NCBI GenBank assembly: GCA_036172245.1
Contig: JAYWIR010000063.1
Coordinates: forward strand, 496,001 to 560,000
From: Raillietiella orientalis
Lineage: Eukaryota
DNA length: 64,000 nucleotides
Direction of reading: 5' to 3'
The translations under genes and the position numbers were made by a program. Under the pieces are notes generated by a model. That model saw only the letters and a list, made by a program, of their open reading frames with translations. It searched no databases and was not told the DNA's origin. This document shows, piece after piece, positions 1 through 64,000 of the stretch (its first letter is position 1; the number at the start of each line of letters is the position of its first letter).

Positions 1-918
1 CTTCCCTTGATGATTCAACAGCTGATTGTGACCTTCCAGACAACTATCTCCATCCATCACATTTCTTCAATCTCGCTAATCCAATGCAGGCAAGGTGGAA
101 ACGAAAGACATCATCAAGTCTCTCTCCACTAATAGAAACCATAAATCTCAAAATTCAACCCATATCGTTTCACCCACCACAGGAAAAATTTTCGCATTTG
201 TATTCTAAAATGGTCCCACCATCCTCATACCTTAATTCCCAATTGTTGCCATGCAAGTAACTGTAGGATTTATTGAAGCTTACAGCTTTTCTACCCAAAC
301 CTCTCAACGTACAAAAATGCATTCAACATCAATACACCAACTGTTTGTTTTTCACTCCTGCAACCCGAACCCAGCCCTCATACTTTCTCAGCACCACCGA
401 TAACCCTTTCACTAATCTTCACATACACAGGAAGACACTCTTCTGCAAAGTCAAAATTTTAGGTAGATTTATCCAGCAGAACAGCAGTCTGAATTTCTGC
501 ATATCCTTGCAAGAGTAAAAAATGCACTCAAACTTGCAACGTTCAAATCCATTCTGTAAAGGACTCTCTCATTCATTTCTTTCTTTCGAACATTCGTCAA
601 TGTTGGACCGAGGGTAAAGTAAGAATTCAACTTCTCCAGACACTTGTCCAATAGAATTTCTATGGATGGGATGCAATAGTCTTTGCTCGACAGCTTTAAC
701 TGCCATGGTAATCCAAAGTATTTCAGTAATTGCTGGCCTTCTTTGTTTTACTCTCCTTTTATTTCGAATGTTTATTTTTTCACTTACCCATATCCACTGT
801 CTTCTTCTTGAGGTCTCTCTGTGTAACTCACACATCATGGATGTTGAATGACTATTCCTCCTTCGAATTCTATGCTTATGAAAAAGCTGATTTTCAATAT
901 ATAGGCTAATTACTGAGA
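1..918 (+). repeat. Direct repeat copy 1 (copy 2 at 63078-64000), cut by window edge
   Basis: Near-identical sequence; minus-strand ORFs 469..651 and 63551..63733 translate identically (offset 63082). Confidence 0.97.
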
Positions 919-2077
919 AATAATGAGCTGCACCCTTAATATAACAAATACAGAACACATTACCCATTCAAAACGATTACCCTCAGACAAAGTTACAATT
1001 GATTTGAACTCAGGCATACCACTGTTAATGCAATTCATTTCCTCCAATCAAAACACCTCAGATTCTCAGTGCAATGTCTATCAGTCTGCTAAGCACTTTG
1101 AATATTATGCATTTTAATCCTTGCACCATATGATTACCACATGAATCTCAGAGCAGTCAGCTACTGGTCAGTTCACTTAAGGAAACACATCCAAGGACAA
1201 TGAATAGTGACCACAAATATTGACTTCACCATCTTTGCTCTTCTGCAGTATAGGGAAACACCACTCTTCTTTTCACTTTTCGTAGTAGAATGCACACCAA
1301 CGTCAAAGCACATTTCCTGTATTCCATCTACGCTTTCCTAATCGCTTGTATTTTTTTAACAGTCGATTTTAAACTTCCTATCCTTCTCTCCCATCCTTCT
1401 TCCCATTTTCTCACACTCACTCTCTAAACTTATGCCCTCTCACGGAATGTAGGATTTAAATAAAAACTATACACTAGAATGATTCTCCAGAATTCTAATA
1501 CAAAAACTGGTCAAAGGTCTAGTTCCAGACATTCCATGAAATTGATGTCTACACACCTGCTGATGCTAAACAAGTGCACATTCACTCTCAAATCAACAAA
1601 CATTCAATGTGAAATTTTCTCCCTTTTATATTGTATTCAGTGTGTCTTACGGATTGATCTTACTTGTTCATAAGGAATCGTGGTGATACAGTGATTACTG
1701 TGGTAAACGAAGGGGCGCTCTTTTGTCCGTTCGCAGCTGTTATAGCTTAACTAGAAAGCTATTGGTTGGCCAAGGTAAGGCTCATTCCCATGTTCCTTTT
1801 GACCTTAATATTTTGGAAAAATTATTCAATCTTTTCCAAAACGTTTTTTTTTCTTTGTGGCATTGTGTCGGCAGCAAAATTATCAGTGCAGCGCGTGAAT
1901 TGATTCACAATAGTTACTGTCGCATAGCACCCCAGGATCTCAACTCTTAGTTTCGAGCTTCAGTTCCCAATACAAGCAACAACTAGCACTTTCTGTGCTT
2001 TCTGGAATATTATGTAAACCGAAATTTTTGATCTATCAGTTAATTTTTATTTTTATTTGCAATACTGAATTTTAAAG

Positions 2078-4730
2078 ATGGTGGCGCGACCACGTGGCGC
2101 GCATATGGCAAACTCTTACCGCGCTCAACGAAGCTGGAGTTGCGCCTATATCCCCAACGCCGTGCTCGCATGCACTCCTGTACCTGCGTTTGCACTCGTT
2201 TGTGGACAATTCCCCGTTACTCTGGTTACATGGGAGCAACCACTCCTTGAAACCATGGAAGTTCAAAAACAAACTTTGGAACACGACTTTTTAGACGCCG
2301 ACCGTGGTTTATACATCAATCAGCACCACTCATACATCAAACTTCACCGTATCCTGTGCGCTCAACCAACGAACCCGCATGACTGGAAAAGTTCACGTAC
2401 AGTTCTAATTCCCAAATCTGGAGCATCTGACCCCACGGACGTAACACAATTTCGTCCCATCGCCATCTCCAACACCGTTAGCAAACTGTTCTGCAAAATC
2501 CTCGCGAAATGGCTGCGAACGTGGATCCTCAACAATGGAATCCTTGGACGTCATCAGAAGGGATTTCTTCCTTATGATGGTGTTTTAGAACAAAACTTTG
2601 TCCTGACCACTCTATTCGAGCTCTCCTGGGTCCACCACAATGACATTGTCACCGCGTAGATAGATTCTAAAGACGCTTTTTCCTCCATCCCCCACCAGCT
2701 CATCCTAGAGGCGTTGACCTTACTAGGGGCTGATCATCAATTTCATGGTATCATGTCCAAAATGTATTCGGAATTTACAACAACAATTTTAACCTCGGAC
2801 AGACCTACCTATCCAATTCCAATTCGTTCCTCAGTACTCCAAGTGTGCCCCCGGAGTGGTCTATTATTTAACATCGCGCTCGAACTCTTCATCGAAATTC
2901 AGAAGCATCACCACCCCTCTATCATTCCACTTGCATATGCAGATGATGTTGCGCTCATAGCAAGTTCCATAGACGAGCTACAACTTGCCATCACCGCACT
3001 TGAAGATGCGACCCGTGCTGCTAACTTACAAATCAACCCTAATAAATGCTGCACGTATCACTACGTAGCCTCTCCAACGCATGTGCAAAATACATCGCTG
3101 TCTGTGAATGGTGCACCAATTTTGTCCCTTTCCCTTTAAGAAACATAAATATCTAGGGAAACCAATTAATTTTGATCCACTCATGTATGACGGAAACGCA
3201 GATACGTTCAATACACTCTTCAAAATTATTGCAGACTCCTCGTTAGCTCCATGGCAGAAACTGGAGGCAATTAAATCCTTTTTCCTGCCATCTTTATTGC
3301 ACGACTTACGCCTCGGTACAAAACCCATATTGTTTTGGGACAAGATCGACAAAATAACACGGAATGCGTTCAAGCAAGCTATTCTTCCCCTTACTCAAGG
3401 CTCATCTAACGAATACCTAGACTGGAGTGTCCGTGATGGATGCCTTGGGATAATGGTCTCCGTAGAAGAAGCACGAACCATGATAGCTGACTTTGCGTTT
3501 AAGCTGTAAACATGCCCGGATCCTCATGTGACCGATCTTGCCTTCACCCTTTCCGATGCTGTACGTGGAAAGACCCACGCCTCACCCGACCTGCTCTTGT
3601 TTGCACGATACCTCAATGCATGCTCTTCCTCCCCTTTAGATCGCCCAAGTGGTGATCCCCGCACGATGTGGTCCGCATTACGGGAAGCAACGAAGTATCT
3701 ACATATAACGTGGAAAATTGAGGACAATAATATAACGCTCTCCCTGTCCTTTCCTGAGCATGAAAACCCCGAAATTCTATCGTTCGCTCAATGTAGACAA
3801 GTAGCACAAACGATACGTGCTCAGTTTAGAAAGCAAAAACGCTTATCACTTCGAGCCAAGCCAAACCAAGGTAAGGAAATGGAATGTATAGCCATTCACC
3901 AAGCCTCCATGTCATTCCTACCCTCATGCGATGGATGCCGATTTGCAGACTGGCGTTTCGTACACCGCGCCCGCTTAAACCAATTATTTCTTAACGGAAA
4001 TCAAAAAACACGCGGTGACTTTGAAGAATGCAGAAAATGTGGCTACGTCAAAGAAACATTGGCCCGTGTTCTGTATCACTGTCCGAACCAGCTTGGAACA
4101 ACGACCACTCGAAGACATGACTTTGCTGACTTTGTTCAAGATTCTCTCCCCTCGATGGCCCGTTGCTCAGAAAGATCGACCGGTCGATGTGCTGAACTCC
4201 ACCCCTCGCCCCAACATTTTCCTACAAAATACGCCTACAGCTGTGATGACTGACGTTGTGATCTCTTTTGAAAATTGTGCATTATCTCTGCAGCATGCTC
4301 GAGAAGGCAAAATCCGTAAATATGCGGAGATCGAAGCGGCACTTAAGCAACAAACCCGTGCACCATCAACCAAGCCTCTATGATCGCGGCGATTGGCTCA
4401 TGGGATCCCGAAAACACAAACTCTTAAAATTGCTCGTCATCCTTCACAGAACGATAACCTCGCTCTCTCGACATCTATGCACCCAAAATATAAAATCCTA
4501 CAGGGACATATACATCAATAACGTCTCTAGGCTTGACCCTTCTGATTATCCAACGGAAGGAAGTCTCCACCATAAGAACGTGTACCAAGCACAAACAGAG
4601 CCATGTACCTCGAGAGGAAACAACCTCTCCGATCACAGCATAAAGCCTCAAGCACATGACAACTTTTTCAACGGCTCCACTATATCTCCAACAGTAAGAG
4701 CTATCCAGGTACTAACGACCCTCTAAAGGC
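2078..4730 (+). mobile_element. Decayed RLE-type non-LTR retrotransposon (Utopia/NeSL-like), 5'-truncated
   Basis: RT motifs WKSSRTVLIPK, FRPIAI, QKGFLPYDGVLEQNF, AYADD, KYLG, LAPWQKL; FADWRFVHRARLN; CRKCG..ETL..VL.HC knuckle; RH.., DVVISFE, KIRKY restriction-like endonuclease; several stops and frameshifts. Confidence 0.85.
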
Positions 4731-4979
4731 GATTCACACACAAAAGACTAATTAAAATGTACCCCATTAACAACTATGTACTCAAAGACACTTCAGATCC
4801 CTGTGAAATTATGATTCTGAAATTCGTAGTAAACACTGAACTTATAGGACAAAAATACAACAAAGAATGCCGCAATGTAAACCTAATCATCAACTCAAAG
4901 AACATGCTGAAGAAAAGAGGGCTTAATCCGTCCCCTACGTATTAAGATCCCGTACACGTGACACCTGCTGGAAGAGATA

Positions 4980-6491
4980 CAGTATAACGCATGGTGCAAG
5001 ATGGAGCGCAGATAGACCAACAAAGAGGCCGGGAAGCCCGAGCGTTTCAAAAGATCCAGCAGGAGATTCCGGTCGACGCAGTCGACCGCCTTGTGCGCTC
5101 TAAGGCAACCGTGTTTTCTCGGTGCTCCTTGTGCCAGGAAGTCTCCCCCAGTGCTAGCGTCGTGTGGTTCGGTGGTCGATCAGCCAGCGATGCCTGACGC
5201 GACCACCAGGGATGGCCAGGGGGCAGCGGCAACGCCGCCCCCAGAGGCGATGGAGAGCCAGGGGGCGGCGGCAACGTCGCCCCCAGAGGCGATGGAGGTG
5301 GGGGCATCCGCCCCCACAGAATCGGTCCCCGCTGCAGCGCGGGCGTGGAGCGCCGTTGTGTCGGCGCCATCGCCTGCAGCCGCGACGGAATTGTCGGCCT
5401 ATGTAGAGGAGGGGTACAACCCCTCATTGTTCTACAAGGTAGGCAATTTATATTCTTTAGAGAGCGCGCGCGCCTTCTCGAAGGGCATGCGCGCTCTCGA
5501 TGTGAAAGAGGAGGAGCTCAGCGCTATGACCATCCGCAGCGGGGGTCAGTACGTTGAGGTCATCTGCAAACATGCAGAGCTGGCCCAACGACTGCTTAAA
5601 ACCCCCGTTGTGATGGGGACGCGCAGGCTTCTCCCCACTACGGCGGACCGCAGCATGGTGGTCCACCTGTTAGGTGAAACCGCGCGGATGCGCAAGGAAC
5701 AGGTTCGCGCCGCGTTGGAGGAATACGGAACGGTCCACGCGCAGTGGACGAAAGTTAGTCCTTTCGAGGACTACACAAGGCTGCAACACGGCCTCACTGC
5801 TGCGCGCGTGACCGTTCGGGAGGGCTGCACTCTTCCCCACAAACTGGTGGTCGAAGGCGAAACCGTCGACCTCTGGTATGTGGGGAAGCCGAAATACTGT
5901 GGCTTCTGCAATACGTCGGGCCACCTCAAACAGAGGTGTCCCAATGTGCAGTGCCAAGTATGCGGCACAATGGGCCACACGAGGGAGGTGTGCCCAAAAG
6001 CAGCAGTGCGGGTGGTTTCCAAGAGAAACCTTAAAAAACGCGCCCGGCTTCTGCAGAAAAGACTGGAGGCGAAAGCTGCCGCGAAGGCTGTGCCACCCGC
6101 GCCCAAGACCCAGGCCGCACCCGAGACCCCGGCGACCAACGCCGAAAAAGTTGAGGGAGCCGGCCAGGAGACTGAGTGGCAAGTGGCAACGGCCAAAAAA
6201 TCAAAGAAGGAGAGGAGGATGGAAAAGAAAATCGCCTACCAACAGAAGAAGAAAGAGCAGGGTAGCGCGATAATTAAAGAGTGCAGCGTCGTTGTCGAAC
6301 GCGTTCTCGATGTTGCCGAACGCTGCCGGAAAGAACTCGCCGCTACCGACGACCTCCCCTCTGTTGACACAGTCAACAGCGAGGGGAGCGAGTCGGCGGC
6401 GGCGTCCGTCATCGACACCACCATCGATGACGTAGCCTTCGCGCGAGCCGCGGAGGAGCTGGCAGCCTCGTTGCAGCCAGCCCCTCCGCGG
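4980..6491 (+). mobile_element. L1/Tx1-like LINE A0, segment 1 (5' UTR and ORF1 N-part); 5' boundary approximate
   Basis: ORF 5091..6533 (ATG 5190) with two CCHC knuckles CGFCNTSGHLKQRC and CQVCGTMGHTREVC; homologous to A1 ORF1; interrupted by A1. Confidence 0.85.
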
Positions 6492-6556
6492 CCAGTAGGA
6501 GGACGTGTTTTTCCTTCACTCCCCAAAGAGTAGTAGGAAAGCGCTTTTTCTTCTGT

Positions 6557-8338
6557 GTGGTGTTTTGTGTACATCGTCGGTGTCCAATTGCCACGACGCC
6601 AGAGGACACCGCGATGGAGGTGGGAGTGGGGGAGGCTAGTTCGCCCCCACAGCCTACTAGAGCAGGGGCAGCCGCCCCGGAATCATCCCCGGCCACGCCG
6701 AGGACATGGAGCGCCATGGTGGCCGCGCCCAGCGCAGAAGCCATGGCGGAGATGGCCGCATACAAGGCCTCCGGGTACAAGCCATCGCTTGTCTACCAGG
6801 TAGGCAACTTGTTCGACGGCCGGACAGCGCGCGCCTTCAGCAAAGCGTTGAAGGACGCGAATGTCACAGAGAAGGATCTGGACGGCCTCTCCGTCCTCAG
6901 CGGCGGGCAGCGGGTCGAGGTGGTCTGCAAAGATGTCACCTTGGCTCACCGCCTTATCCATGCGCCGCTGAACGTAGACGGCCGCAAGATCCTGCCAGTA
7001 TCTATGGACCGCTCCGTGGTGGTCCACATGACTGGCATCACCAGCCGCATGACGCGGTCAGCGGTTGGTGAGGAATTACGGAAGTACGGTGAGGTGCACG
7101 CACTGTGGCCGAAACCCTCCATTTTCGACGGCTTCGATAGCCTTTTTGGTGGGCAGGCTGCAGCGCGGGTCACCGTACGGGAGAAATGTGGGCTTCCCCA
7201 CAAACTACAGGTGGCGCAAGAAAACGTCGACCTGTGGTATGTAGGGAAGCCCCGGTATTGCGGGCATTGTGATACCGTGGGACACCTACGTAAAAGGTGT
7301 CCCAATATACAATGCCATTTGTGCGGGGAGCGGGGCCACGTTCGACGCGTGTGTCCCAAACGCCCCACCCCGGTTCCCCCTGCCGCGAAAAAAGCGCAGG
7401 GGAAACGTGCTTCAAAGGTCTCTAGACCTAAAGTAGAAAAGGGCCAGCACAAGCTGCCAACACCTCAACCTCCAGCGCGTAAGCCGGAGGATAAACCTTC
7501 TGAAACGGTGGAAGGCGAAGAGGGATGGCAGCTTGTAGAGGCCAGAAAGCCGAGGAAACTCCCACCCGCGGAGAGCAAAGAGCGCAAGACGGCCGGTAAG
7601 CCGAAAAAACCCGGTCCGCGCTCGAAAACTTTGCGCGAGTGCACGGTGGCACTGGAACGAATCGTCGTTCCCGAGAGTGCCACCCGGAGCGTCGATCCTC
7701 CCCTTGCCGTTTCCGCTGCGCCCGAGGCTCGCGACGGCGAACCCTCTGTTTACACAGAGGGTGAGCCGCGCGACATAGCGGCGGTCGAAGCCGCGGACTC
7801 CGCGTTCGCGCAGGCGGCGGAGGAGCTCGCGGTCACGCTGGCCGAGCGTGAGAACCCCTCGCGCAAGGCCGTGCGAAGGCCGGCTCCGGCGAAGAAGGCC
7901 CCCACAGGTGAGTTAGACCTGGGGGCCGGAAGCACATCCTCCTCCTCGGAGGCACCCCCCAGGAAATCGGGACGCAAGTCCCAGAAGCCCAGGAGGCGCC
8001 TCCCCTCCACCAGCGAGGAGGAGAAGACGGAAGCCGTCGCCAGCGTGGGAAATTCGGAGGAGGAATTCCCACGCTCGGAAGCCGTCGATGCGGCCACCCC
8101 CATGGAGGAGGGTGAACAGGGGGGTGAAGTCCCCCCTGCAGGCGCCGACCCTGAACAGCCCGCCCCCATGGAGGAGAGCGAACAGGTAGGCGCGACTCCA
8201 CCTGCGGGTGATCCGGCCGACGCGCCGGCACCGATGGAGGAGGGGGACCAGGTGCCTTCAGCACCTGACCCCCCTGCTCCACCTAGCGTCCCGCCCCAGC
8301 AGGTGGCGGACGCCACACTGCCATCTTCCCAGGAGTAA
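6557..8338 (+). CDS. A1 ORF1, gag-like zinc-knuckle nucleic-acid-binding protein (open)
   Basis: 593-codon frame; CGHCDTVGHLRKRC and CHLCGERGHVRRVC; low-complexity C-terminus with PMEE repeats. Confidence 0.85.
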   Translation: MVFCVHRRCPIATTPEDTAMEVGVGEASSPPQPTRAGAAAPESSPATPRTWSAMVAAPSAEAMAEMAAYKASGYKPSLVYQVGNLFDGRTARAFSKALKDANVTEKDLDGLSVLSGGQRVEVVCKDVTLAHRLIHAPLNVDGRKILPVSMDRSVVVHMTGITSRMTRSAVGEELRKYGEVHALWPKPSIFDGFDSLFGGQAAARVTVREKCGLPHKLQVAQENVDLWYVGKPRYCGHCDTVGHLRKRCPNIQCHLCGERGHVRRVCPKRPTPVPPAAKKAQGKRASKVSRPKVEKGQHKLPTPQPPARKPEDKPSETVEGEEGWQLVEARKPRKLPPAESKERKTAGKPKKPGPRSKTLRECTVALERIVVPESATRSVDPPLAVSAAPEARDGEPSVYTEGEPRDIAAVEAADSAFAQAAEELAVTLAERENPSRKAVRRPAPAKKAPTGELDLGAGSTSSSSEAPPRKSGRKSQKPRRRLPSTSEEEKTEAVASVGNSEEEFPRSEAVDAATPMEEGEQGGEVPPAGADPEQPAPMEESEQVGATPPAGDPADAPAPMEEGDQVPSAPDPPAPPSVPPQQVADATLPSSQE

Positions 8339-11300
8339 CACCTGGGCTCGCCAGTCGCCGTCGGATTCGCGCGGCCTGTTGGAATGTCAACGGGCTGCGC
8401 GACGACGGTAACAGGCGAGATACAGCCGACACCCTGCGGGAGTTCGACCTGGCCCTGTTGCAGGAGATCCACGTGATCACCGCGGCCGACGTCCAGGAGA
8501 TCGAGACGATCGCGGGGGGTCGGCTGTACTGGCAATGCGGCATCCGCAACACCTGCGGGGTCGCGTTCTTCGTGAAGCCGGCCATCGACGCTGCCGTGAA
8601 GGGCGTGCGCTTCGATGACGACGGTCGGGTCGGTCAGCTGACTCTCGGCTGGTCGGACTCGATCGATCTGATCGTCACGAATGTGTACGCCCCAACCGGT
8701 CAAAAGGGATACAGCAACCGTACCAGGCTGCTTGAATCCTTGAAGCGCGACTGGCTGGCGAACACGAGCGTGCGGAAGGCTCACCTGATAGCGCGAGATT
8801 TCAATCTCCGCCTGCTAACAGGTGAGCCGGAAACACAGGTGAACGCGATGAACGAGTTGTGCGCCGCCATGCGTGCGCGCAACTTGTTCGCGGGTGAGAG
8901 GGGAATGGTCCGCAGCATCGACCACGTCTTCCTCGACGCTGACCTGTGTTCACGGGTCGGCAAACGGGGGAGGGTTGCGTCAACGTTGTCGGACCATTCC
9001 CGGTTAATTTTCGAGATGCGGCCTCGCGACAAAGGACCGCCATCCAGAGACTGGCGTCTGCCGGGGGACTGGACGCGACTCTCAGGTGCGAAGGAACACC
9101 TTCGCGAATACCTGAGAGGCGTCACGCTCCGGAATCTCCAAGACTGGGACCTTTTTAAGGAATCGGTCCGGGAATTCTGCGAGCAGTTCCCCCTGGACCG
9201 CCTGCCCACCGGATTCGGCGAGGGTCCTCGCAACCATCGGGCCTATTTACAGGCCCGTAGGTACGAGCGAACCCCTAATGTCCGTCGCCTGGCCGAGTAC
9301 CGCGCCGGGGCCGAACGCCAAGCCTGGCAATCCGGGTCGGCCAGCTTGCTGGACGACTAGGGCTGGGAATGTTCGTCCCCGGCGTCGGTACGGCATCTCG
9401 TGCGGAGTTATTATTCCTCCCTTCACGCCAGGGCGCCCCCGGATCAAGATGCCTCTCGGCTCTTGCTTCCGGATGGTGCCCCGGGAATAGGGGAGGAGGA
9501 GTCGTTAAGCCTCGATGAGCCTTTTACGACCGGCGAAATTCTCGCCGGTATCAAAAGGCTCAAGAGGCGGAAAGCTCCAGGGGAAGACGGCTTGCCCGCG
9601 GAGTTCTATCAGAGCTTCGGGGAAGAGCTGGCACCCCTGCTGCTTCAGCTGACAAGGCTGATCCGAGACGGAGGCGATGTTCCCGCCTCGTTTCGGTCAG
9701 CCAGAGTGAGGCTCCTTCCGAAAGGGGGAGACCTTAGGAATTTGAACAACTGGCGTCCGATCACGATTGTGAATACGGACGCCAAGTTGGTTGCCGGGCT
9801 ATGGGCTTCGCGTCTGGGGCAGGTGGCAGAATCCATTATTAGCCCGGAGCAGACATATGCTGTTCCCGGGCGAAGTATGGATGCCAACCTCTTCTTCGCG
9901 AGCACGTGGATGCACGCGCAGAGGTGTCAAAAGGAAGGAAAAGGAAAAATCGGCAACCCCACTTTGGGGCCGCCAGCAGGGCAGGGAATGGACTCCCGGG
10001 CGGGGAAGGGGGCCTTAGCGCTCGCAGTCGATCTCCATAAGGCGTTCGACTGTGTTGACCAGGGGCTTTTGTTGGAGCTCCTGGGTCGCATGGGCTTCCC
10101 ATCCTCCTTGATCAACTACCTGCGCTCCTGCTGGCGCCATGCGATAATTTCCGTCTCTTTCAGCGGTCAGAAGGTGCATGGCGTGCCGGTGCGGCGGGGC
10201 ATCAGGCAGGGAGATAGCCTGAGTCCCCTGCTCTTCAGCACCTACTTTGAGTTGGTGCTGAGAGCCTACAGGGTGACTTTGGCCTCCTTGCCGAGCTCGT
10301 GTCCCGGCACGCCCGCCGTAGCAGCCTATGCCGACGACCTTCTGCTCCTGTTACCTATGTCCACCCGGCGTAGGTGGTCGGAGACTTCTTCGATCTGCTC
10401 AGCCGTGGGACCGGACTGCAGGTCAACAGGGCGAAGTCGTCGGTGGTGCCAGTAGGTGCGGCGTGGGCAGGGCAGCAGGACTGGGTCCGTCTGGGGATCC
10501 CCACGGCGAGGTGCCTCAAGTACCTTGGTGTGCCATTGGGTGACTACTCCCCTGCGGAAGCGTGGTCCAGCTGTCTTCAAAAAGTCGAGACGGCGATCGG
10601 CCCGTTCCTGGAAGGCAAGTTTCACTTGCCGGAACGGGCCGCGGTTTGGAACGCCTTCGCGGCCTCCATCCTCCGCCCCTTGCTTTTTGTTTGCCCCGCC
10701 CCCAGAGAATGCAAAAAGAGGACGAAGGACCTCCTGCGCATCGCTCTTTGGGGCAAGGGGAGGCCCCGAGTTCCTCTGCAGGACTTGTGCGCTCCGCGTC
10801 GGGACGGCGGCCTTGGCCTCCTGACGCTGGAGCGCGTGGAAATCCAGCTGCGGTGGCGAACCCTCGCCATCGCAGCGAAGATGTGGAGCACCCCTTGGTG
10901 CGTTCCGGCCCGCCACCTCGCCAGGCGTGTGTCCCGATGCGAAGGACTCGCGTCGTTTCTTCTGTGCCCTGGCCGGAAGATCCGAAGATGCGGCCTTATG
11001 CTCGGACGCATAGCAACCTTGGCGAAGACGAACGGTTGGATGGTTTGTGGCCCCGCCAACTCCTCCGCCTGGTTAGAGGAGTCTGCTGGCACATGGGCTA
11101 AGCTGAACCGGAGGAGCGAAAACCACATGAACTGCCTGCGAATCGGCCCATACGCCAACCGCACCCTGCGGGAAATACTGGAATTTCCTCGAAGTCGCAG
11201 GTGGGCGTTGACGACCCCCCTTGCTACGGCGATGCCCTACCTCCTGAGGGCGCTTCAGGATTGCCAGAAGCCGAGGTGGCAAGTCACCTGCCAGATCGCA

Positions 11301-11933
11301 GGCAGGGAGAAGATGTTAAGCGGCTGGACCACAGGAGAACTGGCGGACGCCACGACCCCGAGCGTCCAGCCGCGTGGACTAATGAGATGGGGCGAGCTGC
11401 TCGCCATCCCTACGGATGTGCTGAAGTGGCCCCCGGTATTAAAGGAATCCAGGATCCTGCCCCTTAATTGGCAAGAGTCGGCGTTGCTTTTGTTGCACTG
11501 GGGTCTACCCTGCAACGCGCGCCGCTTCCACTGGACGAGGGGAGCTGTGGATCCTGCGTGTGCCAGGTGCGGGGAGCGGGAGTCGCTTCCCCACCTTATT
11601 GTGGATTGTGCTGCCATCCGACCCCTCTGGGAACGGTTCGGGGCGACCCTAGGGCTCCCTACGGGCAGCACCCCCAGAGACGTTCTTCGGCCCCTCTTCG
11701 TGAAGGACGCACTGCAGCCAGCCGCAGCCATCGCAGCCTTGTGCTGTGTCCGTGGCATCGTGGCGGCATGGAGCGACGCCAATAACGAAGGAGTGGGTCC
11801 ACACGCGAGGGATGTCATCCCATACGCCCAACGCTTCATGCGGAGAGCTGCCGGATGGCCCCAACTGGGGAATATACGGACGGACCGCGAGGGCTTCCTT
11901 CAACGGATGGGCCCTCCTCACAGCGTTCAGTGA
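8338..11933 (+). pseudogene. A1 ORF2 (AP endonuclease, RT, C-terminal zinc knuckle)
   Basis: WNVNG, LQEIH, NVYAP, DFN, IDH, SDH; DLHKAFD, GIRQGDSLSP, YADD; CARCGERESLPHLIVDC; in-frame TAG at 9358-9360 and frameshift near 10370. Confidence 0.93.
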
Positions 11934-12143
11934 TCCCTTCCCTGCCCTCCAACTTCTTTTTGTCTGTTTATGTTTTTTATTTTTCTTTTTGTTTTATCCC
12001 CATCCCCCTTCGCTGCTGAGGAACGCTACGCTGGGCTGCGTCTCGGCGTCCCGGCAGGTCCAGTGCATATGGCCGTGAGCGGGGCCTTGTACCGCGGATG
12101 TAGAGTTTTAACAAGAAACGCCCCGGGCGTTCCCGGGTGTAAA

Positions 12144-12689
12144 CCTCCAAGGTTGGCAACAAGGCCGTAAGGCGTAAGGCCTCCCCTCAGGAGTCCCCCA
12201 CTTCCGACCCCGAGGTGGAGGCCGGAAGCGCAGCCTGGGTTTCCACGGCACCCCGCAAGAAGGCTGGACGTAAGTCCACAAAGCCGAGGAAGCTCGTCTC
12301 CCCCGTCAAGGGGGAAGAGATGGCTTCCGCAAGCGAGAGTGCCATGAGCGTGGGAAACTCGCGGGACCCGTCGCCCGAGAGACTCCCACGCGCGGACACG
12401 GAGGGGATGGAGGGTGTGGAGGCCGATCAGTTGCCTCAGGTGCCTGAGAAGGCCGAAACCCCCATGGACATCCCGCCCGCCTCGCAAGAGGCGGTCTCCC
12501 CCACACCTTAATCTTCCCACCAGTAATGCCGGGAATCTCCTCCCGCCGTCGTCTGCGCATCGCCGTTTGGAACGTGAACGGCACGACAGATGCCGGCAGG
12601 AGACGAGACATGGCCGATCTTCTGGAGTCCTACGACCTTGCGCTGCTGCAGGAGATCCACGTGATCTCCGCAGAACAAGCGCAAGAGAT
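12144..12689 (+). mobile_element. LINE A0, segment 2 (ORF1 C-part and ORF2 start)
   Basis: NKAVRR..EAGS..PRKKAGRKSTKPR aligns with A1 ORF1 just past the A0 breakpoint; ORF2 MPGISSRRRLRIAVWNVNG..LQEIH..AQEI. Confidence 0.88.
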
Positions 12690-13043
12690 TTCTCACCCGG
12701 TCACGCCGGGGCGTTTATTCCATATAACATAACCAAAAAAAGCAATTATACAAAATAAACCAGTTGGGAACCAAACTCCCAACCGACGACTGAACAAGAA
12801 TGAAGAGAATATTGCTGGCACGCAGGCCAGAGTAACAGTTTTGTGAACGGTGTGGGGGGGCAGGGAACACAAAGAAACCAAAATAAAATAAAAACAATGA
12901 ATAAGGAGGACGGGATAAGGGTCTTTGGGATCGCTCTGGAAGACACGGGGATAAAAGCATGGGCACCGGAAATTTTTACCGAGCGAACGGGGACGGGGTA
13001 TGGGTGGGCGAGAGGTCGCAGGGGTCACCGGATTACGCCGTTC

Positions 13044-16000
13044 TCAAAGGTGTGTAAACCGGCGATGTATTACGGTGATGTCCTCATTCACCTTGTCACG
13101 AAGATGAGACCACCTTGAAGCCTTCTCCATGAATTGAGCTGCAAGCAGGTGAGCCTCCCTTCGCTGCAATGACAACTCGAGGGCGTAGAGGGCCTTCACG
13201 ATGGCGCGAATGCAACACATGGTTGCAACAATCGCACCTACCGAAAATCCATCCCTTCTGAAGAAGCGCCACAGCACATCAATTGCAGTGCCTCCCTGCG
13301 GCAGGATGGCTGAAATCAGCCTTCGCCACAGTTCACGGAGGTCACCGCAGTCCAGCAAGAGGTGCGTAAAAGACTCGATTTCTCCGCACCTCAAACAGTT
13401 TGGCAAAGCAGCTCCCCCGGAAACGATGCTTCGCTGCCTATTACAGTGAAATGCACAATGTAAAAAGAGCAGCACATCTTGTTTCCACTTTAGAGGCAAC
13501 ACGGAGCTCTCCAAACAAAAGGAAGTAACCACTATCTCTTATGGGGCACACTTAAATGTTCGCTCCACCGAAGCAGGCCCTTTGCCCGATTCCTAGGAGT
13601 GGCGGCTTGCACCAGCTCCTTTGTCGTCCAGCTGCCAAAGAGCTAACTGACCCTCGCTATTTTAAAAAAGAACTCCCATTCCGCCGGTAGGCAACCGTCG
13701 TTGCTTGCCCCGAGAACAGACAGCGCTGCGGCGAGTGGTGTGGCGGCCAGACGATCCGACAACTTCTTGTTCTGCATGACTTCGTCCATTTGATGACTGA
13801 GGAGAAGTCGTAGGCGTCGAAGATCTTCCGATCGCGTTCCTTCGGAAGCTACCCACGATAAAAAAGATTCCTGCCGCCATGCAGTATTGTTCATTGAGGT
13901 GGCAGGAGATCCAGCTTTGGGCTTCCAGCAGTGAGGACAACTGCCTCAGCGGGTAGCCAAACCCTATTCCGGTGTGCCGAAAGTGGGGTAGCAACGAAAG
14001 CAGTCCCTCGCTTCCCGTGCAGCGCCTCATTATGAGGCATGCGGGTAAGCACCACGGCGTAAACCACTGCTTGGAACAGAGCCGCAGCATGCAAAACTGC
14101 ACCTGCAGTTCGATGCTGTTTAAGTCGAGGATGCCCAAGCCTGCATCCTGACGCGGCGCCACCAAGTCTTTAAGTCTAACACGGGATCTTGCAGCGCCCC
14201 ACAACGCTTTGCGAAAAAGGCGCTGCGCCCAGACTTTGACTTCCTGTGGGGGTGGACAAACAAAAAACTGGGGCGGAGGAGAGGGGCAACGAAGGTGTTC
14301 CAGATGCAGGCCCGTTCCGGCAAGACGAACTCGCCTCCTGAAAACGGGCCAAGTGCACGCTCTGCCTTCCGAAGGCAGTCCGACCACGCTTCTGAGATGC
14401 AGAAGTCGCCCAACGGCACGCCAAGGTACCTGAGGTACCTGCCCGTGGGAATCCCCAGGTCGATCCAGTCGGACTGCCCCTCTCACGTCGCACCCACCGG
14501 AACAACCATACACTTACTCCTGTTAACACTCACGCCCGCACCGCGACGAATCAACTCAAAGAAGTCTTCAAGCGATGTCGCCGGGGTGGACATGGGCAAC
14601 AGGAGAAGCAGGTCGTCGGCATAGGCTGCCACGGCCGGCGTACCTGGACAGGAACTCGGCAGGTTGGCTAGCGTCAGCCTGTAAGCCTCCAGCACCAATT
14701 CAAAATAGATGCTGAAGAGCAGCGCGCTTAAGCTATCACCCTGCCTAATTCCTCGTCGTACCGGCACGACATACACGCGACAGCCACTGAAAACAATGGA
14801 TGTAATCGCGTGGCGCCAGTAGGAGCGCATGTACGCCAACAGAGATGCCAGAAGACCCAGACGTTCCATAAGCTCAAGAAGAAGCTTTTGGTTCACGCAA
14901 TCGGAAGCTTTGTGCAAATCGACTGCAACCGGCAAGGCTCCCGGTGTCTCCCTCTGCGTCCCGCGCCTAAGTCGGTGTGAGATCGAAGGCGTCGCTTCCG
15001 CACGACGATCCACCGTCACACGATGCTGCAATTGCAGCCATGTGCGGATGAACAAGAGATTTGCGTCCATGGACCGCCCAGGAACAGCGTACGTCTGCTC
15101 CGGACTTACCAAGGAATCCGCGATCCTACCCATCCGCGCCACCGAAAGTTTCGAGAACAACTTGACATCCGAATTCACTGATGTGATCGGACGCCCGTTG
15201 TTCAGTTGGCGCAAATCTCCAAAATTCGGCAGTAGACGCACATTTGCTGATCAAAACGAGGCGGGTACATCGCCCGAGTCTCGCATCAGCGACGAGAGTT
15301 GGAGCACCAGGAGGATGAGCTCCGCCGCAAAACACTGGAAGAATTCCGCGGGGAACCCATCTTCGCCTTGCGCTTTTCGTTTCTTGAGCCCCGAGATGGC
15401 CGAAGAAATTCCCTCTGCCGTGAAGGGCTCATCAAGACGCGCGCGTTCCTCCTCGTCTACAACAGGTGCATCAATCGGCAGGAACAGCCCAGAAAGGCTG
15501 CGTTCCGTTGGTGCCTCTGCATACAGAGAAGAGTAATAGCGCCTGACTATTCATCGTACGTCGGCTGGAGCCCAGCATTCCCGGTCCTGGTCGTCGAGCA
15601 GAACTGTCGCCCCTGACTGCCAGACCTGGCGCTCGGCCTTGGCCTTGTACTCGGATAATCGACCAACGTCCGCGCGCCTGGAAAAACAGCGGGCCTGCAG
15701 AAAATCTCTGCTGTTAAGTACGCCCTCTCCGAAGCCGCGCCGAAGCTGGTGCAAGTGAAACCGTCAGCAGAACTCGCGGACCGATCTTTTCAGATCGTCG
15801 CAGTCCTCGAGCTCACTTATGGCAGAGCCAAGGAGGTACTGGCAAAGACGCTCAGCCGCCTCCGGGTGGCTCAGCCAGTCTGCCGGCATCGTCCAAAAAG
15901 AGTTTGGAAGCCCCTTGCCTGGCGGGAGAAACTCGAACTCGAGCCTGTTGTGGTCTGAAAGCACGGACGGCACGGGCCCTCTCCCACCCACTTGAGAGAG

Positions 16001-16615
16001 CAAGTGTTGTTCAAGGTAAACGTGGTCCGAATTTGCTAGCATAACAGGGTCGCTAGCGAACAAGTTGCACGCGTGGACGGACGCGCACATCTCTTTTGGT
16101 AGGAACTTTTCCCTTTTGTGGGATCTATTCTCGGAAAGCAGGTGGACGTTGAATTCCCCCGCAATGAGATGGGCCACAGTAGGGTGCGATCGAGTGAGCC
16201 ACTAACTTTGAAGGGTACCGAAGAACTCAAGGCTTTCGGCCCATCGTCCAGCACCGCTCGGCGCGTACACGTTGGTTACGACAAGGTCGATCGAGTCCAA
16301 CCACTTGAGTACAAGCTGTCCCACTCGACCTTCCGTGTCGAAACGAAAGCTGCGCACCGCTCCCGCCAAAGTTCCTCGCACGAGGAAAGCGACGCCGCAC
16401 GTACGCGCAACGCCGCACCTATGAAGTAGCGTTCCGCCCGCGCGCCGTTCGATTTCGGCAGCCTGCTCTTCGGAGATGCTGTGAATCTCCTGCAGGAGCG
16501 TCAAGTCGCAGGCGCGCAGAGCGTGAGCCACTAGTTGCCTCTTCTCGTCGTGTTGAAGCCCGTTGACGGTCCAAGACGTCACAACAACACGACGAGAAGA
16601 CGCGATTGCCCTCAT
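13044..16615 (-). pseudogene. C ORF2 (EN-RT-zinc knuckle), multiple stops and frameshifts
   Basis: SWTVNG, LQEIH, NVYAP, GEFN, SDH; DLHKASD, GIRQGDSLS, YADD; CLRCGEIESFTHLLLDC. Confidence 0.92.
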
Positions 16616-17289
16616 GGCGGCTGGGAAAGCGAGGCCATGGTGCTCGCCTCACCCGGCAAGCGGGAGGTAAGCAGCACGACGGACTGGAGGGCGCGGTCGC
16701 CACCGGCCTCGAATGTGCTGCACGTAATCGAGTGCTCCTCCCCGGGTGCAGAACCTGTGGATTCCGGGGTGAGCACTCGCCGTTCTGCGGTGAGTGTGTC
16801 ACGCCTTAGGGCTTCAACCCAGGGGGCGCTCGCTCCCGGGCGAGTAACGCGTCGTTCAGCGGCGCAATGGGACTCCTTTGGGGAGTCTGATGCTCGCACG
16901 ATCGACGAAAGCTTGCATCCGTCCGATTGCACCGGAATGGTCTTCTCGGTGGTTACAGAAGCGGACTTGCACGCGTTAGAGGCGCTGGCTTTTTCCTGGG
17001 AAGAGGCACAAGCTGCGCGTGGTTTCGTATTCGCGCGACTGCTTTTTCCTTTGGAAGAGCTCAAAGATGGATGTTGAGAAGCTTCTTTTGGAGATTTTTC
17101 TTTCCTCCTTTACACAACCTTACATTCGCCTTCGCGATTTTCGGAGGCTTTCGCGACAGATGTTGCGGAAACCTCCGGGATTTTCGCTGCGTTCTCTAGG
17201 GGAGCTGCGTTCCCTACGCCTTTTAAAGGCGGCAACGGAGTCACCTTCTTGACCGTCGGGAGATTGCTCCTCTCCTGCCGATTCAATGA

Positions 17290-20200
17290 ACCTGATTCGC
17301 GGCTCAAAGTATTGTGCGCACGACAACTTAATCAGTTAATTGTGATCGTGTGTGCCCGGAGAGGGGAAGTTTCCAGACGAAACTACAAAAGAAGCGCCAA
17401 GGAAATCGCCGCGGAAGACCTTCAGTAGTCCCGTGCAGCATGACCAGCTGCCAGGATGCAGGCACCTGGAGGAGGAGTGGAGAGACCGTCGTCCCCCATG
17501 GAAGCCATGGAGGTAACGTGCGGCAACGGCGAGGCGGTGGCAGGCATGCCGAGGATCGCGCCCGCAGCAGGCTTTGCTGCGCCGGCGGCGGCGACGCCAA
17601 GGGTCGTGCCCGCGGCGACGACGGCGGAGGTCGTGCCCGCGGCGGCGATGCCGAGGATCGTGCCCGCGGCGGGGAAGGTTGCGCCTGCGGCGGCGATGCC
17701 GAGTGTGCCGCCCGCGGCGGCAACGGTGGCGACGTCGAGGGTTGCGCTCGCGGCGGCGGCGTCCCAGGCAGAACCCGCAGGCGTCCACGCGGTTCAGGGC
17801 GAGACGCCATCTTGTTCGGCTGCGGCGTCGCAGCCCTTTTCTTATGCGTTGGTGGCGGCTGGACAAGTGGGTGTCCACCCACCTAGAAAATTCGGAAAGC
17901 CGCTATGCGGCAAAGTCCAAAAGGTGGATCGGACAATCGTGGATTTAGGGCCGAATGTGAAGCCCATCATTTTCAAGACTGAGCTGATCAAATTCAATAA
18001 TATCAGGAAGGTGTATCTGTCCCTCGATAAAACGGATATTAATTTTGATCGCATAAAAGCGATCATATCGGCAAATAACGGGTTCACAGTTTTTATAGAC
18101 TGTGCAAATATTAAAGAGCGATTGATCCAGAAGGAGATCAATATACAAGGGAGGATGGTTTCTGGTATTGGCAAAATGCCATACACAACCGTCTTTCTGA
18201 ACGGGATCTCCATCCTCACACCGCAACTAACGGTGTAGAATTTTTGGAGCTGTATGGGGAAGTTCTGGACCTTGAATTGCAGAACTTCTCTGGAAATATA
18301 TTTTCTAGCGACATGATCGCCAAAATGAAGTTGAAAGAGGGAGCTGTGATCCCTGGATTAGCCGTTCTTGACGAACAATCTCAGGGAGTGAACGTGCGTT
18401 ACCGGCAACAGCCGATATTCTGCACCGGGTGCAAGCAGTTCGGCCACAGGGCCGGCGCTTGCCCAACGTGTCGTTGTTTTCGCTGCGGCAAAGTAGGACA
18501 TTAAGTCCGAAACTGCCTGCAGCCGGAGGTGTGCTCCTTCTGCAAGAAACACGGACATGCCAAATGGAGCTGTCCGGAGTTTGCAAACTGCAGAAGGATT
18601 CGAGGTCTCTCTCCCGTAAGAGAGAGAAACACCAAGGAGGCGGAACAGCCTCAGAAGGCAGGAAGGCCGAAAAAGGTGAAAGAAGCCGTCCCGGTATCGG
18701 AAGACGGCTTCATACAGGTAGGGAAGAAAGGAAAGAGGAGGATGCTCGTCAAGGAGCAAGAAACCCCTCTTATCCTGGAAGGTGAAGAGCAAGAAGGCGA
18801 GAAGATGGAGGTAGCGCAGGAAGGCGCGGAAGACGAAAAAGCCGAAGCCACTCCGGTGTCACAGGAGGCCCTGCAATCTACGGAGGAGTTGGCATCACTG
18901 GCTAATGTAGTCCTAGAGGTGCAGAGCGGTCCCCAGCAAGAGAAAATCTTGCAGAAGATCTGCAATGCACAGGAGAAGGTCAACCAGGTTGTGGAGGTCA
19001 CCGAGCGCAAAAAGCTAGAGGAACAGCTTCTCGACGTAAAGGCGAACTTCTGCGCCAAGGTCCAGAGAGAGACGCTATCTCGAAAACTGATCGAGCGGGC
19101 CGAACACTCGACGGAGGAGGCGGAAGTAACCGACCTTACCGGAACAGAGAGTGACGCCGGCAGCGAGAAGCCCGCTGCTTCTTCATTGTCTGGAAGAGCA
19201 CGCTTTCTCAGACAGAAGAAGCTCAGGAAGGCCAAGAACTAGGTCTTCCCCTTTTATGACCTCTTCCCTATCGACCGCCAGGAGGCTGAACATCGCCTCC
19301 TGGAATGTAAACGGTATGGTCGACCAGGGAAAAAGAAAAAGGATTGTGCGGACTATCGCACAACAAGACAGTGTGCCTGCAGGAGACCCACAAGATGGGT
19401 CTCGAGATTAGTCAGCAAATGGAACGGCGATTCAACGGGAAGATTTTCGTCAGCGAGGGAGAACGGAACACGCAGGGTGTGGCGGTCCTAATCAAGAAAA
19501 ACTTGGCCCCCACTATTCTGGAAGTGTTCTGTCCCCAACCCGGACGAATCATCGGCGTGCGACTGGCCTGGTCCGCTACTGTTCACCTCATCCTGGTGAA
19601 TGTGTACGGGCCGCACAGGCTAAAACATCGTTGTGCGGAGGCGCTGCATGCAGCACTCCGTGAAAAGGTTGCTTCCAAGGACGTCGTGATTGTTGCTGGC
19701 GATCTCAACATATTGGATGAGATCACTCACTCCGAAGATGCCAGCGGAAGGACGGCGTATCGGCGGTTATCCGACGAGTTCGGACTGGTGTGGCGAACTG
19801 CAAGTCACAAGCCGATCGATCTCGTCCTGCACAGCACCGAACTTGGGAATCGCATCCAGGGTTTTCGAGACATTATGACCACGGTGTCCGATCACCCCCT
19901 GGAGCGGTTTTCCCTAAGAACGGGGAATCCTCGGCGGAGGCAACGCACCAGGGCGGCGCTCATCAGCATGCCCGCCTGGTTCGTAACCCATCCCGGACAT
20001 CAGGCTGTCCTGGAGACGATTCTGAAGGCAACAACAATCCGAAGAGTCGCCGACTGGGACAGCCTGAAACACAGGATACACCTGTTTGCAAACATGCAGT
20101 TCGGAGATAGGCGCTTGAGGCAGGAGGCGTACCGGGAGCTGAACATCCAAGATCGCTCACTCTCAAAGTACTTCGATCAGTACGAGAGTCGGTACGTCTT

Positions 20201-22911
20201 CAAGAACATAAAAGGGGAAGTCGGCGTGCTGGAGAAAAGAAATCTGGCAACAGATATCTTGTGCATCCAGTACGACGGTCAAAAGCGACAGTCGTCTGAG
20301 GACATCGTGGATGCCTTTCAAAGGCATTACATGAAACACTTTAGGCGACAACATCTCTGTCGCTCTAGTCAACAGGCCTTTCTGAGCTACCTCGAGAAGA
20401 GGACCGACGATCTCCAGCGGAACAGACTGGAGGAGGAATTCTCCGAAGACGAGGTGAAGACTGCGTTTGGTCAACTACGCAAGGACGTGGCAGCGGGCCC
20501 AGACAGCGTACCCATCACTCACTATCAGCGGTACTTGCATGCCTACCTGCGTTTGTTCCACCAGTTGACCCTCTGCATCCGTGAAGAAGGAAGACTTCCA
20601 CAGTCCTTATACGAGAGTCGGATGAGATTGTTGCCAAAAGGAGGCGACCTCACGCAGGTCGCTCAATGGAGGCCAATCTCGATTCTGAACTCGGATGCCA
20701 AGTGGTTGGCGAAGATCTGGTCCAACCGCTTAGGCAAGGTCATGTCGAGGCTCATCTCTCCGGTCCAAACGTGTGCAGTCCCTGGACGTTACATGTCGGA
20801 CAATGTCGAGTGTGCCCAGGCCACCGTCGGACTCAGCCGATACGTCGGCGAGAATCTGGCGCTGGTGTTCACTGACATGGAGAAGGCTTTCGACTCCATC
20901 GACCATGGGATGCTGCTGAAGGTTCTGGAGAAGCTAGGCCTTTCGGAACACTTCAGCAACTTCGTGAGGGTGGTACTTCAGAACCAGTACTGCCGAATCA
21001 AAATCAACGGCCAGGAGACGGCAGCAATCCGGATGGAACGGGGAGTCCGGCAGGGCGATTCGCTAAGTCCGATGCTGTTCGTCATCTACATGGAGGCGTT
21101 GTCGTCCTTTATCGAGAAGAGCGAACGACTGCAAGGCATAAGAATCGATGACCAGCGTCTTACCCATCTGGCATACGCTGATGATCCACTCTTCTTTATC
21201 AAGAGAGAGAAATCAACGAGCGTTTCTGGATGTAATAGAGCTGATGGATCAAGGCCTGGGTCTAAAGATCAACGTCCAGAAAAGCTAGCTCTTGCCCGTT
21301 GGAATCCTCGATCTCTCCACTCTAGCGGGGAGAGGATTCCGAACGGTGGACAAGGCCAAGTACCTGGGTGTCTACATTGGCGACGTCTCTGCGTCGAAGC
21401 TATTGTGGACCGAGATCCTAGGGAAAACGGCCAAGGAAGCAGCCAAGTACACCCGAACGGACCTTGGAATGAAGCGAAAGGCCAACATATGGAACGGAGT
21501 ACTCCTTCCAAAAGTGCTCTTCGGGGCGGCCTTCGCGAGGATGAACAAGGAAACCACGAAGGAGTTCGACAAGCTGCAGAGAAAAACACTGTGGGGCCAC
21601 TATCGCCCAAGAGTCCGACTAAAACCCCTGTGTCGTCCCAGGGAAGAAGGCGGTTCCGGGATGAAGTCGTTTGCACACTCCATAGAAATCATGGATACGC
21701 GACACATCCTGGACATTGCCACTCACTGGGATGACTGGCCGTATGCCGCGCACAGGGCCTACGCGTTGTTGTTGAACAACTCGAAAGGCCTGATGACTGC
21801 GCTGCTAGGCCGAGCAGGCGAATGGAAAAAAATCGACCCAACCTGGACGAGGAAGCAACGGCTGGTGCGAAAGCACAAAATCAAGATCGTGCCGAGAAGT
21901 AGGGAACTCTGGCAGGACGAGTTCATCCTGGTGATCCCTTGGATGCTTCCTGTCCCGCCGGACACGAGAAGCTGGATCCACCAGCGGTCCAGAGTTACCC
22001 TTCAACGAATCCAGGAGTGGAAACGTAAAGGGTACCTACATCACACTCGTATACTTAGGTATATAGAGATGATGTTAGGAAGGTTTACCCACATGACTCG
22101 CGAAGTGTGGTTCAACCACAACGACTTTGCGTGGTCTAGGGTAACCAAAACAAACCTCCGAAGACTAATTCAAGAAGAACATAGTGATATCAGTGCCCTC
22201 CAGGAAGCCGCCGATCGCTACGGGAGTGACCGGATCAACCTGTTAGCGATTGGCACGACGCTCTGGAGGAGTGACCTTCCGCCGGGCACCCAGGATGACC
22301 TCCTGATGTTTTATCATGGAGGAATCCAGAGTGGGTCCCGATCGCAGCACTACACCGGAAGAAGGGAAGATCGAGACTGCAGAGCATGTGGAGACATCGA
22401 CACGAGACTTCACGTCTTGACGTGTCCCACATTGCTGCATGACTGGCTGATCCTGAAAAGGATCATCGGACTCACCACCAGTTCCGTAATGGAGATCCTC
22501 GCCGGGATGTTTCAGGGGGATGGTAATGTTCCCTGTTACAATCCCATGGTGAGGACGACCATCGCCCTCTTCATCATCGCCATACTTGTGCGGTGGTGGA
22601 AAATGAGGAAAGCCAGAAGAGCCGCACCACCGATGGAGATCCTACAAGGGCTCCTGAAGAGGGAAATCGGCATTAGAAACTTTGGGAAAATCCAAGCCTG
22701 GACGTACCGATTCATCCTGAAGAGGATAGAAGACGACGCCCGGGACCAAACAGTAGGAAACCCACCATGAGTGCAGAACTTGTGAGAATCCAAGGACTTC
22801 ATAGTGGTAAAAAAAAGTGCTAATGGTATGGATGAGATTGTAGTGTGAATGTTTTTATAGAAAAATTTTAGAAAAATAAATTTACCCCACCCTCTTGGGA
22901 CTTGGGGAAAA
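17290..22911 (+). mobile_element. L1/Tx1-like LINE B1, full length, decayed
   Basis: Colinear with B2; ORF1 stops at 18238 and 18504, ORF2 frameshifts near 19370 and 21205; ends AATAAA..CCCCA..TGGGG-AAAA. Confidence 0.95.
17540..17770 (+). repeat. GC-rich ~27-30 bp coding minisatellite in B ORF1 (also ~23180-23410)
   Basis: Repeated PR(I/V)VPAAA-type units, e.g. gccgaggatcgtgcccgcggcg. Confidence 0.8.
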
Positions 22912-23096
22912 CTGCCGAGTCGGCGAACTTGCTCCGCGGCTCAAAGTATTGTGCGATTGACAAAGTAATCAGTTAATTGTGCTCGTGTGTGCCCGGAGAG
23001 GGGAAGTTTTCCAGACGAAACTAAAAGAAAAGAAGCGGCGAGGAGATCGCGGCAAAAGACCTGCAGTGGTCCCGTGCAGCAAGACCAGCTGCCAGG

Positions 23097-24884
23097 ATGC
23101 AGGCACATAGAGGAGGAGTGGAGAGACCGTCGTCCCCCATGGAAGCCATGCAGGTAACGTGCGGCAACGGCGAGGCGGTGGCAGGCATGCCGAGGATCGC
23201 GCCCGCGGCGGGCTTTGCTGCGCCGGCGGCGGCGATGCCAAGGGTCGTGCCCGCGGCGACGACGGCGGAGGTCGTGCCAGCGGCGGCGACGCCGAGGATC
23301 GTGCCCGCGGCGGGGAAGGTCGCGCCTGCGGCGGCGATGCCGAGGGTGCCGCCCGCGGCGGTAACGGCGGCAACGTCGAGGTTTGCGCCCGCGGCGGGGG
23401 CGTCCCAGGCGGGACCCGCGGGCGTCCACGCGGTGCAGGGAGCGACGCCATCTTGTTCGGCTGCGGCGTCGCAGCCCTTTTCTTATGCGTCGGTGGCGGC
23501 TGGACAGGCGAGTGTACACCCACCTAGGAAATTCGGTAAGCCGCTTAGCGGAAAAGTTCTAAAAGTGGACCGACCAATAGTCGAAATAGGCCCCAACGTG
23601 AAGCCCATTATCTTCAAGACGGGGCTAATAAAATTTAATAACATCAGGGAGGTCTATTTGTCCCTCGACAAGACGGACATAGACTTTGATCGCATTCAGG
23701 CGATCATTCCATCGAACAACGGGTTCACAGTCTTTACAGACTGTGAAAACATTAGAGAGCGATTGATCCAGAAGGGGATCAATATACAAGGACGGATGGT
23801 TTGTGGTATTGGCAAGATGCCATACACAACCGTCTTTTTAAACGGCATCTCCATCCTCACACCGCAACTAGCGGTGTGGAATTACTTGGAGCAGTTTGGG
23901 GAAGTTCTGGACCTTGATTTCCAGAACTTCTCTGGAAACATATTTTCTGGCGACATGATCGCCAAGATGAAGTTGAGGGAAGGAGCGGTGATCCCTGGAT
24001 TGGCCGTTATTGACGAACAATCCCAGGGAGTGAATGTGCGTTACCGGCAACAACCGGTATTCTGCACCGGGTGCAAGCAGTTCGGCCACAGGGCCGGCGC
24101 TTGCCGAACGTGTCGTTGTTTTTGCTGCGGCAAAGTAGGACATCAAGTCCGAAACTGCCCGCAGCCGGAGGTGTGCTCCTTCTGCAAGAAACACGGACAT
24201 GCGAAATGGAGCTGTCCGGAGTTTGAAAACTGCAGAAGGATTCGAGGTCTTTCTCCCGTGAGAGAGAGAAACATCAAGGAGGCCGAACAGCCTCAGAAGA
24301 CAGGAAGGCAGAAAAAAGTGAAAGAAGCCGTCCCGGTGTCGGCGGACGGCTTCATAGAAGTGGGAAAGAAGGGAAAGAGGAGGATGCTCGTCAAGGAGCA
24401 AGGAACTCCTCAAATTTTGGAAGCAGCAGAGCAGGAAGGCGAGAAGATGGAGGTAGCGCAGGAAGGAGCGAAGGAAGAGAGACAGGAAGCCACTAAAGTG
24501 TCGCAGGAGGCTCTGCAGACTACGGAGGAGTTGGCAACACTGGCGGAGGAGATCATGGAGGTGCAGAGCGGTCCTCAGCAAGAGAAAATCTTGCAGAAGA
24601 TCTGCACTACACAAGAGAACATCAACCAGGTGGTGGAGGTCGCTGAACGCGAGAAGTTAGAGGAACAGCTTCTCGACGTGAAGGCGAACTTCTGCGCCAA
24701 GGTCGAGATAGAGGCGCTATCTCGAAAATCGATCGCGCAGGCGGAACACTCTACGGAGGAGGCGGAAATTACCGACCTCACAGGTACGGAGAGTGACGCC
24801 GGCAGCGAGAAGCCCGCTGCTTCTTCATTGTCTGGAAGAGCACGCTCTCTCAGACAGAAGAAGCTCAGGAAGGACAAAAAATAG
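23097..24884 (+). CDS. B2 ORF1, gag-like protein with three CCHC knuckles
   Basis: 595-aa open frame; CTGCKQFGHRAGAC, CFCCGKVGHQVRNC, CSFCKKHGHAKWSC; coiled-coil-like and basic C-terminus. Confidence 0.92.
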   Translation: MQAHRGGVERPSSPMEAMQVTCGNGEAVAGMPRIAPAAGFAAPAAAMPRVVPAATTAEVVPAAATPRIVPAAGKVAPAAAMPRVPPAAVTAATSRFAPAAGASQAGPAGVHAVQGATPSCSAAASQPFSYASVAAGQASVHPPRKFGKPLSGKVLKVDRPIVEIGPNVKPIIFKTGLIKFNNIREVYLSLDKTDIDFDRIQAIIPSNNGFTVFTDCENIRERLIQKGINIQGRMVCGIGKMPYTTVFLNGISILTPQLAVWNYLEQFGEVLDLDFQNFSGNIFSGDMIAKMKLREGAVIPGLAVIDEQSQGVNVRYRQQPVFCTGCKQFGHRAGACRTCRCFCCGKVGHQVRNCPQPEVCSFCKKHGHAKWSCPEFENCRRIRGLSPVRERNIKEAEQPQKTGRQKKVKEAVPVSADGFIEVGKKGKRRMLVKEQGTPQILEAAEQEGEKMEVAQEGAKEERQEATKVSQEALQTTEELATLAEEIMEVQSGPQQEKILQKICTTQENINQVVEVAEREKLEEQLLDVKANFCAKVEIEALSRKSIAQAEHSTEEAEITDLTGTESDAGSEKPAASSLSGRARSLRQKKLRKDKK

Positions 24885-24897
24885 GTCTTCCCCTTTT

Positions 24898-27800
24898 ATG
24901 GCCTCTTCCCTATCGACCGCCAGGAGGCTGAACATCGCCTCCTGGAACGTAAACGGTGTGGTCGACCAGAGAAAAAGAAGAAGGATTGTGCGGACCATCG
25001 CACAACAAGACATCGTGTGCCTGCAGGAGACCCACAGGATGGGTCTGGAGATAAGCCAGCGAATGGAACGGCGATTCAACGGGCAGATGTTCGTCAACGA
25101 AGGAGAACGGAACACGAAGGGTGTGGCGGTGCTAATAAAGAACCACTTAGCCCCCACTATTCTGGAAGTGTTCTGTCCCCAACCCGGACGAATCATCTGC
25201 GTGCGACTGGCCTGGTCTGCGACTGTTCACCTTATCCTGGTGAACGTGTACGGGCCGCAAAGGCTAAAACATCGTTGTGCGGAGGCGCTGTATGCAACAC
25301 TCCGGCAAAAGGTCGCCCCTAAGGACGTCGTGATTGTTGCTGGCGATCTCAACATCTTGGATGAGATCATTCATTCGGAAGACGCCAGAGGAAGGACGGC
25401 GTATCGACGGCTATCCGAGGAGTTCGGACTGGTCTGGCGAACAGCAAGCCACAAGCCAATCGATCACGTCCTGCGCAGCACCGAACATGGGAACCGCATC
25501 CAGGGGTTTCGCGACACTATGACTACGGTGTCCGATCACCCCCTGGTGCGGTTTTCCCTAAGAACGGAGAATCCTCGGCGGAGGCAAGGCACCAGGGCAC
25601 CGCTCATCAGCATGCCCGCCTGGTTCGAAACCCATCCCGTTCATCAGGCTGTCCTGGAGACGATTCTGAAGGCAACAACAATCCGAAGAGTCGCCGACTG
25701 GGACAGCCTGAAACACAGGATACACCTGTTTGCGAACATGCAGTTCGGGGATAGGCGCTTGAGGCAAGAGGCGTACCGGGAGCTGAACATCCAAGATCGC
25801 TCCCTCTCAAAGTACTTCGATCAGTATGAGAGTCGGTACGTCCTCAATAACATAAAAGGGGAAGTCGGCGTGCTGGAGAAGAGAAATCTGGCAACAGATA
25901 TCTTCTTCATCCAGTACGACGGCCAAAAGCGACAGTCGTCTGAGGACATCGTGGATGCCTTTCACAGGCATTACACGAAACACTTCAGGCGACAACAGCT
26001 GTGTCGCTCTAGTCAACAGGCCTTCTTGAGCTATCTCGAGAAGAGGACCGACGACCTCCAGCGGAACGGACTGGAGGAGGAGTTCTCCGAAGAAGAGGTG
26101 AAGACTGCGTTTGGGCAACTTCGCAAGGACGTGGCAGCGGGCCCTAACAGTGTACCCATCACGCACTATCAGCGGTACCTGCACGCCTACCTGCGCTTGT
26201 TCCACCAGTTGACCCTCTGCATCCGGGAAGAAGGCAGACTACCTCAGTCCTTCTACGAGTGTCGGATGAGATTGCTGCCAAAAGGAGGCGACTCTACCCA
26301 GATCGCCCAATGGAGGCCAATCTCGATTCTAAACTCCGATGCCAAGTGGTTGGCGAAGATCTGGTCCAACCGCTTAGGCAAGGTCATGTCGCGGCTGATC
26401 TCTCCGGTCCAGACATGTGCAGTCCCAGGACGACACATGTCGGACAATGTCAAGTGTTCCCAGGCCACTGTTGGACTCAGTCGATACGTCGGCGAGAACC
26501 TGGTGCTGGTGTTCACTGACATGGAGAAGGCCTTCGACTCCATCGACCACGGGATGCTGCTGAAGGTTCTGGAGAAGCTAGCGCTTCCGGAACACTTCAG
26601 CAACTTCGTGAGGGCGGTACTCCAGAACCAGTACTGCCGGATCAAGATCAACGGCCAGGAGATGGCAGCAATCAGGATGGAACGAGGAGTCCGACAGGGC
26701 GACTCGCTAAGTGCGATGCTGTTCGTCATCTATATGGAGGCGTTGTCGTCCTTTATCGAGAAGAGCGGACGACTAAGCGGGATTACCATCGATAGCCAGC
26801 GTCTTACCCATCTGGCATACGCCGATGATCTACTCTTCTTCATCAAGGGAGAGAAAAATCAGCGTGCGTTTCTGGATGTGGTGGACCTGATGGAACAGGG
26901 CTTGGGCTTAAAAATCAATTCCCAGAAGAGCCAGCTTTTGCCCGTCGGAATACTGGATCTCTCCACTCTAACGGGTAGTGGATTCCGTACGGTGGACACA
27001 GCCAAGTACCTGGGAGTCTACATCGGCGACGGCTCTGCGTCGAAGCTGCTGTGGAAGGAAATCCTGGGGAAAACGGCCAAGGAAGCAGCCAAGTACACCC
27101 GAACGGACCTTGGGATGAAGCGAAAGGCCAACATATGGAACGGAGTACTCCTTCCAAAAGTGCTCTTCGGGGCGGCCTTCGCGAGGATGAACAAGGAAAC
27201 CACGAGGGAGTTCGACAAGCTGCAGAGGAAAACACTCTGGGGCCACTATCGCCCAAGAGTAAGACTGAAACCCCTGTGTCGTCCCAGGGAAGAAGGCGGT
27301 TCCGGGATGAAGTCGCTTGCACATTCCATGGAAATCATGGATACGCGACACATCCTGGACATTGCCACTTACTGGGATGACTGGCCGTATGCGGCGCACA
27401 GGGCCTACGCGTTGTTGATTAACAACTCGAAAGGCCTGATGACTGCGCTGCTAGGCAAAGTAGGGGAATGGATAACAATCGACCCGACCTGGAGGAGGAA
27501 GCAACGGCTGGTGCGGAAGCACCAAATCAAGATCGTGCCGCGAAGCAGGGAACTCTGGCAGGACGAGTCCATGCTGGTGATCCCTTGGTTGCTTCCTGTC
27601 CCGCCGGACACGAGAAGCTGGATCCACCAGCGGTCCAGAGTTACCCTTCAACAAATCCAGGAGTGGAGGCGAGGAGGCTACCTACATCAAACACGTATAC
27701 TTCGGTATACAGAGATGATGTTAGGAAGGTTTACCCACAGGACCTTCGAAGTGTGGTTCAACCACAACGACTTCGCATGGTCGAGGGTAACCAGAACAAA

Positions 27801-28470
27801 CCTCCGAAGGCTTATCCAAGAAAACGACGGTGACACCAGTGCCCTCCAGGAAGCCACCGAACGCTACGGGAGTGAACGGTTCAACCTGTTAGCGATCGGC
27901 ACGACGCTCTGGAGGAGTGACCGTCCGCCGGGCACCCAGGATGACCTCCTGATGTTTTATCACGGAGGAATCCAGAGTGGGTCCCGATTGCAGCACTTCA
28001 CAGGAAGACGGGAAGACCGAGACTGCGCAGCATGTGGCGACGACGACACGAGACTTCACGTCTTGACGTGTCCCACACTGCTGCATGACTGGCTGATCCT
28101 GAAAAGGATCATAGGACTTACCAACAAGTCCGTTATGGAGATCCTCGCCGGGATGTTTCATGGGGATGGTAATGTTCCCTGTTACAATCCCATGGTGAGG
28201 ACGACCATAGCCCTCTTCATCACCGCCATACTTGTGCGGTGGTGGAAAATGAGGAAAGCCAGGAGAGCCGCACCACCGATGGAGATCCTACAAGGGCTCC
28301 TGAAGAGGGAAATCGGCATCAGGAACTGCGGGAAGATCCACGCCTGGACGTACCGATTCATCCTGAAGAGGATCCAGGACGACGCCCGGGACCATCCAGC
28401 TGGAATTCCCCCTGAAAAGCAGAACTCTAGTGCAACCCAAGGACCCCCAAGTGCAAAATGTTTGTATTGA
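24898..28470 (+). CDS. B2 ORF2, AP endonuclease-reverse transcriptase (~1190 aa, intact)
   Basis: ATG 24898 (MASSLST); SWNVNG, LQETH, NVYGP, GDLN, IDH, SDH; DMEKAFD, GVRQGDSLS, YADD, KYLG; CAACGDDDTRLHVLTC. Confidence 0.96.
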   Translation: MASSLSTARRLNIASWNVNGVVDQRKRRRIVRTIAQQDIVCLQETHRMGLEISQRMERRFNGQMFVNEGERNTKGVAVLIKNHLAPTILEVFCPQPGRIICVRLAWSATVHLILVNVYGPQRLKHRCAEALYATLRQKVAPKDVVIVAGDLNILDEIIHSEDARGRTAYRRLSEEFGLVWRTASHKPIDHVLRSTEHGNRIQGFRDTMTTVSDHPLVRFSLRTENPRRRQGTRAPLISMPAWFETHPVHQAVLETILKATTIRRVADWDSLKHRIHLFANMQFGDRRLRQEAYRELNIQDRSLSKYFDQYESRYVLNNIKGEVGVLEKRNLATDIFFIQYDGQKRQSSEDIVDAFHRHYTKHFRRQQLCRSSQQAFLSYLEKRTDDLQRNGLEEEFSEEEVKTAFGQLRKDVAAGPNSVPITHYQRYLHAYLRLFHQLTLCIREEGRLPQSFYECRMRLLPKGGDSTQIAQWRPISILNSDAKWLAKIWSNRLGKVMSRLISPVQTCAVPGRHMSDNVKCSQATVGLSRYVGENLVLVFTDMEKAFDSIDHGMLLKVLEKLALPEHFSNFVRAVLQNQYCRIKINGQEMAAIRMERGVRQGDSLSAMLFVIYMEALSSFIEKSGRLSGITIDSQRLTHLAYADDLLFFIKGEKNQRAFLDVVDLMEQGLGLKINSQKSQLLPVGILDLSTLTGSGFRTVDTAKYLGVYIGDGSASKLLWKEILGKTAKEAAKYTRTDLGMKRKANIWNGVLLPKVLFGAAFARMNKETTREFDKLQRKTLWGHYRPRVRLKPLCRPREEGGSGMKSLAHSMEIMDTRHILDIATYWDDWPYAAHRAYALLINNSKGLMTALLGKVGEWITIDPTWRRKQRLVRKHQIKIVPRSRELWQDESMLVIPWLLPVPPDTRSWIHQRSRVTLQQIQEWRRGGYLHQTRILRYTEMMLGRFTHRTFEVWFNHNDFAWSRVTRTNLRRLIQENDGDTSALQEATERYGSERFNLLAIGTTLWRSDRPPGTQDDLLMFYHGGIQSGSRLQHFTGRREDRDCAACGDDDTRLHVLTCPTLLHDWLILKRIIGLTNKSVMEILAGMFHGDGNVPCYNPMVRTTIALFITAILVRWWKMRKARRAAPPMEILQGLLKREIGIRNCGKIHAWTYRFILKRIQDDARDHPAGIPPEKQNSSATQGPPSAKCLY

Positions 28471-28550
28471 GTGAATGAGAGTGCGAATGTAAATTTTGTA
28501 TTTTTATAGAAAAATAAACTTACCCCACCCCTTGTGGGACTTGGGGAAAA

Positions 28551-29795
28551 CTGCCGAGTCGGCGATGGCTCGACTGCATGCAGCGTGCTTTTGCTCGTCG
28601 CGACGCTGCTTTTTACGGCTTTCGTAGCCTTTGCAGTGGGTCCTGCGCTGCAGTGGGGCTGTCCGGAACTCGGAAGGGACAACGGAACGGGGCAAGAAGT
28701 CTTCGCACTGTTGCGATCTTCCTGTTTTCCTACCTTTCCCTCGAGGGTGTTACGGAGATTTCCTGGTTCCTGGCTCGGAGAGGTGCCTGCGAGTTCGGCA
28801 GAGAGGGAAGGCACGGCACGCGTCAAACCCTCGCGCCCCTTTTTAATTGGCTTCCCCGCCGTGACTTTCCCCTTTCGGGGCGTTGCGGGCGGGGATGCTT
28901 TCTTTTCATCCGCGGATCGCTCGTGGTTTTTTGCGAGTTTTTGCGGACGACGTTTTTTATTTGCCGCTGCAGCTTTTCGTGCAGTGGTCTCTTGAACCCG
29001 ACGAATTTCCGCTGCAGCTCTTTTTCTTGCAAGTACCGGGCACTTTTTGATTTCGTGCCCGGAATCTTTGCAATAGCGGCATCTTGGAGAGGGGCACTCT
29101 TTAATTCGGTGCCCATCCTTGCCGCACTGCTCGCACGCGCGAGTCTGGCCTATGAACCACAGGTGAACGACCGTGCCGTTCACCTGCAGCTGCTCAGGCA
29201 CAACACGCCTGTTCGCGACGGTGATCCGCGCGGAGGCTTGTCCAATGTGGACAGAGGGGAAATCCTTTAGAGGATTTGGCCTCCTCCACAGAGCGTGCAC
29301 GGTGGCGAACTTCGCCAGCACACTTACGACATCGCGGTCGGAGATTTCCGGTTCGATATCGCACAATTGAACGACAAAAGAGTCGTCCATCGCGGTAGGT
29401 AGGACTTCCTTGCCATTGATGGTAAACGGCGTACGGAGAAGGCGCTGCACAAGTGCTGCGTTCTTGCACCGAATCTTCGTATATTCCATCCTGCCAGCAG
29501 GCATTATGGCAAGGAGTTCCTCCTCGCGAACGCCGATCCGGACGAGCTCATCATTGAGCTCACGACCGATCCTCCCGTTAAGGGGCCCACTGACCTTATA
29601 ACGGAGTGCAGGCATGTATCCTAATGACACATATGCCTGGAACTCCGCATCGCAGGGTCCTGGTCTTTGGGAGGTAACGGCGGCGTAACTCCTCACCGGG
29701 GGCGAGGAAACCATTACGGAGGATGCGGCCACTTCAAGTGCAGCTGAAGTGCATCCAGTGGCTTGCTCCTCCACACTATCCTGTGTACTGGCCAT
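28551..29795 (-). pseudogene. C ORF1 N-terminal part, cut by the B insertions
   Basis: GYMPALRYKV and VHLWFIG homologous to A0/A1 ORF1; knuckles CEQCGKDGHRIKEC and CRYCKDSGHEIKKC. Confidence 0.9.
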
Positions 29796-29909
29796 GTTGC
29801 ACTATGCTACTTGGCAGATTGCTCAGGAACACACAAGTGCGAGCGAAAACGCAGGCACAAAGTTGCCCGATCGTTGGCGCGGATAGACGCGGAAACACGT
29901 CTGCACTGT

Positions 29910-32254
29910 ACGAGCGCAAGAGATCGAATGGATCTCCGGAGGGCGGCTGTGGTACAGGTGTGGAAGACCGAAAAGTTGCGGTGTCGCCTACCTGCTTCGG
30001 CCAACCGTCGAGGCCGAGGCTCGGTGCGTACGGTTCTACGATCACGGTCGTGTCGGCTAGCTGACTCTCAGGTGGTCCGACTCGATCGATCTGATCGTCA
30101 CGAAAGTGTACGCACCGAGCAGCGCGGACCTGAGGAACAGGAGGGCGAGGAAAGAGTTTTTCCTTGCCCTCCGGCGCGACTGGCTGACCGAAGCAGGCGT
30201 GCGGAATGCCCATCTGGTTGCAGGCGATTTCAACGTTCGCCTGAAACCAGATGGGCAGAATCCCGAGCGTGACCTGGTCAACGAGGTGTGCATGGCGGTG
30301 CACACCTGTAATCTGTTGGCCAGTGCACCGGGGATGGAAGACAGCATTAACCACCTGTTTCTTGACGAGCACCTGTGCCCTCGCGTGGGCAGGCGCGGCA
30401 AGTTACCGTGCGAGCTGTCCGACCATCGCCCGCTAGTCCTCGAGATCCATCCGCGCGACAGGGGCCTTCCCTCGTCAGCGTGGCGTCTCCCAGGGGACTG
30501 GCTGATGCTCCCGGACGCGGCGGAACATCTCCGCACGTTCATACGGAGCTTCAGGCTGCGGACACTCCAGGATTGGGACCGCTTCAAGCGGTCGGTCCAG
30601 GAGTTCTGCGACCAGTTCCCTCTGCACCGCCTACCTACGGGTTTTGGGATCAAGGCTTGTAACGAACGAGCCTATCTGCAGGCCCGCCGTTACGTTAGGA
30701 CCCCCGACATCCGCAGGCTGGCGGAATACAAAGCGGGAGCCGAGAGGCAAGCCTGGCAGTCCGGATCGGCCAGCTTGCTGGACGATCAGGGCCAGGAGCA
30801 CTCGGCAATCGCCCAAATCCGCGGCTTGCTGCGGAGTTACTACTCCTCCCTGTATGCCAGGGCACCTCCGGAGAGGAACGTCTCACGACTCCTGCTTCCG
30901 GAAGGCGCTCCAGCGATCGAGGAGGAGGAGAGAAGGACCCTCGACGAGCCTTTCACGATGGACGAGATCCTCTCGGCCATCGGAGAGCTCAAGAGGCGCA
31001 AGGCTCCAGGGGAGGACGACCTGCCCGCGTAGTTTTATCAAACTTTCGCGGCTGAGCTTACCCCCCTGGTACAGCAACTCACCTTGATGATACGCGAGAC
31101 AGGTCACGTTCCCGCCTCGTTTCGTTCGGCAAAGGTGCGGCTCCTTCCTAAGGGAGGAGATCTGAGGAGCATTAACAACTGGCGTCACATAACAATAGTG
31201 AATGCGGACTCCAAGTTGCTAGCTAAGGTTTAGGCAGAGAGGTTGTGACGGGTTGCCAACATCTTCATCAGCCCGGAACAGACATATGCTGTTCCCGGGC
31301 GAAGCATGGAGGCGAACCTGTTCCACGCTTCCACCTGGCTAGAGCTCCAACATGAAAGGAGCTTGGTGCGCAGCCGGAATTCCGGTGCGTGCGTCGGCAA
31401 GGGGTAGGATGGTCGGGTGGGGAAGGTAGCCCTTGCGGTCGCAATCGACTTGCGGAAAGCATTCGATTGCGTCGACCAGAATCTCCTTCTGGAGCTTCTG
31501 GAACGCTTAGGCTTCCCGGCCTCATTAGTGGCCTACCTGTGCTCCTGCTGGCGCGACGCGCTCATCAACGTTTCTTTCAGAGGACAGACCGTGCACGGCG
31601 TGCCAATGCGGCGTGGGATCCGGCAGGGAGACAGCCTGAGCCCCTTGGTCTTCAGTACCTACTTTGAGTTGGTACTGAGAGCGTACAGGGGAACGCTGGC
31701 GCACCTGCCGCACGACTGTGCCGGTACGCCGGCCGTTTCAGCGTACGCGGACGACCTTCTGCTGCTGCTACCTATGTCCACCCCGGCATCGGCGGTCGAG
31801 GAGTTCTTCGACCTGCTAAGTCGGGGAACCGGGCTTGAGGTGAACAGGGCGAAGTCGTCCGTCATGCCAGTTGGTGCGGCGTGGGCAAGGCAGCAGGACT
31901 GGGTCCGTTTGGGGATCCCCACGGTGAGGTACTTCAAGTACCTCGGTGTGTCGTTGGGGACTACTTTCCGGCGGTAGCGTGGTTTGGCTGCCTCCAAAAA
32001 GTAGAGACGGCGATCGGCCCGTTCCGAGGCGGCAAGTTTTTCTTGCCTGAACGGGCTGCGGTTTGGAACACGTTCGCGGCTCCTCTCCTCCGCCCCCTGC
32101 TTTTTGTTTGCCCCCCCACAGAGAGAATTAAAAAGCAGGCAAAGGACCTCCTCCGTATCGCCCTTTGGGGCAACGGGAGGGCCCGAACCCGCTTAAAGGA
32201 CTTGTGCGCTCCTCGTCGGGACGGTGGTCTGGGCCTCTTGACGCTGGAGCGGCT
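29910..32254 (+). mobile_element. LINE A0, segment 3 (ORF2 EN-RT, decayed, 3' part lost)
   Basis: Resumes AQEI|EWISGGRLWY exactly where segment 2 stopped; VYAP, GDFN, SDH, DLRKAFD, YADD. Confidence 0.9.
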
Positions 32255-32973
32255 TCCGGGTCGGCCAGGTTGCTGGACGACCAGGGCCAGGAGCACTCGA
32301 CTCCGGCTAGAATAGGGCACTTCGTGCGGCGTTATTATTCCTCCCTTTACGCCAGGGCGCCCCCGGACCAAGATGCCTCTCGGCGCTTGCTTCCGGACGG
32401 TGCCCCGGCAATAGGGGAGGAGGAGAAGGACAGCCTGGACGAGCCTTTTACCAACGGCGAAATTCTCGCCAGTATCAAAAGGCACAAGAAACGGAAAGCA
32501 TCAGGGGAGGACGGCCTTCCCGCGGAGTTTTTTCAATGCTTCTTGGCAGAGCTGGCACCCCTGGTGCTTGAGTTGCCAAGGCTGATCCGAGATGAAGGCG
32601 ATGTACCCGCCTCGTTTCGGTCAGCCAGAGTGAGGCTCCTTCCGAAAGGAGGAGACCTCAGGAAACTCAGCAACTGGAGTCCGATCACAATTGTGAATAC
32701 GGATGCCTAGCTGATCGCCGGACTGTGGGCTTCGCGTCTGGGGCAAGTGGCCAATTCCATAATTAGCCCGGAGCAGACTTACGCTGTTCCCGGGCGAAGT
32801 ATGGAGGCCAACCTCTTCTTCGCGAGCACATGGTTTCATGTGCAGAGTTGTGGAGAAATGAAAGAGGGAACGATTGGCAGCTCCGCTTTGGGGGCGTCAG
32901 CCGGGCAGGGACAGGACTCCCAGGAGGGGAAGGGGGCCCTAGCGATCGCAGTCGATCTGCATAAAGCGTTCGA
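32255..32973 (+). mobile_element. 5'-truncated A1-subfamily ORF2 fragment (D)
   Basis: SGSARLLDD..RAPPDQDASR..DLHKAFD, close to A1 9330-10050. Confidence 0.88.
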
Positions 32974-34546
32974 TTTTCACCCGGATTTCGCCGGGGCGTT
33001 TATTATAAAATAAACATTTACAAAGTCGTGCAGTGGCTGGACCATTGCTCCAGCCACGCACGAAGAAACACAGAGCCTGCCGGGTCACCGGTTCGCAGAC
33101 CAGTACGGTCCACCACGGCTGCAGGGGGAAGGGGGAAAAACAAAAAACAAAACAAAAAGAAAAGAAAAAACTGGGAGGGTACGGGAGGGGATCACAGTTG
33201 CTGGTGGGGCCGTTGCATCCTTTGCAGGATGCCGGCAAGCTCTTGCTGCATGCTTGGATCCAGGTGGGGCCATCGCGACGCCCTCCTCAGGAACTGGGAG
33301 GCTGGCTGGATGGCACCCTTGTCGTGTGGTCCTCCCGTAGCCTTGCTCCAGGCGGTGACGATCCCGCTTAGGCAGCACAAAGCTGCTAACGAGGCCGCTG
33401 GCCGAAGGGCGTCGGCAACGAAGAGGGCTTTAAGAACGTCCCTGGGGTTGCCGCAAGGGATCCTATGGCCGCGGCGAAGCGGAACCAAAGGGGCCGAAGG
33501 GCAACACAATCCACTAGCAGGTGGGGGAGGGACTCCCGTTCCCCACATCTGACGCAATTGGGGTCCACCGCTCCCCAGGTCCAGTGGTGTCGGCGGGCGT
33601 TGCAGGGGAGTCCCCAGTGCTGCAACAGGAATGCCGACTCCTGCCATTTTAAGGGGAAAGTGGAGGTGTTCATTAGTATTGGGAGCCACTTCAAACGTTC
33701 AATGGGAACGTCTAGCAGCGCGCCTTAGCGTAGAAGTCCATGGGGAGGCGTACTAGGGGTGGCAGCGTCAGTCAGCTGACCCGTCTTCTACTCTCCTATC
33801 TCCTTCTCCTTCCCGGAGATTGTTACTGTAACCACCAACTTCGCCGCAACATCGCTGTCCAGATCTTCCATCAGGGAGGGCAGCGCAGCAGCGAGGGGGG
33901 TTCTTCCTGCCCACGCTCTCTTCTTTGGATCCTCCAGGATCTCGCGGAGCGTGCAACTTCTGTAACCTCCAAACAGGAACCTTCGTTCCTGTTGGGAGCG
34001 TTGCATGCCGAACTGTCCCCACGTTCGAACGGTTTCCTGCAACCAGGCACTACCGTTCAAAGGGCGACAGGTGACCAATCCTGGGTTTTTCCGTGACAGC
34101 GCAGCCACCCTCCGTAGCTGGAGTCCGCATCGGTTGACGCGGCGACGGAGTGCAAGAAACGACGTCAGTCCCGTCTTGCCGGTGGGTTGCTGGAGAAGGA
34201 GACGTGCAGGGACGCACCAACAGGTGCACCACAACTCTGGAACAAGTGCCGAAATTCGGAACTGGAGCTGAAGCTCCAGCCGCTCCAGCGTCAGGAGGCC
34301 CAGACCACCATCCCGATGCGGAGCCCACAAGTCCTTCAAGAGGACTCCGGCCCTTCCGTTGCCCCAAAGGCGATACGGAGGAGGTCCTTCGTCCGGTTTT
34401 TTATCCTCTCTGCGGGGATGCAAACAAAAAGCATGGAACGGAGGAGAGGAGCCGCGAACGTGTTCCAAACCGCGGCCCGTTCAGGCAGGAAAAACCTGCC
34501 GCCTCGGAGCGAACCTATCGCCGTCTCTACTTTTGGGAGGCAGCCA
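32974..34546 (-). mobile_element. 5'-truncated A0-subfamily LINE (E), 3' end intact
   Basis: Inverted homology to 31984-32254; DGGLGLLTLERLELQ, CVRCGERESLPHLLVDC; terminal AATAAACGCCCCGG..CCGGGTGAAAA. Confidence 0.9.
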
Positions 34547-36064
34547 ATGCTTTCGACTGTGTAAACTAGGACCTCCTTCTGTAGCTTCTGGGACGCCTAG
34601 GTCTCCCGACGCACCTCATCGCCTACTTGCGCTCCTGCTGGGTGCACTTCACGCGTTATGCTGTATCTCTTTCAGTGGCCACCACGTGTACGGCGTTCCC
34701 ATACGGCGGGGCATCAGGCAGAGAGACAGCATAAGCCCTCTGCTCTTCAGCATCTTCTTTGAGTTGGTGCTGAGGGCGTACAGGCTGATGCTGGCCAACC
34801 TGCGAAGCTCCTGCCCGGGAACACCGGACGCGGCCGCCTATGCTGAAGACTTGCCCTGTTGCTGTCCATGTCCACTTCGGAGTACAGGTTCGAAGATTTT
34901 TTCGAGCTCACTCTTCGGGGTGCGGGCGTGAGCGTCAACATGACGAAATCCACCATTGTACCGGTGGGCTCTACGTGGGAGGCGCAGTCCGACTGGATCC
35001 GCCTGGGGATCCCTACAGGCAGGTGCCTTAAGTACCTTGGCGTTCCTTGGGCGTCTTCTGTCCAGCAGAAGCGTGGTCGGACTGCCTTCACAAGGCCGAG
35101 ACTGCTCTAGGACCGTTCCAAGGCCACAGGTTCCTCCTGCCGGAACGGGCCTTCGTGTGGAACATTTTCGTTGTCATCTTCCTCCGTCCCTTCTTTTTTT
35201 TTGTCCCCCTCCCTACTCGTTGAAGCGTCGGGCGAAACGCCTGTTGCGGAACGCCTTGTGGGACTGGCGAGGTCCAGGATCTGCTTCAAGGACTTGGCGG
35301 CTCCTCGGCGGGATGCAGGATTGGGCATCCTGACGCTGGAGCGGATCGGACTGCTAATGCAGTTCCGCATGCTGGCACTTTCGACGACTCCCTGGTTTGC
35401 TCCAGCGCGGCTGCTGCTGCGGCGCTGCACGGGTGGCAACGGACTGCTTTCGTTGCACTTGCGCACGGAGCGCGTCATGAGAGGATTCGGCTTCCCTCTT
35501 AGGCAGCTCGCCTCTCTTCTAAGAAAGCGTCCGTTGATCTCCTGCCGGCCGACAAACTTCAACGCCTGGAGGCCCTCCAGGAGTTGTGGCGGCGGCTGTC
35601 TTCAGCGCTCCTGCACCCCGGACACACCGCAAAGGACTGGATGCGCAGCTTCTTCACGGGGTGCGGTCTATCTCTGGGAGCGGTTATCGGAATCATCTGC
35701 TGCGTCCGCGCCATTGTCAGGGCCCCCCACGTGTTGCAGCTGCTAGCGGTCCCAACATCGATCCCCGACACTGCAGCCTGCAATGTGCAACTGGCTGCCG
35801 GGTGGCCACACCTTGACGCAGAAGTGAGGACGGAGATTGCCGGCATTCAACTCCGGTTCTGAGAATAGGAAAGGTTAAACTGCGGACCCATATCCCCACC
35901 TCCCACCGTATTTATTTATTTATTTTCCCCTCCCTGCCTTTCTGAACTCTCAGTGTGGCCGGCCTCCTTGTTGGGTACACGCCTCCCCATCTTCTGTTCC
36001 CTTGCCTGGGTAAACAGTTCCCAGACGATTTAGAATAAATGTCCCGACGTAACCGGATAACAAA
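34546..36064 (+). mobile_element. C-subfamily-like LINE 3' part (D'), decayed, internal deletion near 35570
   Basis: AFDCVN, GIRQRDSISP, YAEDL, RGAGVSVN, RRDAGLGIL; degenerate terminal motif AATAAATGTCCCGACGTAACCGGATAACAAA. Confidence 0.85.
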
Positions 36065-36325
36065 CGACGACGCTGCATTCTTTGATAATCTCGCTACCCT
36101 GCTCTTTCTTCTTTTGATAGGCTAGTTTCTTCTCGAGACGTCGTTCTTTTTTAGATTTTTTGGCCGTTGCCACCTGCCACCCTGGCTCCAGGCCGTTCCC
36201 CTCGACCTTTTCGGCTGTGTTTGCCGGGGTCTCGGGTGCGGCCTGGGCCTTGGGCGCAGGTGGCACAGCTTTCGCAACAGCTTTCCGCACCTGCCTTTTC
36301 TGCAGCAGCCGGGCACGTTTTCGCG
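36065..36325 (-). mobile_element. A0-subfamily ORF1 fragment, inverted
   Basis: KRARLLQKR..AKAVPPAPK..WQVATAKKSKKERR..IIKECSVVV matches 6035-6295. Confidence 0.9.
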
Positions 36326-36493
36326 CGTCATTCTCTCTCAGCAGCAACAAAAAACGAAGGAGTATCCGTAGGGATGTCCACAGAGTCAGCAAAAGGTGGT
36401 GCCTCTGAATTGCAGAGGTGTTGCACGCATTACCGTTTGCACTTGGCAAAGGACGGGTCTTTGCATTCTCGAATCTGCGGTCTCACCGAAAAA

Positions 36494-36542
36494 GTAGGAT
36501 TCGTGGATCTTAAGTCCAATGAATTGATTCTGCCATATTAGA
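36494..36542 (-). tRNA. trnL2: mt tRNA-Leu(UUR) pseudogene, partial
   Basis: TCTAATATGGCAGA..TTGGACTTAAGATCCA directly after cox1. Confidence 0.8.
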
Positions 36543-38047
<1,505 letters not shown>

Positions 38048-38049
38048 TA

Positions 38050-38110
38050 GGTTCATAAGATTTTGTATTTCTAACCTTGAAGGTTAGTAGTTTATTTAAC
38101 TTATAATCTT
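38050..38110 (-). tRNA. trnW: mt tRNA-Trp pseudogene
   Basis: AAGATTATAAGTTAAATAAACTACTAACCTTCAAGGTTAG, anticodon TCA. Confidence 0.75.
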
Positions 38111-38127
38111 CAAGTGAAGTATTGGGT

Positions 38128-38190
38128 AGAGTAAAATAACTGAGCAAAGTGGTAAATTGTAAATTTATTAATGATAAAATGGAGTTTGAT
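38128..38190 (+). tRNA. trnY: mt tRNA-Tyr pseudogene
   Basis: GTAAAATAACTGAG..GTAAATTGTAAATTTAT, anticodon GTA. Confidence 0.7.
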
Positions 38191-38191
38191 A

Positions 38192-38250
38192 ATTAGATAA
38201 TGTTCTTGAGTTTGTGGAATTGCAAATTCTATGTCATATAAGAATTGCCG
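38192..38250 (+). tRNA. trnC: mt tRNA-Cys pseudogene
   Basis: Anticodon arm GGAATTGCAAATTCT. Confidence 0.6.
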
Positions 38251-38257
38251 TGTTATA

Positions 38258-38325
38258 CTGGGTGCAAGGTAGTGTAAAATGCACACTAAAATTTGAGTAT
38301 AGGGGATATGTGGAATGTAACTTGT
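38258..38325 (+). tRNA. trnQ: mt tRNA-Gln pseudogene
   Basis: TAGTGTAAAATGCACACTAAAATTTGAGTATAG, anticodon TTG. Confidence 0.55.
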
Positions 38326-38329
38326 AAAC

Positions 38330-38945
38330 AGAATTGATTGATGGATGGATAGTTAAATTAGGAAAGAGAGGGAGGGGCAGGAGTGTAAGGAGAAAGGAAA
38401 TAGAAATTGAAAGGAAAGATGGTATGGAGGGAGTTCCTGGTTTGTTTATCGGAAGAACAGTGAATGATGGGATTCTAATATTGAGGTAGATGAGAAGGGA
38501 TATTGAGGAGGAGATAATTTGGATGATTGCTTATGGAATAGGAATTAGTTCTAAGAGGCTAGTTTTTGTCAAGATAGGTGAATGTTGATTGATAATCACA
38601 AGTTGTTGTTGATGATGGGTAATAGCCACTAATGAAAGGGTATTATGCCTAGTTTTATGAGTATGATTATTGAGATGGCTGGGGACAAAATGGAAGGGAA
38701 GGAATTGAAAATAATGCAGATAAATAGGAAAAGTGATGATGAAGTTGCTTCAATCAGGAAATAGTTTCTTGTAGAATGTGTTGAAAATAGGGGTAGCTGG
38801 GATTGAGATGATGAAATATACGGAAATTGTATTGATTTCTAATCTTAATCAGATTATTAGTCAATTATTGGTTGATAATGTAATTCATGTTCTAAGAAAC
38901 ATTAGGGGTAGGAGCAGTGAAATTGAAGGAAGGAGAATGGGGGGA
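38330..38945 (-). pseudogene. nad2: mt NADH dehydrogenase subunit 2 (NUMT, internally deleted)
   Basis: STNNWLMIWLSLEIN, YFLIEATSS-like motifs; follows trnM. Confidence 0.75.
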
Positions 38946-39003
38946 TCAAAGAAACAAATCATAAATGGGGTATGGGCCTATCAGCTAATTTAGCTTATCT
39001 TTG
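38945..39003 (-). tRNA. trnM: mt tRNA-Met pseudogene
   Basis: AAAGATAAGCTAAATTAGCTGATAGGCCCATACCCCA. Confidence 0.8.
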
Positions 39004-39014
39004 ATTTAATTGTG

Positions 39015-39075
39015 TAGTATTGATGCAGGACATGTTATCTTTATCAAAGAAATCCTTTATTTAAGGTACATTACT
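39015..39075 (-). tRNA. trnI: mt tRNA-Ile pseudogene
   Basis: AAAGGATTTCTTTGATAAAGATAA, anticodon GAT. Confidence 0.65.
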
Positions 39076-39096
39076 TGCTTGTTATTGAGATTTGTG

Positions 39097-39157
39097 ATGA
39101 GGTTGAGTTAAATTTTTCTTTTCAAAATAAGTGTTTTAATTAAACTAGTCAACTGAA
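39097..39157 (-). tRNA. trnS2: mt tRNA-Ser(UCN) pseudogene
   Basis: AGTTGACTAGTTTAATTAAAACACTTATTTTGAAAAG, anticodon TGA. Confidence 0.5.
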
Positions 39158-39539
39158 ATTAATTTTTACAAAGTGATAAGAAGTTTTTATTTGGATATTT
39201 TCGAAAATAATGAGGAGGGAGTATTTTGTGCTTTATAATTTTTTAATTTAAACTAATTGATTACCATAAATATAGTTTTAGCAATGTTTAAGATATATTG
39301 ATATGAGTTAGTAGTGGCAGCTTAAATGTGAAGACATAAAAGTAAAATTAATGTTTTATTAATTTCAAACGAAATTTTTAGTTTTACATTTATATATTAA
39401 ATTTTAATGGGTTATTGTTTATAAAATAGAATTAGGTATTTAGTGTAGATAGTAAAATTAAAATTTTTATTCCACTAGGATTCTGAGATATTCAAATCCA
39501 AACTCAATCATCTATAAAAAAATTATTGATCTCAAATAA

Positions 39540-41070
39540 CACACAACAAAATATACCATAAAATATTTACTTTCTAGGATATTACAAACAATACTCTTCT
39601 TCCTAACAACACTAACCACTCCTACATACCACACACACCCTCACTCCATCCACCCCTTATCAATCATCTCTCTAATCACATCAACACGCATTAACAAATT
39701 TCTTAATATAAGCCCTCTCATCGACTTCAAATGCATAATTACCATCATCACATTTCTTCAACTCTTCATAAAATTTACTACACTCATTAGCAACAAACCA
39801 ATAAACAGCCCCCCAATCACTACATATTTCTCCATAGCAGACAACATAAATCTCTCAATCTCCTCCACAACCATTTAGTGCTCCTTAATGAGCAGTAAAT
39901 TAGCTACTCCACACCTCCCACCACCACTATAAAACCTAATCCATTAACACAACACCGTATCTATTACTTAATCCAACATTCCCCTCCGCACCAGCACTGA
40001 CATCCCTCATTGACCTACCTAACATCCGATATCCAGAAATCACCCTTAACACCAGCCCAATAAACACAACAATTTCTACCACCACCCCACAAATAATCTT
40101 TACTATAGTAACCTCTCAAAAAAGGAAGCCCCATCAACCCCATAATTCTAACATTCTAAATTACTCTTAAAACTACATTAACCATTTCTAAATTTCCCAT
40201 GACCTGCAAATCATGTCCCCCATCATACCCATGAATAACCAATCCCGCACACAAAAGTATCAACGATTTAAACACAGCATGAATCAACAAATAATAATAC
40301 ACTAGCATCCCCATACCTAAACCTAACCCAATAAACATTACACCCCACTGTCTCAGCATTGAATGTGAAAATCTTTTTTACATCAAAGTCCATCCTCTCC
40401 ATTACTCCTGAATACACCATCGTCAAAAGACCAATATAAACTATTACACTATTCATCATCCCAATTTCATTAAATCGAATCATTAAATACACCCTGCAGT
40501 TACTAATGTTGACAAATGGACCAAACCTGAAACTGGTGTAGGTGCTGCCATAGCCTCCGGTAACCACGAACTAAATGGTAACTGTGCACTCTTAGTCATC
40601 CTTCTTAACATTACTACCCAAAAATATCAACTGTTAACACATAATCTCTCATAAATTCGAGTACCACCCATTAACAACCACCCAATACCCATCAATAAAA
40701 TCCTAGCCCCAACACGATTATTCAAAAAAGTAATTATAGCCCCATAATCAGAACCACGGCTCATAGAAAAAATAACCACACAATAAGAAATAATACCCAA
40801 TCCATCTCAACCCAAAATAATCGTCACTAAACTACCACTCATAATTAACAATATTCTCACCACAAACCAAAATACGAACATCAAAAAACACTTTTTCCAT
40901 CATTCCTCATGCTCCCAACTGCACATCATAAGCAAACAAGAAACATACCCTATAAATAATAAGCACCTATCATCCAAAACAAACAATACACCCCACTCCA
41001 TTCCTCCCAACCTCATTCACATTACCGTGAATAACATAAATATTAGAATTCCTAACATCCAATAATATGA
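39540..41070 (-). pseudogene. nad5: mt NADH dehydrogenase subunit 5 (NUMT)
   Basis: [48 protein letters not shown]. Confidence 0.92.
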
Positions 41071-41074
41071 ATAG

Positions 41075-41320
41075 GCTGACAGTAATCATTACCATACCCT
41101 CACCTAACCAGCACAACCAAAGACAACCCCATAGCTCCTTCACAAATACTAGATATCATCATAATCAAAATTTCAGATCCATTACCACCTACACTCATTT
41201 CCAGCCGAAAAAAATAATCCAAGCTACCCAACATCAACATCTCCAGCCTCAACAACCCCTTAAAACATGTCCCTTATTCATACAAAATCTTCATAAACCT
41301 AATCAAAATACAATTATCAT
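41075..41320 (-). pseudogene. nad4L: mt NADH dehydrogenase subunit 4L (NUMT)
   Basis: LLSLEMLML and ICEGAMG..GND motifs. Confidence 0.75.
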
Positions 41321-41399
41321 CCCCATCTCTATTACTAAACTATTTACTCCTGGATATACCTACATACAAATCTCTAGATCTCACTACTATCCACATTTA

Positions 41400-41840
41400 C
41401 TCCTTGCATAATCATAATTACAACCATATCTCCTTTATTGCTCATACACCAACCCTATAATCATAGCTTTCTTCCCATCTACCATTTCATTAACCATTAA
41501 CCATTACCATTGCCATCAACCTCCTTTTCATAACATCATAATATGCTATCATTCTATTGCTCATCTATTTTGGAGGAATTCTAATCATCTTTTCTAATAT
41601 AACATCTCATACAATACAACATACAATGAATTATTCACATTCAACACAAAACCCTTAATTATTGCCCCGTTTCTACTTTTTATATGTACTCCAAACCAAT
41701 CTACCTCCCCATCCACATCTTGCTCATCAAAAATCCTACTATCATTACCAAACATCCCAATAACCTGATTCCTAATGTCCTACTTAATATTAACACTAAT
41801 CATTATTCCACACATAATCATACAAAATAAAACACCTCTC
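41400..41840 (+). pseudogene. nad6: mt NADH dehydrogenase subunit 6 (NUMT)
   Basis: LLLIYFGGILIIFS motif; lies before cytb. Confidence 0.7.
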
Positions 41841-42970
41841 TGCTCTCTCCAATAATAACAATCCTCAACAAAAAAATCAATCATATAATTAAAATACCCT
41901 TACCATCAAACATCCTATTCTTGAAATCTAGGCACCCTAATAGGAATCTTCCTAATCACCCAACTAAGAACAGGCATTATCATCTCTATACATTACACCC
42001 CCCATACCACAGAAGCCTTTTCATCAATCATCAATCTCATACACAATACTAACAACGGATGACTTATCCATTACATTCATGCCAATACTCGCTTCTCTGT
42101 TTTTCATAGCAATCTACCTGCACACCTTTCGCGCATTATATTTCTTCTCTTACAAAAACATTAGAACCTCACAATCTGATAAGAAGTAGAAATTGGGATT
42201 ACTTCTCCTTATCTTACTAATAATGACATTGTTCCTAGAATACGTCCTGGCACAAAAAGGTATTTGTCATCATTTTGAGCCACCACAGTTACAACTTACC
42301 TATTTTCCGCCATTCCCTTTATTGGACAACACATCATCTCCTTTTTATGAGGAAATTTCTTCGTCTCCAACCCCACTCATAATCGATTTTTCACCTCCAC
42401 TTCATTTTAGTAGTAATCATCATAGTAATCATCTCTCCATCACATAAATTTTTTCTCCATAAAAACTTATCTAGAAAGCCCCTGGGAACCAAAAGAGGCC
42501 TAGACATACTCCCTTTCCAACCATTCTTCATCATGAAAGACCTAACAAGCCTTTTACCATTCACCACACTTCTCTTTACATCCACCTTTTCCCTTACATA
42601 TTTATATCCGAAGAAAATTTCATACTCTCAAACTCCCTGGTAACTCCCACACATATTCAACCTGAATGATACTTCCTATTCCCTTAAACTATCCTGTGAT
42701 CAGTACCAAATAAACTAGGAGGAGTAATTGCCCTAATCGCCAGTATTCTCATTCCAACCACCTTACCAATATACAAACCTCCCACCCTTCCATCCTTTCA
42801 CTACTACCCCAGAAAAAAGATTCTTCTTTCACTTTTACTATCATCATTTTTAATTTTTACATGATTAGGAACTCAAACCATCACTTCATCAATACTACCT
42901 CTTAGACAAATTTCAGCGCTCATCTACTTTACATTCTTCATTATATTCTCCCTCTACTTAAATCAGTAAA
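41840..42970 (+). pseudogene. cytb: mt cytochrome b (NUMT)
   Basis: MHYTP, NNGWLIHYIHAN, TPTHIQPEWYFLF, PNKLGGVIAL. Confidence 0.94.
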
Positions 42971-42984
42971 TTACCCCCTTGCCT

Positions 42985-43490
42985 AGATATAGCTTCCGGT
43001 ACATCCACTTATGTATTCCTATATCAGAGCGACAGGCCCTTTGTACTCAACGATTATTACATTCAATTTACCTTTATCAAACAAATTCACAATGAAATCC
43101 TATTTCAACATAAAATTACATATGCACATCCAAATTTTAAATATTATAGTTCACTAATATCCCTTTTCATGCTGATCTTGATTGAAACTTAATTTAATTT
43201 AATTTCCCTTAAATAACCAAATCAACGATATACAAACATCAAAAAGGTAAGTTCGTCGCCTTTTATCGTTTACTAAGCAAACTCCCCTAATAATCCTCGT
43301 TACCGCCAATTCATGTAAGTCCCCTTGCTCATTTTCTGATACCCATTATCTATACCAGAGTACCTACTTCCATTTTACAAACAATAACTTATTGAAATCC
43401 AATACCCAAATATAAAACCAAACATTTTATTTCAAATTAACAAAATATTAATATTAATTTAACTTTTACGTTTAACCGCTCTCGCTGCAA
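42985..43490 (-). rRNA. rrnS: mt 12S rRNA pseudogene, 3' part
   Basis: Reverse complements of conserved 12S blocks: TTCCGGTACA..CTTATGT, AGAGCGAC..TGTAC, GATATACAA, TAACCGC..GCTG. Confidence 0.75.
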
Positions 43491-43737
43491 GATCAACTGG
43501 AGAAGGATCCCGGAAGCGGTTCCGTATTACGCCGATCCATCGTTCCACCGGAAACCTTCGGAACGCCTTCCCTCTTTGCTGCCTGCCCACCTGTCCCACC
43601 AGCATGCAGCACAGCTCGTTCGTCGTTGCATTCTCTCGTTTTCCAGAAACAGCCAGAAGAGAGCTCATCGTTGACCAACGAGTGCTGAAGGAGCTGCAGC
43701 AGCCCAGCAGCTCGGTCGCGACCTCTTCAAGCGGTGG

Positions 43738-45676
43738 TTTTTCACCCGGGTGAGCCGGAGCTTTCATTATTAGAATTTTTCAAAATACAAAAAATTTCAT
43801 AATAAAGTCTTGATTTTTTTTTTCGTTGTTCTGCTTGTTTTTCAGTCGGAACATGTGGCCCGACTGTCTTGAGGCACTTGTCCTTACCGACCCGAAGGCC
43901 GATAAGGTCCTCCACACTGGCGAAGGGGCGGGAAAAACAAAAATAAAACAAAAAAAAACAAAACGCCTGGGGGGCAATGTTCTCCGGGAGGGGGAGGAAG
44001 GGAAGAGATCACGGTTAGCCGTGAGGAGGCCTCTGCATCCGGTCACGGATGCGGACGAGTGCCTGTAAATGCTTTCGAAGTCGGCGCCAACGGCAGGCCT
44101 TCTCTAAGGAGATGGCAGCCCAGTGGATGGCATTCCGACTGGTATGTCCTCTCCTTGACGCGGTCCACTTGTCCAGTATCCAGCGTATGCAACAGAGCAC
44201 TGCTACACACCCGGAAGCTGGCAAGGTGTCCCGCATCAGGAGTCGAAAGATGTTCTTCGGGTCGCCCCGCGGAATGTTCAAGATCGACGAGAGTCGGTCC
44301 CACATATCGCGAAGGGCAACGCACTCTAGGATCAAGTGAGGGGAGGTCTCTCTTTCCGCACAGTCTGTACAATTAGCATCCACACTCCCCGATGTCCAGT
44401 GAGACAAGCGCGCTCTGCTTAAAAGTCCCCAACGGAGCAGAAGCAACGCCGTCTCCTGCCACTGCAGGGGAAGGGTGCCGTTGTCCCAAAACGCCGGGGG
44501 CCACTTCACCTCCTCCGGAGGTACTTCGAGCAGCGCGCCCCAGCGTGAAAGTCCATTCGGCGGGACACTCGGGGTACTAGCGTCCGCTAGTTCCCGGGAC
44601 GTCCACACCTTCAATAATTTTTTCCTGCCTCCGACGAGGCAGGACACTTCCCTCGATGCCTCCTGCTGGCTGTCTCGAACTTCCCTGAGGGAGGAGAGCA
44701 CTAGGGCAAGGGGGGTGAAGGAGGCTCACAGAAGCTTCCGTGGGTTGCGGACGATCTCCTGCAGTGGCTGACCAGCGTGCCTGCCTCTACGGAGGCAGGA
44801 GAAGTCCTCATCGCTGGAGCCGTTGATCTTCGCCCATGCGGAAACGGACTCCTGGAGCCAGGTATTCCAGTCCGCTGGGATGCAGGAGGTCCACGGATTC
44901 TCCCTCACCAGAGCAACCAGATCGCGCAGCTGAAACCCACAATGGTTCAGGCTACGGTCGTTGGCTACCAGGATTGAGGTCAATCCGTGACAGCCGGTTG
45001 CCCTGTGGGCGAGGAGTTTCAAGGGAGCACACGAGGGTGCTGTGCAGTACTTTGCCACAAGGGCAAGTTTTCGGAATTGGACCTGTCGCTCCATGCGCTC
45101 CAGCGTCAGGAGACCAAGTCCACCGTCCCTGCGTGGAGCGCACAGGTCTTTAAGACGGACGCGGGGCCTCCGATTGCCCCAGAGGGCTTTTCTAATGAGG
45201 CCCCTTGTCCTTTTACGAATTTGGGGAGGGGTGGGGCATACAAAAAGTAGGGGGCGGAGGAGGGGGGCCGCAAAAGCGTTCCACACCGCGGCCCGTTCCT
45301 GCAAGTAAAACTTGCAGTCCCGGAACGGGCCGATCGCCAACTCCACCTTTTGGAGACGGTCGGACCAGGCTTCTGCAGCGCAGAAGTCCCCCAACGGAAC
45401 GCCCAGGTACTTGAAGTACCCGCCCATGGGGATCCCCAAGCGCATCCAGTCCGACCGTCCTGCCCGCGACGAGTCAGAAGAAATGATCGACGACTTCACC
45501 CTGTTTACCTCGAAGCCCGTCCCACGGTGCAGCAACTCAAAGAAATCTTCGAGCGCCGATGCCGGGGTGGACCTGGGAAGCAGAAGCAGAAGGTCGTCGG
45601 CATAGGCCGACACGGCAGGCGTGCCGGGACATGAGCTCGGCAGGGTTGCCAAAGTCTCCCTGTATGCTCTCAGCAC
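43738..45676 (-). mobile_element. 5'-truncated A-family LINE (F)
   Basis: GTPAVSAYADD, KYLGVPLGD, RRDGGLGLLTLER, CTDCAERETSPHLILEC; terminal AATGAAAGCTCCGG..CCGGGTGAAAAA. Confidence 0.92.
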
Positions 45677-45699
45677 CGGGGAGGATCGCACCTCCTATA

Positions 45700-45930
45700 C
45701 TGGTTGTCTCCGAAGGGAAACCCCGAAGGGAATCTCCTTCCTCATTCTCTCCGGCAGGTCACTTCCCCCAATGGGAAGTGGTTGTCCATTTCAACTTCTC
45801 CGAAGGGAACCCGGAAAGGATCCGCTTGTAGGAATTTCTTCTCCGGAAGGAATCCGCAAGGGAACTGCTCCTTTATTCACCCCTCTGAAGAGAAGCCCGA
45901 AGGGACGCTTCCAAAGCTCAGAAGGGGCGC
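45700..45930 (+). repeat. Four imperfect copies of TCTCCGAAGGGAAnCCCGAAGGGA (tandem mini-hairpins)
   Basis: Copies near 45707, 45797, 45840 and 45882. Confidence 0.7.
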
Positions 45931-46299
45931 TGCAGCTTCCCGCAGGGAATCGCTGTCGCTTGCTTCCTTGTGCACACTCTGTGAAGAGGCGACGACTCGG
46001 AGAGTCCCTCCCGCAACAGGGGAAGTACGCTCCTTTGAACAACTGGAGAGATGCCCGTACGTGCTCCTGCTCCATCTTGAAACCGGAGGGATCCCCTGTT
46101 GAGGGGGATCCGCTCTCGAAAGCCCGACAGGAGGAGGAACTCGCCACTTCTTTATTCCAGGAGGACCCGACGGTCGACTCCCATCGTTCCGATCTTCATC
46201 GGGGGCCTCCGGCTTAATCCACCGCCGGTGCCACGCACAAATGATTAGGCCAACTAGCGCCATCTTGCAGGAGAAACTCGGAACCTAACGACACAGTGG

Positions 46300-48190
46300 C
46301 ATCAGTTTCTGCCGGAGTATTCGAACCCGCGACGCATAGTGCCACAAGCGGAAGCCTTAACCACAAAGCGTCCGAAGCGGGCAAACGTTCGTGCGTGCGA
46401 GATGGAAACTTCGCGACCAAACGGGAAAAACAGACGAATGTGGCATTATGTAAACAGTCTATTCGTTTCATGTTATCGCCCCAAACACTTTGCATTCTCC
46501 TTCAATTGGGACCGCTGACATCACTGCTTTGCTGTCATGGGTGACGTGCCCGAAGTCTGGCGGGAAACAGTAAAATAACTCCTAACTTACCTACCTACTT
46601 CTCCTACTGCTTCTCTCGGATTCCAATCGGAAGGGAATGCGGCCGTGGAAGCCGATGGGACTCTGGAAAAACAGACACAGTTCGTCATGGGTCCCAATGG
46701 GGGTGCCGTCAGGCGCTCGTGGACTCTACCGCCCTCAGAGTTCCAGCTCACACCTGTTGGGTGATGTGTTTGCACAAATGCGCGCAGGTCCGATAAGACT
46801 CCCATCCACGAATCGACCCACGCGACATTCCTGAAAGCAACAAGCAGCATTTTCGTTCCCCTCTGTCCCAAACACTTACTCTGCTTTGGATTCCTCGAGG
46901 ACGCAACCAGCAAGCAATTGCACCACGTTCGTCATACGCTTGACAGTTGTCACAGGATCTGGGCTCCAAGCAAAGGGTACTTTCGACTTGCCTGCCCTTC
47001 AACTTACCCTCATCAACCAGGAGAGGTCCGCAACGCTCTCTCTGATGACGCAAAGATGAGCGTAGGTCGCACATGCAGTGTTGCACTCTTTGAATGCCTC
47101 GATCTGTCGAAGATATTCCGAGAGGGGCTCCTGTAGTGTGAGCACCGTACGGTGGTCAGGTTTCTTGCAACGAGTAAGCGCATGGAGAAATTCTCGCTGG
47201 ATTCTGAATAGAAGAAAGTTGCTCGCATGTTCTTGTTCTAACGTTTTCGGAACTTCGAGAAGGCAGCGGCGAGCGATGGCTTTCAGAAATTACCGAGCTC
47301 TCACCGCAATGCTTTCACCACCATCAGCGCCTGCCGCCGAACTTCCTCCGAGATGCTTCTCGACCGGATGTGGAACATTGCCAAGGATCCCAACGAATTT
47401 GGTCAAAGTCCAGGACCCACGCTGCGACAGTCTCTAAAAAGACATACGATGAATCAAAATTCCAAAACTGTGGACTCATTCGCTAAGGGCAAAGAGGATG
47501 CGCTTTCAGCGGGGGAACTTTTGCCTTGAAGACGAAGAAATTTCGGAAAAGAACCGCTAATGCACACTCTGAACCTTCTCGAAATCTTACCTGCCAAACC
47601 GCTGGAAGACCAGGAATTCGTGCTTGGAAATCGTTCTGCAAGCACGGTCTTGCGCCGGAGCAGCACGCGCATGCGCACCGGGAACAAATCTGGCGAGTGG
47701 TCGAAGGCTGCTTGACAGTGAGCCATGCAAGCAGCTCGCCGCGCGTTCCTCGTGGGTTTGCAGCTGAGATGCGCGCAAATGGAGGTGAGAACCGGGGGAG
47801 ACTTCTGCGGGAACATCGCTGCTTCCCCTGCCGCACGCTGATCAAACCCCCTACGTGGGAACCTGACGCCGCACGGATTCAAATCATCCCGCATGCTGGA
47901 CCATTGACGCTGTTAAACGCGACATTTTGCAGCCCAGAACCCGTTACAAAAGGTCCAGCTCTCCTGAAAATCCGCCTTTTGTCGGTGTGGGCTGAGCATG
48001 AAGGCCGTCTCCATACCGTCTTTGCCCGCAAATATCATGTGATCAGCGTGCCCGGGACAACACGCGAGTCGCAGGAATTCCCGTTTTCAGAGCGAGAATC
48101 CAGAATGCAGAAGGCTGCGCTTCCTTGGATCGCGTCGCAAGATCTAAGGCGAAGTTGGAAAAGTGTGCTTCGGGCACATGATGCAGATAG
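46300..48190 (+). mobile_element. Highly decayed DIRS/Ngaro-like tyrosine-recombinase retrotransposon
   Basis: RNase H-like LLWIPRGRNQQA (~46870), RIWAP; then YR-like RAWKSFCKHGLAP, GFAAEMR, PEPV, HVISVPGTT, RRSWKS in the expected order. Confidence 0.42.
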
Positions 48191-48224
48191 GATGTCAAAT
48201 GGGGGGGGTGTTGCTGTTGTGGAA

Positions 48225-48505
48225 GAAGATTGGGGAGAAAAAGAGGAAAAGTGAGAGAACGAGGAACCAAGAGAGGCAGAAAGAGGCGAACGGAGGGAAA
48301 GCGAGGAGAGAACGCTAGAAAGAGCGAGGAGGAGGAGATTACCAATAGTGATATAGAAGAGGAGAAGTAATGGACGAAGAAAGCAAAAATAAGAGGATCC
48401 GTAGGAGAAGAAGAAAAGAAGGAGTTGAAAAAGAAAACGATAAAAGGAATGGACTGAGACCGAGAAAGCAAGGAACAGAAGGAAGGGAATGAGGAAGAAA
48501 GGAAA
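48225..48505 (+). repeat. GA-rich low-complexity tract (CT-rich tracts also at ~49880-50010, 51290-51365, 52020-52230)
   Basis: Purine-only composition. Confidence 0.8.
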
Positions 48506-48839
48506 GTGGACGCTTCACGGGATTTCGTTTCATTTCCTTTGCATTTTTTTTTATTTGTTTTGCATCACAGGCAGCATGAAGGCCACACAGCGAGGGTTTT
48601 CATTGGGATGAGGGATGCGAATTTCAAAAGCGCCACTCGTCAGTCTACGCCGATCCAGACTGAGAACGTCTCCTCCCAAGCACGCCAGATACGAAGAAAA
48701 AAAAGAAGGAAACATCTCTTTGGAGAATGGATTCGAAAGTCCCTCCTTGGCAACGCAGGAGTGGAAAAAACAGAGTGAGGCAAAAGGGCAAAAAAAACAA
48801 GCTTTGCGAGTTCCTATGTTTTTTTATGATCTTCCCTTC

Positions 48840-49870
48840 AAGGAACGCACGGTTCTTGCACAGGGCTCTTGCCGTGCAGGCAGGGGTGGCTTTTACGTGT
48901 GGATGGAGGAAGGAAACACAAGAGTGGAAGACGATTTGCTTTCTTGGAAAACGAAGGAACCGAAGGTGATAGTGGTCCTCGGTCAGCCAGGAAGAATGTA
49001 AAACTACAACGCCAAGTTCTGCATTTGGAGACCACCCGCCATCTCCACACATCGGAAAGCGCATTTCTCGTTCGAGCCTCTGTTTGTTTGCTTCGGCTGT
49101 TTCCTCATCTCGAAAGCAGCCTTGAAAAAGGAAGCATTCGCGGTAAGGAATGGCCCCTCAAATCCTCCTCACTCGTACACTTTTCCTTCCGTCCTCCGTA
49201 GCTGGTTGGATGCGTTAAGGCAAAAGGAGCAGTCTCAGCACCAAAACGCATCCTCAGAAGCCTTCCCAGAATCTGCAGGTATCTCTATATTACCGTTGAT
49301 CGACCTCTTCGGACTGGTAGCTGGCAGGAGAAGTGGACGTGGCGAACGCAGAAGCCGGATGCAATCACCTGACAGTCCATGCAATCCAGGAAACGACGAG
49401 ATCGACAAGACTTGCGAGTAGGCTGCAACTGATGGTTCGGTCGGCTGACCACTCACGCACCGACATAGAGATGTCTCTATAGTCCGCGACATCTGCACCT
49501 CAGTCCACCAGTGGAGGACAAGAACGAGCACGACAGAAGAAGAGGGAAGGACTCCCTTTCTCTTCATCCACCCACCCATTTTGGTCTGAACGCCTTCGAA
49601 ATCGGGAACCAGTGGACGTAGATGAGACAGCTTCAGCATCTTGTCGCCTGGACCAGTAAAAGCAACGTTGACTGGTTTCTTGGAGCTTGCTGTTTCCAGC
49701 CTGGAGACGCTGATCGCGGGCCATTGACTCGAAGATGCGCATCTGCAGCTCTTCCGCCTTGGCAGGAAGTCTTTTTGGCCTCGGCGTCTCATGGCCACCT
49801 CCCATCTGACCCCTGTAAAGAAGCTCCTGCACTTTGCGTCTTGTTTGCGGCGTTCTTCACCTTCATGACC
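48840..49870 (+). pseudogene. Possible NACHT/STAND P-loop NTPase relic
   Basis: DDLL..EPKVIVVLGQPG..KTT (broken Walker A), later LTGF and CKEAPALCVLF; weak. Confidence 0.25.
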
Positions 49871-50014
49871 CCTGTGCCTCAACGGCCTCTCTCCTTATTT
49901 CTCTGTACAGAATTCCTTGTCCAATTTCTGTTCCACTCTCTCGTCCTCCTCGTAAGACAGCAATCCTTCCACTCTTGACCTCCTTTTCTTTTACTAAGCT
50001 TCTTCTTCTCTGCT

Positions 50015-50282
50015 CACTTACATATTTATTGAACTCAGCTGCAATCTTATCAGATTGACTTTCATCGGAGTTCAGATCGGTTGCAAAGTGTGTAACATAT
50101 TTACCCTTAGGGCCAATAAGATATATTAATGAAGAATGGGTCAATTTCCTGTTCCCCACCAACTTTGCTGGCATATTCTTTATAATTTGCAATTACCTCG
50201 TATATTTTTTCTCTTTCACCAGTTAACATTTGTATTCTATGGTCAAATTGCTGCTGGAATTCCTCGAGTTTTTCCGTGAATA
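50015..50282 (-). pseudogene. Wolbachia/Rickettsiales-like SCO1/SenC family C-terminal fragment
   Basis: TEKLEEFQQQFDHRIQMLTGEREKI..NYK.YASKVGG..(frameshift)HSSLIYLIGPKGKYVTHF. Confidence 0.85.
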
Positions 50283-50372
50283 CAGAATGAGAACCATTTA
50301 GGTCTTTCTACGATACCGTCCAGCCCATACTTCTGAGGGAGGAACTCTTTACTTTTTCACAGATTTTATAAC

Positions 50373-50529
50373 TAAGAACCTGTCTTGAAAGGAGTTAAGC
50401 AGCCAATTTAGCAAGCATAGTAATAATTATATTAAAAGAAATATGAGCTTTTGAAATAAGGGGAAAATGTTCATAATCCTTGCGCATGAGTCTCAAATTT
50501 GAAAGCCAAGCAAACGTTCTTTCAACAAC
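50373..50529 (-). mobile_element. Bacterial IS5-family (IS1031-like) transposase 3' end with probable right IR
   Basis: VVERTFAWLSNLRLMRKDYEH..MLAKLAA* followed by GACAGGTTCT. Confidence 0.8.
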
Positions 50530-50735
50530 CTTCGTATCATAGGTTTATTGCTCTAAAACCACGGGTTCTATAGCATTTAGCAATGTTATTGCAATGGTTA
50601 TGTGAGCAAGCAAAAGAAACAGGTATTTCTTGTGTTGATTCAACTCCTATCGCGGTTTGATATGTGGAAAGAATCTTCAAAAACAAAGTTTTTGCTGGAA
50701 TTGCAAAATTAAGCAAGTGCTCTTATGGCTGAATT
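50529..50735 (+). mobile_element. Bacterial IS982-family transposase fragment
   Basis: PSYHRFIALKPRVL*HLAMLLQWLCEQAKETGISCVDSTPIAV*YVERIFKNKVFAGIAKLSKCSYG*. Confidence 0.85.
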
Positions 50736-50740
50736 TTAAC

Positions 50741-50980
50741 TGCAGATTTCAGTGCATGAAACCCCTCTCCTTTTCTCCAATATCCATAAACGTAATCTTC
50801 AGTGTTGTCAATTCCTGATTCATCGATGTACACGAGATCATCAGGATTTTTTGTTGCTATAATCTTTACAAATTGAGCTCTCTCTTTCTCACTTCTTTCC
50901 TCACAGCCGTAGATCTTTTTTTCCTTTTGAATCCTGTGTTTTTAAGTGCTTGATGAATTGTCTGTCTGCTGATGTTGCAC
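50741..50980 (-). mobile_element. Bacterial IS630-family transposase fragment
   Basis: ISRQTIHQALKNTGFKRKK /A-run frameshift/ YGCEERSEKERAQF..LVYIDESGIDNTEDYVYGY..GEGFHALKS. Confidence 0.85.
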
Positions 50981-52799
50981 TAAAATCCGACTCCTTCGCA
51001 AAATGCGCATGTCCATAGTTATTGTAGGTGTGATACTTACTGCAACTGATGCTGCCACTGAAGCCCTAACTTCTTATCCAACTCAAGTAGAAAAATTTCT
51101 TCTTCCTTACGAGACATTGGTTGATAAATACGCTGAAAAAGACTGGACAGAAGAAGAACGTGGAATTGCAAATGAGTTTACATCACACGCACGGTCGATC
51201 CAAAAAGAGAAAGAATTAGCAAAAAAAGACAACAGAGAAGCAAAAATATTGGAGTTAATGCAGAGTTTGGGGGGGTTTCCTTACACCGTCCATCTCTTTC
51301 TCTCTTCCAGCTCTTCCCATCTTTCTTCTCCTCTGCATCTTCCTCCTTCATCTTCTCCTCCTCCTTTGCATCGCTGCCTTGTCTAGTGATCGACAAGTGG
51401 AACTTCATCTCACGGAAGGATTTTACCCGGAAGGGAAGGGTTACAACAAACAGAAACCGTCATCACCTGTTTCCGATGATCTTTCTGACATCTCGGTTTG
51501 CAAGCAGAAACTCTGGTTCCATCTGTCTGTGGCACTGACCGTTGATTTCGTAAGCATCCACGAGAAGCGCACGTACTTCCTTCTCGAGAGTCCCTCTGAT
51601 GTACATTCCGATTTTTGCTTCCAAGCGCGCTCTTCTCCACCCGGCGAAGACGTTGCAAAGTGTGAAAAACGAATGTAAGTGGACGGGCCACTTCGGAAAG
51701 GCGTGCGAGACTGAATTAAGATGCGAATGTATAAGGAAGGCAAGCAACCCTCTTTCTTCATTGCGTGCGCGCACCTTTTTTTTTTTTTTCTCAGGATGCA
51801 CGCCACTCTGTGCGCCCGTACGCAACTCGTAATCTTCACTTTCATAGGCATCCACAAGCCCGCATACCACGGATCTTTTGCATCCCATTCGGTGTACGTT
51901 TAGGTTTTCTCGTTCTTCCTTTCCTCTTAAAACCTTCATCACCGCCATTTCACTCACTTCTACAGCCTCAGCATCCTTTCGCCATCGTTCGGCCCTCTCT
52001 CATTCATGATCTTCTCCTCCCTTATGTCATGCGCACACCTTTTTCCTTCCTTCCGTCTTCCGACTATCGTTAACGTTCCAAACACTGTCCTTTTTCTTGT
52101 GTCCCCTTTTTCATTCCCGTCTTTGTTTTCCTTCTGGATTTCTTCTTTCTTCTTTTCTCCATTCCCTCCATTACCCAAACCATTCTCACTCTCCATTTTC
52201 ATCTCCTCTTCTCCGTCGCCCTTCCCTTTCATCCTTAATCATCCAAGTGTTGCGTCTTTCTGCTGTTTCCGCATTTTTCTCCACCGACTTGTTCTTCGCG
52301 CTCTCTTTCATCTTCCCTCTCTGCACGCGTTTCCAACACGGCGCGTTTCCATTCTTCTGTTCTCCTTTCCTCCGCCCCCCTTCTTCATGTTGAGACTGTT
52401 TCGTGTCTACGCATGGATTCAAGATGATCTGGCAGAGAAAGATGCAAAGAAATTTGTGCATATTTCCATGAACAATGAACCCGTGCTCTACATTTTCTAT
52501 TCTCTCGAAGATATCCGCATAAATCGGCCAGAGTGTGTCCCTGTCCCGTATCAAGAGGAACACGAATTCCTATGAGATCGGCATACTGCACGGGCAATTT
52601 CCGCCACACCAGAAGAGATCGAGAACCCCAACCGTTGACATGCTGGAAGCACTTTACTCTGCAATTGAGATTTCGTTCCGTATCGTACTCTTGACTGTTT
52701 CTGCATTCACCAAGGTGGCTGCTCGACTAACACGCAAACGTTCGTAATACTGATTATCAGTCATGGAAGCTCTCTGAAGTCTTCAATTTCCTTTGCACT

Positions 52800-53520
52800 T
52801 GTCCTCTAGAGTTCGAAGGTGATTGGTTCAGAACCGTTGAGGGATTTGATGTGGTTCGGAGAAAACTAAAGTTTCTTCTGGAACGATGTCTTCATTTTGA
52901 CGAGAAATCTGAACGTGCAGATGTCGTGAAAAACGGAATGCATCCGTTCCTCCTCTTTGGTGTGCGAATGCATTTTTCCACATCCCTCTAAGTTTACATT
53001 TCTTTGCGACTCCGAAATTCAAATTTTTAATCACCTCGAATGCTTTCCCTCGGAAGACTTTATTTCGTCGTTGTGATCACAAACCTTCCACATGGGAATT
53101 CCACCTTCAGAACATCCCACAATTCCCACCATCACATCTGAACACTTTAGTAGTGTCTTTCCGACTCGCATGCTGTGAAACACCAATCCGTGGATTGGGA
53201 AATCATTCGCGAGCAATCCAATGAACATATGGGTGATTTTTTTTGCTAAAATTGGAATCTTGTATTTCCATGTGAAAACACTTACGAGGGTGTATTCTGT
53301 TTGTAGTACTTCTTGCGTGCGAATTGCCGCCACGTTTACAGGTGGGTAGATGCAGCATAAAGTGCACATTCATCTTGAAAATGCACTCAGACCAAGTTGT
53401 ATGCGTTTCTCCAATGATCTTTCGAGAAATATATTTCCACGCGCGCATTTGTGAGTAATGTTCCAGCAAAATCTGATTCACGTGATTCATCTTCCTTTTT
53501 TGCAAGTTGTTGATGGGAAC
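52800..53520 (-). pseudogene. Possible decayed C2H2 zinc-finger array
   Basis: Fragments KCFH..NFSKKNHPYVH, FRCDGGNCG, KCKL/EGCGK across frames. Confidence 0.22.
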
Positions 53521-54479
53521 TGAAGAAGGATTCATGCAGCACCTAATGAAGTTTTCTCGGGTAATGGCTTTTCGATTACTTGGAATTTCCTTTTGGGAAT
53601 CTCCTGTCCCTAACTGACCAACTGCTCCAGTGATACAGTCAACCAGATAGAGTCAGTTAATGACACAACAGAGTCAACCTGTGAAGGAGAACCAGAAATT
53701 TCTGAGTTATGTTTCTCCCAACCTATCAAGGAATTGACAACAACACGCCATGGCAGATGAAATTAATCATAGCTCATGGAATGAAACATCGCCTGAAGCC
53801 AGTGCTCAATTCTACTTTGCTGTGAAAACATCATATTGGCAAATTTTTTTCCTCGGGTGTAATCATGCAAGCAAGACATTGGGACCAACGAATTCCTGCC
53901 TTCCGAAATTACAAAGCACGTTTTTTGCGGTTTCCCCTTTTTCATTGGGGGTCGATGAGGCTCGCGATCGTTTCTTACGCTCCGTCCACTGTACAAAGCA
54001 AACTCAAAAGACGCTTGCTAGTGAGCCGTACAAAGGGAAGCACTTGGGTAGGAGATAAAGTGTTGGCGTCCGAATCGCATACTTTTGTACGCCTCACTTG
54101 CAGACTTTCCCTGACATTGGTACACCAAGGCAGGCAGCCTTTCAGATTTCCAAAGAAAGCGGCTGTCAGTTTTCGTGTCGAAACAACCGATGACCAGGCG
54201 AGAAAGGCTCGTGAACTGCACTCAGTTTTACGTTTTCTTTTGAAATAAATTGCAGTGCATCTTTTATGAAATCACGTCCAAATATTCTGCTGCTCACCAG
54301 TGTATCCGAAGAGTGGAACCAATTCTTTTAGATGTACATGAATCTTTCTATGTCCTTTGCAACTGCTCGATGAAACTCGAGGAAATTGCTGAATCAATAA
54401 GAGGATCATGTGCTTACCACTTCGGATTGATCTGAGAGAGTCAACAAGAAAAGAGAGCAATAAAAGGTAGTGCGAATTG

Positions 54480-57400
54480 ACAAAAAAAAATTGTCGATTC
54501 GTTTCGATTGTACAGTACGGCGATTACCTGCAATCGACCTCCTTTATGGTTACCGATATGTTGCTCCTACTCCTGGGAGAGATGTGGCCATCTTGCGATT
54601 ATTTGCAAGAAAAGGATTACCAAAGTTGAGGACTGCATCTTCGTCAGGCACGCCTCGTTATATCAATGCCTCCGAGTGGACGCCACACAGCTGCGATCGT
54701 CGCTTAAACGCCCTGCCGCTGCTACTGAAGACGCCTCTCGTCCCGCTTCTTGCAGTTTATTTCTGCCTTAAATGAGGCAGTTTACTTCCCGCTTCGCTGG
54801 TTGAGTGCTTCCAGATGAGAAAGATCAGCTCTGGAATAAGTTGTGTATACGAGGTCCGCAACAGCTTCCGTGGACTGCGCATCCCATCTCCTGTCGCGGC
54901 ACTCGAGCGCGCTTCTTTTTCCAGAGGCACGCGTACTACGCCCCGCTACAACCGTAAATCTTTCAGCACCCTCAAACTGCCTTTTGGATTCTGGCAGTGC
55001 AGTTGGAGAAGATTATAGCATTTCAGATGTTCTCTTGCATCAAAAGGACCGGTTGCTGCAGCTGATGGCCATATTTCCTCAGGCTAATCTCGTTCGTCAC
55101 GGGATTCGACGAGAGTACTTCGCGTCCGGACGCTCTTCTAGCGAGAAGCCTTCTTCCTGTGTTCCTGTGCACGGCATGGTCCATAACCTCACCACAAGGG
55201 CAAGCTTTCTAAACTGGAGCTGAAGCTCCAATCTCTCCAGCGTAAGGAGGCACGGTCCACCGTTCCAGCGCTAAACACACAATTCTTTGAATGGAACACG
55301 CGACCTCTCTGTGCACCCAGTAGAAATCCGGTGAAGAGGTTCTCAGTCCGATTTATGGTGGCGACTGCGCTCTTTGCACTGAGGAGAGCAAATTGTCAGT
55401 ATTAACGACTGAGATGCGAAGAGGTGGCTGCTCAAGCAGTCCGGGTCGTTCTTTTTGGCTAAGAGTGGAAACCTGGCTGAAGAGTAGGAGGCAGGTACTT
55501 GGCCTGTCTCCCGATCATCAGCGCTAATCCCTGTGAGTGAGTTCTGTCGCAAAGAGTTTGGCAAATTCTGCGAGGAGCTCGTGCGCAGGGTAGGAAATTT
55601 TGCCTCCGCAGCCTCCAATGGCGGCTGGATTCGTTTGATTGGGAAGTGTCGCGCCAGCCGGCTGGAAGCCTCCTCCTCCTGCAGCATGCGCATGGTTTCC
55701 TCGAGCAGCTCTGTAGCTCATTCCTGATCGGGAGGCGCACTTGCTTACAATGCTGCCTTACCACGCGTCCTGCCTGCTTCGTCGCAGAACAGAATTGGCC
55801 GTCAGAATTTCGGCAGGCCTGCTGCACCGTCTGCCAGGGTTGTTCTCTCACCAGAGTCGTGTAACATCGGCCTGGTCTCCAGAATCGCGATCCTGCAAAA
55901 AGCTTCCCTGACAGGCTTCTTTTCGACGAAACCGCTAAGGTATGCGAAGGATGCCACCATCATGGAATCTTTATGGTGATGTCAATCCGTTACCGTGTCG
56001 ATGGAACAGTCCGTCTGGATGATTTGGAGTTCCTCTTACCTTACCACTGGCTGATTTAGACTCCGGACATGCTCCATGTCTTCGTCTCTGCAGTAGCCTG
56101 AACAAACTCGATGCCGTTATGATCTCACGAGTGGACTTTGCGTGTTCTAGTCATCTCATTCGCAAACAAAGGTTGGCACCGGGGTATACCTGGTCGAAAG
56201 AGTAGGAACTTTCACGCTTCTCTGCCCATGGATTCGTGACGTGCACCTGCACACATATTTTGATATTTTATTGACTTGTAGGCGCAGACTTGAAAAGCGC
56301 TTCTTCTAAATGCAGACAAATCAGAAGGGATTTTCCCTAATGTGAGGTCTCATTCCAAAGTGCGTTGTTTGCCATCAAAGCTGACCGCAACCCCTCCAGA
56401 AAGTCAACCTTGTCCTCATAGTATTCAAAATAGAAGGTAGCGTGGTCGCTCGTTATGATGAGTTTCATTGCATGAGGTCACTTGATCGGCGCCGACCCAT
56501 CCGACTGTCTTCGTTGAAGAGAGAAGCTGGCATCACCTCACTGAGGTGAGGATTGGGAAGAGAGATGAGACTCGAAAGGTGCATCCAAAACCGCACTTCG
56601 CCTCAAAGGATTTCTCCTGAGGATTGTTCGAGAACGCAAATAATCTGCATGAAGAGTGTGCACCTCCTGCAGGGGCACGAGGTGGGAATTGAGGAGATAC
56701 CCCGAAAGGGTTCACCACTTGGTGCACTTCCACACGGGCCTCTGATGGTCGGCGCATTCTCGAGCGCTATGTTTACGGAAGTTTTCCACACAACTGCGCC
56801 AGGTGAGGATTTTTCGCTTTATGAAAAAAGAGGCCTACCAAAGGGTAGCAGCACGTTCGGTTCTGCCACGTTGATCACATACAAAACCTGCCGACAAGTC
56901 GCGTCTCAGACCAGAGCAATTCACCTCGGCGGCATAGGGTTAAGGGTCAAAAAAATGAAACAAATGCAATAGGAATGTAAATAAGAAGACCTCTCGAAGG
57001 ACCAGAAAGGGATACTCACATGTGGTCACAGTGGCTGAACTTCTCATTGTGCCTGCAAAGAAGACTCCGGCTTGAACGCTTTTCCACCTGAAGTGGTTGG
57101 TCGCACAGTCTCTGGAGGAACTGTAGCCAGAGACTCATCTTCTGAGGAAGCAAGACTGTGGATGAACACGATTCCCTGTGCGTTACGTCAGACACTCTAA
57201 CCCTTCCCAACATTTCCTCACTGGGAACTACTTTCCCCCAAGGAGATACGGGGTGCCTTCCTCGGTGCGGTCCAAGTGGTTTTATCGCGCTAAAAGTACT
57301 ATATTGGGGAGTCGGACGTGGATACTTGATGTTCCAGAGACCGTGAGGTCCTTTTCGAAGGGGTCTGTGACCCTTCGGAAGAGCCAGTTCCGAGAAGTTC

Positions 57401-58300
57401 ACGCGCAAGGAAAAAGGTTTCAGTAGTGTTCTTATTTGCCACCAGCCGCTTTCCTCGGCAGGCATCGTCGTGGTCACTGGAATTGCTGTTTCCATTGCAT
57501 GCAGTGCACTTTCCTCGTTTGTTCCCTTCTCGGTACCATTTACTTCGTGTTCAATGCTCTTTCTGGAATGCTTCTGGCTTTCTGACTTTAGTGAGTCATT
57601 TTTTTGAGGCAGTTCACTTCCCAAAAGATTGTTTGGCTACTAGATGAGCCGGAAACATCCACTGAATCTTCGAATTCCTTAGGCGATTTGAGCGCGAGTA
57701 CCTTTTTTACGACGGCGTTCTTCTTCCTTGGAATTGTAACTGTCGTACATCCTTTTCTCTTGCGATAGTTTGCCTCGTTGCCTGCAAATGCCAGATTACG
57801 GCAGCTTGAACACAGCGAGTGAACCTGGTGTTCGTTTCCCGTGACTTCGCAGAGTGCGCAACTTTAGGCCTGAAGACGTACTACATGTCGACGATTTCGT
57901 CGTGGATGCACAGTTCCTGTAACTTGGTCGAGGTATTTCCTGCACGCCTACGCGTTCTTCCAGATCACTGAATGTGCTGGGAGGTTTTTATAGCACCTCT
58001 TTTGCGCCAATCAGGAAAAACAGCCTCAAACCTTCATAGTGCGGTCACCACCGCATCCTTCTGCACATCGGCAGAAACACCTCTCGGATGGATCAACACG
58101 GATTCGCCCTTGGGGATTGGAAAGGTGGGGACATCCCTTCTTTTTACACACATTGTCGACTTGAGTAGGCGGTGCACTAACACTCACTACATTTGTACTG
58201 AATAGCTCTCCCCAGCTGCCACTTGCAGGCGTTACCAGCACTCGTCGAGCGCACTCGGAAATGTTGAAATTCCTGAAGGAACGAAATGGAAAAGAATTTT
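54480..58300 (-). mobile_element. Old A-family LINE relic (G) with RT core deleted
   Basis: RVPFKELCV*RWNGGPCLLTLERLELQLQFRKLALV (~55190-55300), LAEFAKLFATEL, ISVVNTD; ORF1 remnant HDEIVDM*YV..PK (~57880). Confidence 0.7.
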
Positions 58301-59299
58301 GATATCGGATCCACTTTTATTCAAGGGCAACTGTTGCAACCATGGACAAAAGAAGTCCTGGTCAGCAAGCTTGTTTTTATCCCTGCTCGTTGAGGCAACC
58401 ACTGCCTCCGGAGAGGTCTCCGATGTGACTTTTGCCACAGGCAATTCGTCAGGCCCAACTTTTGAAATTTGCAGGAGAGTCAATTCACTTTCAAGAGACA
58501 TCCAAAATGTGAAACCTCTTTTCGCCATCCAGGTCTCACTTGGAATAAAAAGCCGTTGCTCACCCTGTGGGATCAGCCACAGGGAGAGCGAGAGACACCC
58601 TCGCCGCTTAAGCACAACCTGGTGAAAAGGCGCTCCTTATAGAGCACGACCCAACATTCCCAACCACCAGAGCGGATCCCATTGCCCGAGAATGTGGAGT
58701 TGCAGCGTTCGCCAGCTCGCTCGCTCCTCGGCTGTGAGCTGCTTCCGCACCTCCCATCATTCGGAAGAACCACTACCCCACAGGCTGAATGTCTTCCTCT
58801 TAGCGCAGGCAGGGCTGTGAGGAGCTTTTGCCTAAGTGGTGGAAGAAAAAAAAGAAAAACTCGAGAGGCTGGTTGTCATCGAGAAGAATCATCAATCCAT
58901 CGACGTAAATCCCGACAAAGAAGCTATCCATCACTTCGGTCTGCGCAGTGTTTGGTCTGATCCTGTTGAAAGGAGAAGACCTGGCTCAGCAAGAGGTAGC
59001 AGTACGAAGGACTCCTTTGAACGTAAGGCCTCACAGCAGATTGACTTGCTTGTTACACGGTGTGCTTTGAAGAGCATTTCGATGTCTTTGAAGAAACTGC
59101 ATGAGGGCACAAAGGAAGCGGATGCCAATACAGGGTGATTTGCTTCTTTCCCCGCAACCTCATTCGAGCGAAGCAAATCTGCTACAGTAATTCCTAAACA
59201 GTGGGATCTTCAAAATCCATGTGAAGCACAACAAAATATGCGTATCTCCAAAATATATGTTCTCTCTACGTAAGGGAGAAATCCCCTCGACCGCTGCTC

Positions 59300-62200
59300 A
59301 CCTTCTATTTGGGGGTGCTGTGGATGAGCTGCTGCTTTCACGGAACGTGTGAGAACAGTGCTGTGCCTAGACCACGCTAAGATAAAAGTTGACCAACTAC
59401 GCAAAAAAATGCAGCTGTGCACCGGAAACACTTGCGAGAATTTTCTCCAACAAGGAACAAACACATCTTAGAAAATGTGATTGACATCTGTGAAGATGAC
59501 GCCGGTTTTCTTTTCCAGCACTTGCGTCCAGGTTTAAGCATTTCGCGATAACTGCATATGAGATGACCTAATCGCGTAGCCGGAAACACTTGTACATCGG
59601 CGGAATCTTCATTTATTCTCGAAAAAGAGCGCTCACCTCGCAGTTCACCCTTCCAGTTTACCTTGCGTCTTGTTGCTGAATCGAAGTCTCCAGTAGGGAT
59701 CAGTAGGCAATCCACAAAAATTCAAGAGAAATGATTCTACCGAGGATGCACATGGTGAGAGTCTTTTGCATTCCTTTCTCTTCAGTCAGGAAAAGCCTGA
59801 CTGGCCACTCTTCATACAAACCTGCGCACAGGAGCGCAGGTTCGACTGGTCGACTTGTTTTCCTCCTTTTCTCCTCCTTCACGACAGAATAAGTCAATTC
59901 TCCTCGGCCTGCATCTTAGGATGTTTGCGCAGTAGGGGATTCCTACTGTCAGGGCTGCCAACGGCGAATCGCGACAGGTGACAGTTCGCTCCTTATTTAC
60001 GCATTGGAACTCTCAACTGTTTCTCGAACCGCTGTCGGATGCAGCAAGCGCATTGTAACTACTGAGAGGTAGCACAGTGAGATGCGGTCTAAGCTCATCT
60101 TTGTTCCTACCTTGCATTATCACGATTAGAAGTGTGCTAGGATTCTAACCGATGTCATAGCGACGTTTCTTGTTAAACTCCCTAGCTAATGCATTAGGTG
60201 CGCTTTCGGGACTGCTTCTGAAAACTCCTCACGAAAGACATCATGAGCAGCAGACTCATAGCAAAGGAGTCCGATGCTCAGGATGCATTTCCGGTGAAAC
60301 GCCTGATTTCGGAAGGACTTTGAGATTGACGCGCATCTCAGGATGAGATCTTAGTTGTCTTGAAAGCGTAGAGACACGGAACTGGACGTGTTTGTTGAAA
60401 TCCTTGAGTTGCTGAAGTGCGACCGCAAGCAATGCGCTGTGCTGCAATATCCACAAACACTTTTCGTTTCTCACGAAGATTCCCACGCTCATGGGTAATC
60501 GAGGTGGGTGCATGGCAATTGGGTTCTTTTGCTACTCCGAATCGTGGAACCTTCCAGAGATTATGCAACACGTTGGAAAATTTCTCAAGGAGATAAATCA
60601 TACGTTTCAGCTGCTCCTGCAGGCGCCAGTCCTTTTCTTGGGAATGAACATGTCTGCAGCAAACTCTCTGAAGCCCCGCCTGTACAACAGTGACTTGAAA
60701 TTCCGGAAACCCACTGGGAACTGTTCATTTGTCCTCGAAATTCCAAGTGGTCACAGTGAGCCTATGGATGTTTGCAAGCAAGGATGGGGCCCCGACATAC
60801 GGCCAACAAAACATGTAGAACGATGCTCTGTCGATGTCACGGTAGGATGACAATTCGCTCTGAGAAATGTCATATTGGATTTGTCAGAATGAACGTGAGT
60901 ACCCGCAACAAATAACCATCATCTTCACTGGACTTGCCAAGGGCTGTGTTTGCACATTCTCACCTGAAAACGGGTAAGAGACCTCCCCATTTCTGCATCG
61001 AAGCATCGACGTTGCTTTGCCCCCTGTGCATTGATATTTCCTCACGAATACGAGATGCAATTCTAATTGGGTCTGTCCTGCGTCTGGATGCGATTTTCAT
61101 CACAGGATGAACGCGCAACTCGGTGCTTTCCATCTTCCGCATTTTGAAAGGCATGAAAGCATGTCGCTGATCAGCGATGCTGTCTTTTCATGGTCTTTCT
61201 ATCACCTTTGATAAACTTGCAAGGCAATGGAGCCTCGCAACGGTTATCAACTTGGCTGTGTGGCTCGGGGTAGCAAACTTCACATTACGATTTTTCCTGA
61301 TTTCAACATGATTTCTCAGATGCAAATGCCAAAGTCTGGATCCAAACTTCTCGTGAGAATCATTTATTCCGTTCACAGAATTCACTGCATGAAAGCACCC
61401 AAACCACCATTCATAGAAAACCTCTTCCAAAGAGCATGTTTTTTATTTTAACCAAAACTTTAATTATTTCAGTGAGGAAGTAAAGGTGAAGGAAATCATG
61501 ACAATAACAACTCCGTTCGCTGTAGATTGCGTGTTTGCTGTGAAATCCAGATGCTGGCTGGAATTCACGCCATATGTTTTTGAAGACGAATACGAATACG
61601 ATGAAACGCACTGATAATGAGAGAAGAAGTTATCATTTTTGCTTTTGTAGTGATCAAATAAACAGTATATCGTTCTTATTTATTCGCATTTCCTAATATA
61701 GAGGAACCATCGAAGAAGCCCATCAAACCGCAAAGCATTCAAACGTGAGACCACCAGGTCCGTGTTTTTCCTTTCATGTCCCAACGAACAGCAGTGCACA
61801 CATCAAAGCCAGGTCGCAAGCGCGGTGCGTGCGACTCAAAGGTCATCTGATCATCTGACCTGTTTGTGCACAGAATTCAGTACTGTTACTGGAAGCTATG
61901 CAGATGGGCTTAACTGATGGCTCCCTACAAGGATATTTCTCGGCGTGTTGCTCGATGAATGGGGAGTGACCTCGCGGCTTCGCCGTTGGAAAGCACATGC
62001 GGCGATGGGTGGGTTTCCAGAATCTGCAGCCTGCGGCAAGCAGCCCAATAGCGATGAATAGACGGAAGGGAACGAAGCTGACCAATTAGGATATCATCCG
62101 CGATGCAGAAGCAGTGATGTCTCTACGCTGCTGGCACGTATATCCGAAAATAGGTGAATTGATACGACAAACGCAAATGTTGCACCTTGAGTCACTTATA

Positions 62201-62520
62201 TTCGAATGGTGATAATAATCTGCACAGAAAACTTCAGAATAATGGCGTCGCATTCAAATTCCGTGAATTTCAGCTAAAGCTAAAATGAGCATGTAGAACC
62301 TTCTCCTGCTTTTTTGTATGCAACCTGGAATTGCATCGGCGAAATTATATCGGAATTCCAAGCATTCTTCAGCTTCTGTATCACTTGAAAACAACCAAAG
62401 TTACGTGTCTCTGTGAAGCATTGGCACCTGCCTTCTCAGAATTGCAAACTTGAGATGAACCAGACTAAGCTGCTTTTTTGAGTTGTACGTGCACTACTCT
62501 CAGAAGTGTGCGTGAACAGA
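59300..62520 (-). mobile_element. Very old LINE ORF2 relic (H)
   Basis: CTYN and CFTET (EN-like), LEEVF, TAKL..LSKVI..IADQRHAF, FAADMFI..QLKRMIYLLEKFS in colinear order. Confidence 0.4.
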
Positions 62521-63077
62521 AATTTCTGGATTTGCCTCCAGTAATCTCTTCTGTTTCGAGCCAGAGTTGAAGTGAGCACTCGGGAAATGACGAAAGCTAA
62601 GCCAGGCTTCTGCAGCAGTCACCTTAATTCTTGCAATGACATGCTCCCAATTCGAGTTTCTTCTCGAAACTCACGAGCTTTTCTGCAGATCATGCAGGTA
62701 AAACATCGCAAGCATGCCTGCTCGAGCTTCCATACTTCCCACAGATGATGCATCCTAGGCGTCTTCACGGTGAATTGAAAGAATTCTCGCAACGAATGTG
62801 TTTCTGGAGGAAGTTGTTGGGAAAAATCTTCGATGGATCACGATGGCATACCCGCATTCCTTTTCACCAAGTTCTTGCCAGCTGGGGATTTCGGGGGCGA
62901 TGGAAACGTTTCGCGTGCCCAGCGTACCCCACTCAGGTGAGCAGAGGCAATGTTTTACCGATTCTCCTTTCCGATGACTTCTCTGAAGTATCTCCCAAAA
63001 TCTTCCTTGCACTATTTTCGACTCTCTTGTCTCCGGCCACCTGCACCATAAACAGTCTCGCCACCTACTGTCTTCAT

Positions 63078-64000
63078 CTTCTCTTGATGATTCAACAGCT
63101 GATTGCGACCTTCCAGACAACTATCTCCATCCATCACTTTTCTTCAATCTCGCTAATCCAATGCAGGCAACGTGGAAACGAAAGACATCATCAAGTCTCT
63201 CTCCACTAATAGAAACCATAAATCTCAAAATTCAACCCATATCGTTTCATCATCACCACCACAGGAAAAATTCTCGCATTTGTATTCTAAAACGGTCCCA
63301 TCGTCTTCATACCTTAGTTCCCAATTGTTGCCATGCAAGTAACTGTAGGATTCACTGGAGCTTACAGCTTTTCTACCCAAACCTCTCAACGTACAAAAAT
63401 GCATTCAACATCAATACACCAACTGTTTGTTTTTCACTCCTGCAACCAGAACGCAGCCCTCATACTTTCTCAGCACCACCGATAACCCTTTCACTAATCT
63501 TCACATACACAGGAAGACACTCTTCTGCAAAGTCAAAATTTTAGGTAGATTTATCCAGCAGAACAGCAGTCTGAATTTCTACATATCCTTGCAAGAGTAA
63601 AAAATGCACTCAAACTTGCAACGTTCAAATCCATTCTGTAAAGGACTCTCTCATTCATTTCTTTCTTTCGAACATTCGTCAATGTTGGACCGAGGGTAAA
63701 GTAAGAATTCAACTTCTCCAGACACTTGTCCAATAGAATTTCTATGGATGGGATGCAATAGTCTTTGCTCGACAGCTTTAACTGCCATGGTAATCCAAAG
63801 TATTTCAGTAATTGCTGGCCTTCTTTGTTTTACTCTCCTTTTATTTCGAATGTTTATTTTTTCACTTACCCGTATCCACTGTCTTCTTCTTGAGGTTTCC
63901 CTGTGTACCTGACACATCATGGATGTTGAATGACTATTGCTCCTTCCAATTCTATGCTTATGAAAGTGCTGATTTTCAATATATAGGCTAATTACTGAGA
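63078..64000 (+). repeat. Direct repeat copy 2 of 1-918, cut by window edge
   Basis: Near-identical to window start with a few substitutions and small indels. Confidence 0.97.

Follow-up and report, generated by a model that had tools for sequence, protein, structure and literature searches.

Two 5.6-kb copies of one LINE family, here called B1 and B2, lie head to tail on the plus strand within an antisense LINE, C, whose ORF1 they interrupt, and each copy is bounded by a 15-mer (starting at 17275, 22912, and 28551). The question this locus raises is whether two members of the family independently entered the same site and, if so, whether that site was chosen by its sequence. All positions are those of the window, i.e., the whole 64,000-nucleotide stretch of Raillietiella orientalis DNA that was analyzed. 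C is itself nested antisense in D, a third LINE, and is flanked by 12-bp target duplications that match at 12/12 positions; LINE-in-LINE nesting is the local background of the window. B1 and B2 are the only B copies within it. A further LINE, A, serves below as the reference for D and C. The features are as follows.

12406..12689, plus strand: left part of D, the 5' piece of an A-like LINE (ORF2 start) split by C; aligns to A 8233-8501, self-BLAST 8290-8483 versus 12476-12671
12678-12689, plus strand: terminal 12 nt of the left part of D, one copy of the target-site duplication (TSD) of C
12690..17274, minus strand: 3' part of C, with ORF1 tail, decayed ORF2 (APE and RT), and 3' end; RVT_1 match in 14483-15250, tblastx match to A ORF2, ORF1 tail frame and EN motifs
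within 12690..17274, minus strand: 3' end of C, read directly as AATAAA, a GC hairpin, and a short A run
17275..17289, plus strand: left 15-mer, CTGCCGATTCAATGA, 11/15 identical to the other two
17290..22911, plus strand: B1, a full-length but dead B copy with three in-frame nonsense codons and intra-ORF deletions of 1, 2, and 2 nt
19311-21734, plus strand: APE and RT of B1 (Pfam)
22912..22926, plus strand: middle 15-mer, CTGCCGAGTCGGCGA, between the B1 tail (AAAA) and the B2 head
22927..28550, plus strand: B2, an intact B copy with both ORFs open
23097-24884, plus strand: B2 ORF1, with three CCHC knuckles
24898-28470, plus strand: B2 ORF2, with APE (76-276), RT (524-770), and a C-terminal CCHC
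28523-28546, plus strand: predicted 3' terminal hairpin of B2, followed by AAAA
28551..28565, plus strand: right 15-mer, CTGCCGAGTCGGCGA, which is SPTRQ in the minus-strand C ORF1 frame
28566..29912, minus strand: 5' part of C, with a short 5' UTR and ORF1 (ATG at 29795) with CCHC knuckles
29913..32254, plus strand: right part of D, where the A-like LINE resumes; aligns to A 8494-8862 and onward
29913-29924, plus strand: leading 12 nt of the right part of D, the second copy of the TSD of C, AGCGCAAGAGAT

An earlier, sequence-only reading had placed the three 15-mers at 17275-17289, 22912-22926, and 28551-28565, had B antisense to C, and had described B1 and B2 as different copies that share a start nucleotide and have different upstream flanks; all of this was borne out. 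The two heads, ACCTGATTCGCGG and ACTTGCTCCGCGG, directly follow a 15-mer and begin at the same nucleotide, and the 60-nt example given for the two copies contains five differences, each at the third position of a codon. Upstream, B1 is flanked by CTCTC and B2 by AAAA. The copies end as GGGACTTGGGGAAAA, and the 3' junction in both is ...GGGGAAAA followed immediately by CTGCCGAG; the same junction nucleotide and the same target sequence were thus found in 2/2 B copies in the window, obviously a very small sample. The AAAA of the B1 tail leads into a 15-mer and then into the B2 head, and the same 15-mer follows B2, which is the layout of a double insertion. Within the window the exact 15-mer occurs just at the middle and right positions, and six further sites match it with 3 mismatches, versus 1.96 expected by chance. 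The palindrome GCCGA-G-TCGGC has its dyad at base 8, the center of the 15-mer; in the left copy, which differs at 4/15 positions, all of them GC to AT, the palindrome is lost. Homology among the three copies ends sharply at 15 nt on both sides.

Read on the minus strand, C ORF1 breaks off after ...HAVEPSPTRQ at 28551 and resumes in frame at 17274 (ERSNLPTVKK...); the next 210 or so codons contain one stop and lead to an ORF2-like start, MASLSQPP. The earlier claim that C ORF1 rejoins in frame therefore stands, but not the corollary that the 15-mer is thereby host sequence: 15 nt is five codons, so that the frame is kept with one 15-mer or with none, and continuity is no proof that the 15-mer is native to C.

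B1 and B2 are separate retrotransposition products of different B sublineages. Their end-to-end alignment of 5633 columns is 89.99% identical, with 547 differences in 5613 aligned bases and only eight indels, and dS between the two lineages is 0.24-0.30. By the Nei-Gojobori method, dN/dS was 0.215 for ORF1 (591-592 codons, bootstrap 0.15-0.28) and 0.218 for ORF2 (1181-1182 codons, bootstrap 0.17-0.27), whereas the same calculation in two shifted frames, used as a control, gave 1.33-1.56; it is this disparity that identifies the copies as products of separate events. Differences at the three codon positions number 40/42/108 in ORF1 and 61/63/182 in ORF2, i.e., about 60% are at third positions. 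Outside the ORFs, 19/166 positions differ in the 5' UTR, three of them in the 15 nt next to the 15-mer, and the 3' UTRs differ by 27% (21/79). The sequence-only reading had proposed independent insertions and had named dN/dS as the measure against neutral tandem duplication. The ratio of 0.22 in both ORFs, an intact B2, and a broken B1 agree with its proposal, and dN/dS between adjacent copies cleanly tells a 'double insertion' from a local duplication. Two other sources of the pattern were discarded: an assembly artefact, since the copies are 10% different, and RIP-like or CpG decay as the origin of the divergence, CpG observed/expected being 0.94-0.96 in both copies and CpG-to-TpG/CpA changes only 41 versus 24.

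We consider it likely that members of two B sublineages independently entered one site in the C-terminal tail of C ORF1, giving a 'double insertion' dimer, and that B is an L1-superfamily family of LINEs not sampled before. The solved structure nearest B ORF2 is human L1 ORF2p (8sxt, E 8.7e-52), with R2 at 9e-26. A protein search with B2 ORF2 gave 24 matches at E <=0.001 among 6969 candidates; these were 21-27% identical (24-25% for the best), unnamed, and included no member of the B family. In the Atlas, only generic RVT_1, Exo_endo_phos, and zf-RVT clusters, none with a taxon attached, were hit. The CCHC knuckles in ORF1 and the APE, RT, and C-terminal Cys motif in ORF2 are all present in B, but they are common to Tx1 and other clades and are non-diagnostic. 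The 3' hairpin predicted in both copies does not outperform shuffled sequence (z -1.2 and -1.3), and Rfam gave no match in the window. Public scans with patterns for the B head and the B tail/junction, two for each collection, matched 0 loci in both metagenome_contigs and genome_contigs, and none of 187 candidates for an empty C site, sought via short C ORF1-tail protein fragments, scored.

Re-use of the same site argues for target specificity of B and would fit a target-specific LINE of the Tx1-group kind; we infer that the B endonuclease or RNP recognizes the 15-mer. In the model proposed, the bottom strand would be nicked immediately left of CTGCCGAGTCGGCGA in each event and the top strand probably immediately right of it, placing both nicks 2 nt beyond each palindrome arm (TCGGC-NN^ on either strand), and fill-in would then duplicate the 15-mer. 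After the entry of B1, presumably the first of the two, the right-hand 15-mer, with its native downstream context and intact palindrome, would remain a substrate for the insertion of B2, and the outcome would be repeat-B1-repeat-B2-repeat.

Contigs from a related sequencing run (X1) bear on how widely this site is used. A 519-nt contig aligns without gaps, and with 14 differences, to 22912-23218, a stretch that takes in the 15-mer; the match ends exactly at 22912 without running into the B tail, leaving 212 nt unaligned, and of 13 listed differences, five have the B1 state and eight do not. Judged by its sequence, this contig carries a third B head directly behind the 15-mer, neither B1 nor simply B2, with different upstream sequence. 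A 595-nt contig spans the B2/C junction (28264-28857) with 11 differences. Summed contig depth was about 50-90 on B ORF2 versus about 10-16 on the C ORF1 flank, which hints weakly, as depth is not copy number, the contigs are short, and B 3' UTRs diverge, that most B sequence in X1 has no C-like ORF1 flank at >=85% likeness. At a loose end at 27832 (two contigs, agreement 0.75), a B piece is preceded by A-rich sequence and not by the 15-mer. X1 contig coverage has a hole at 22880-22911, which is uninformative either way. Of two other runs, X2 had 0 contigs aligned to the window and X3 just one 33-nt low-complexity match.

The left 15-mer does not sit easily with simple decay of a target duplication. 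Its 4/15 differences were previously read as decay of a TSD alongside a decayed B1 and an intact B2; the states of B1 and B2 were confirmed, but the decay of the repeat is doubtful. In-place decay of B1 is about 1.5%, as suggested by its three in-frame nonsense codons, and the probability of at least four changes in the left 15-mer is then about 1e-4 to 0.02, given an expected 0.25-1 change, whereas the older TSD of C is still 12/12 identical. On both counts, the left 15-mer was probably never a plain target copy. The divergence of the repeat carries on into that of the B 5' UTR, which is itself raised (7, 5, 1, 5, and 6 differences per 30 columns), and this fits a repeat that travels with the element RNA.

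That observation is the starting point of the alternative that survives best, in which the 15-mer is carried by B RNA, either as a 5' leader transcribed from the repeat that lies upstream of the donor copy or by 3' read-through, and annealing of the ends guides insertion. B would then home mainly to sequences like its own ends, including those of resident B copies; the site in C would be a partial match (11/15), and the dimer would reflect self-stacking of B rather than parasitism of C. The left 15-mer is as diverged (4/15) as the adjoining B 5' UTR (3/15 next to it, 19/166 overall) beside a perfect older TSD of C, frame continuity says nothing on whether the 15-mer belongs to C, a canonical 15-mer precedes the third B head in X1, and co-transcription with the target, as well as annealing, is discussed for R1/R2 in PMC4494074. 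However, the likeness of the three copies breaks off abruptly after 15 nt at either end, as in a TSD, and for a 3' extension a B tail would be expected before the 15-mer in the X1 head contig, where none aligns. A recurrent, sequence-defined site would still be needed, and to that extent the alternative overlaps the double-insertion explanation; on balance, we regard it as unlikely.

An improbable alternative is a double insertion without true sequence specificity, at a local hot spot or a re-nicked, duplicated weak motif, with B2 primed on the T run opposite the AAAA of B1. Jockey, which is not site-specific, also makes such dimers, according to PMC5932611. The region is a pile of nested LINEs, and the AAAA of B1 leaves room for the first B2 nick to lie as much as 4 nt to the left. 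Against this, there is no T run at the B1 junction: with a CTCTC left flank, B1 was not primed on one, which argues against simple A-tail priming as the rule for the family. In addition, a dS of 0.24-0.30 between their lineages shows that B1 and B2 did not come from a single source in one burst, both events share exactly the same right-hand repeat boundary, and the third head in X1 stands behind the same 15-mer.

Template switching by LINE RTs is established, and a single event of target-primed reverse transcription (TPRT) in which RT copied B2 RNA and then switched to a B1-type RNA would account for two lineages lying side by side as a one-step heterodimer; this is even less probable, however, because the middle 15-mer must then come from the 5' end of the B2 RNA, implying a donor flanked by the same 15-mer, and because B1 carries disabling mutations and B2 none. 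Local tandem duplication of the 15-mer plus B by unequal crossing-over or slippage, followed by divergence in place, predicts the repeat-B-repeat-B-repeat layout through unequal exchange between TSDs but is contradicted by the data: instead of a dN/dS near 1 and two decaying copies, we found the constrained ratios and third-position excess given above, unremarkable CpG content in both copies, and a B2 free of stops and frameshifts over 5355 coding nt, for which the probability that both ORFs stay stop-free is about 3e-5 under symmetric neutral decay of about 4.9% per copy.

Returning to the double insertion, a bolder version is possible but doubtful: B would be an active, strictly sequence-specific L1-superfamily LINE whose APE reads the 11-bp palindromic core and makes symmetric nicks (TCGGC-NN^) with a fixed 15-bp duplication, the ORF1 tail of another LINE family would be its safe haven, and a 5' leader with a target copy would help close the 5' junction. 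The earlier proposal that B is a hyperparasite of family A/C ORF1 could not be upheld; it comes down to one C copy, and the A ORF1 region has no site at <=3 mismatches, A ORF1 in the window matching C only in the N-terminal domain and not in the site-bearing tail. Should the specificity hold across the genome, the target of this intact APE-type LINE would be long, palindromic, and precisely cut; B would provide a natural case for how APE endonucleases gain sequence specificity and possibly a scaffold for targeted RNA-mediated insertion, beside R2-type systems, and the coding region of another LINE would join the transposon targets of site-specific LINEs.

Human L1 has a loose preference for nicking at T-rich sites and a long poly(A) at its end. 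In B, a conserved GC hairpin is followed by a fixed AAAA, and the site that B1 entered is GC-rich and not a T site. Human L1 ORF2p and B are nevertheless alike in the order of APE, RT, and C-terminal Cys-rich region, in target-primed reverse transcription, and in TSDs of about this length. The literature covered, which excludes Repbase Reports and Kojima & Fujiwara 2004, yielded no report of a LINE aimed at the ORF1 of another LINE. Among Tx1-group elements, the accessible part of Kojima 2015 (PMC4494074) lists Tx1L in the piggyBac-type Tx1D, Tx1-Mar in Mariner-N4_AMi, Tx1-9_AMi in Harbinger, and Tx1-8_Crp and Tx1-4_AMi in LTR elements, and notes that insertion is sometimes antisense and that several copies may stack at one target. 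B resembles these LINEs in being APE-type, with an L1-like ORF2, a defined insertion point inside another transposon, and stacking, but the transposon targets described there are DNA transposons and LTR elements, whereas that of B is a LINE ORF1. Furthermore, the specificity of B is that of two copies at one locus, perhaps three with the X1 head, unlike a genome-wide count, and B is placed only by L1-superfamily likeness. The closest parallel to the dimer is R1 in the rDNA of Drosophila: McGurk & Barbash 2018 (PMC5932611) describe R1 tandems with duplicated target between the copies and, apart from these, double-insertion dimers of P, hobo, and jockey. As in B, the R1 copies are head to tail with a duplicated piece of target between them, from two insertions at one re-usable site. 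The R1 target is 28S rDNA with a junction repeat of 33 nt, versus a LINE ORF1 tail and 15 nt for B, and, unlike the R1 tandems, the B dimer joins clearly different sublineages (dS 0.24-0.30) and shows no expansion beyond two copies. Target-specific LINE behavior and double-insertion dimers are already known, and the locus appears to fit both; it is the B family that seems to be new.

B1 and B2 are the only copies of LINE family B in the window, and all three 15-mers that the sequence-only reading had placed around them are present:

17275-17289, left 15-mer, CTGCCGATTCAATGA
17290-22911, + strand, B1, full-length
22912-22926, middle 15-mer, CTGCCGAGTCGGCGA
22927-28550, + strand, B2, full-length and intact
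23097-24884, B2 ORF1, three CCHC knuckles
24898-28470, B2 ORF2, APE endonuclease, RT and a C-terminal Cys/His motif
28551-28565, right 15-mer, CTGCCGAGTCGGCGA, same sequence as the middle one

The exact 15-mer has no further occurrence in the 64-kb window beyond those at 22912 and 28551; matches with 3 mismatches lie at six other places (1.96 expected from shuffles). The left 15-mer differs from the others at 4 of 15 positions, every one GC to AT. The central base of the 15-mer is the dyad of the palindrome GCCGA-G-TCGGC, and both repeat boundaries thus fall 2 nt outside each arm (TCGGC-AG^ on the bottom strand, TCGGC-GA^ on the top strand).

Identity between the two copies is 89.99% across 5633 alignment columns. 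B2 ORF2 carries a complete APE endonuclease domain at residues 76-276 (Pfam Exo_endo_phos, E 2.3e-18) and an RT at residues 524-770 (RVT_1, E 2e-32); its closest solved structure is human L1 ORF2p (E 8.7e-52), with R2 proteins at 9e-26. These matches show likeness at the level of the L1 superfamily only. The best database hits to B reach 24-25% identity, and the family is new to the databases searched. The 5' part of ORF1 in each copy (17546-17757 and 23187-23397) holds 27/48-bp tandem repeats coding Pro/Ala-rich repeats. Both copies end in GGGACTTGGGGAAAA preceded by a predicted GC hairpin, which is kept while 21 of 79 sites differ in the 3' UTR outside it; the hairpin does not rise above shuffles (z about -1.2). 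The 3' end of C, the antisense LINE split by B1 and B2, is of the same build (12690-12735, minus strand: AATAAA, a short GC hairpin, CCCCGG...CCGGG, and a short A run), and this likeness suggests that 3'-end recognition is stringent in both families.

ORF1 of C lies on the minus strand and has CCHC knuckles; from its start at 29795 it reaches the right 15-mer as ...HAVEPSPTRQ. Its frame resumes at 17274 downward (ERSNLPTVKK...) and stays open, but for a single stop, over about 210 codons, and downstream of this tail come a MASLSQPP start and a decayed APE and RT ORF2. Because the same frame continues on either side of them, B1 and B2 interrupt ORF1 of C, in which they lie antisense, as had been read from the sequence alone. 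C itself lies antisense within D, a plus-strand LINE resembling A, another LINE copy in the window:

12406-12689, + strand, D-left, aligns to A 8233-8501
12678-12689 and 29913-24, perfect 12-bp target-site duplication AGCGCAAGAGAT flanking C
from 29917, + strand, D-right, aligns to A 8494-8862

LINE-in-LINE nesting is thus the local norm, and B within a LINE is unremarkable alone; the remarkable feature is the double hit at one site.

Within A, segments 5340-6005 and 6701-7357 each share, in translation, about 34% identity with the C ORF1 N-terminal domain, reflecting either a duplicated ORF1 domain or two elements in succession. At 34197-35343 a LINE fragment is present twice in inverted orientation: one part of A (10039-10918) is matched both by 34197-34544 (-) and by 34546-35343 (+), which meet head-to-head near 34545. 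Between GC-rich LINE blocks, 36000-44000 is AT-rich (GC 0.32-0.45), with extreme GC skew (+0.28 to -0.67), and is probably simple or satellite-like sequence. The window ends (1-918 and 63078-64000) are direct repeats of 96.6% identity over 923 columns; a long repeat unit or a segmental duplication, at a spacing of about 63 kb, may account for them.

Between B1 and B2 there are 547 differences over 5613 aligned sites and only 8 indels.

B1 versus B2 by ORF (differences; bootstrap range in brackets)
ORF1, 592 codons: synonymous 104, non-synonymous 86; dS 0.30, dN 0.066, dN/dS 0.22 (0.15-0.28); by codon position 40/42/108
ORF2, 1182 codons: synonymous 168.3, non-synonymous 137.7; dS 0.24, dN 0.052, dN/dS 0.22 (0.17-0.27); by codon position 61/63/182

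The identical computation in two shifted frames gave 1.33-1.56. The coding capacity of a copy fixed at one locus is under no selection, so a low dN/dS accrues only along active lineages through repeated retrotransposition. Stops would arise from 3.97% of the possible single substitutions in the B2 ORFs; had the two copies diverged neutrally and symmetrically (4.9% each), B2 would be stop-free with a probability of about 3e-5. The dN/dS values and the stop-free B2 therefore reject tandem duplication with later decay, and the neutral divergence that the sequence-only reading had set against its own proposal is clearly not seen in either ORF. The B1 ORFs contain three in-frame nonsense codons and deletions of 1, 2 and 2 nt, roughly equivalent to 1.5% neutral change, which fits the excess of GC-to-AT transitions (187 in B1 versus 114). 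Independent insertion of B1 and B2 at the same site is well supported.

The 3' junction AAAA/CTGCCGAG is common to both copies, and each head directly follows a 15-mer. With the usual geometry of TPRT, both events would have involved a bottom-strand nick at the 15-mer's left edge, although for B2 the cut could have fallen as much as 4 nt to the left of it, within the AAAA of B1. The left flank of B1 is CTCTC, and a T run is thus not required for priming in family B. A single endonuclease specificity could account for both nicks and for the fixed 15-bp repeat. Target specificity of B is likely but not secure.

X1, a related sequencing run, contains 0.41 of the words sampled from the junction stretch, and 178 of its contigs matched at a likeness of at least 85%. 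One of 595 nt spans the B2/C junction (28264-28857, 11 differences). Another, of 519 nt, aligns gap-free to 22912-23218, the 15-mer included, with 14 differences, and the match ends exactly at 22912 without running into a B tail. It has the B1 state at 5 of 13 listed differences and not at 8; over this span B1 and B2 themselves are separated by 28 differences in 303 sites and by 4 gap positions. The mixture of states marks this contig as the head of a B copy other than B1, and not simply that of B2. The 15-mer again stands directly before the head, with different sequence upstream, and the contig may come from a further occupied site, the third, or from a B1-less allele of this locus in X1. 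Contig depth climbs from about 11-20 at the B head to 50-97 in ORF2, the pattern that 5'-truncated B copies should give; over the C flank it stands at about 10-16, implying that much X1 B sequence has no C-type flank at the 85% threshold, contig depth being a poor measure. At a loose end (27832), a B piece follows A-rich sequence, not the 15-mer.

The reading frame of C and the left repeat both complicate a simple target-site duplication. The C frame is indeed continuous, but 15 bases are five codons, so it is kept with one or zero native repeats and does not prove that the 15-mer is duplicated host sequence. The left repeat is diverged, but not plausibly by plain decay: the older duplication of C is identical at 12/12 positions and B1 has decayed in place by only about 1.5%, yet at least 4 changes have a probability of about 1e-4 to 0.02, given 0.25-1 expected. 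Divergence is also raised in the adjoining B 5' UTR (7, 5, 1, 5 and 6 differences per 30 columns) and is continuous with that of the repeat, and the left 15-mer may therefore have arrived in the RNA of B1; it could be a leader transcribed off the donor's upstream repeat, and such a leader would also aid cDNA annealing to the target. Alternatively, it may have been made imprecisely at the 5' junction. A variant in which B carries the 15-mer as a 3' extension agrees more poorly with the X1 head contig. Every one of these variants still requires a recurrent, sequence-defined site.

That B is a hyperparasite of A/C ORF1, as had been proposed, is unproven; in the window, the site is missing from the A copy, which cannot be aligned to C in the site-bearing part of ORF1. 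Our literature search, with Repbase Reports and a 2004 screening paper outside it, yielded no publication in which the target is a LINE ORF1. Passages in PMC4494074 describe Tx1-group LINEs directed at other transposons (piggyBac Tx1D, Mariner-N4_AMi, Harbinger, LTR elements), as well as copies bordered by further copies at the same target, and "transposons" are named among the targets of specific non-LTR elements in a review (PMC5035012). The B1-B2 layout is a "double insertion" dimer. As described in PMC5932611, R1 tandems hold a duplicated rDNA target between copies, and dimers that keep the target-site duplication at the junction are formed by P, hobo and even jockey.

Follow-up and report, generated by a model that had tools for sequence, protein, structure and literature searches.

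Anatomy of an intact L1-group LINE and of its 15-bp insertion target within an older related LINE

A head-to-tail pair of LINEs inside an older LINE

The locus analyzed here lies in a window of 64 kb, by which we mean the whole stretch of DNA under study. It consists of two full-length LINEs, B1 and B2, placed antisense within host LINE A, an older LINE on the minus strand, in the tail of its ORF1. The order along the window is degenerate TSD, B1, TSD, B2, TSD, and the features are as follows.

13989..17274, minus strand: remainder of host LINE A (ORF1 continuation, then decayed ORF2)
17275..17289, no strand: degenerate upstream TSD of B1 (11/15 match, read directly)
17290..22911, plus strand: B1, the older tandem copy, full length, 5622 bp, 9.7% diverged from B2
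22912..22926, no strand: middle 15-bp target copy, serving as upstream TSD of B2 and downstream TSD of B1
22927..28550, plus strand: B2, full-length intact LINE, 5624 bp, colinear with B1 throughout, both ORFs open
22927..23096, plus strand: 5' UTR of B2, 170 nt, its first nucleotide the same as that of B1
23097..24884, plus strand: ORF1 of B2, 595 aa, uninterrupted in the standard code
24885..24897, plus strand: spacer between ORF1 and ORF2, 13 nt; ORF2 starts at a separate ATG, in the +1 frame
24898..28470, plus strand: ORF2 of B2, 1190 aa, with AP-endonuclease, reverse transcriptase (YADD) and C-terminal CX2CX7HX4C, uninterrupted in the standard code
28471..28550, plus strand: 3' UTR of B2, 80 nt, with a terminal stem-loop followed by a 4-A tail
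28551..28565, no strand: downstream TSD of B2, 15/15 identical to the middle copy, with an 11-bp palindrome centered in it
28566..29795, minus strand: ORF1 of host LINE A, with two CCHC knuckles, interrupted by the B1/B2 insertion

B2 is not a simple solo insertion, because its upstream TSD is shared with B1 and a third, degenerate copy is found at 17275-17289. The perfect TSD claimed for B2 in a preliminary description was confirmed by the 15/15 identity between 22912-22926 and 28551-28565. On the other side of the pair, the frame of the host ORF1 continues for 59 more codons from 17289, the first 5 of which are the degenerate TSD copy, and the decayed host ORF2 is recognized by endonuclease-reverse transcriptase (EN-RT) similarity that spans 16609 to 13989. 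We regard this anatomy, including the triple target, as established. Two minus-strand ORFs were set aside: a 537-aa ORF (28182-29795), considered as a gene overlapping B2, is the host ORF1 running on by chance through antisense B2, and a 160-aa ORF (22969-23451) is the antisense of the GC-rich repeats of ORF1 and was taken as chance.

B1 and B2 start at the identical nucleotide after the duplication, are colinear from the first base to the last and share the 3' terminus ...GGGGAAAA, which bears out the claim that the termini of B2 are complete. Their 5' UTRs are unlike at 19 of 166 aligned positions, and the arrangement of ORF1 and ORF2, with the 13-nt spacer, the separate ATG and the +1 frame, is likewise present in B1. 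The terminal stem-loop of the 3' UTR folds in both elements, and the fold of the whole 3' UTR is strong in B2 (z -5.1) but not in B1 (z -1.1). An upstream hairpin in the 3' UTR was dropped as a conserved feature and is not claimed, because the terminal stem-loop alone is common to B1 and B2.

The window holds 32 ORFs with lengths of 150 aa or more; the longest outside B1 and B2 is at most 574 aa, and no open ORF2 besides that of B2 was found among the 32. B2 is indeed the only intact element in the window, as had been stated, and with both ORFs and both termini intact it has the structure required of a competent LINE. Its designation as compact did not hold, since 5.6 kb and a 1190-aa ORF2 are an ordinary LINE size. 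Rfam returned no match in the whole 64-kb window. The window also contains a mitochondrial insert, and the named proteins among its best 120 COX1 matches were all metazoan.

Proteins encoded by B2 and their relatives

The ORF1 protein, which had been described as uninterrupted and bearing three CCHC knuckles, is open over its 595 aa and consists of a repeat-rich N-terminus, two RRM-like domains, three knuckles of the form CX2CX4HX4C (aa 323, 341 and 360, by pattern search) and an acidic/basic tail. The knuckle residues were invariant or nearly so across 53 aligned rows; zf-CCHC was not reported in ORF1 by Pfam at E<=0.01, the knuckles being seen by pattern and alignment only. An AF2 model of aa 150-385 (pLDDT 88.6) showed tandem RRM-like domains together with the knuckles, and its best PDB folds were tandem-RRM proteins, with E about 5e-5 and a modest TM of 0.26-0.35. 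At E<=1e-3, 735 library proteins matched ORF1. With two RRM-like domains and three CCHC knuckles, the ORF1 protein of B2 is of Type I, a class that comprises RRM and CCHC (at least one RRM and a CCHC knuckle) in the scheme of Khazina and Weichenrieder as quoted in PMC5203782.

The ORF2 protein combines endonuclease, reverse transcriptase and CCHC in that order, and its reported length of about 1190 aa, its APE motifs and its YADD were all located. Pfam identified Exo_endo_phos (PF03372) at aa 14-214 (E 2.1e-18, profile positions 1-225 of 225) and RVT_1 (PF00078) at aa 462-708 (E 1.9e-32). The endonuclease motifs are SWNVNG (aa 16), LQETH (43), AGDLN (149) and SDH (212), and a pattern search placed YADD at aa 641 and CX2CX7HX4C at aa 1043. 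When ORF2 was aligned with 35 relatives, Q43, Y118, G149, D150, N152, D189 and H214 were invariant and N17, T45 and D213 nearly so; the AP-endonuclease catalytic set is present as N17, E44, Y118, D150, N152, D189, D213 and H214, most of it invariant in the 36 rows. Among solved structures the best match was human L1 ORF2p (E 7.2e-52, vs 8.2e-26 for R2), to which the reverse transcriptase and endonuclease align including QETH, GD(L/F)N and (Y/F)ADD, the YADD at aa 641 standing opposite the FADD of human L1. A model of the endonuclease (pLDDT 85.8) had the AP-endonuclease fold, with human L1-EN as the best PDB matches (TM 0.70-0.73). Pfam did not report zf-RVT in B2 ORF2 at E<=0.01, and the Cys-His motif is recognized by pattern and alignment only; many of the 54 database proteins matching ORF2 carry a precomputed zf-RVT annotation, and ORF2 is at most 30% identical to any of the 54. 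The N-terminal AP-endonuclease, the (Y/F)ADD reverse transcriptase nearest L1 and the C-terminal Cys-His motif place B2 in the L1 group of APE-type non-LTR elements. B2 adds another LINE of an already known type.

In the trees, the nearest relatives of B2 ORF2 were the other LINEs of the same window. B1 and B2 clustered with the three other LINE reverse transcriptase rows of the window in a careful tree (37 rows, support 100/99) and in a quick tree (51 rows, support 97). The three rows of the host-LINE family had an odd amino-acid make-up in both trees, which could inflate their grouping; B1 and B2 were absent from the rows named for such make-up, which numbered 8 in the 37-row tree and 12 in the 51-row tree (2 more there being unnamed). 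The database rows in both trees were unnamed or automatically named proteins, with no named Tx1 reference, and a frog protein (P0012) among the 54 ORF2 matches did not group with B1 and B2 in either tree.

Age and activity of B2

B1 and B2 are about 90% identical, being unlike at 547 of 5613 aligned sites, and B1 is damaged by three frameshifting indels and six in-frame stops, so that all nine disabling changes (9/9) lie in B1 and none in B2. Ka/Ks between the two elements is 0.215 in ORF1 and 0.218 in ORF2. These results indicated that B1 and B2 are separate insertions, at the same nucleotide, from a lineage under selection, and we regard the two events of different age and the selection on the lineage as established. 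B2 was also claimed to be the youngest insertion. Its younger age is supported in relation to B1 and the host LINE, and not to every other repeat of the window, by the way the elements are nested and by the absence of disabling mutations from B2. As 638 of the 16065 possible single changes in B2 create a stop, a neutral decay of more than 1.4% would leave the frames free of stops with a probability below 0.05; the absence of stops thus bounds the neutral decay of B2 at about 1.4% or less.

B2 may be active at present. It could well be, instead, that B2, though intact, is dead or silenced, as a recent copy of a now extinct or fully repressed family. No other copy of the family, near-identical or not, was found in two metagenome scans, of which the one based on the ORF2 protein gave 41 pattern stretches with none confirmed by tblastn and the one based on the 3' end of B2 gave no stretch; moreover, a neutral decay of up to about 1.4% still fits open frames, so missense damage is possible. 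Against this reading, none of the conserved residues examined for catalysis or zinc binding is missing, both ends are complete and the TSD is perfect. Thus, we consider it reasonable, but unproven, to treat B2 as a candidate for a still-active, site-specific LINE.

The shared target and its interpretation

The 15-bp TSD contains an 11-bp palindrome with 5-bp arms that is centered exactly on it. The palindrome was spotted after the fact; centered arms of at least 5 bp occur in 0.15% of the 15-mers of the window. Its position at the exact center of the target suggests that the two strands are nicked symmetrically. The 64-kb window has no further copy of the 15-mer target, empty or occupied; the six other matches have 3 mismatches each and carry no B element. 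The left TSD differs from the other copies at 4 of 15 positions; three of the four changes are transitions (G to A or C to T), of which two fall at CpG. This change exceeds the few-percent neutral decay estimated for B1; we put the excess down to the three CpGs of the left TSD and to small numbers, and the original duplication made by B1 could perhaps have been imperfect.

The insertion of B1 and B2 at the same nucleotide is evidence for sequence-specific targeting at one locus. The earlier designation of B2 as site-specific is supported in part, by two independent insertions (Ka/Ks 0.22) that occupy the same nucleotide at one physical site; the specificity may extend beyond this locus. Recognition would lie inside the TSD, because the nick was unchanged even though the left context of B2 was the tail of B1 and not the host. 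A different account, in which B elements are attracted to the locus and not to the sequence, for instance through LINE-island chromatin, a B copy already present or the pairing of a read-through RNA 3' end with a chance nick, with a weakly specific endonuclease, seems unlikely to us. Both events took place at one locus, where effects of locus and sequence are inseparable, and clustering in LINE islands is described for Zepp and ZeppL (PMC8226300); however, a regional preference would leave the exact nucleotide unfixed, whereas the nick positions are the same to the nucleotide on both strands despite the unlike left context. Local tandem duplication of a single insertion, by unequal crossing-over or slippage between TSD copies and with no bearing on target specificity, is very improbable and largely refuted: unequal exchange between flanking repeats would likewise give a head-to-tail pair with a shared 15-bp junction, but the neutral decay that it predicts (Ka/Ks near 1 and similar damage per copy) disagrees with the 0.22 observed in both ORFs, the confinement of all nine disabling mutations to B1 has a probability of 0.5^9, about 0.002, under random sharing, an unselected B2 at 9.7% divergence should hold several stops, and only the left target copy is changed (4/15), the middle and right ones being the same in sequence.

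Taken together, we consider it probable that B2 is an intact full-length LINE of the L1 superfamily (L1/Tx1 group), which entered a specific 15-bp target, previously used by B1, through target-primed reverse transcription. In the proposed course of events, B1, a diverged copy of the family of B2, would have entered this 15-bp sequence, antisense to the older related LINE whose ORF1 tail contains it, and B2 would have arrived later by target-primed reverse transcription. Each insertion would duplicate the target and therefore regenerate the site on both sides, and B2 would have taken the copy downstream of B1, producing the head-to-tail pair. The endonuclease may recognize the 11-bp palindrome at the center of the target and nick each strand 2 nt 3' of it. 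We infer the order and symmetry of these nicks: the bottom-strand nick would come first and prime cDNA synthesis at the AAAA end of the element, and a top-strand nick 15 bp downstream would yield the 15-bp duplication. More tentatively, B2 might be a live member of sister LINE lineages of an animal genome that land in one another, reading a palindrome, cutting symmetrically 2 nt 3' of it, creating two fresh targets per insertion and building head-to-tail arrays in the first gene of a related LINE; we hold this to be possible.

Sequence-specific LINEs are natural models for site-chosen DNA insertion by target-primed reverse transcription, and to our knowledge the second-strand cut by APE-type elements is still poorly understood. 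B2 and its known 15-bp palindromic target form a concrete pair of protein and substrate to test, for which B1, the decayed sister at the same site, is an internal control. If B2 is live and reads the palindrome, it would be a natural integrase working by target-primed reverse transcription, addressed to a known 15-bp sequence and cutting the second strand by a simple rule; if it is inactive, or if the specificity fails genome-wide, it would be merely another young LINE copy.

The Tx1 clade has been reported from animals. Target-preferring APE-type LINEs of the L1 group are described as including Tx1L of Xenopus laevis, Keno, Kibi, Koshi and the crocodilian Tx1-Mar, Tx1-8_Crp and Tx1-4_AMi, several of which enter other transposons: Tx1L inserts into Tx1D, Tx1-Mar into Mariner-N4_AMi, and Tx1-8_Crp and Tx1-4_AMi into LTR retrotransposons (PMC4494074, PMC1950540). 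PMC5203782 regards ORF1 variants that join RRM to zf-CCHC as compatible with the Tx1 clade. Set beside these elements by description, B2 is likewise an APE-type LINE of the L1 group inserted in another transposon; unlike them, it has as its target the tail of a related LINE's ORF1, entered in antisense. B2 shares the EN-RT-CCHC order of ORF2 with human L1 ORF2p. The L1-EN integration-site consensus is given as the short TTTT/AA (PMC1950540), and L1 ORF1p as Type II, with coiled coil, RRM and CTD (PMC5203782), whereas B2 has a primed 3' end of ...CGGCAG, a 4-A tail, a fixed 15-mer TSD and a Type I ORF1p.

Zepp (Chlorella, Coccomyxa) and ZeppL (Chlamydomonas) are described as L1-type LINEs that enter existing LINE copies and form LINE-only islands, the Zepp arrays consisting mainly of 3' ends produced by 5' truncation and self-nesting (PMC8226300), and the ORF1 of Coccomyxa L1/Zepp as HTH_1-like (PMC5203782). 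B1 and B2 similarly sit inside an existing LINE. Membership in Zepp/ZeppL on the form of the array was rejected, as B1 and B2 are full length, lie within a different family and have an ORF1 of another type, with RRM and CCHC; the hosts of Zepp and ZeppL are green algae, whereas the B2 window looks animal by its metazoan-type mitochondrial insert. Finally, the endonuclease of R1 (R1Bm), a site-specific APE LINE of 28S rDNA, is reported to digest both target strands specifically (PMC1919474), as is proposed here for B2. R1 differs from B2 in clade and in having rDNA as its target.

Anatomy and coding capacity of B2

The LINE copy B2 is a complete element, and its upstream target site duplication (TSD) adjoins an older tandem copy of the same family, B1, which the preliminary description had overlooked. 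The features of the locus are as follows.

Features of the B1/B2 locus
17275–17289, no strand assigned: decayed target copy to the left of B1, 11 of 15 positions matching
17290–22911, plus strand: B1, 5622 bp, full-length, same family as B2
22927–28550, plus strand: B2, whole element, 5624 bp
170 nt, plus strand: B2 leader, preceding ORF1
23097–24884, plus strand: B2 ORF1, 595 aa
13 nt, plus strand: spacer between B2 ORF1 and ORF2
24898–28470, plus strand: B2 ORF2, 1190 aa, with its own ATG, +1 frame
80 nt, plus strand: B2 trailer, with a terminal A run of only four A

B2 had been described as the only intact element in the window, and this was upheld: 32 ORFs reach 150 aa or more, those lying outside B1 and B2 being no longer than 574 aa, and all other ORF2-like regions were broken up. 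The listed ORF2 motifs were likewise all recovered (SWNVNG, LQETH, VYGP, AGDLN, SDH, and YADD). The termini, previously called complete, were also taken as such, because B1 and B2 share their start nucleotide and both finish in ...TGGGACTTGGGGAAAA.

In ORF2, Pfam identified Exo_endo_phos (aa 14–214, E 2.1e-18) and RVT_1 (aa 462–708, E 1.9e-32), and the C-terminal part carries CX2CX7HX4C. Residues Q43, Y118, G149, D150, N152, D189, and H214 were invariant in an alignment of B2 ORF2 with 35 relatives. By sequence, the top solved-structure match was human L1 ORF2p (E 7.2e-52), with R2 far behind (E 8.2e-26); the predicted structure of the AP-endonuclease domain (EN; aa 1–245, pLDDT 85.8, pTM 0.84) had human L1-EN as its top fold match (TM 0.70–0.73), followed by ExoIII, APE1, and TRAS1-EN.

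ORF1 has knuckles of the CX2CX4HX4C type at three places (aa 323, 341, and 360). Its Pfam search gave no match at E ≤ 0.01, and 735 proteins of a representative library matched it (E ≤ 1e-3), typically across aa 184–383. In a 53-row alignment, the Cys and His residues of knuckles 1 and 2 were invariant and those of knuckle 3 nearly so; Pfam zf-CCHC was matched in 49 of the 53 members and the first RNA-binding domain of ZCCHC3 in 4. ZCCHC3 is a zinc-knuckle protein of the host that reportedly restricts LINE-1, and these four relatives hint at a common ancestry of ZCCHC3 and B2-type ORF1. The AlphaFold model of aa 150–385 (mean pLDDT 88.6) has two alpha/beta domains with the knuckles after them, and its best PDB fold matches were tandem-RRM proteins, among them HuR, NONO, and hnRNP A1 UP1 (E about 5e-5), with modest TM (0.26–0.35). 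On this model, the predicted ORF1 product falls under Type I of the ORF1p scheme, in the form quoted by Ivancevic et al. (2016; PMC5203782). The N-terminal part of ORF1, rich in proline and alanine, is encoded by GC-rich 27/48-bp tandem repeats (23187–23361 in B2 and 17546–17721 in B1), opposite which a spurious 160-aa ORF arises.

Two insertions at one target

The 15-mer CTGCCGAGTCGGCGA flanks B2 at 22912–22926 and 28551–28565, with no third exact match in the window, and its upstream copy is adjoined on the left by the 3' end of B1, not simply by host DNA. Thus, the locus reads decayed TSD, B1, TSD, B2, TSD. The middle target copy does not differ from the right one; the left one is decayed, with four differences, of which three are transitions (G-to-A or C-to-T), two of these at CpG.

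B1 and B2 are colinear from the first through the last base at 90% identity, with 547 differences in 5613 aligned positions and 8 indels. Ka/Ks between them was 0.215 for ORF1 and 0.218 for ORF2 (0.13 to 0.33 in sub-regions), and these low values indicated that most of the divergence was acquired in a lineage subject to purifying selection rather than in place. Disabling changes were confined to B1 (three frameshifting indels and six in-frame stops). The G-to-A and C-to-T differences of B1 relative to B2 numbered 187, compared with 114 of the reverse kind, and CpG observed/expected was near 0.95 in both copies, so that the decay is AT-biased and lacks strong CpG depletion. Taken together, the Ka/Ks values, the damage in B1 only, and the identical middle and right target copies compared with the decayed left one fit an old insertion of B1 and a much later entry of B2 into the target copy downstream of it. 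Stops would be created by 638 of the 16065 possible single-base changes in B2, so that at any neutral decay above about 1.4% finding none has a probability of less than 0.05; the lack of stops thus argues that B2 is young, this figure being a bound only.

Recognition of the target

The nick positions were common to both insertion events despite different left contexts (host DNA for B1, the B1 tail for B2), which places recognition mainly within the 15-mer or on its right side. The centre of the 15-mer is an 11-bp palindrome with 5-bp arms and one central base, and centred arms of at least 5 occur in 0.15% of the 15-mers in the window. Because the palindrome is exactly centred in the TSD, each nick would fall 2 nt 3' of it, each strand being read 5' to 3'. 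After seeing these data, we proposed that one endonuclease specificity might serve both strands, which would explain both the fixed 15-bp stagger and the regeneration of two usable targets at each insertion, the latter making head-to-tail stacking possible. A short stem-loop (CCCC(A)CCC ... GGG ... GGGG) adjoins the four-A tail at 28523–28550 in B2 and 22885–22911 in B1; it folds in both copies though the loop sequences differ, and is a candidate binding signal for the reverse transcriptase (RT).

Overall, the earlier observation was confirmed and extended, and its interpretation was borne out in part: judged from two events at one locus, B2 appears to be a target-specific APE-type LINE of an already known kind. 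It is a good test object.

Host element, relatives, and known systems

The B1/B2 pair lies antisense within an older minus-strand LINE, A. ORF1 of A, with two knuckles, spans 29795 to 28566; the frame picks up again at 17289 for 59 further codons, the first five being the decayed target copy, and decayed EN-RT similarity follows from 16609 down to 13989. Since the frame continues across the pair, the target lies within the low-complexity tail of A ORF1. The minus-strand 537-aa ORF at 28182–29795 is A ORF1 read on by chance through antisense B2.

Additional decayed LINE copies of A's lineage were observed at 5190–12000 (plus), 29914–33000 (plus), and 44015–45700 (minus), including a tandem pair of ORF1-like ORFs (5190–6533 and 6614–8338) and ORF2s in fragments; 76% identity is shared by two RT pieces, 9523–10829 and 30952–32246. 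The window also holds a decayed mitochondrial DNA insert in nuclear sequence (about 36500–43000), AT-rich and with strong strand skew, whose COX1 fragment had only metazoan sequences as its best named matches.

Fragments in the mitochondrial insert
37106–37588, minus strand: COX1
40486–41088, minus strand: ND5-like antiporter subunit
41889–42161, plus strand: cytochrome b (cytb)

The nearest of 54 database proteins showed only 21–30% identity to B2 ORF2. In a quick RT tree of 51 rows, B1 and B2 formed a group with the window's other LINE RT rows, three in number (SH-aLRT 97), and this five-row clade received support of 100/99 in a more careful tree of 37 rows, from which 14 long-branched rows were left out; the three rows of the A family have an odd amino-acid make-up, B1 and B2 not being among the rows named for it. 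This grouping places B among several sister lineages of the genome.

Kojima (2015; PMC4494074) describes Tx1 as a clade of animals, many of whose members have a target preference, some of the targets lying within other transposons. Zepp and ZeppL (PMC8226300) resemble B1/B2 in building LINE-in-LINE islands, but differ in their 5' truncation and self-nesting, and in ORF1 type and host.
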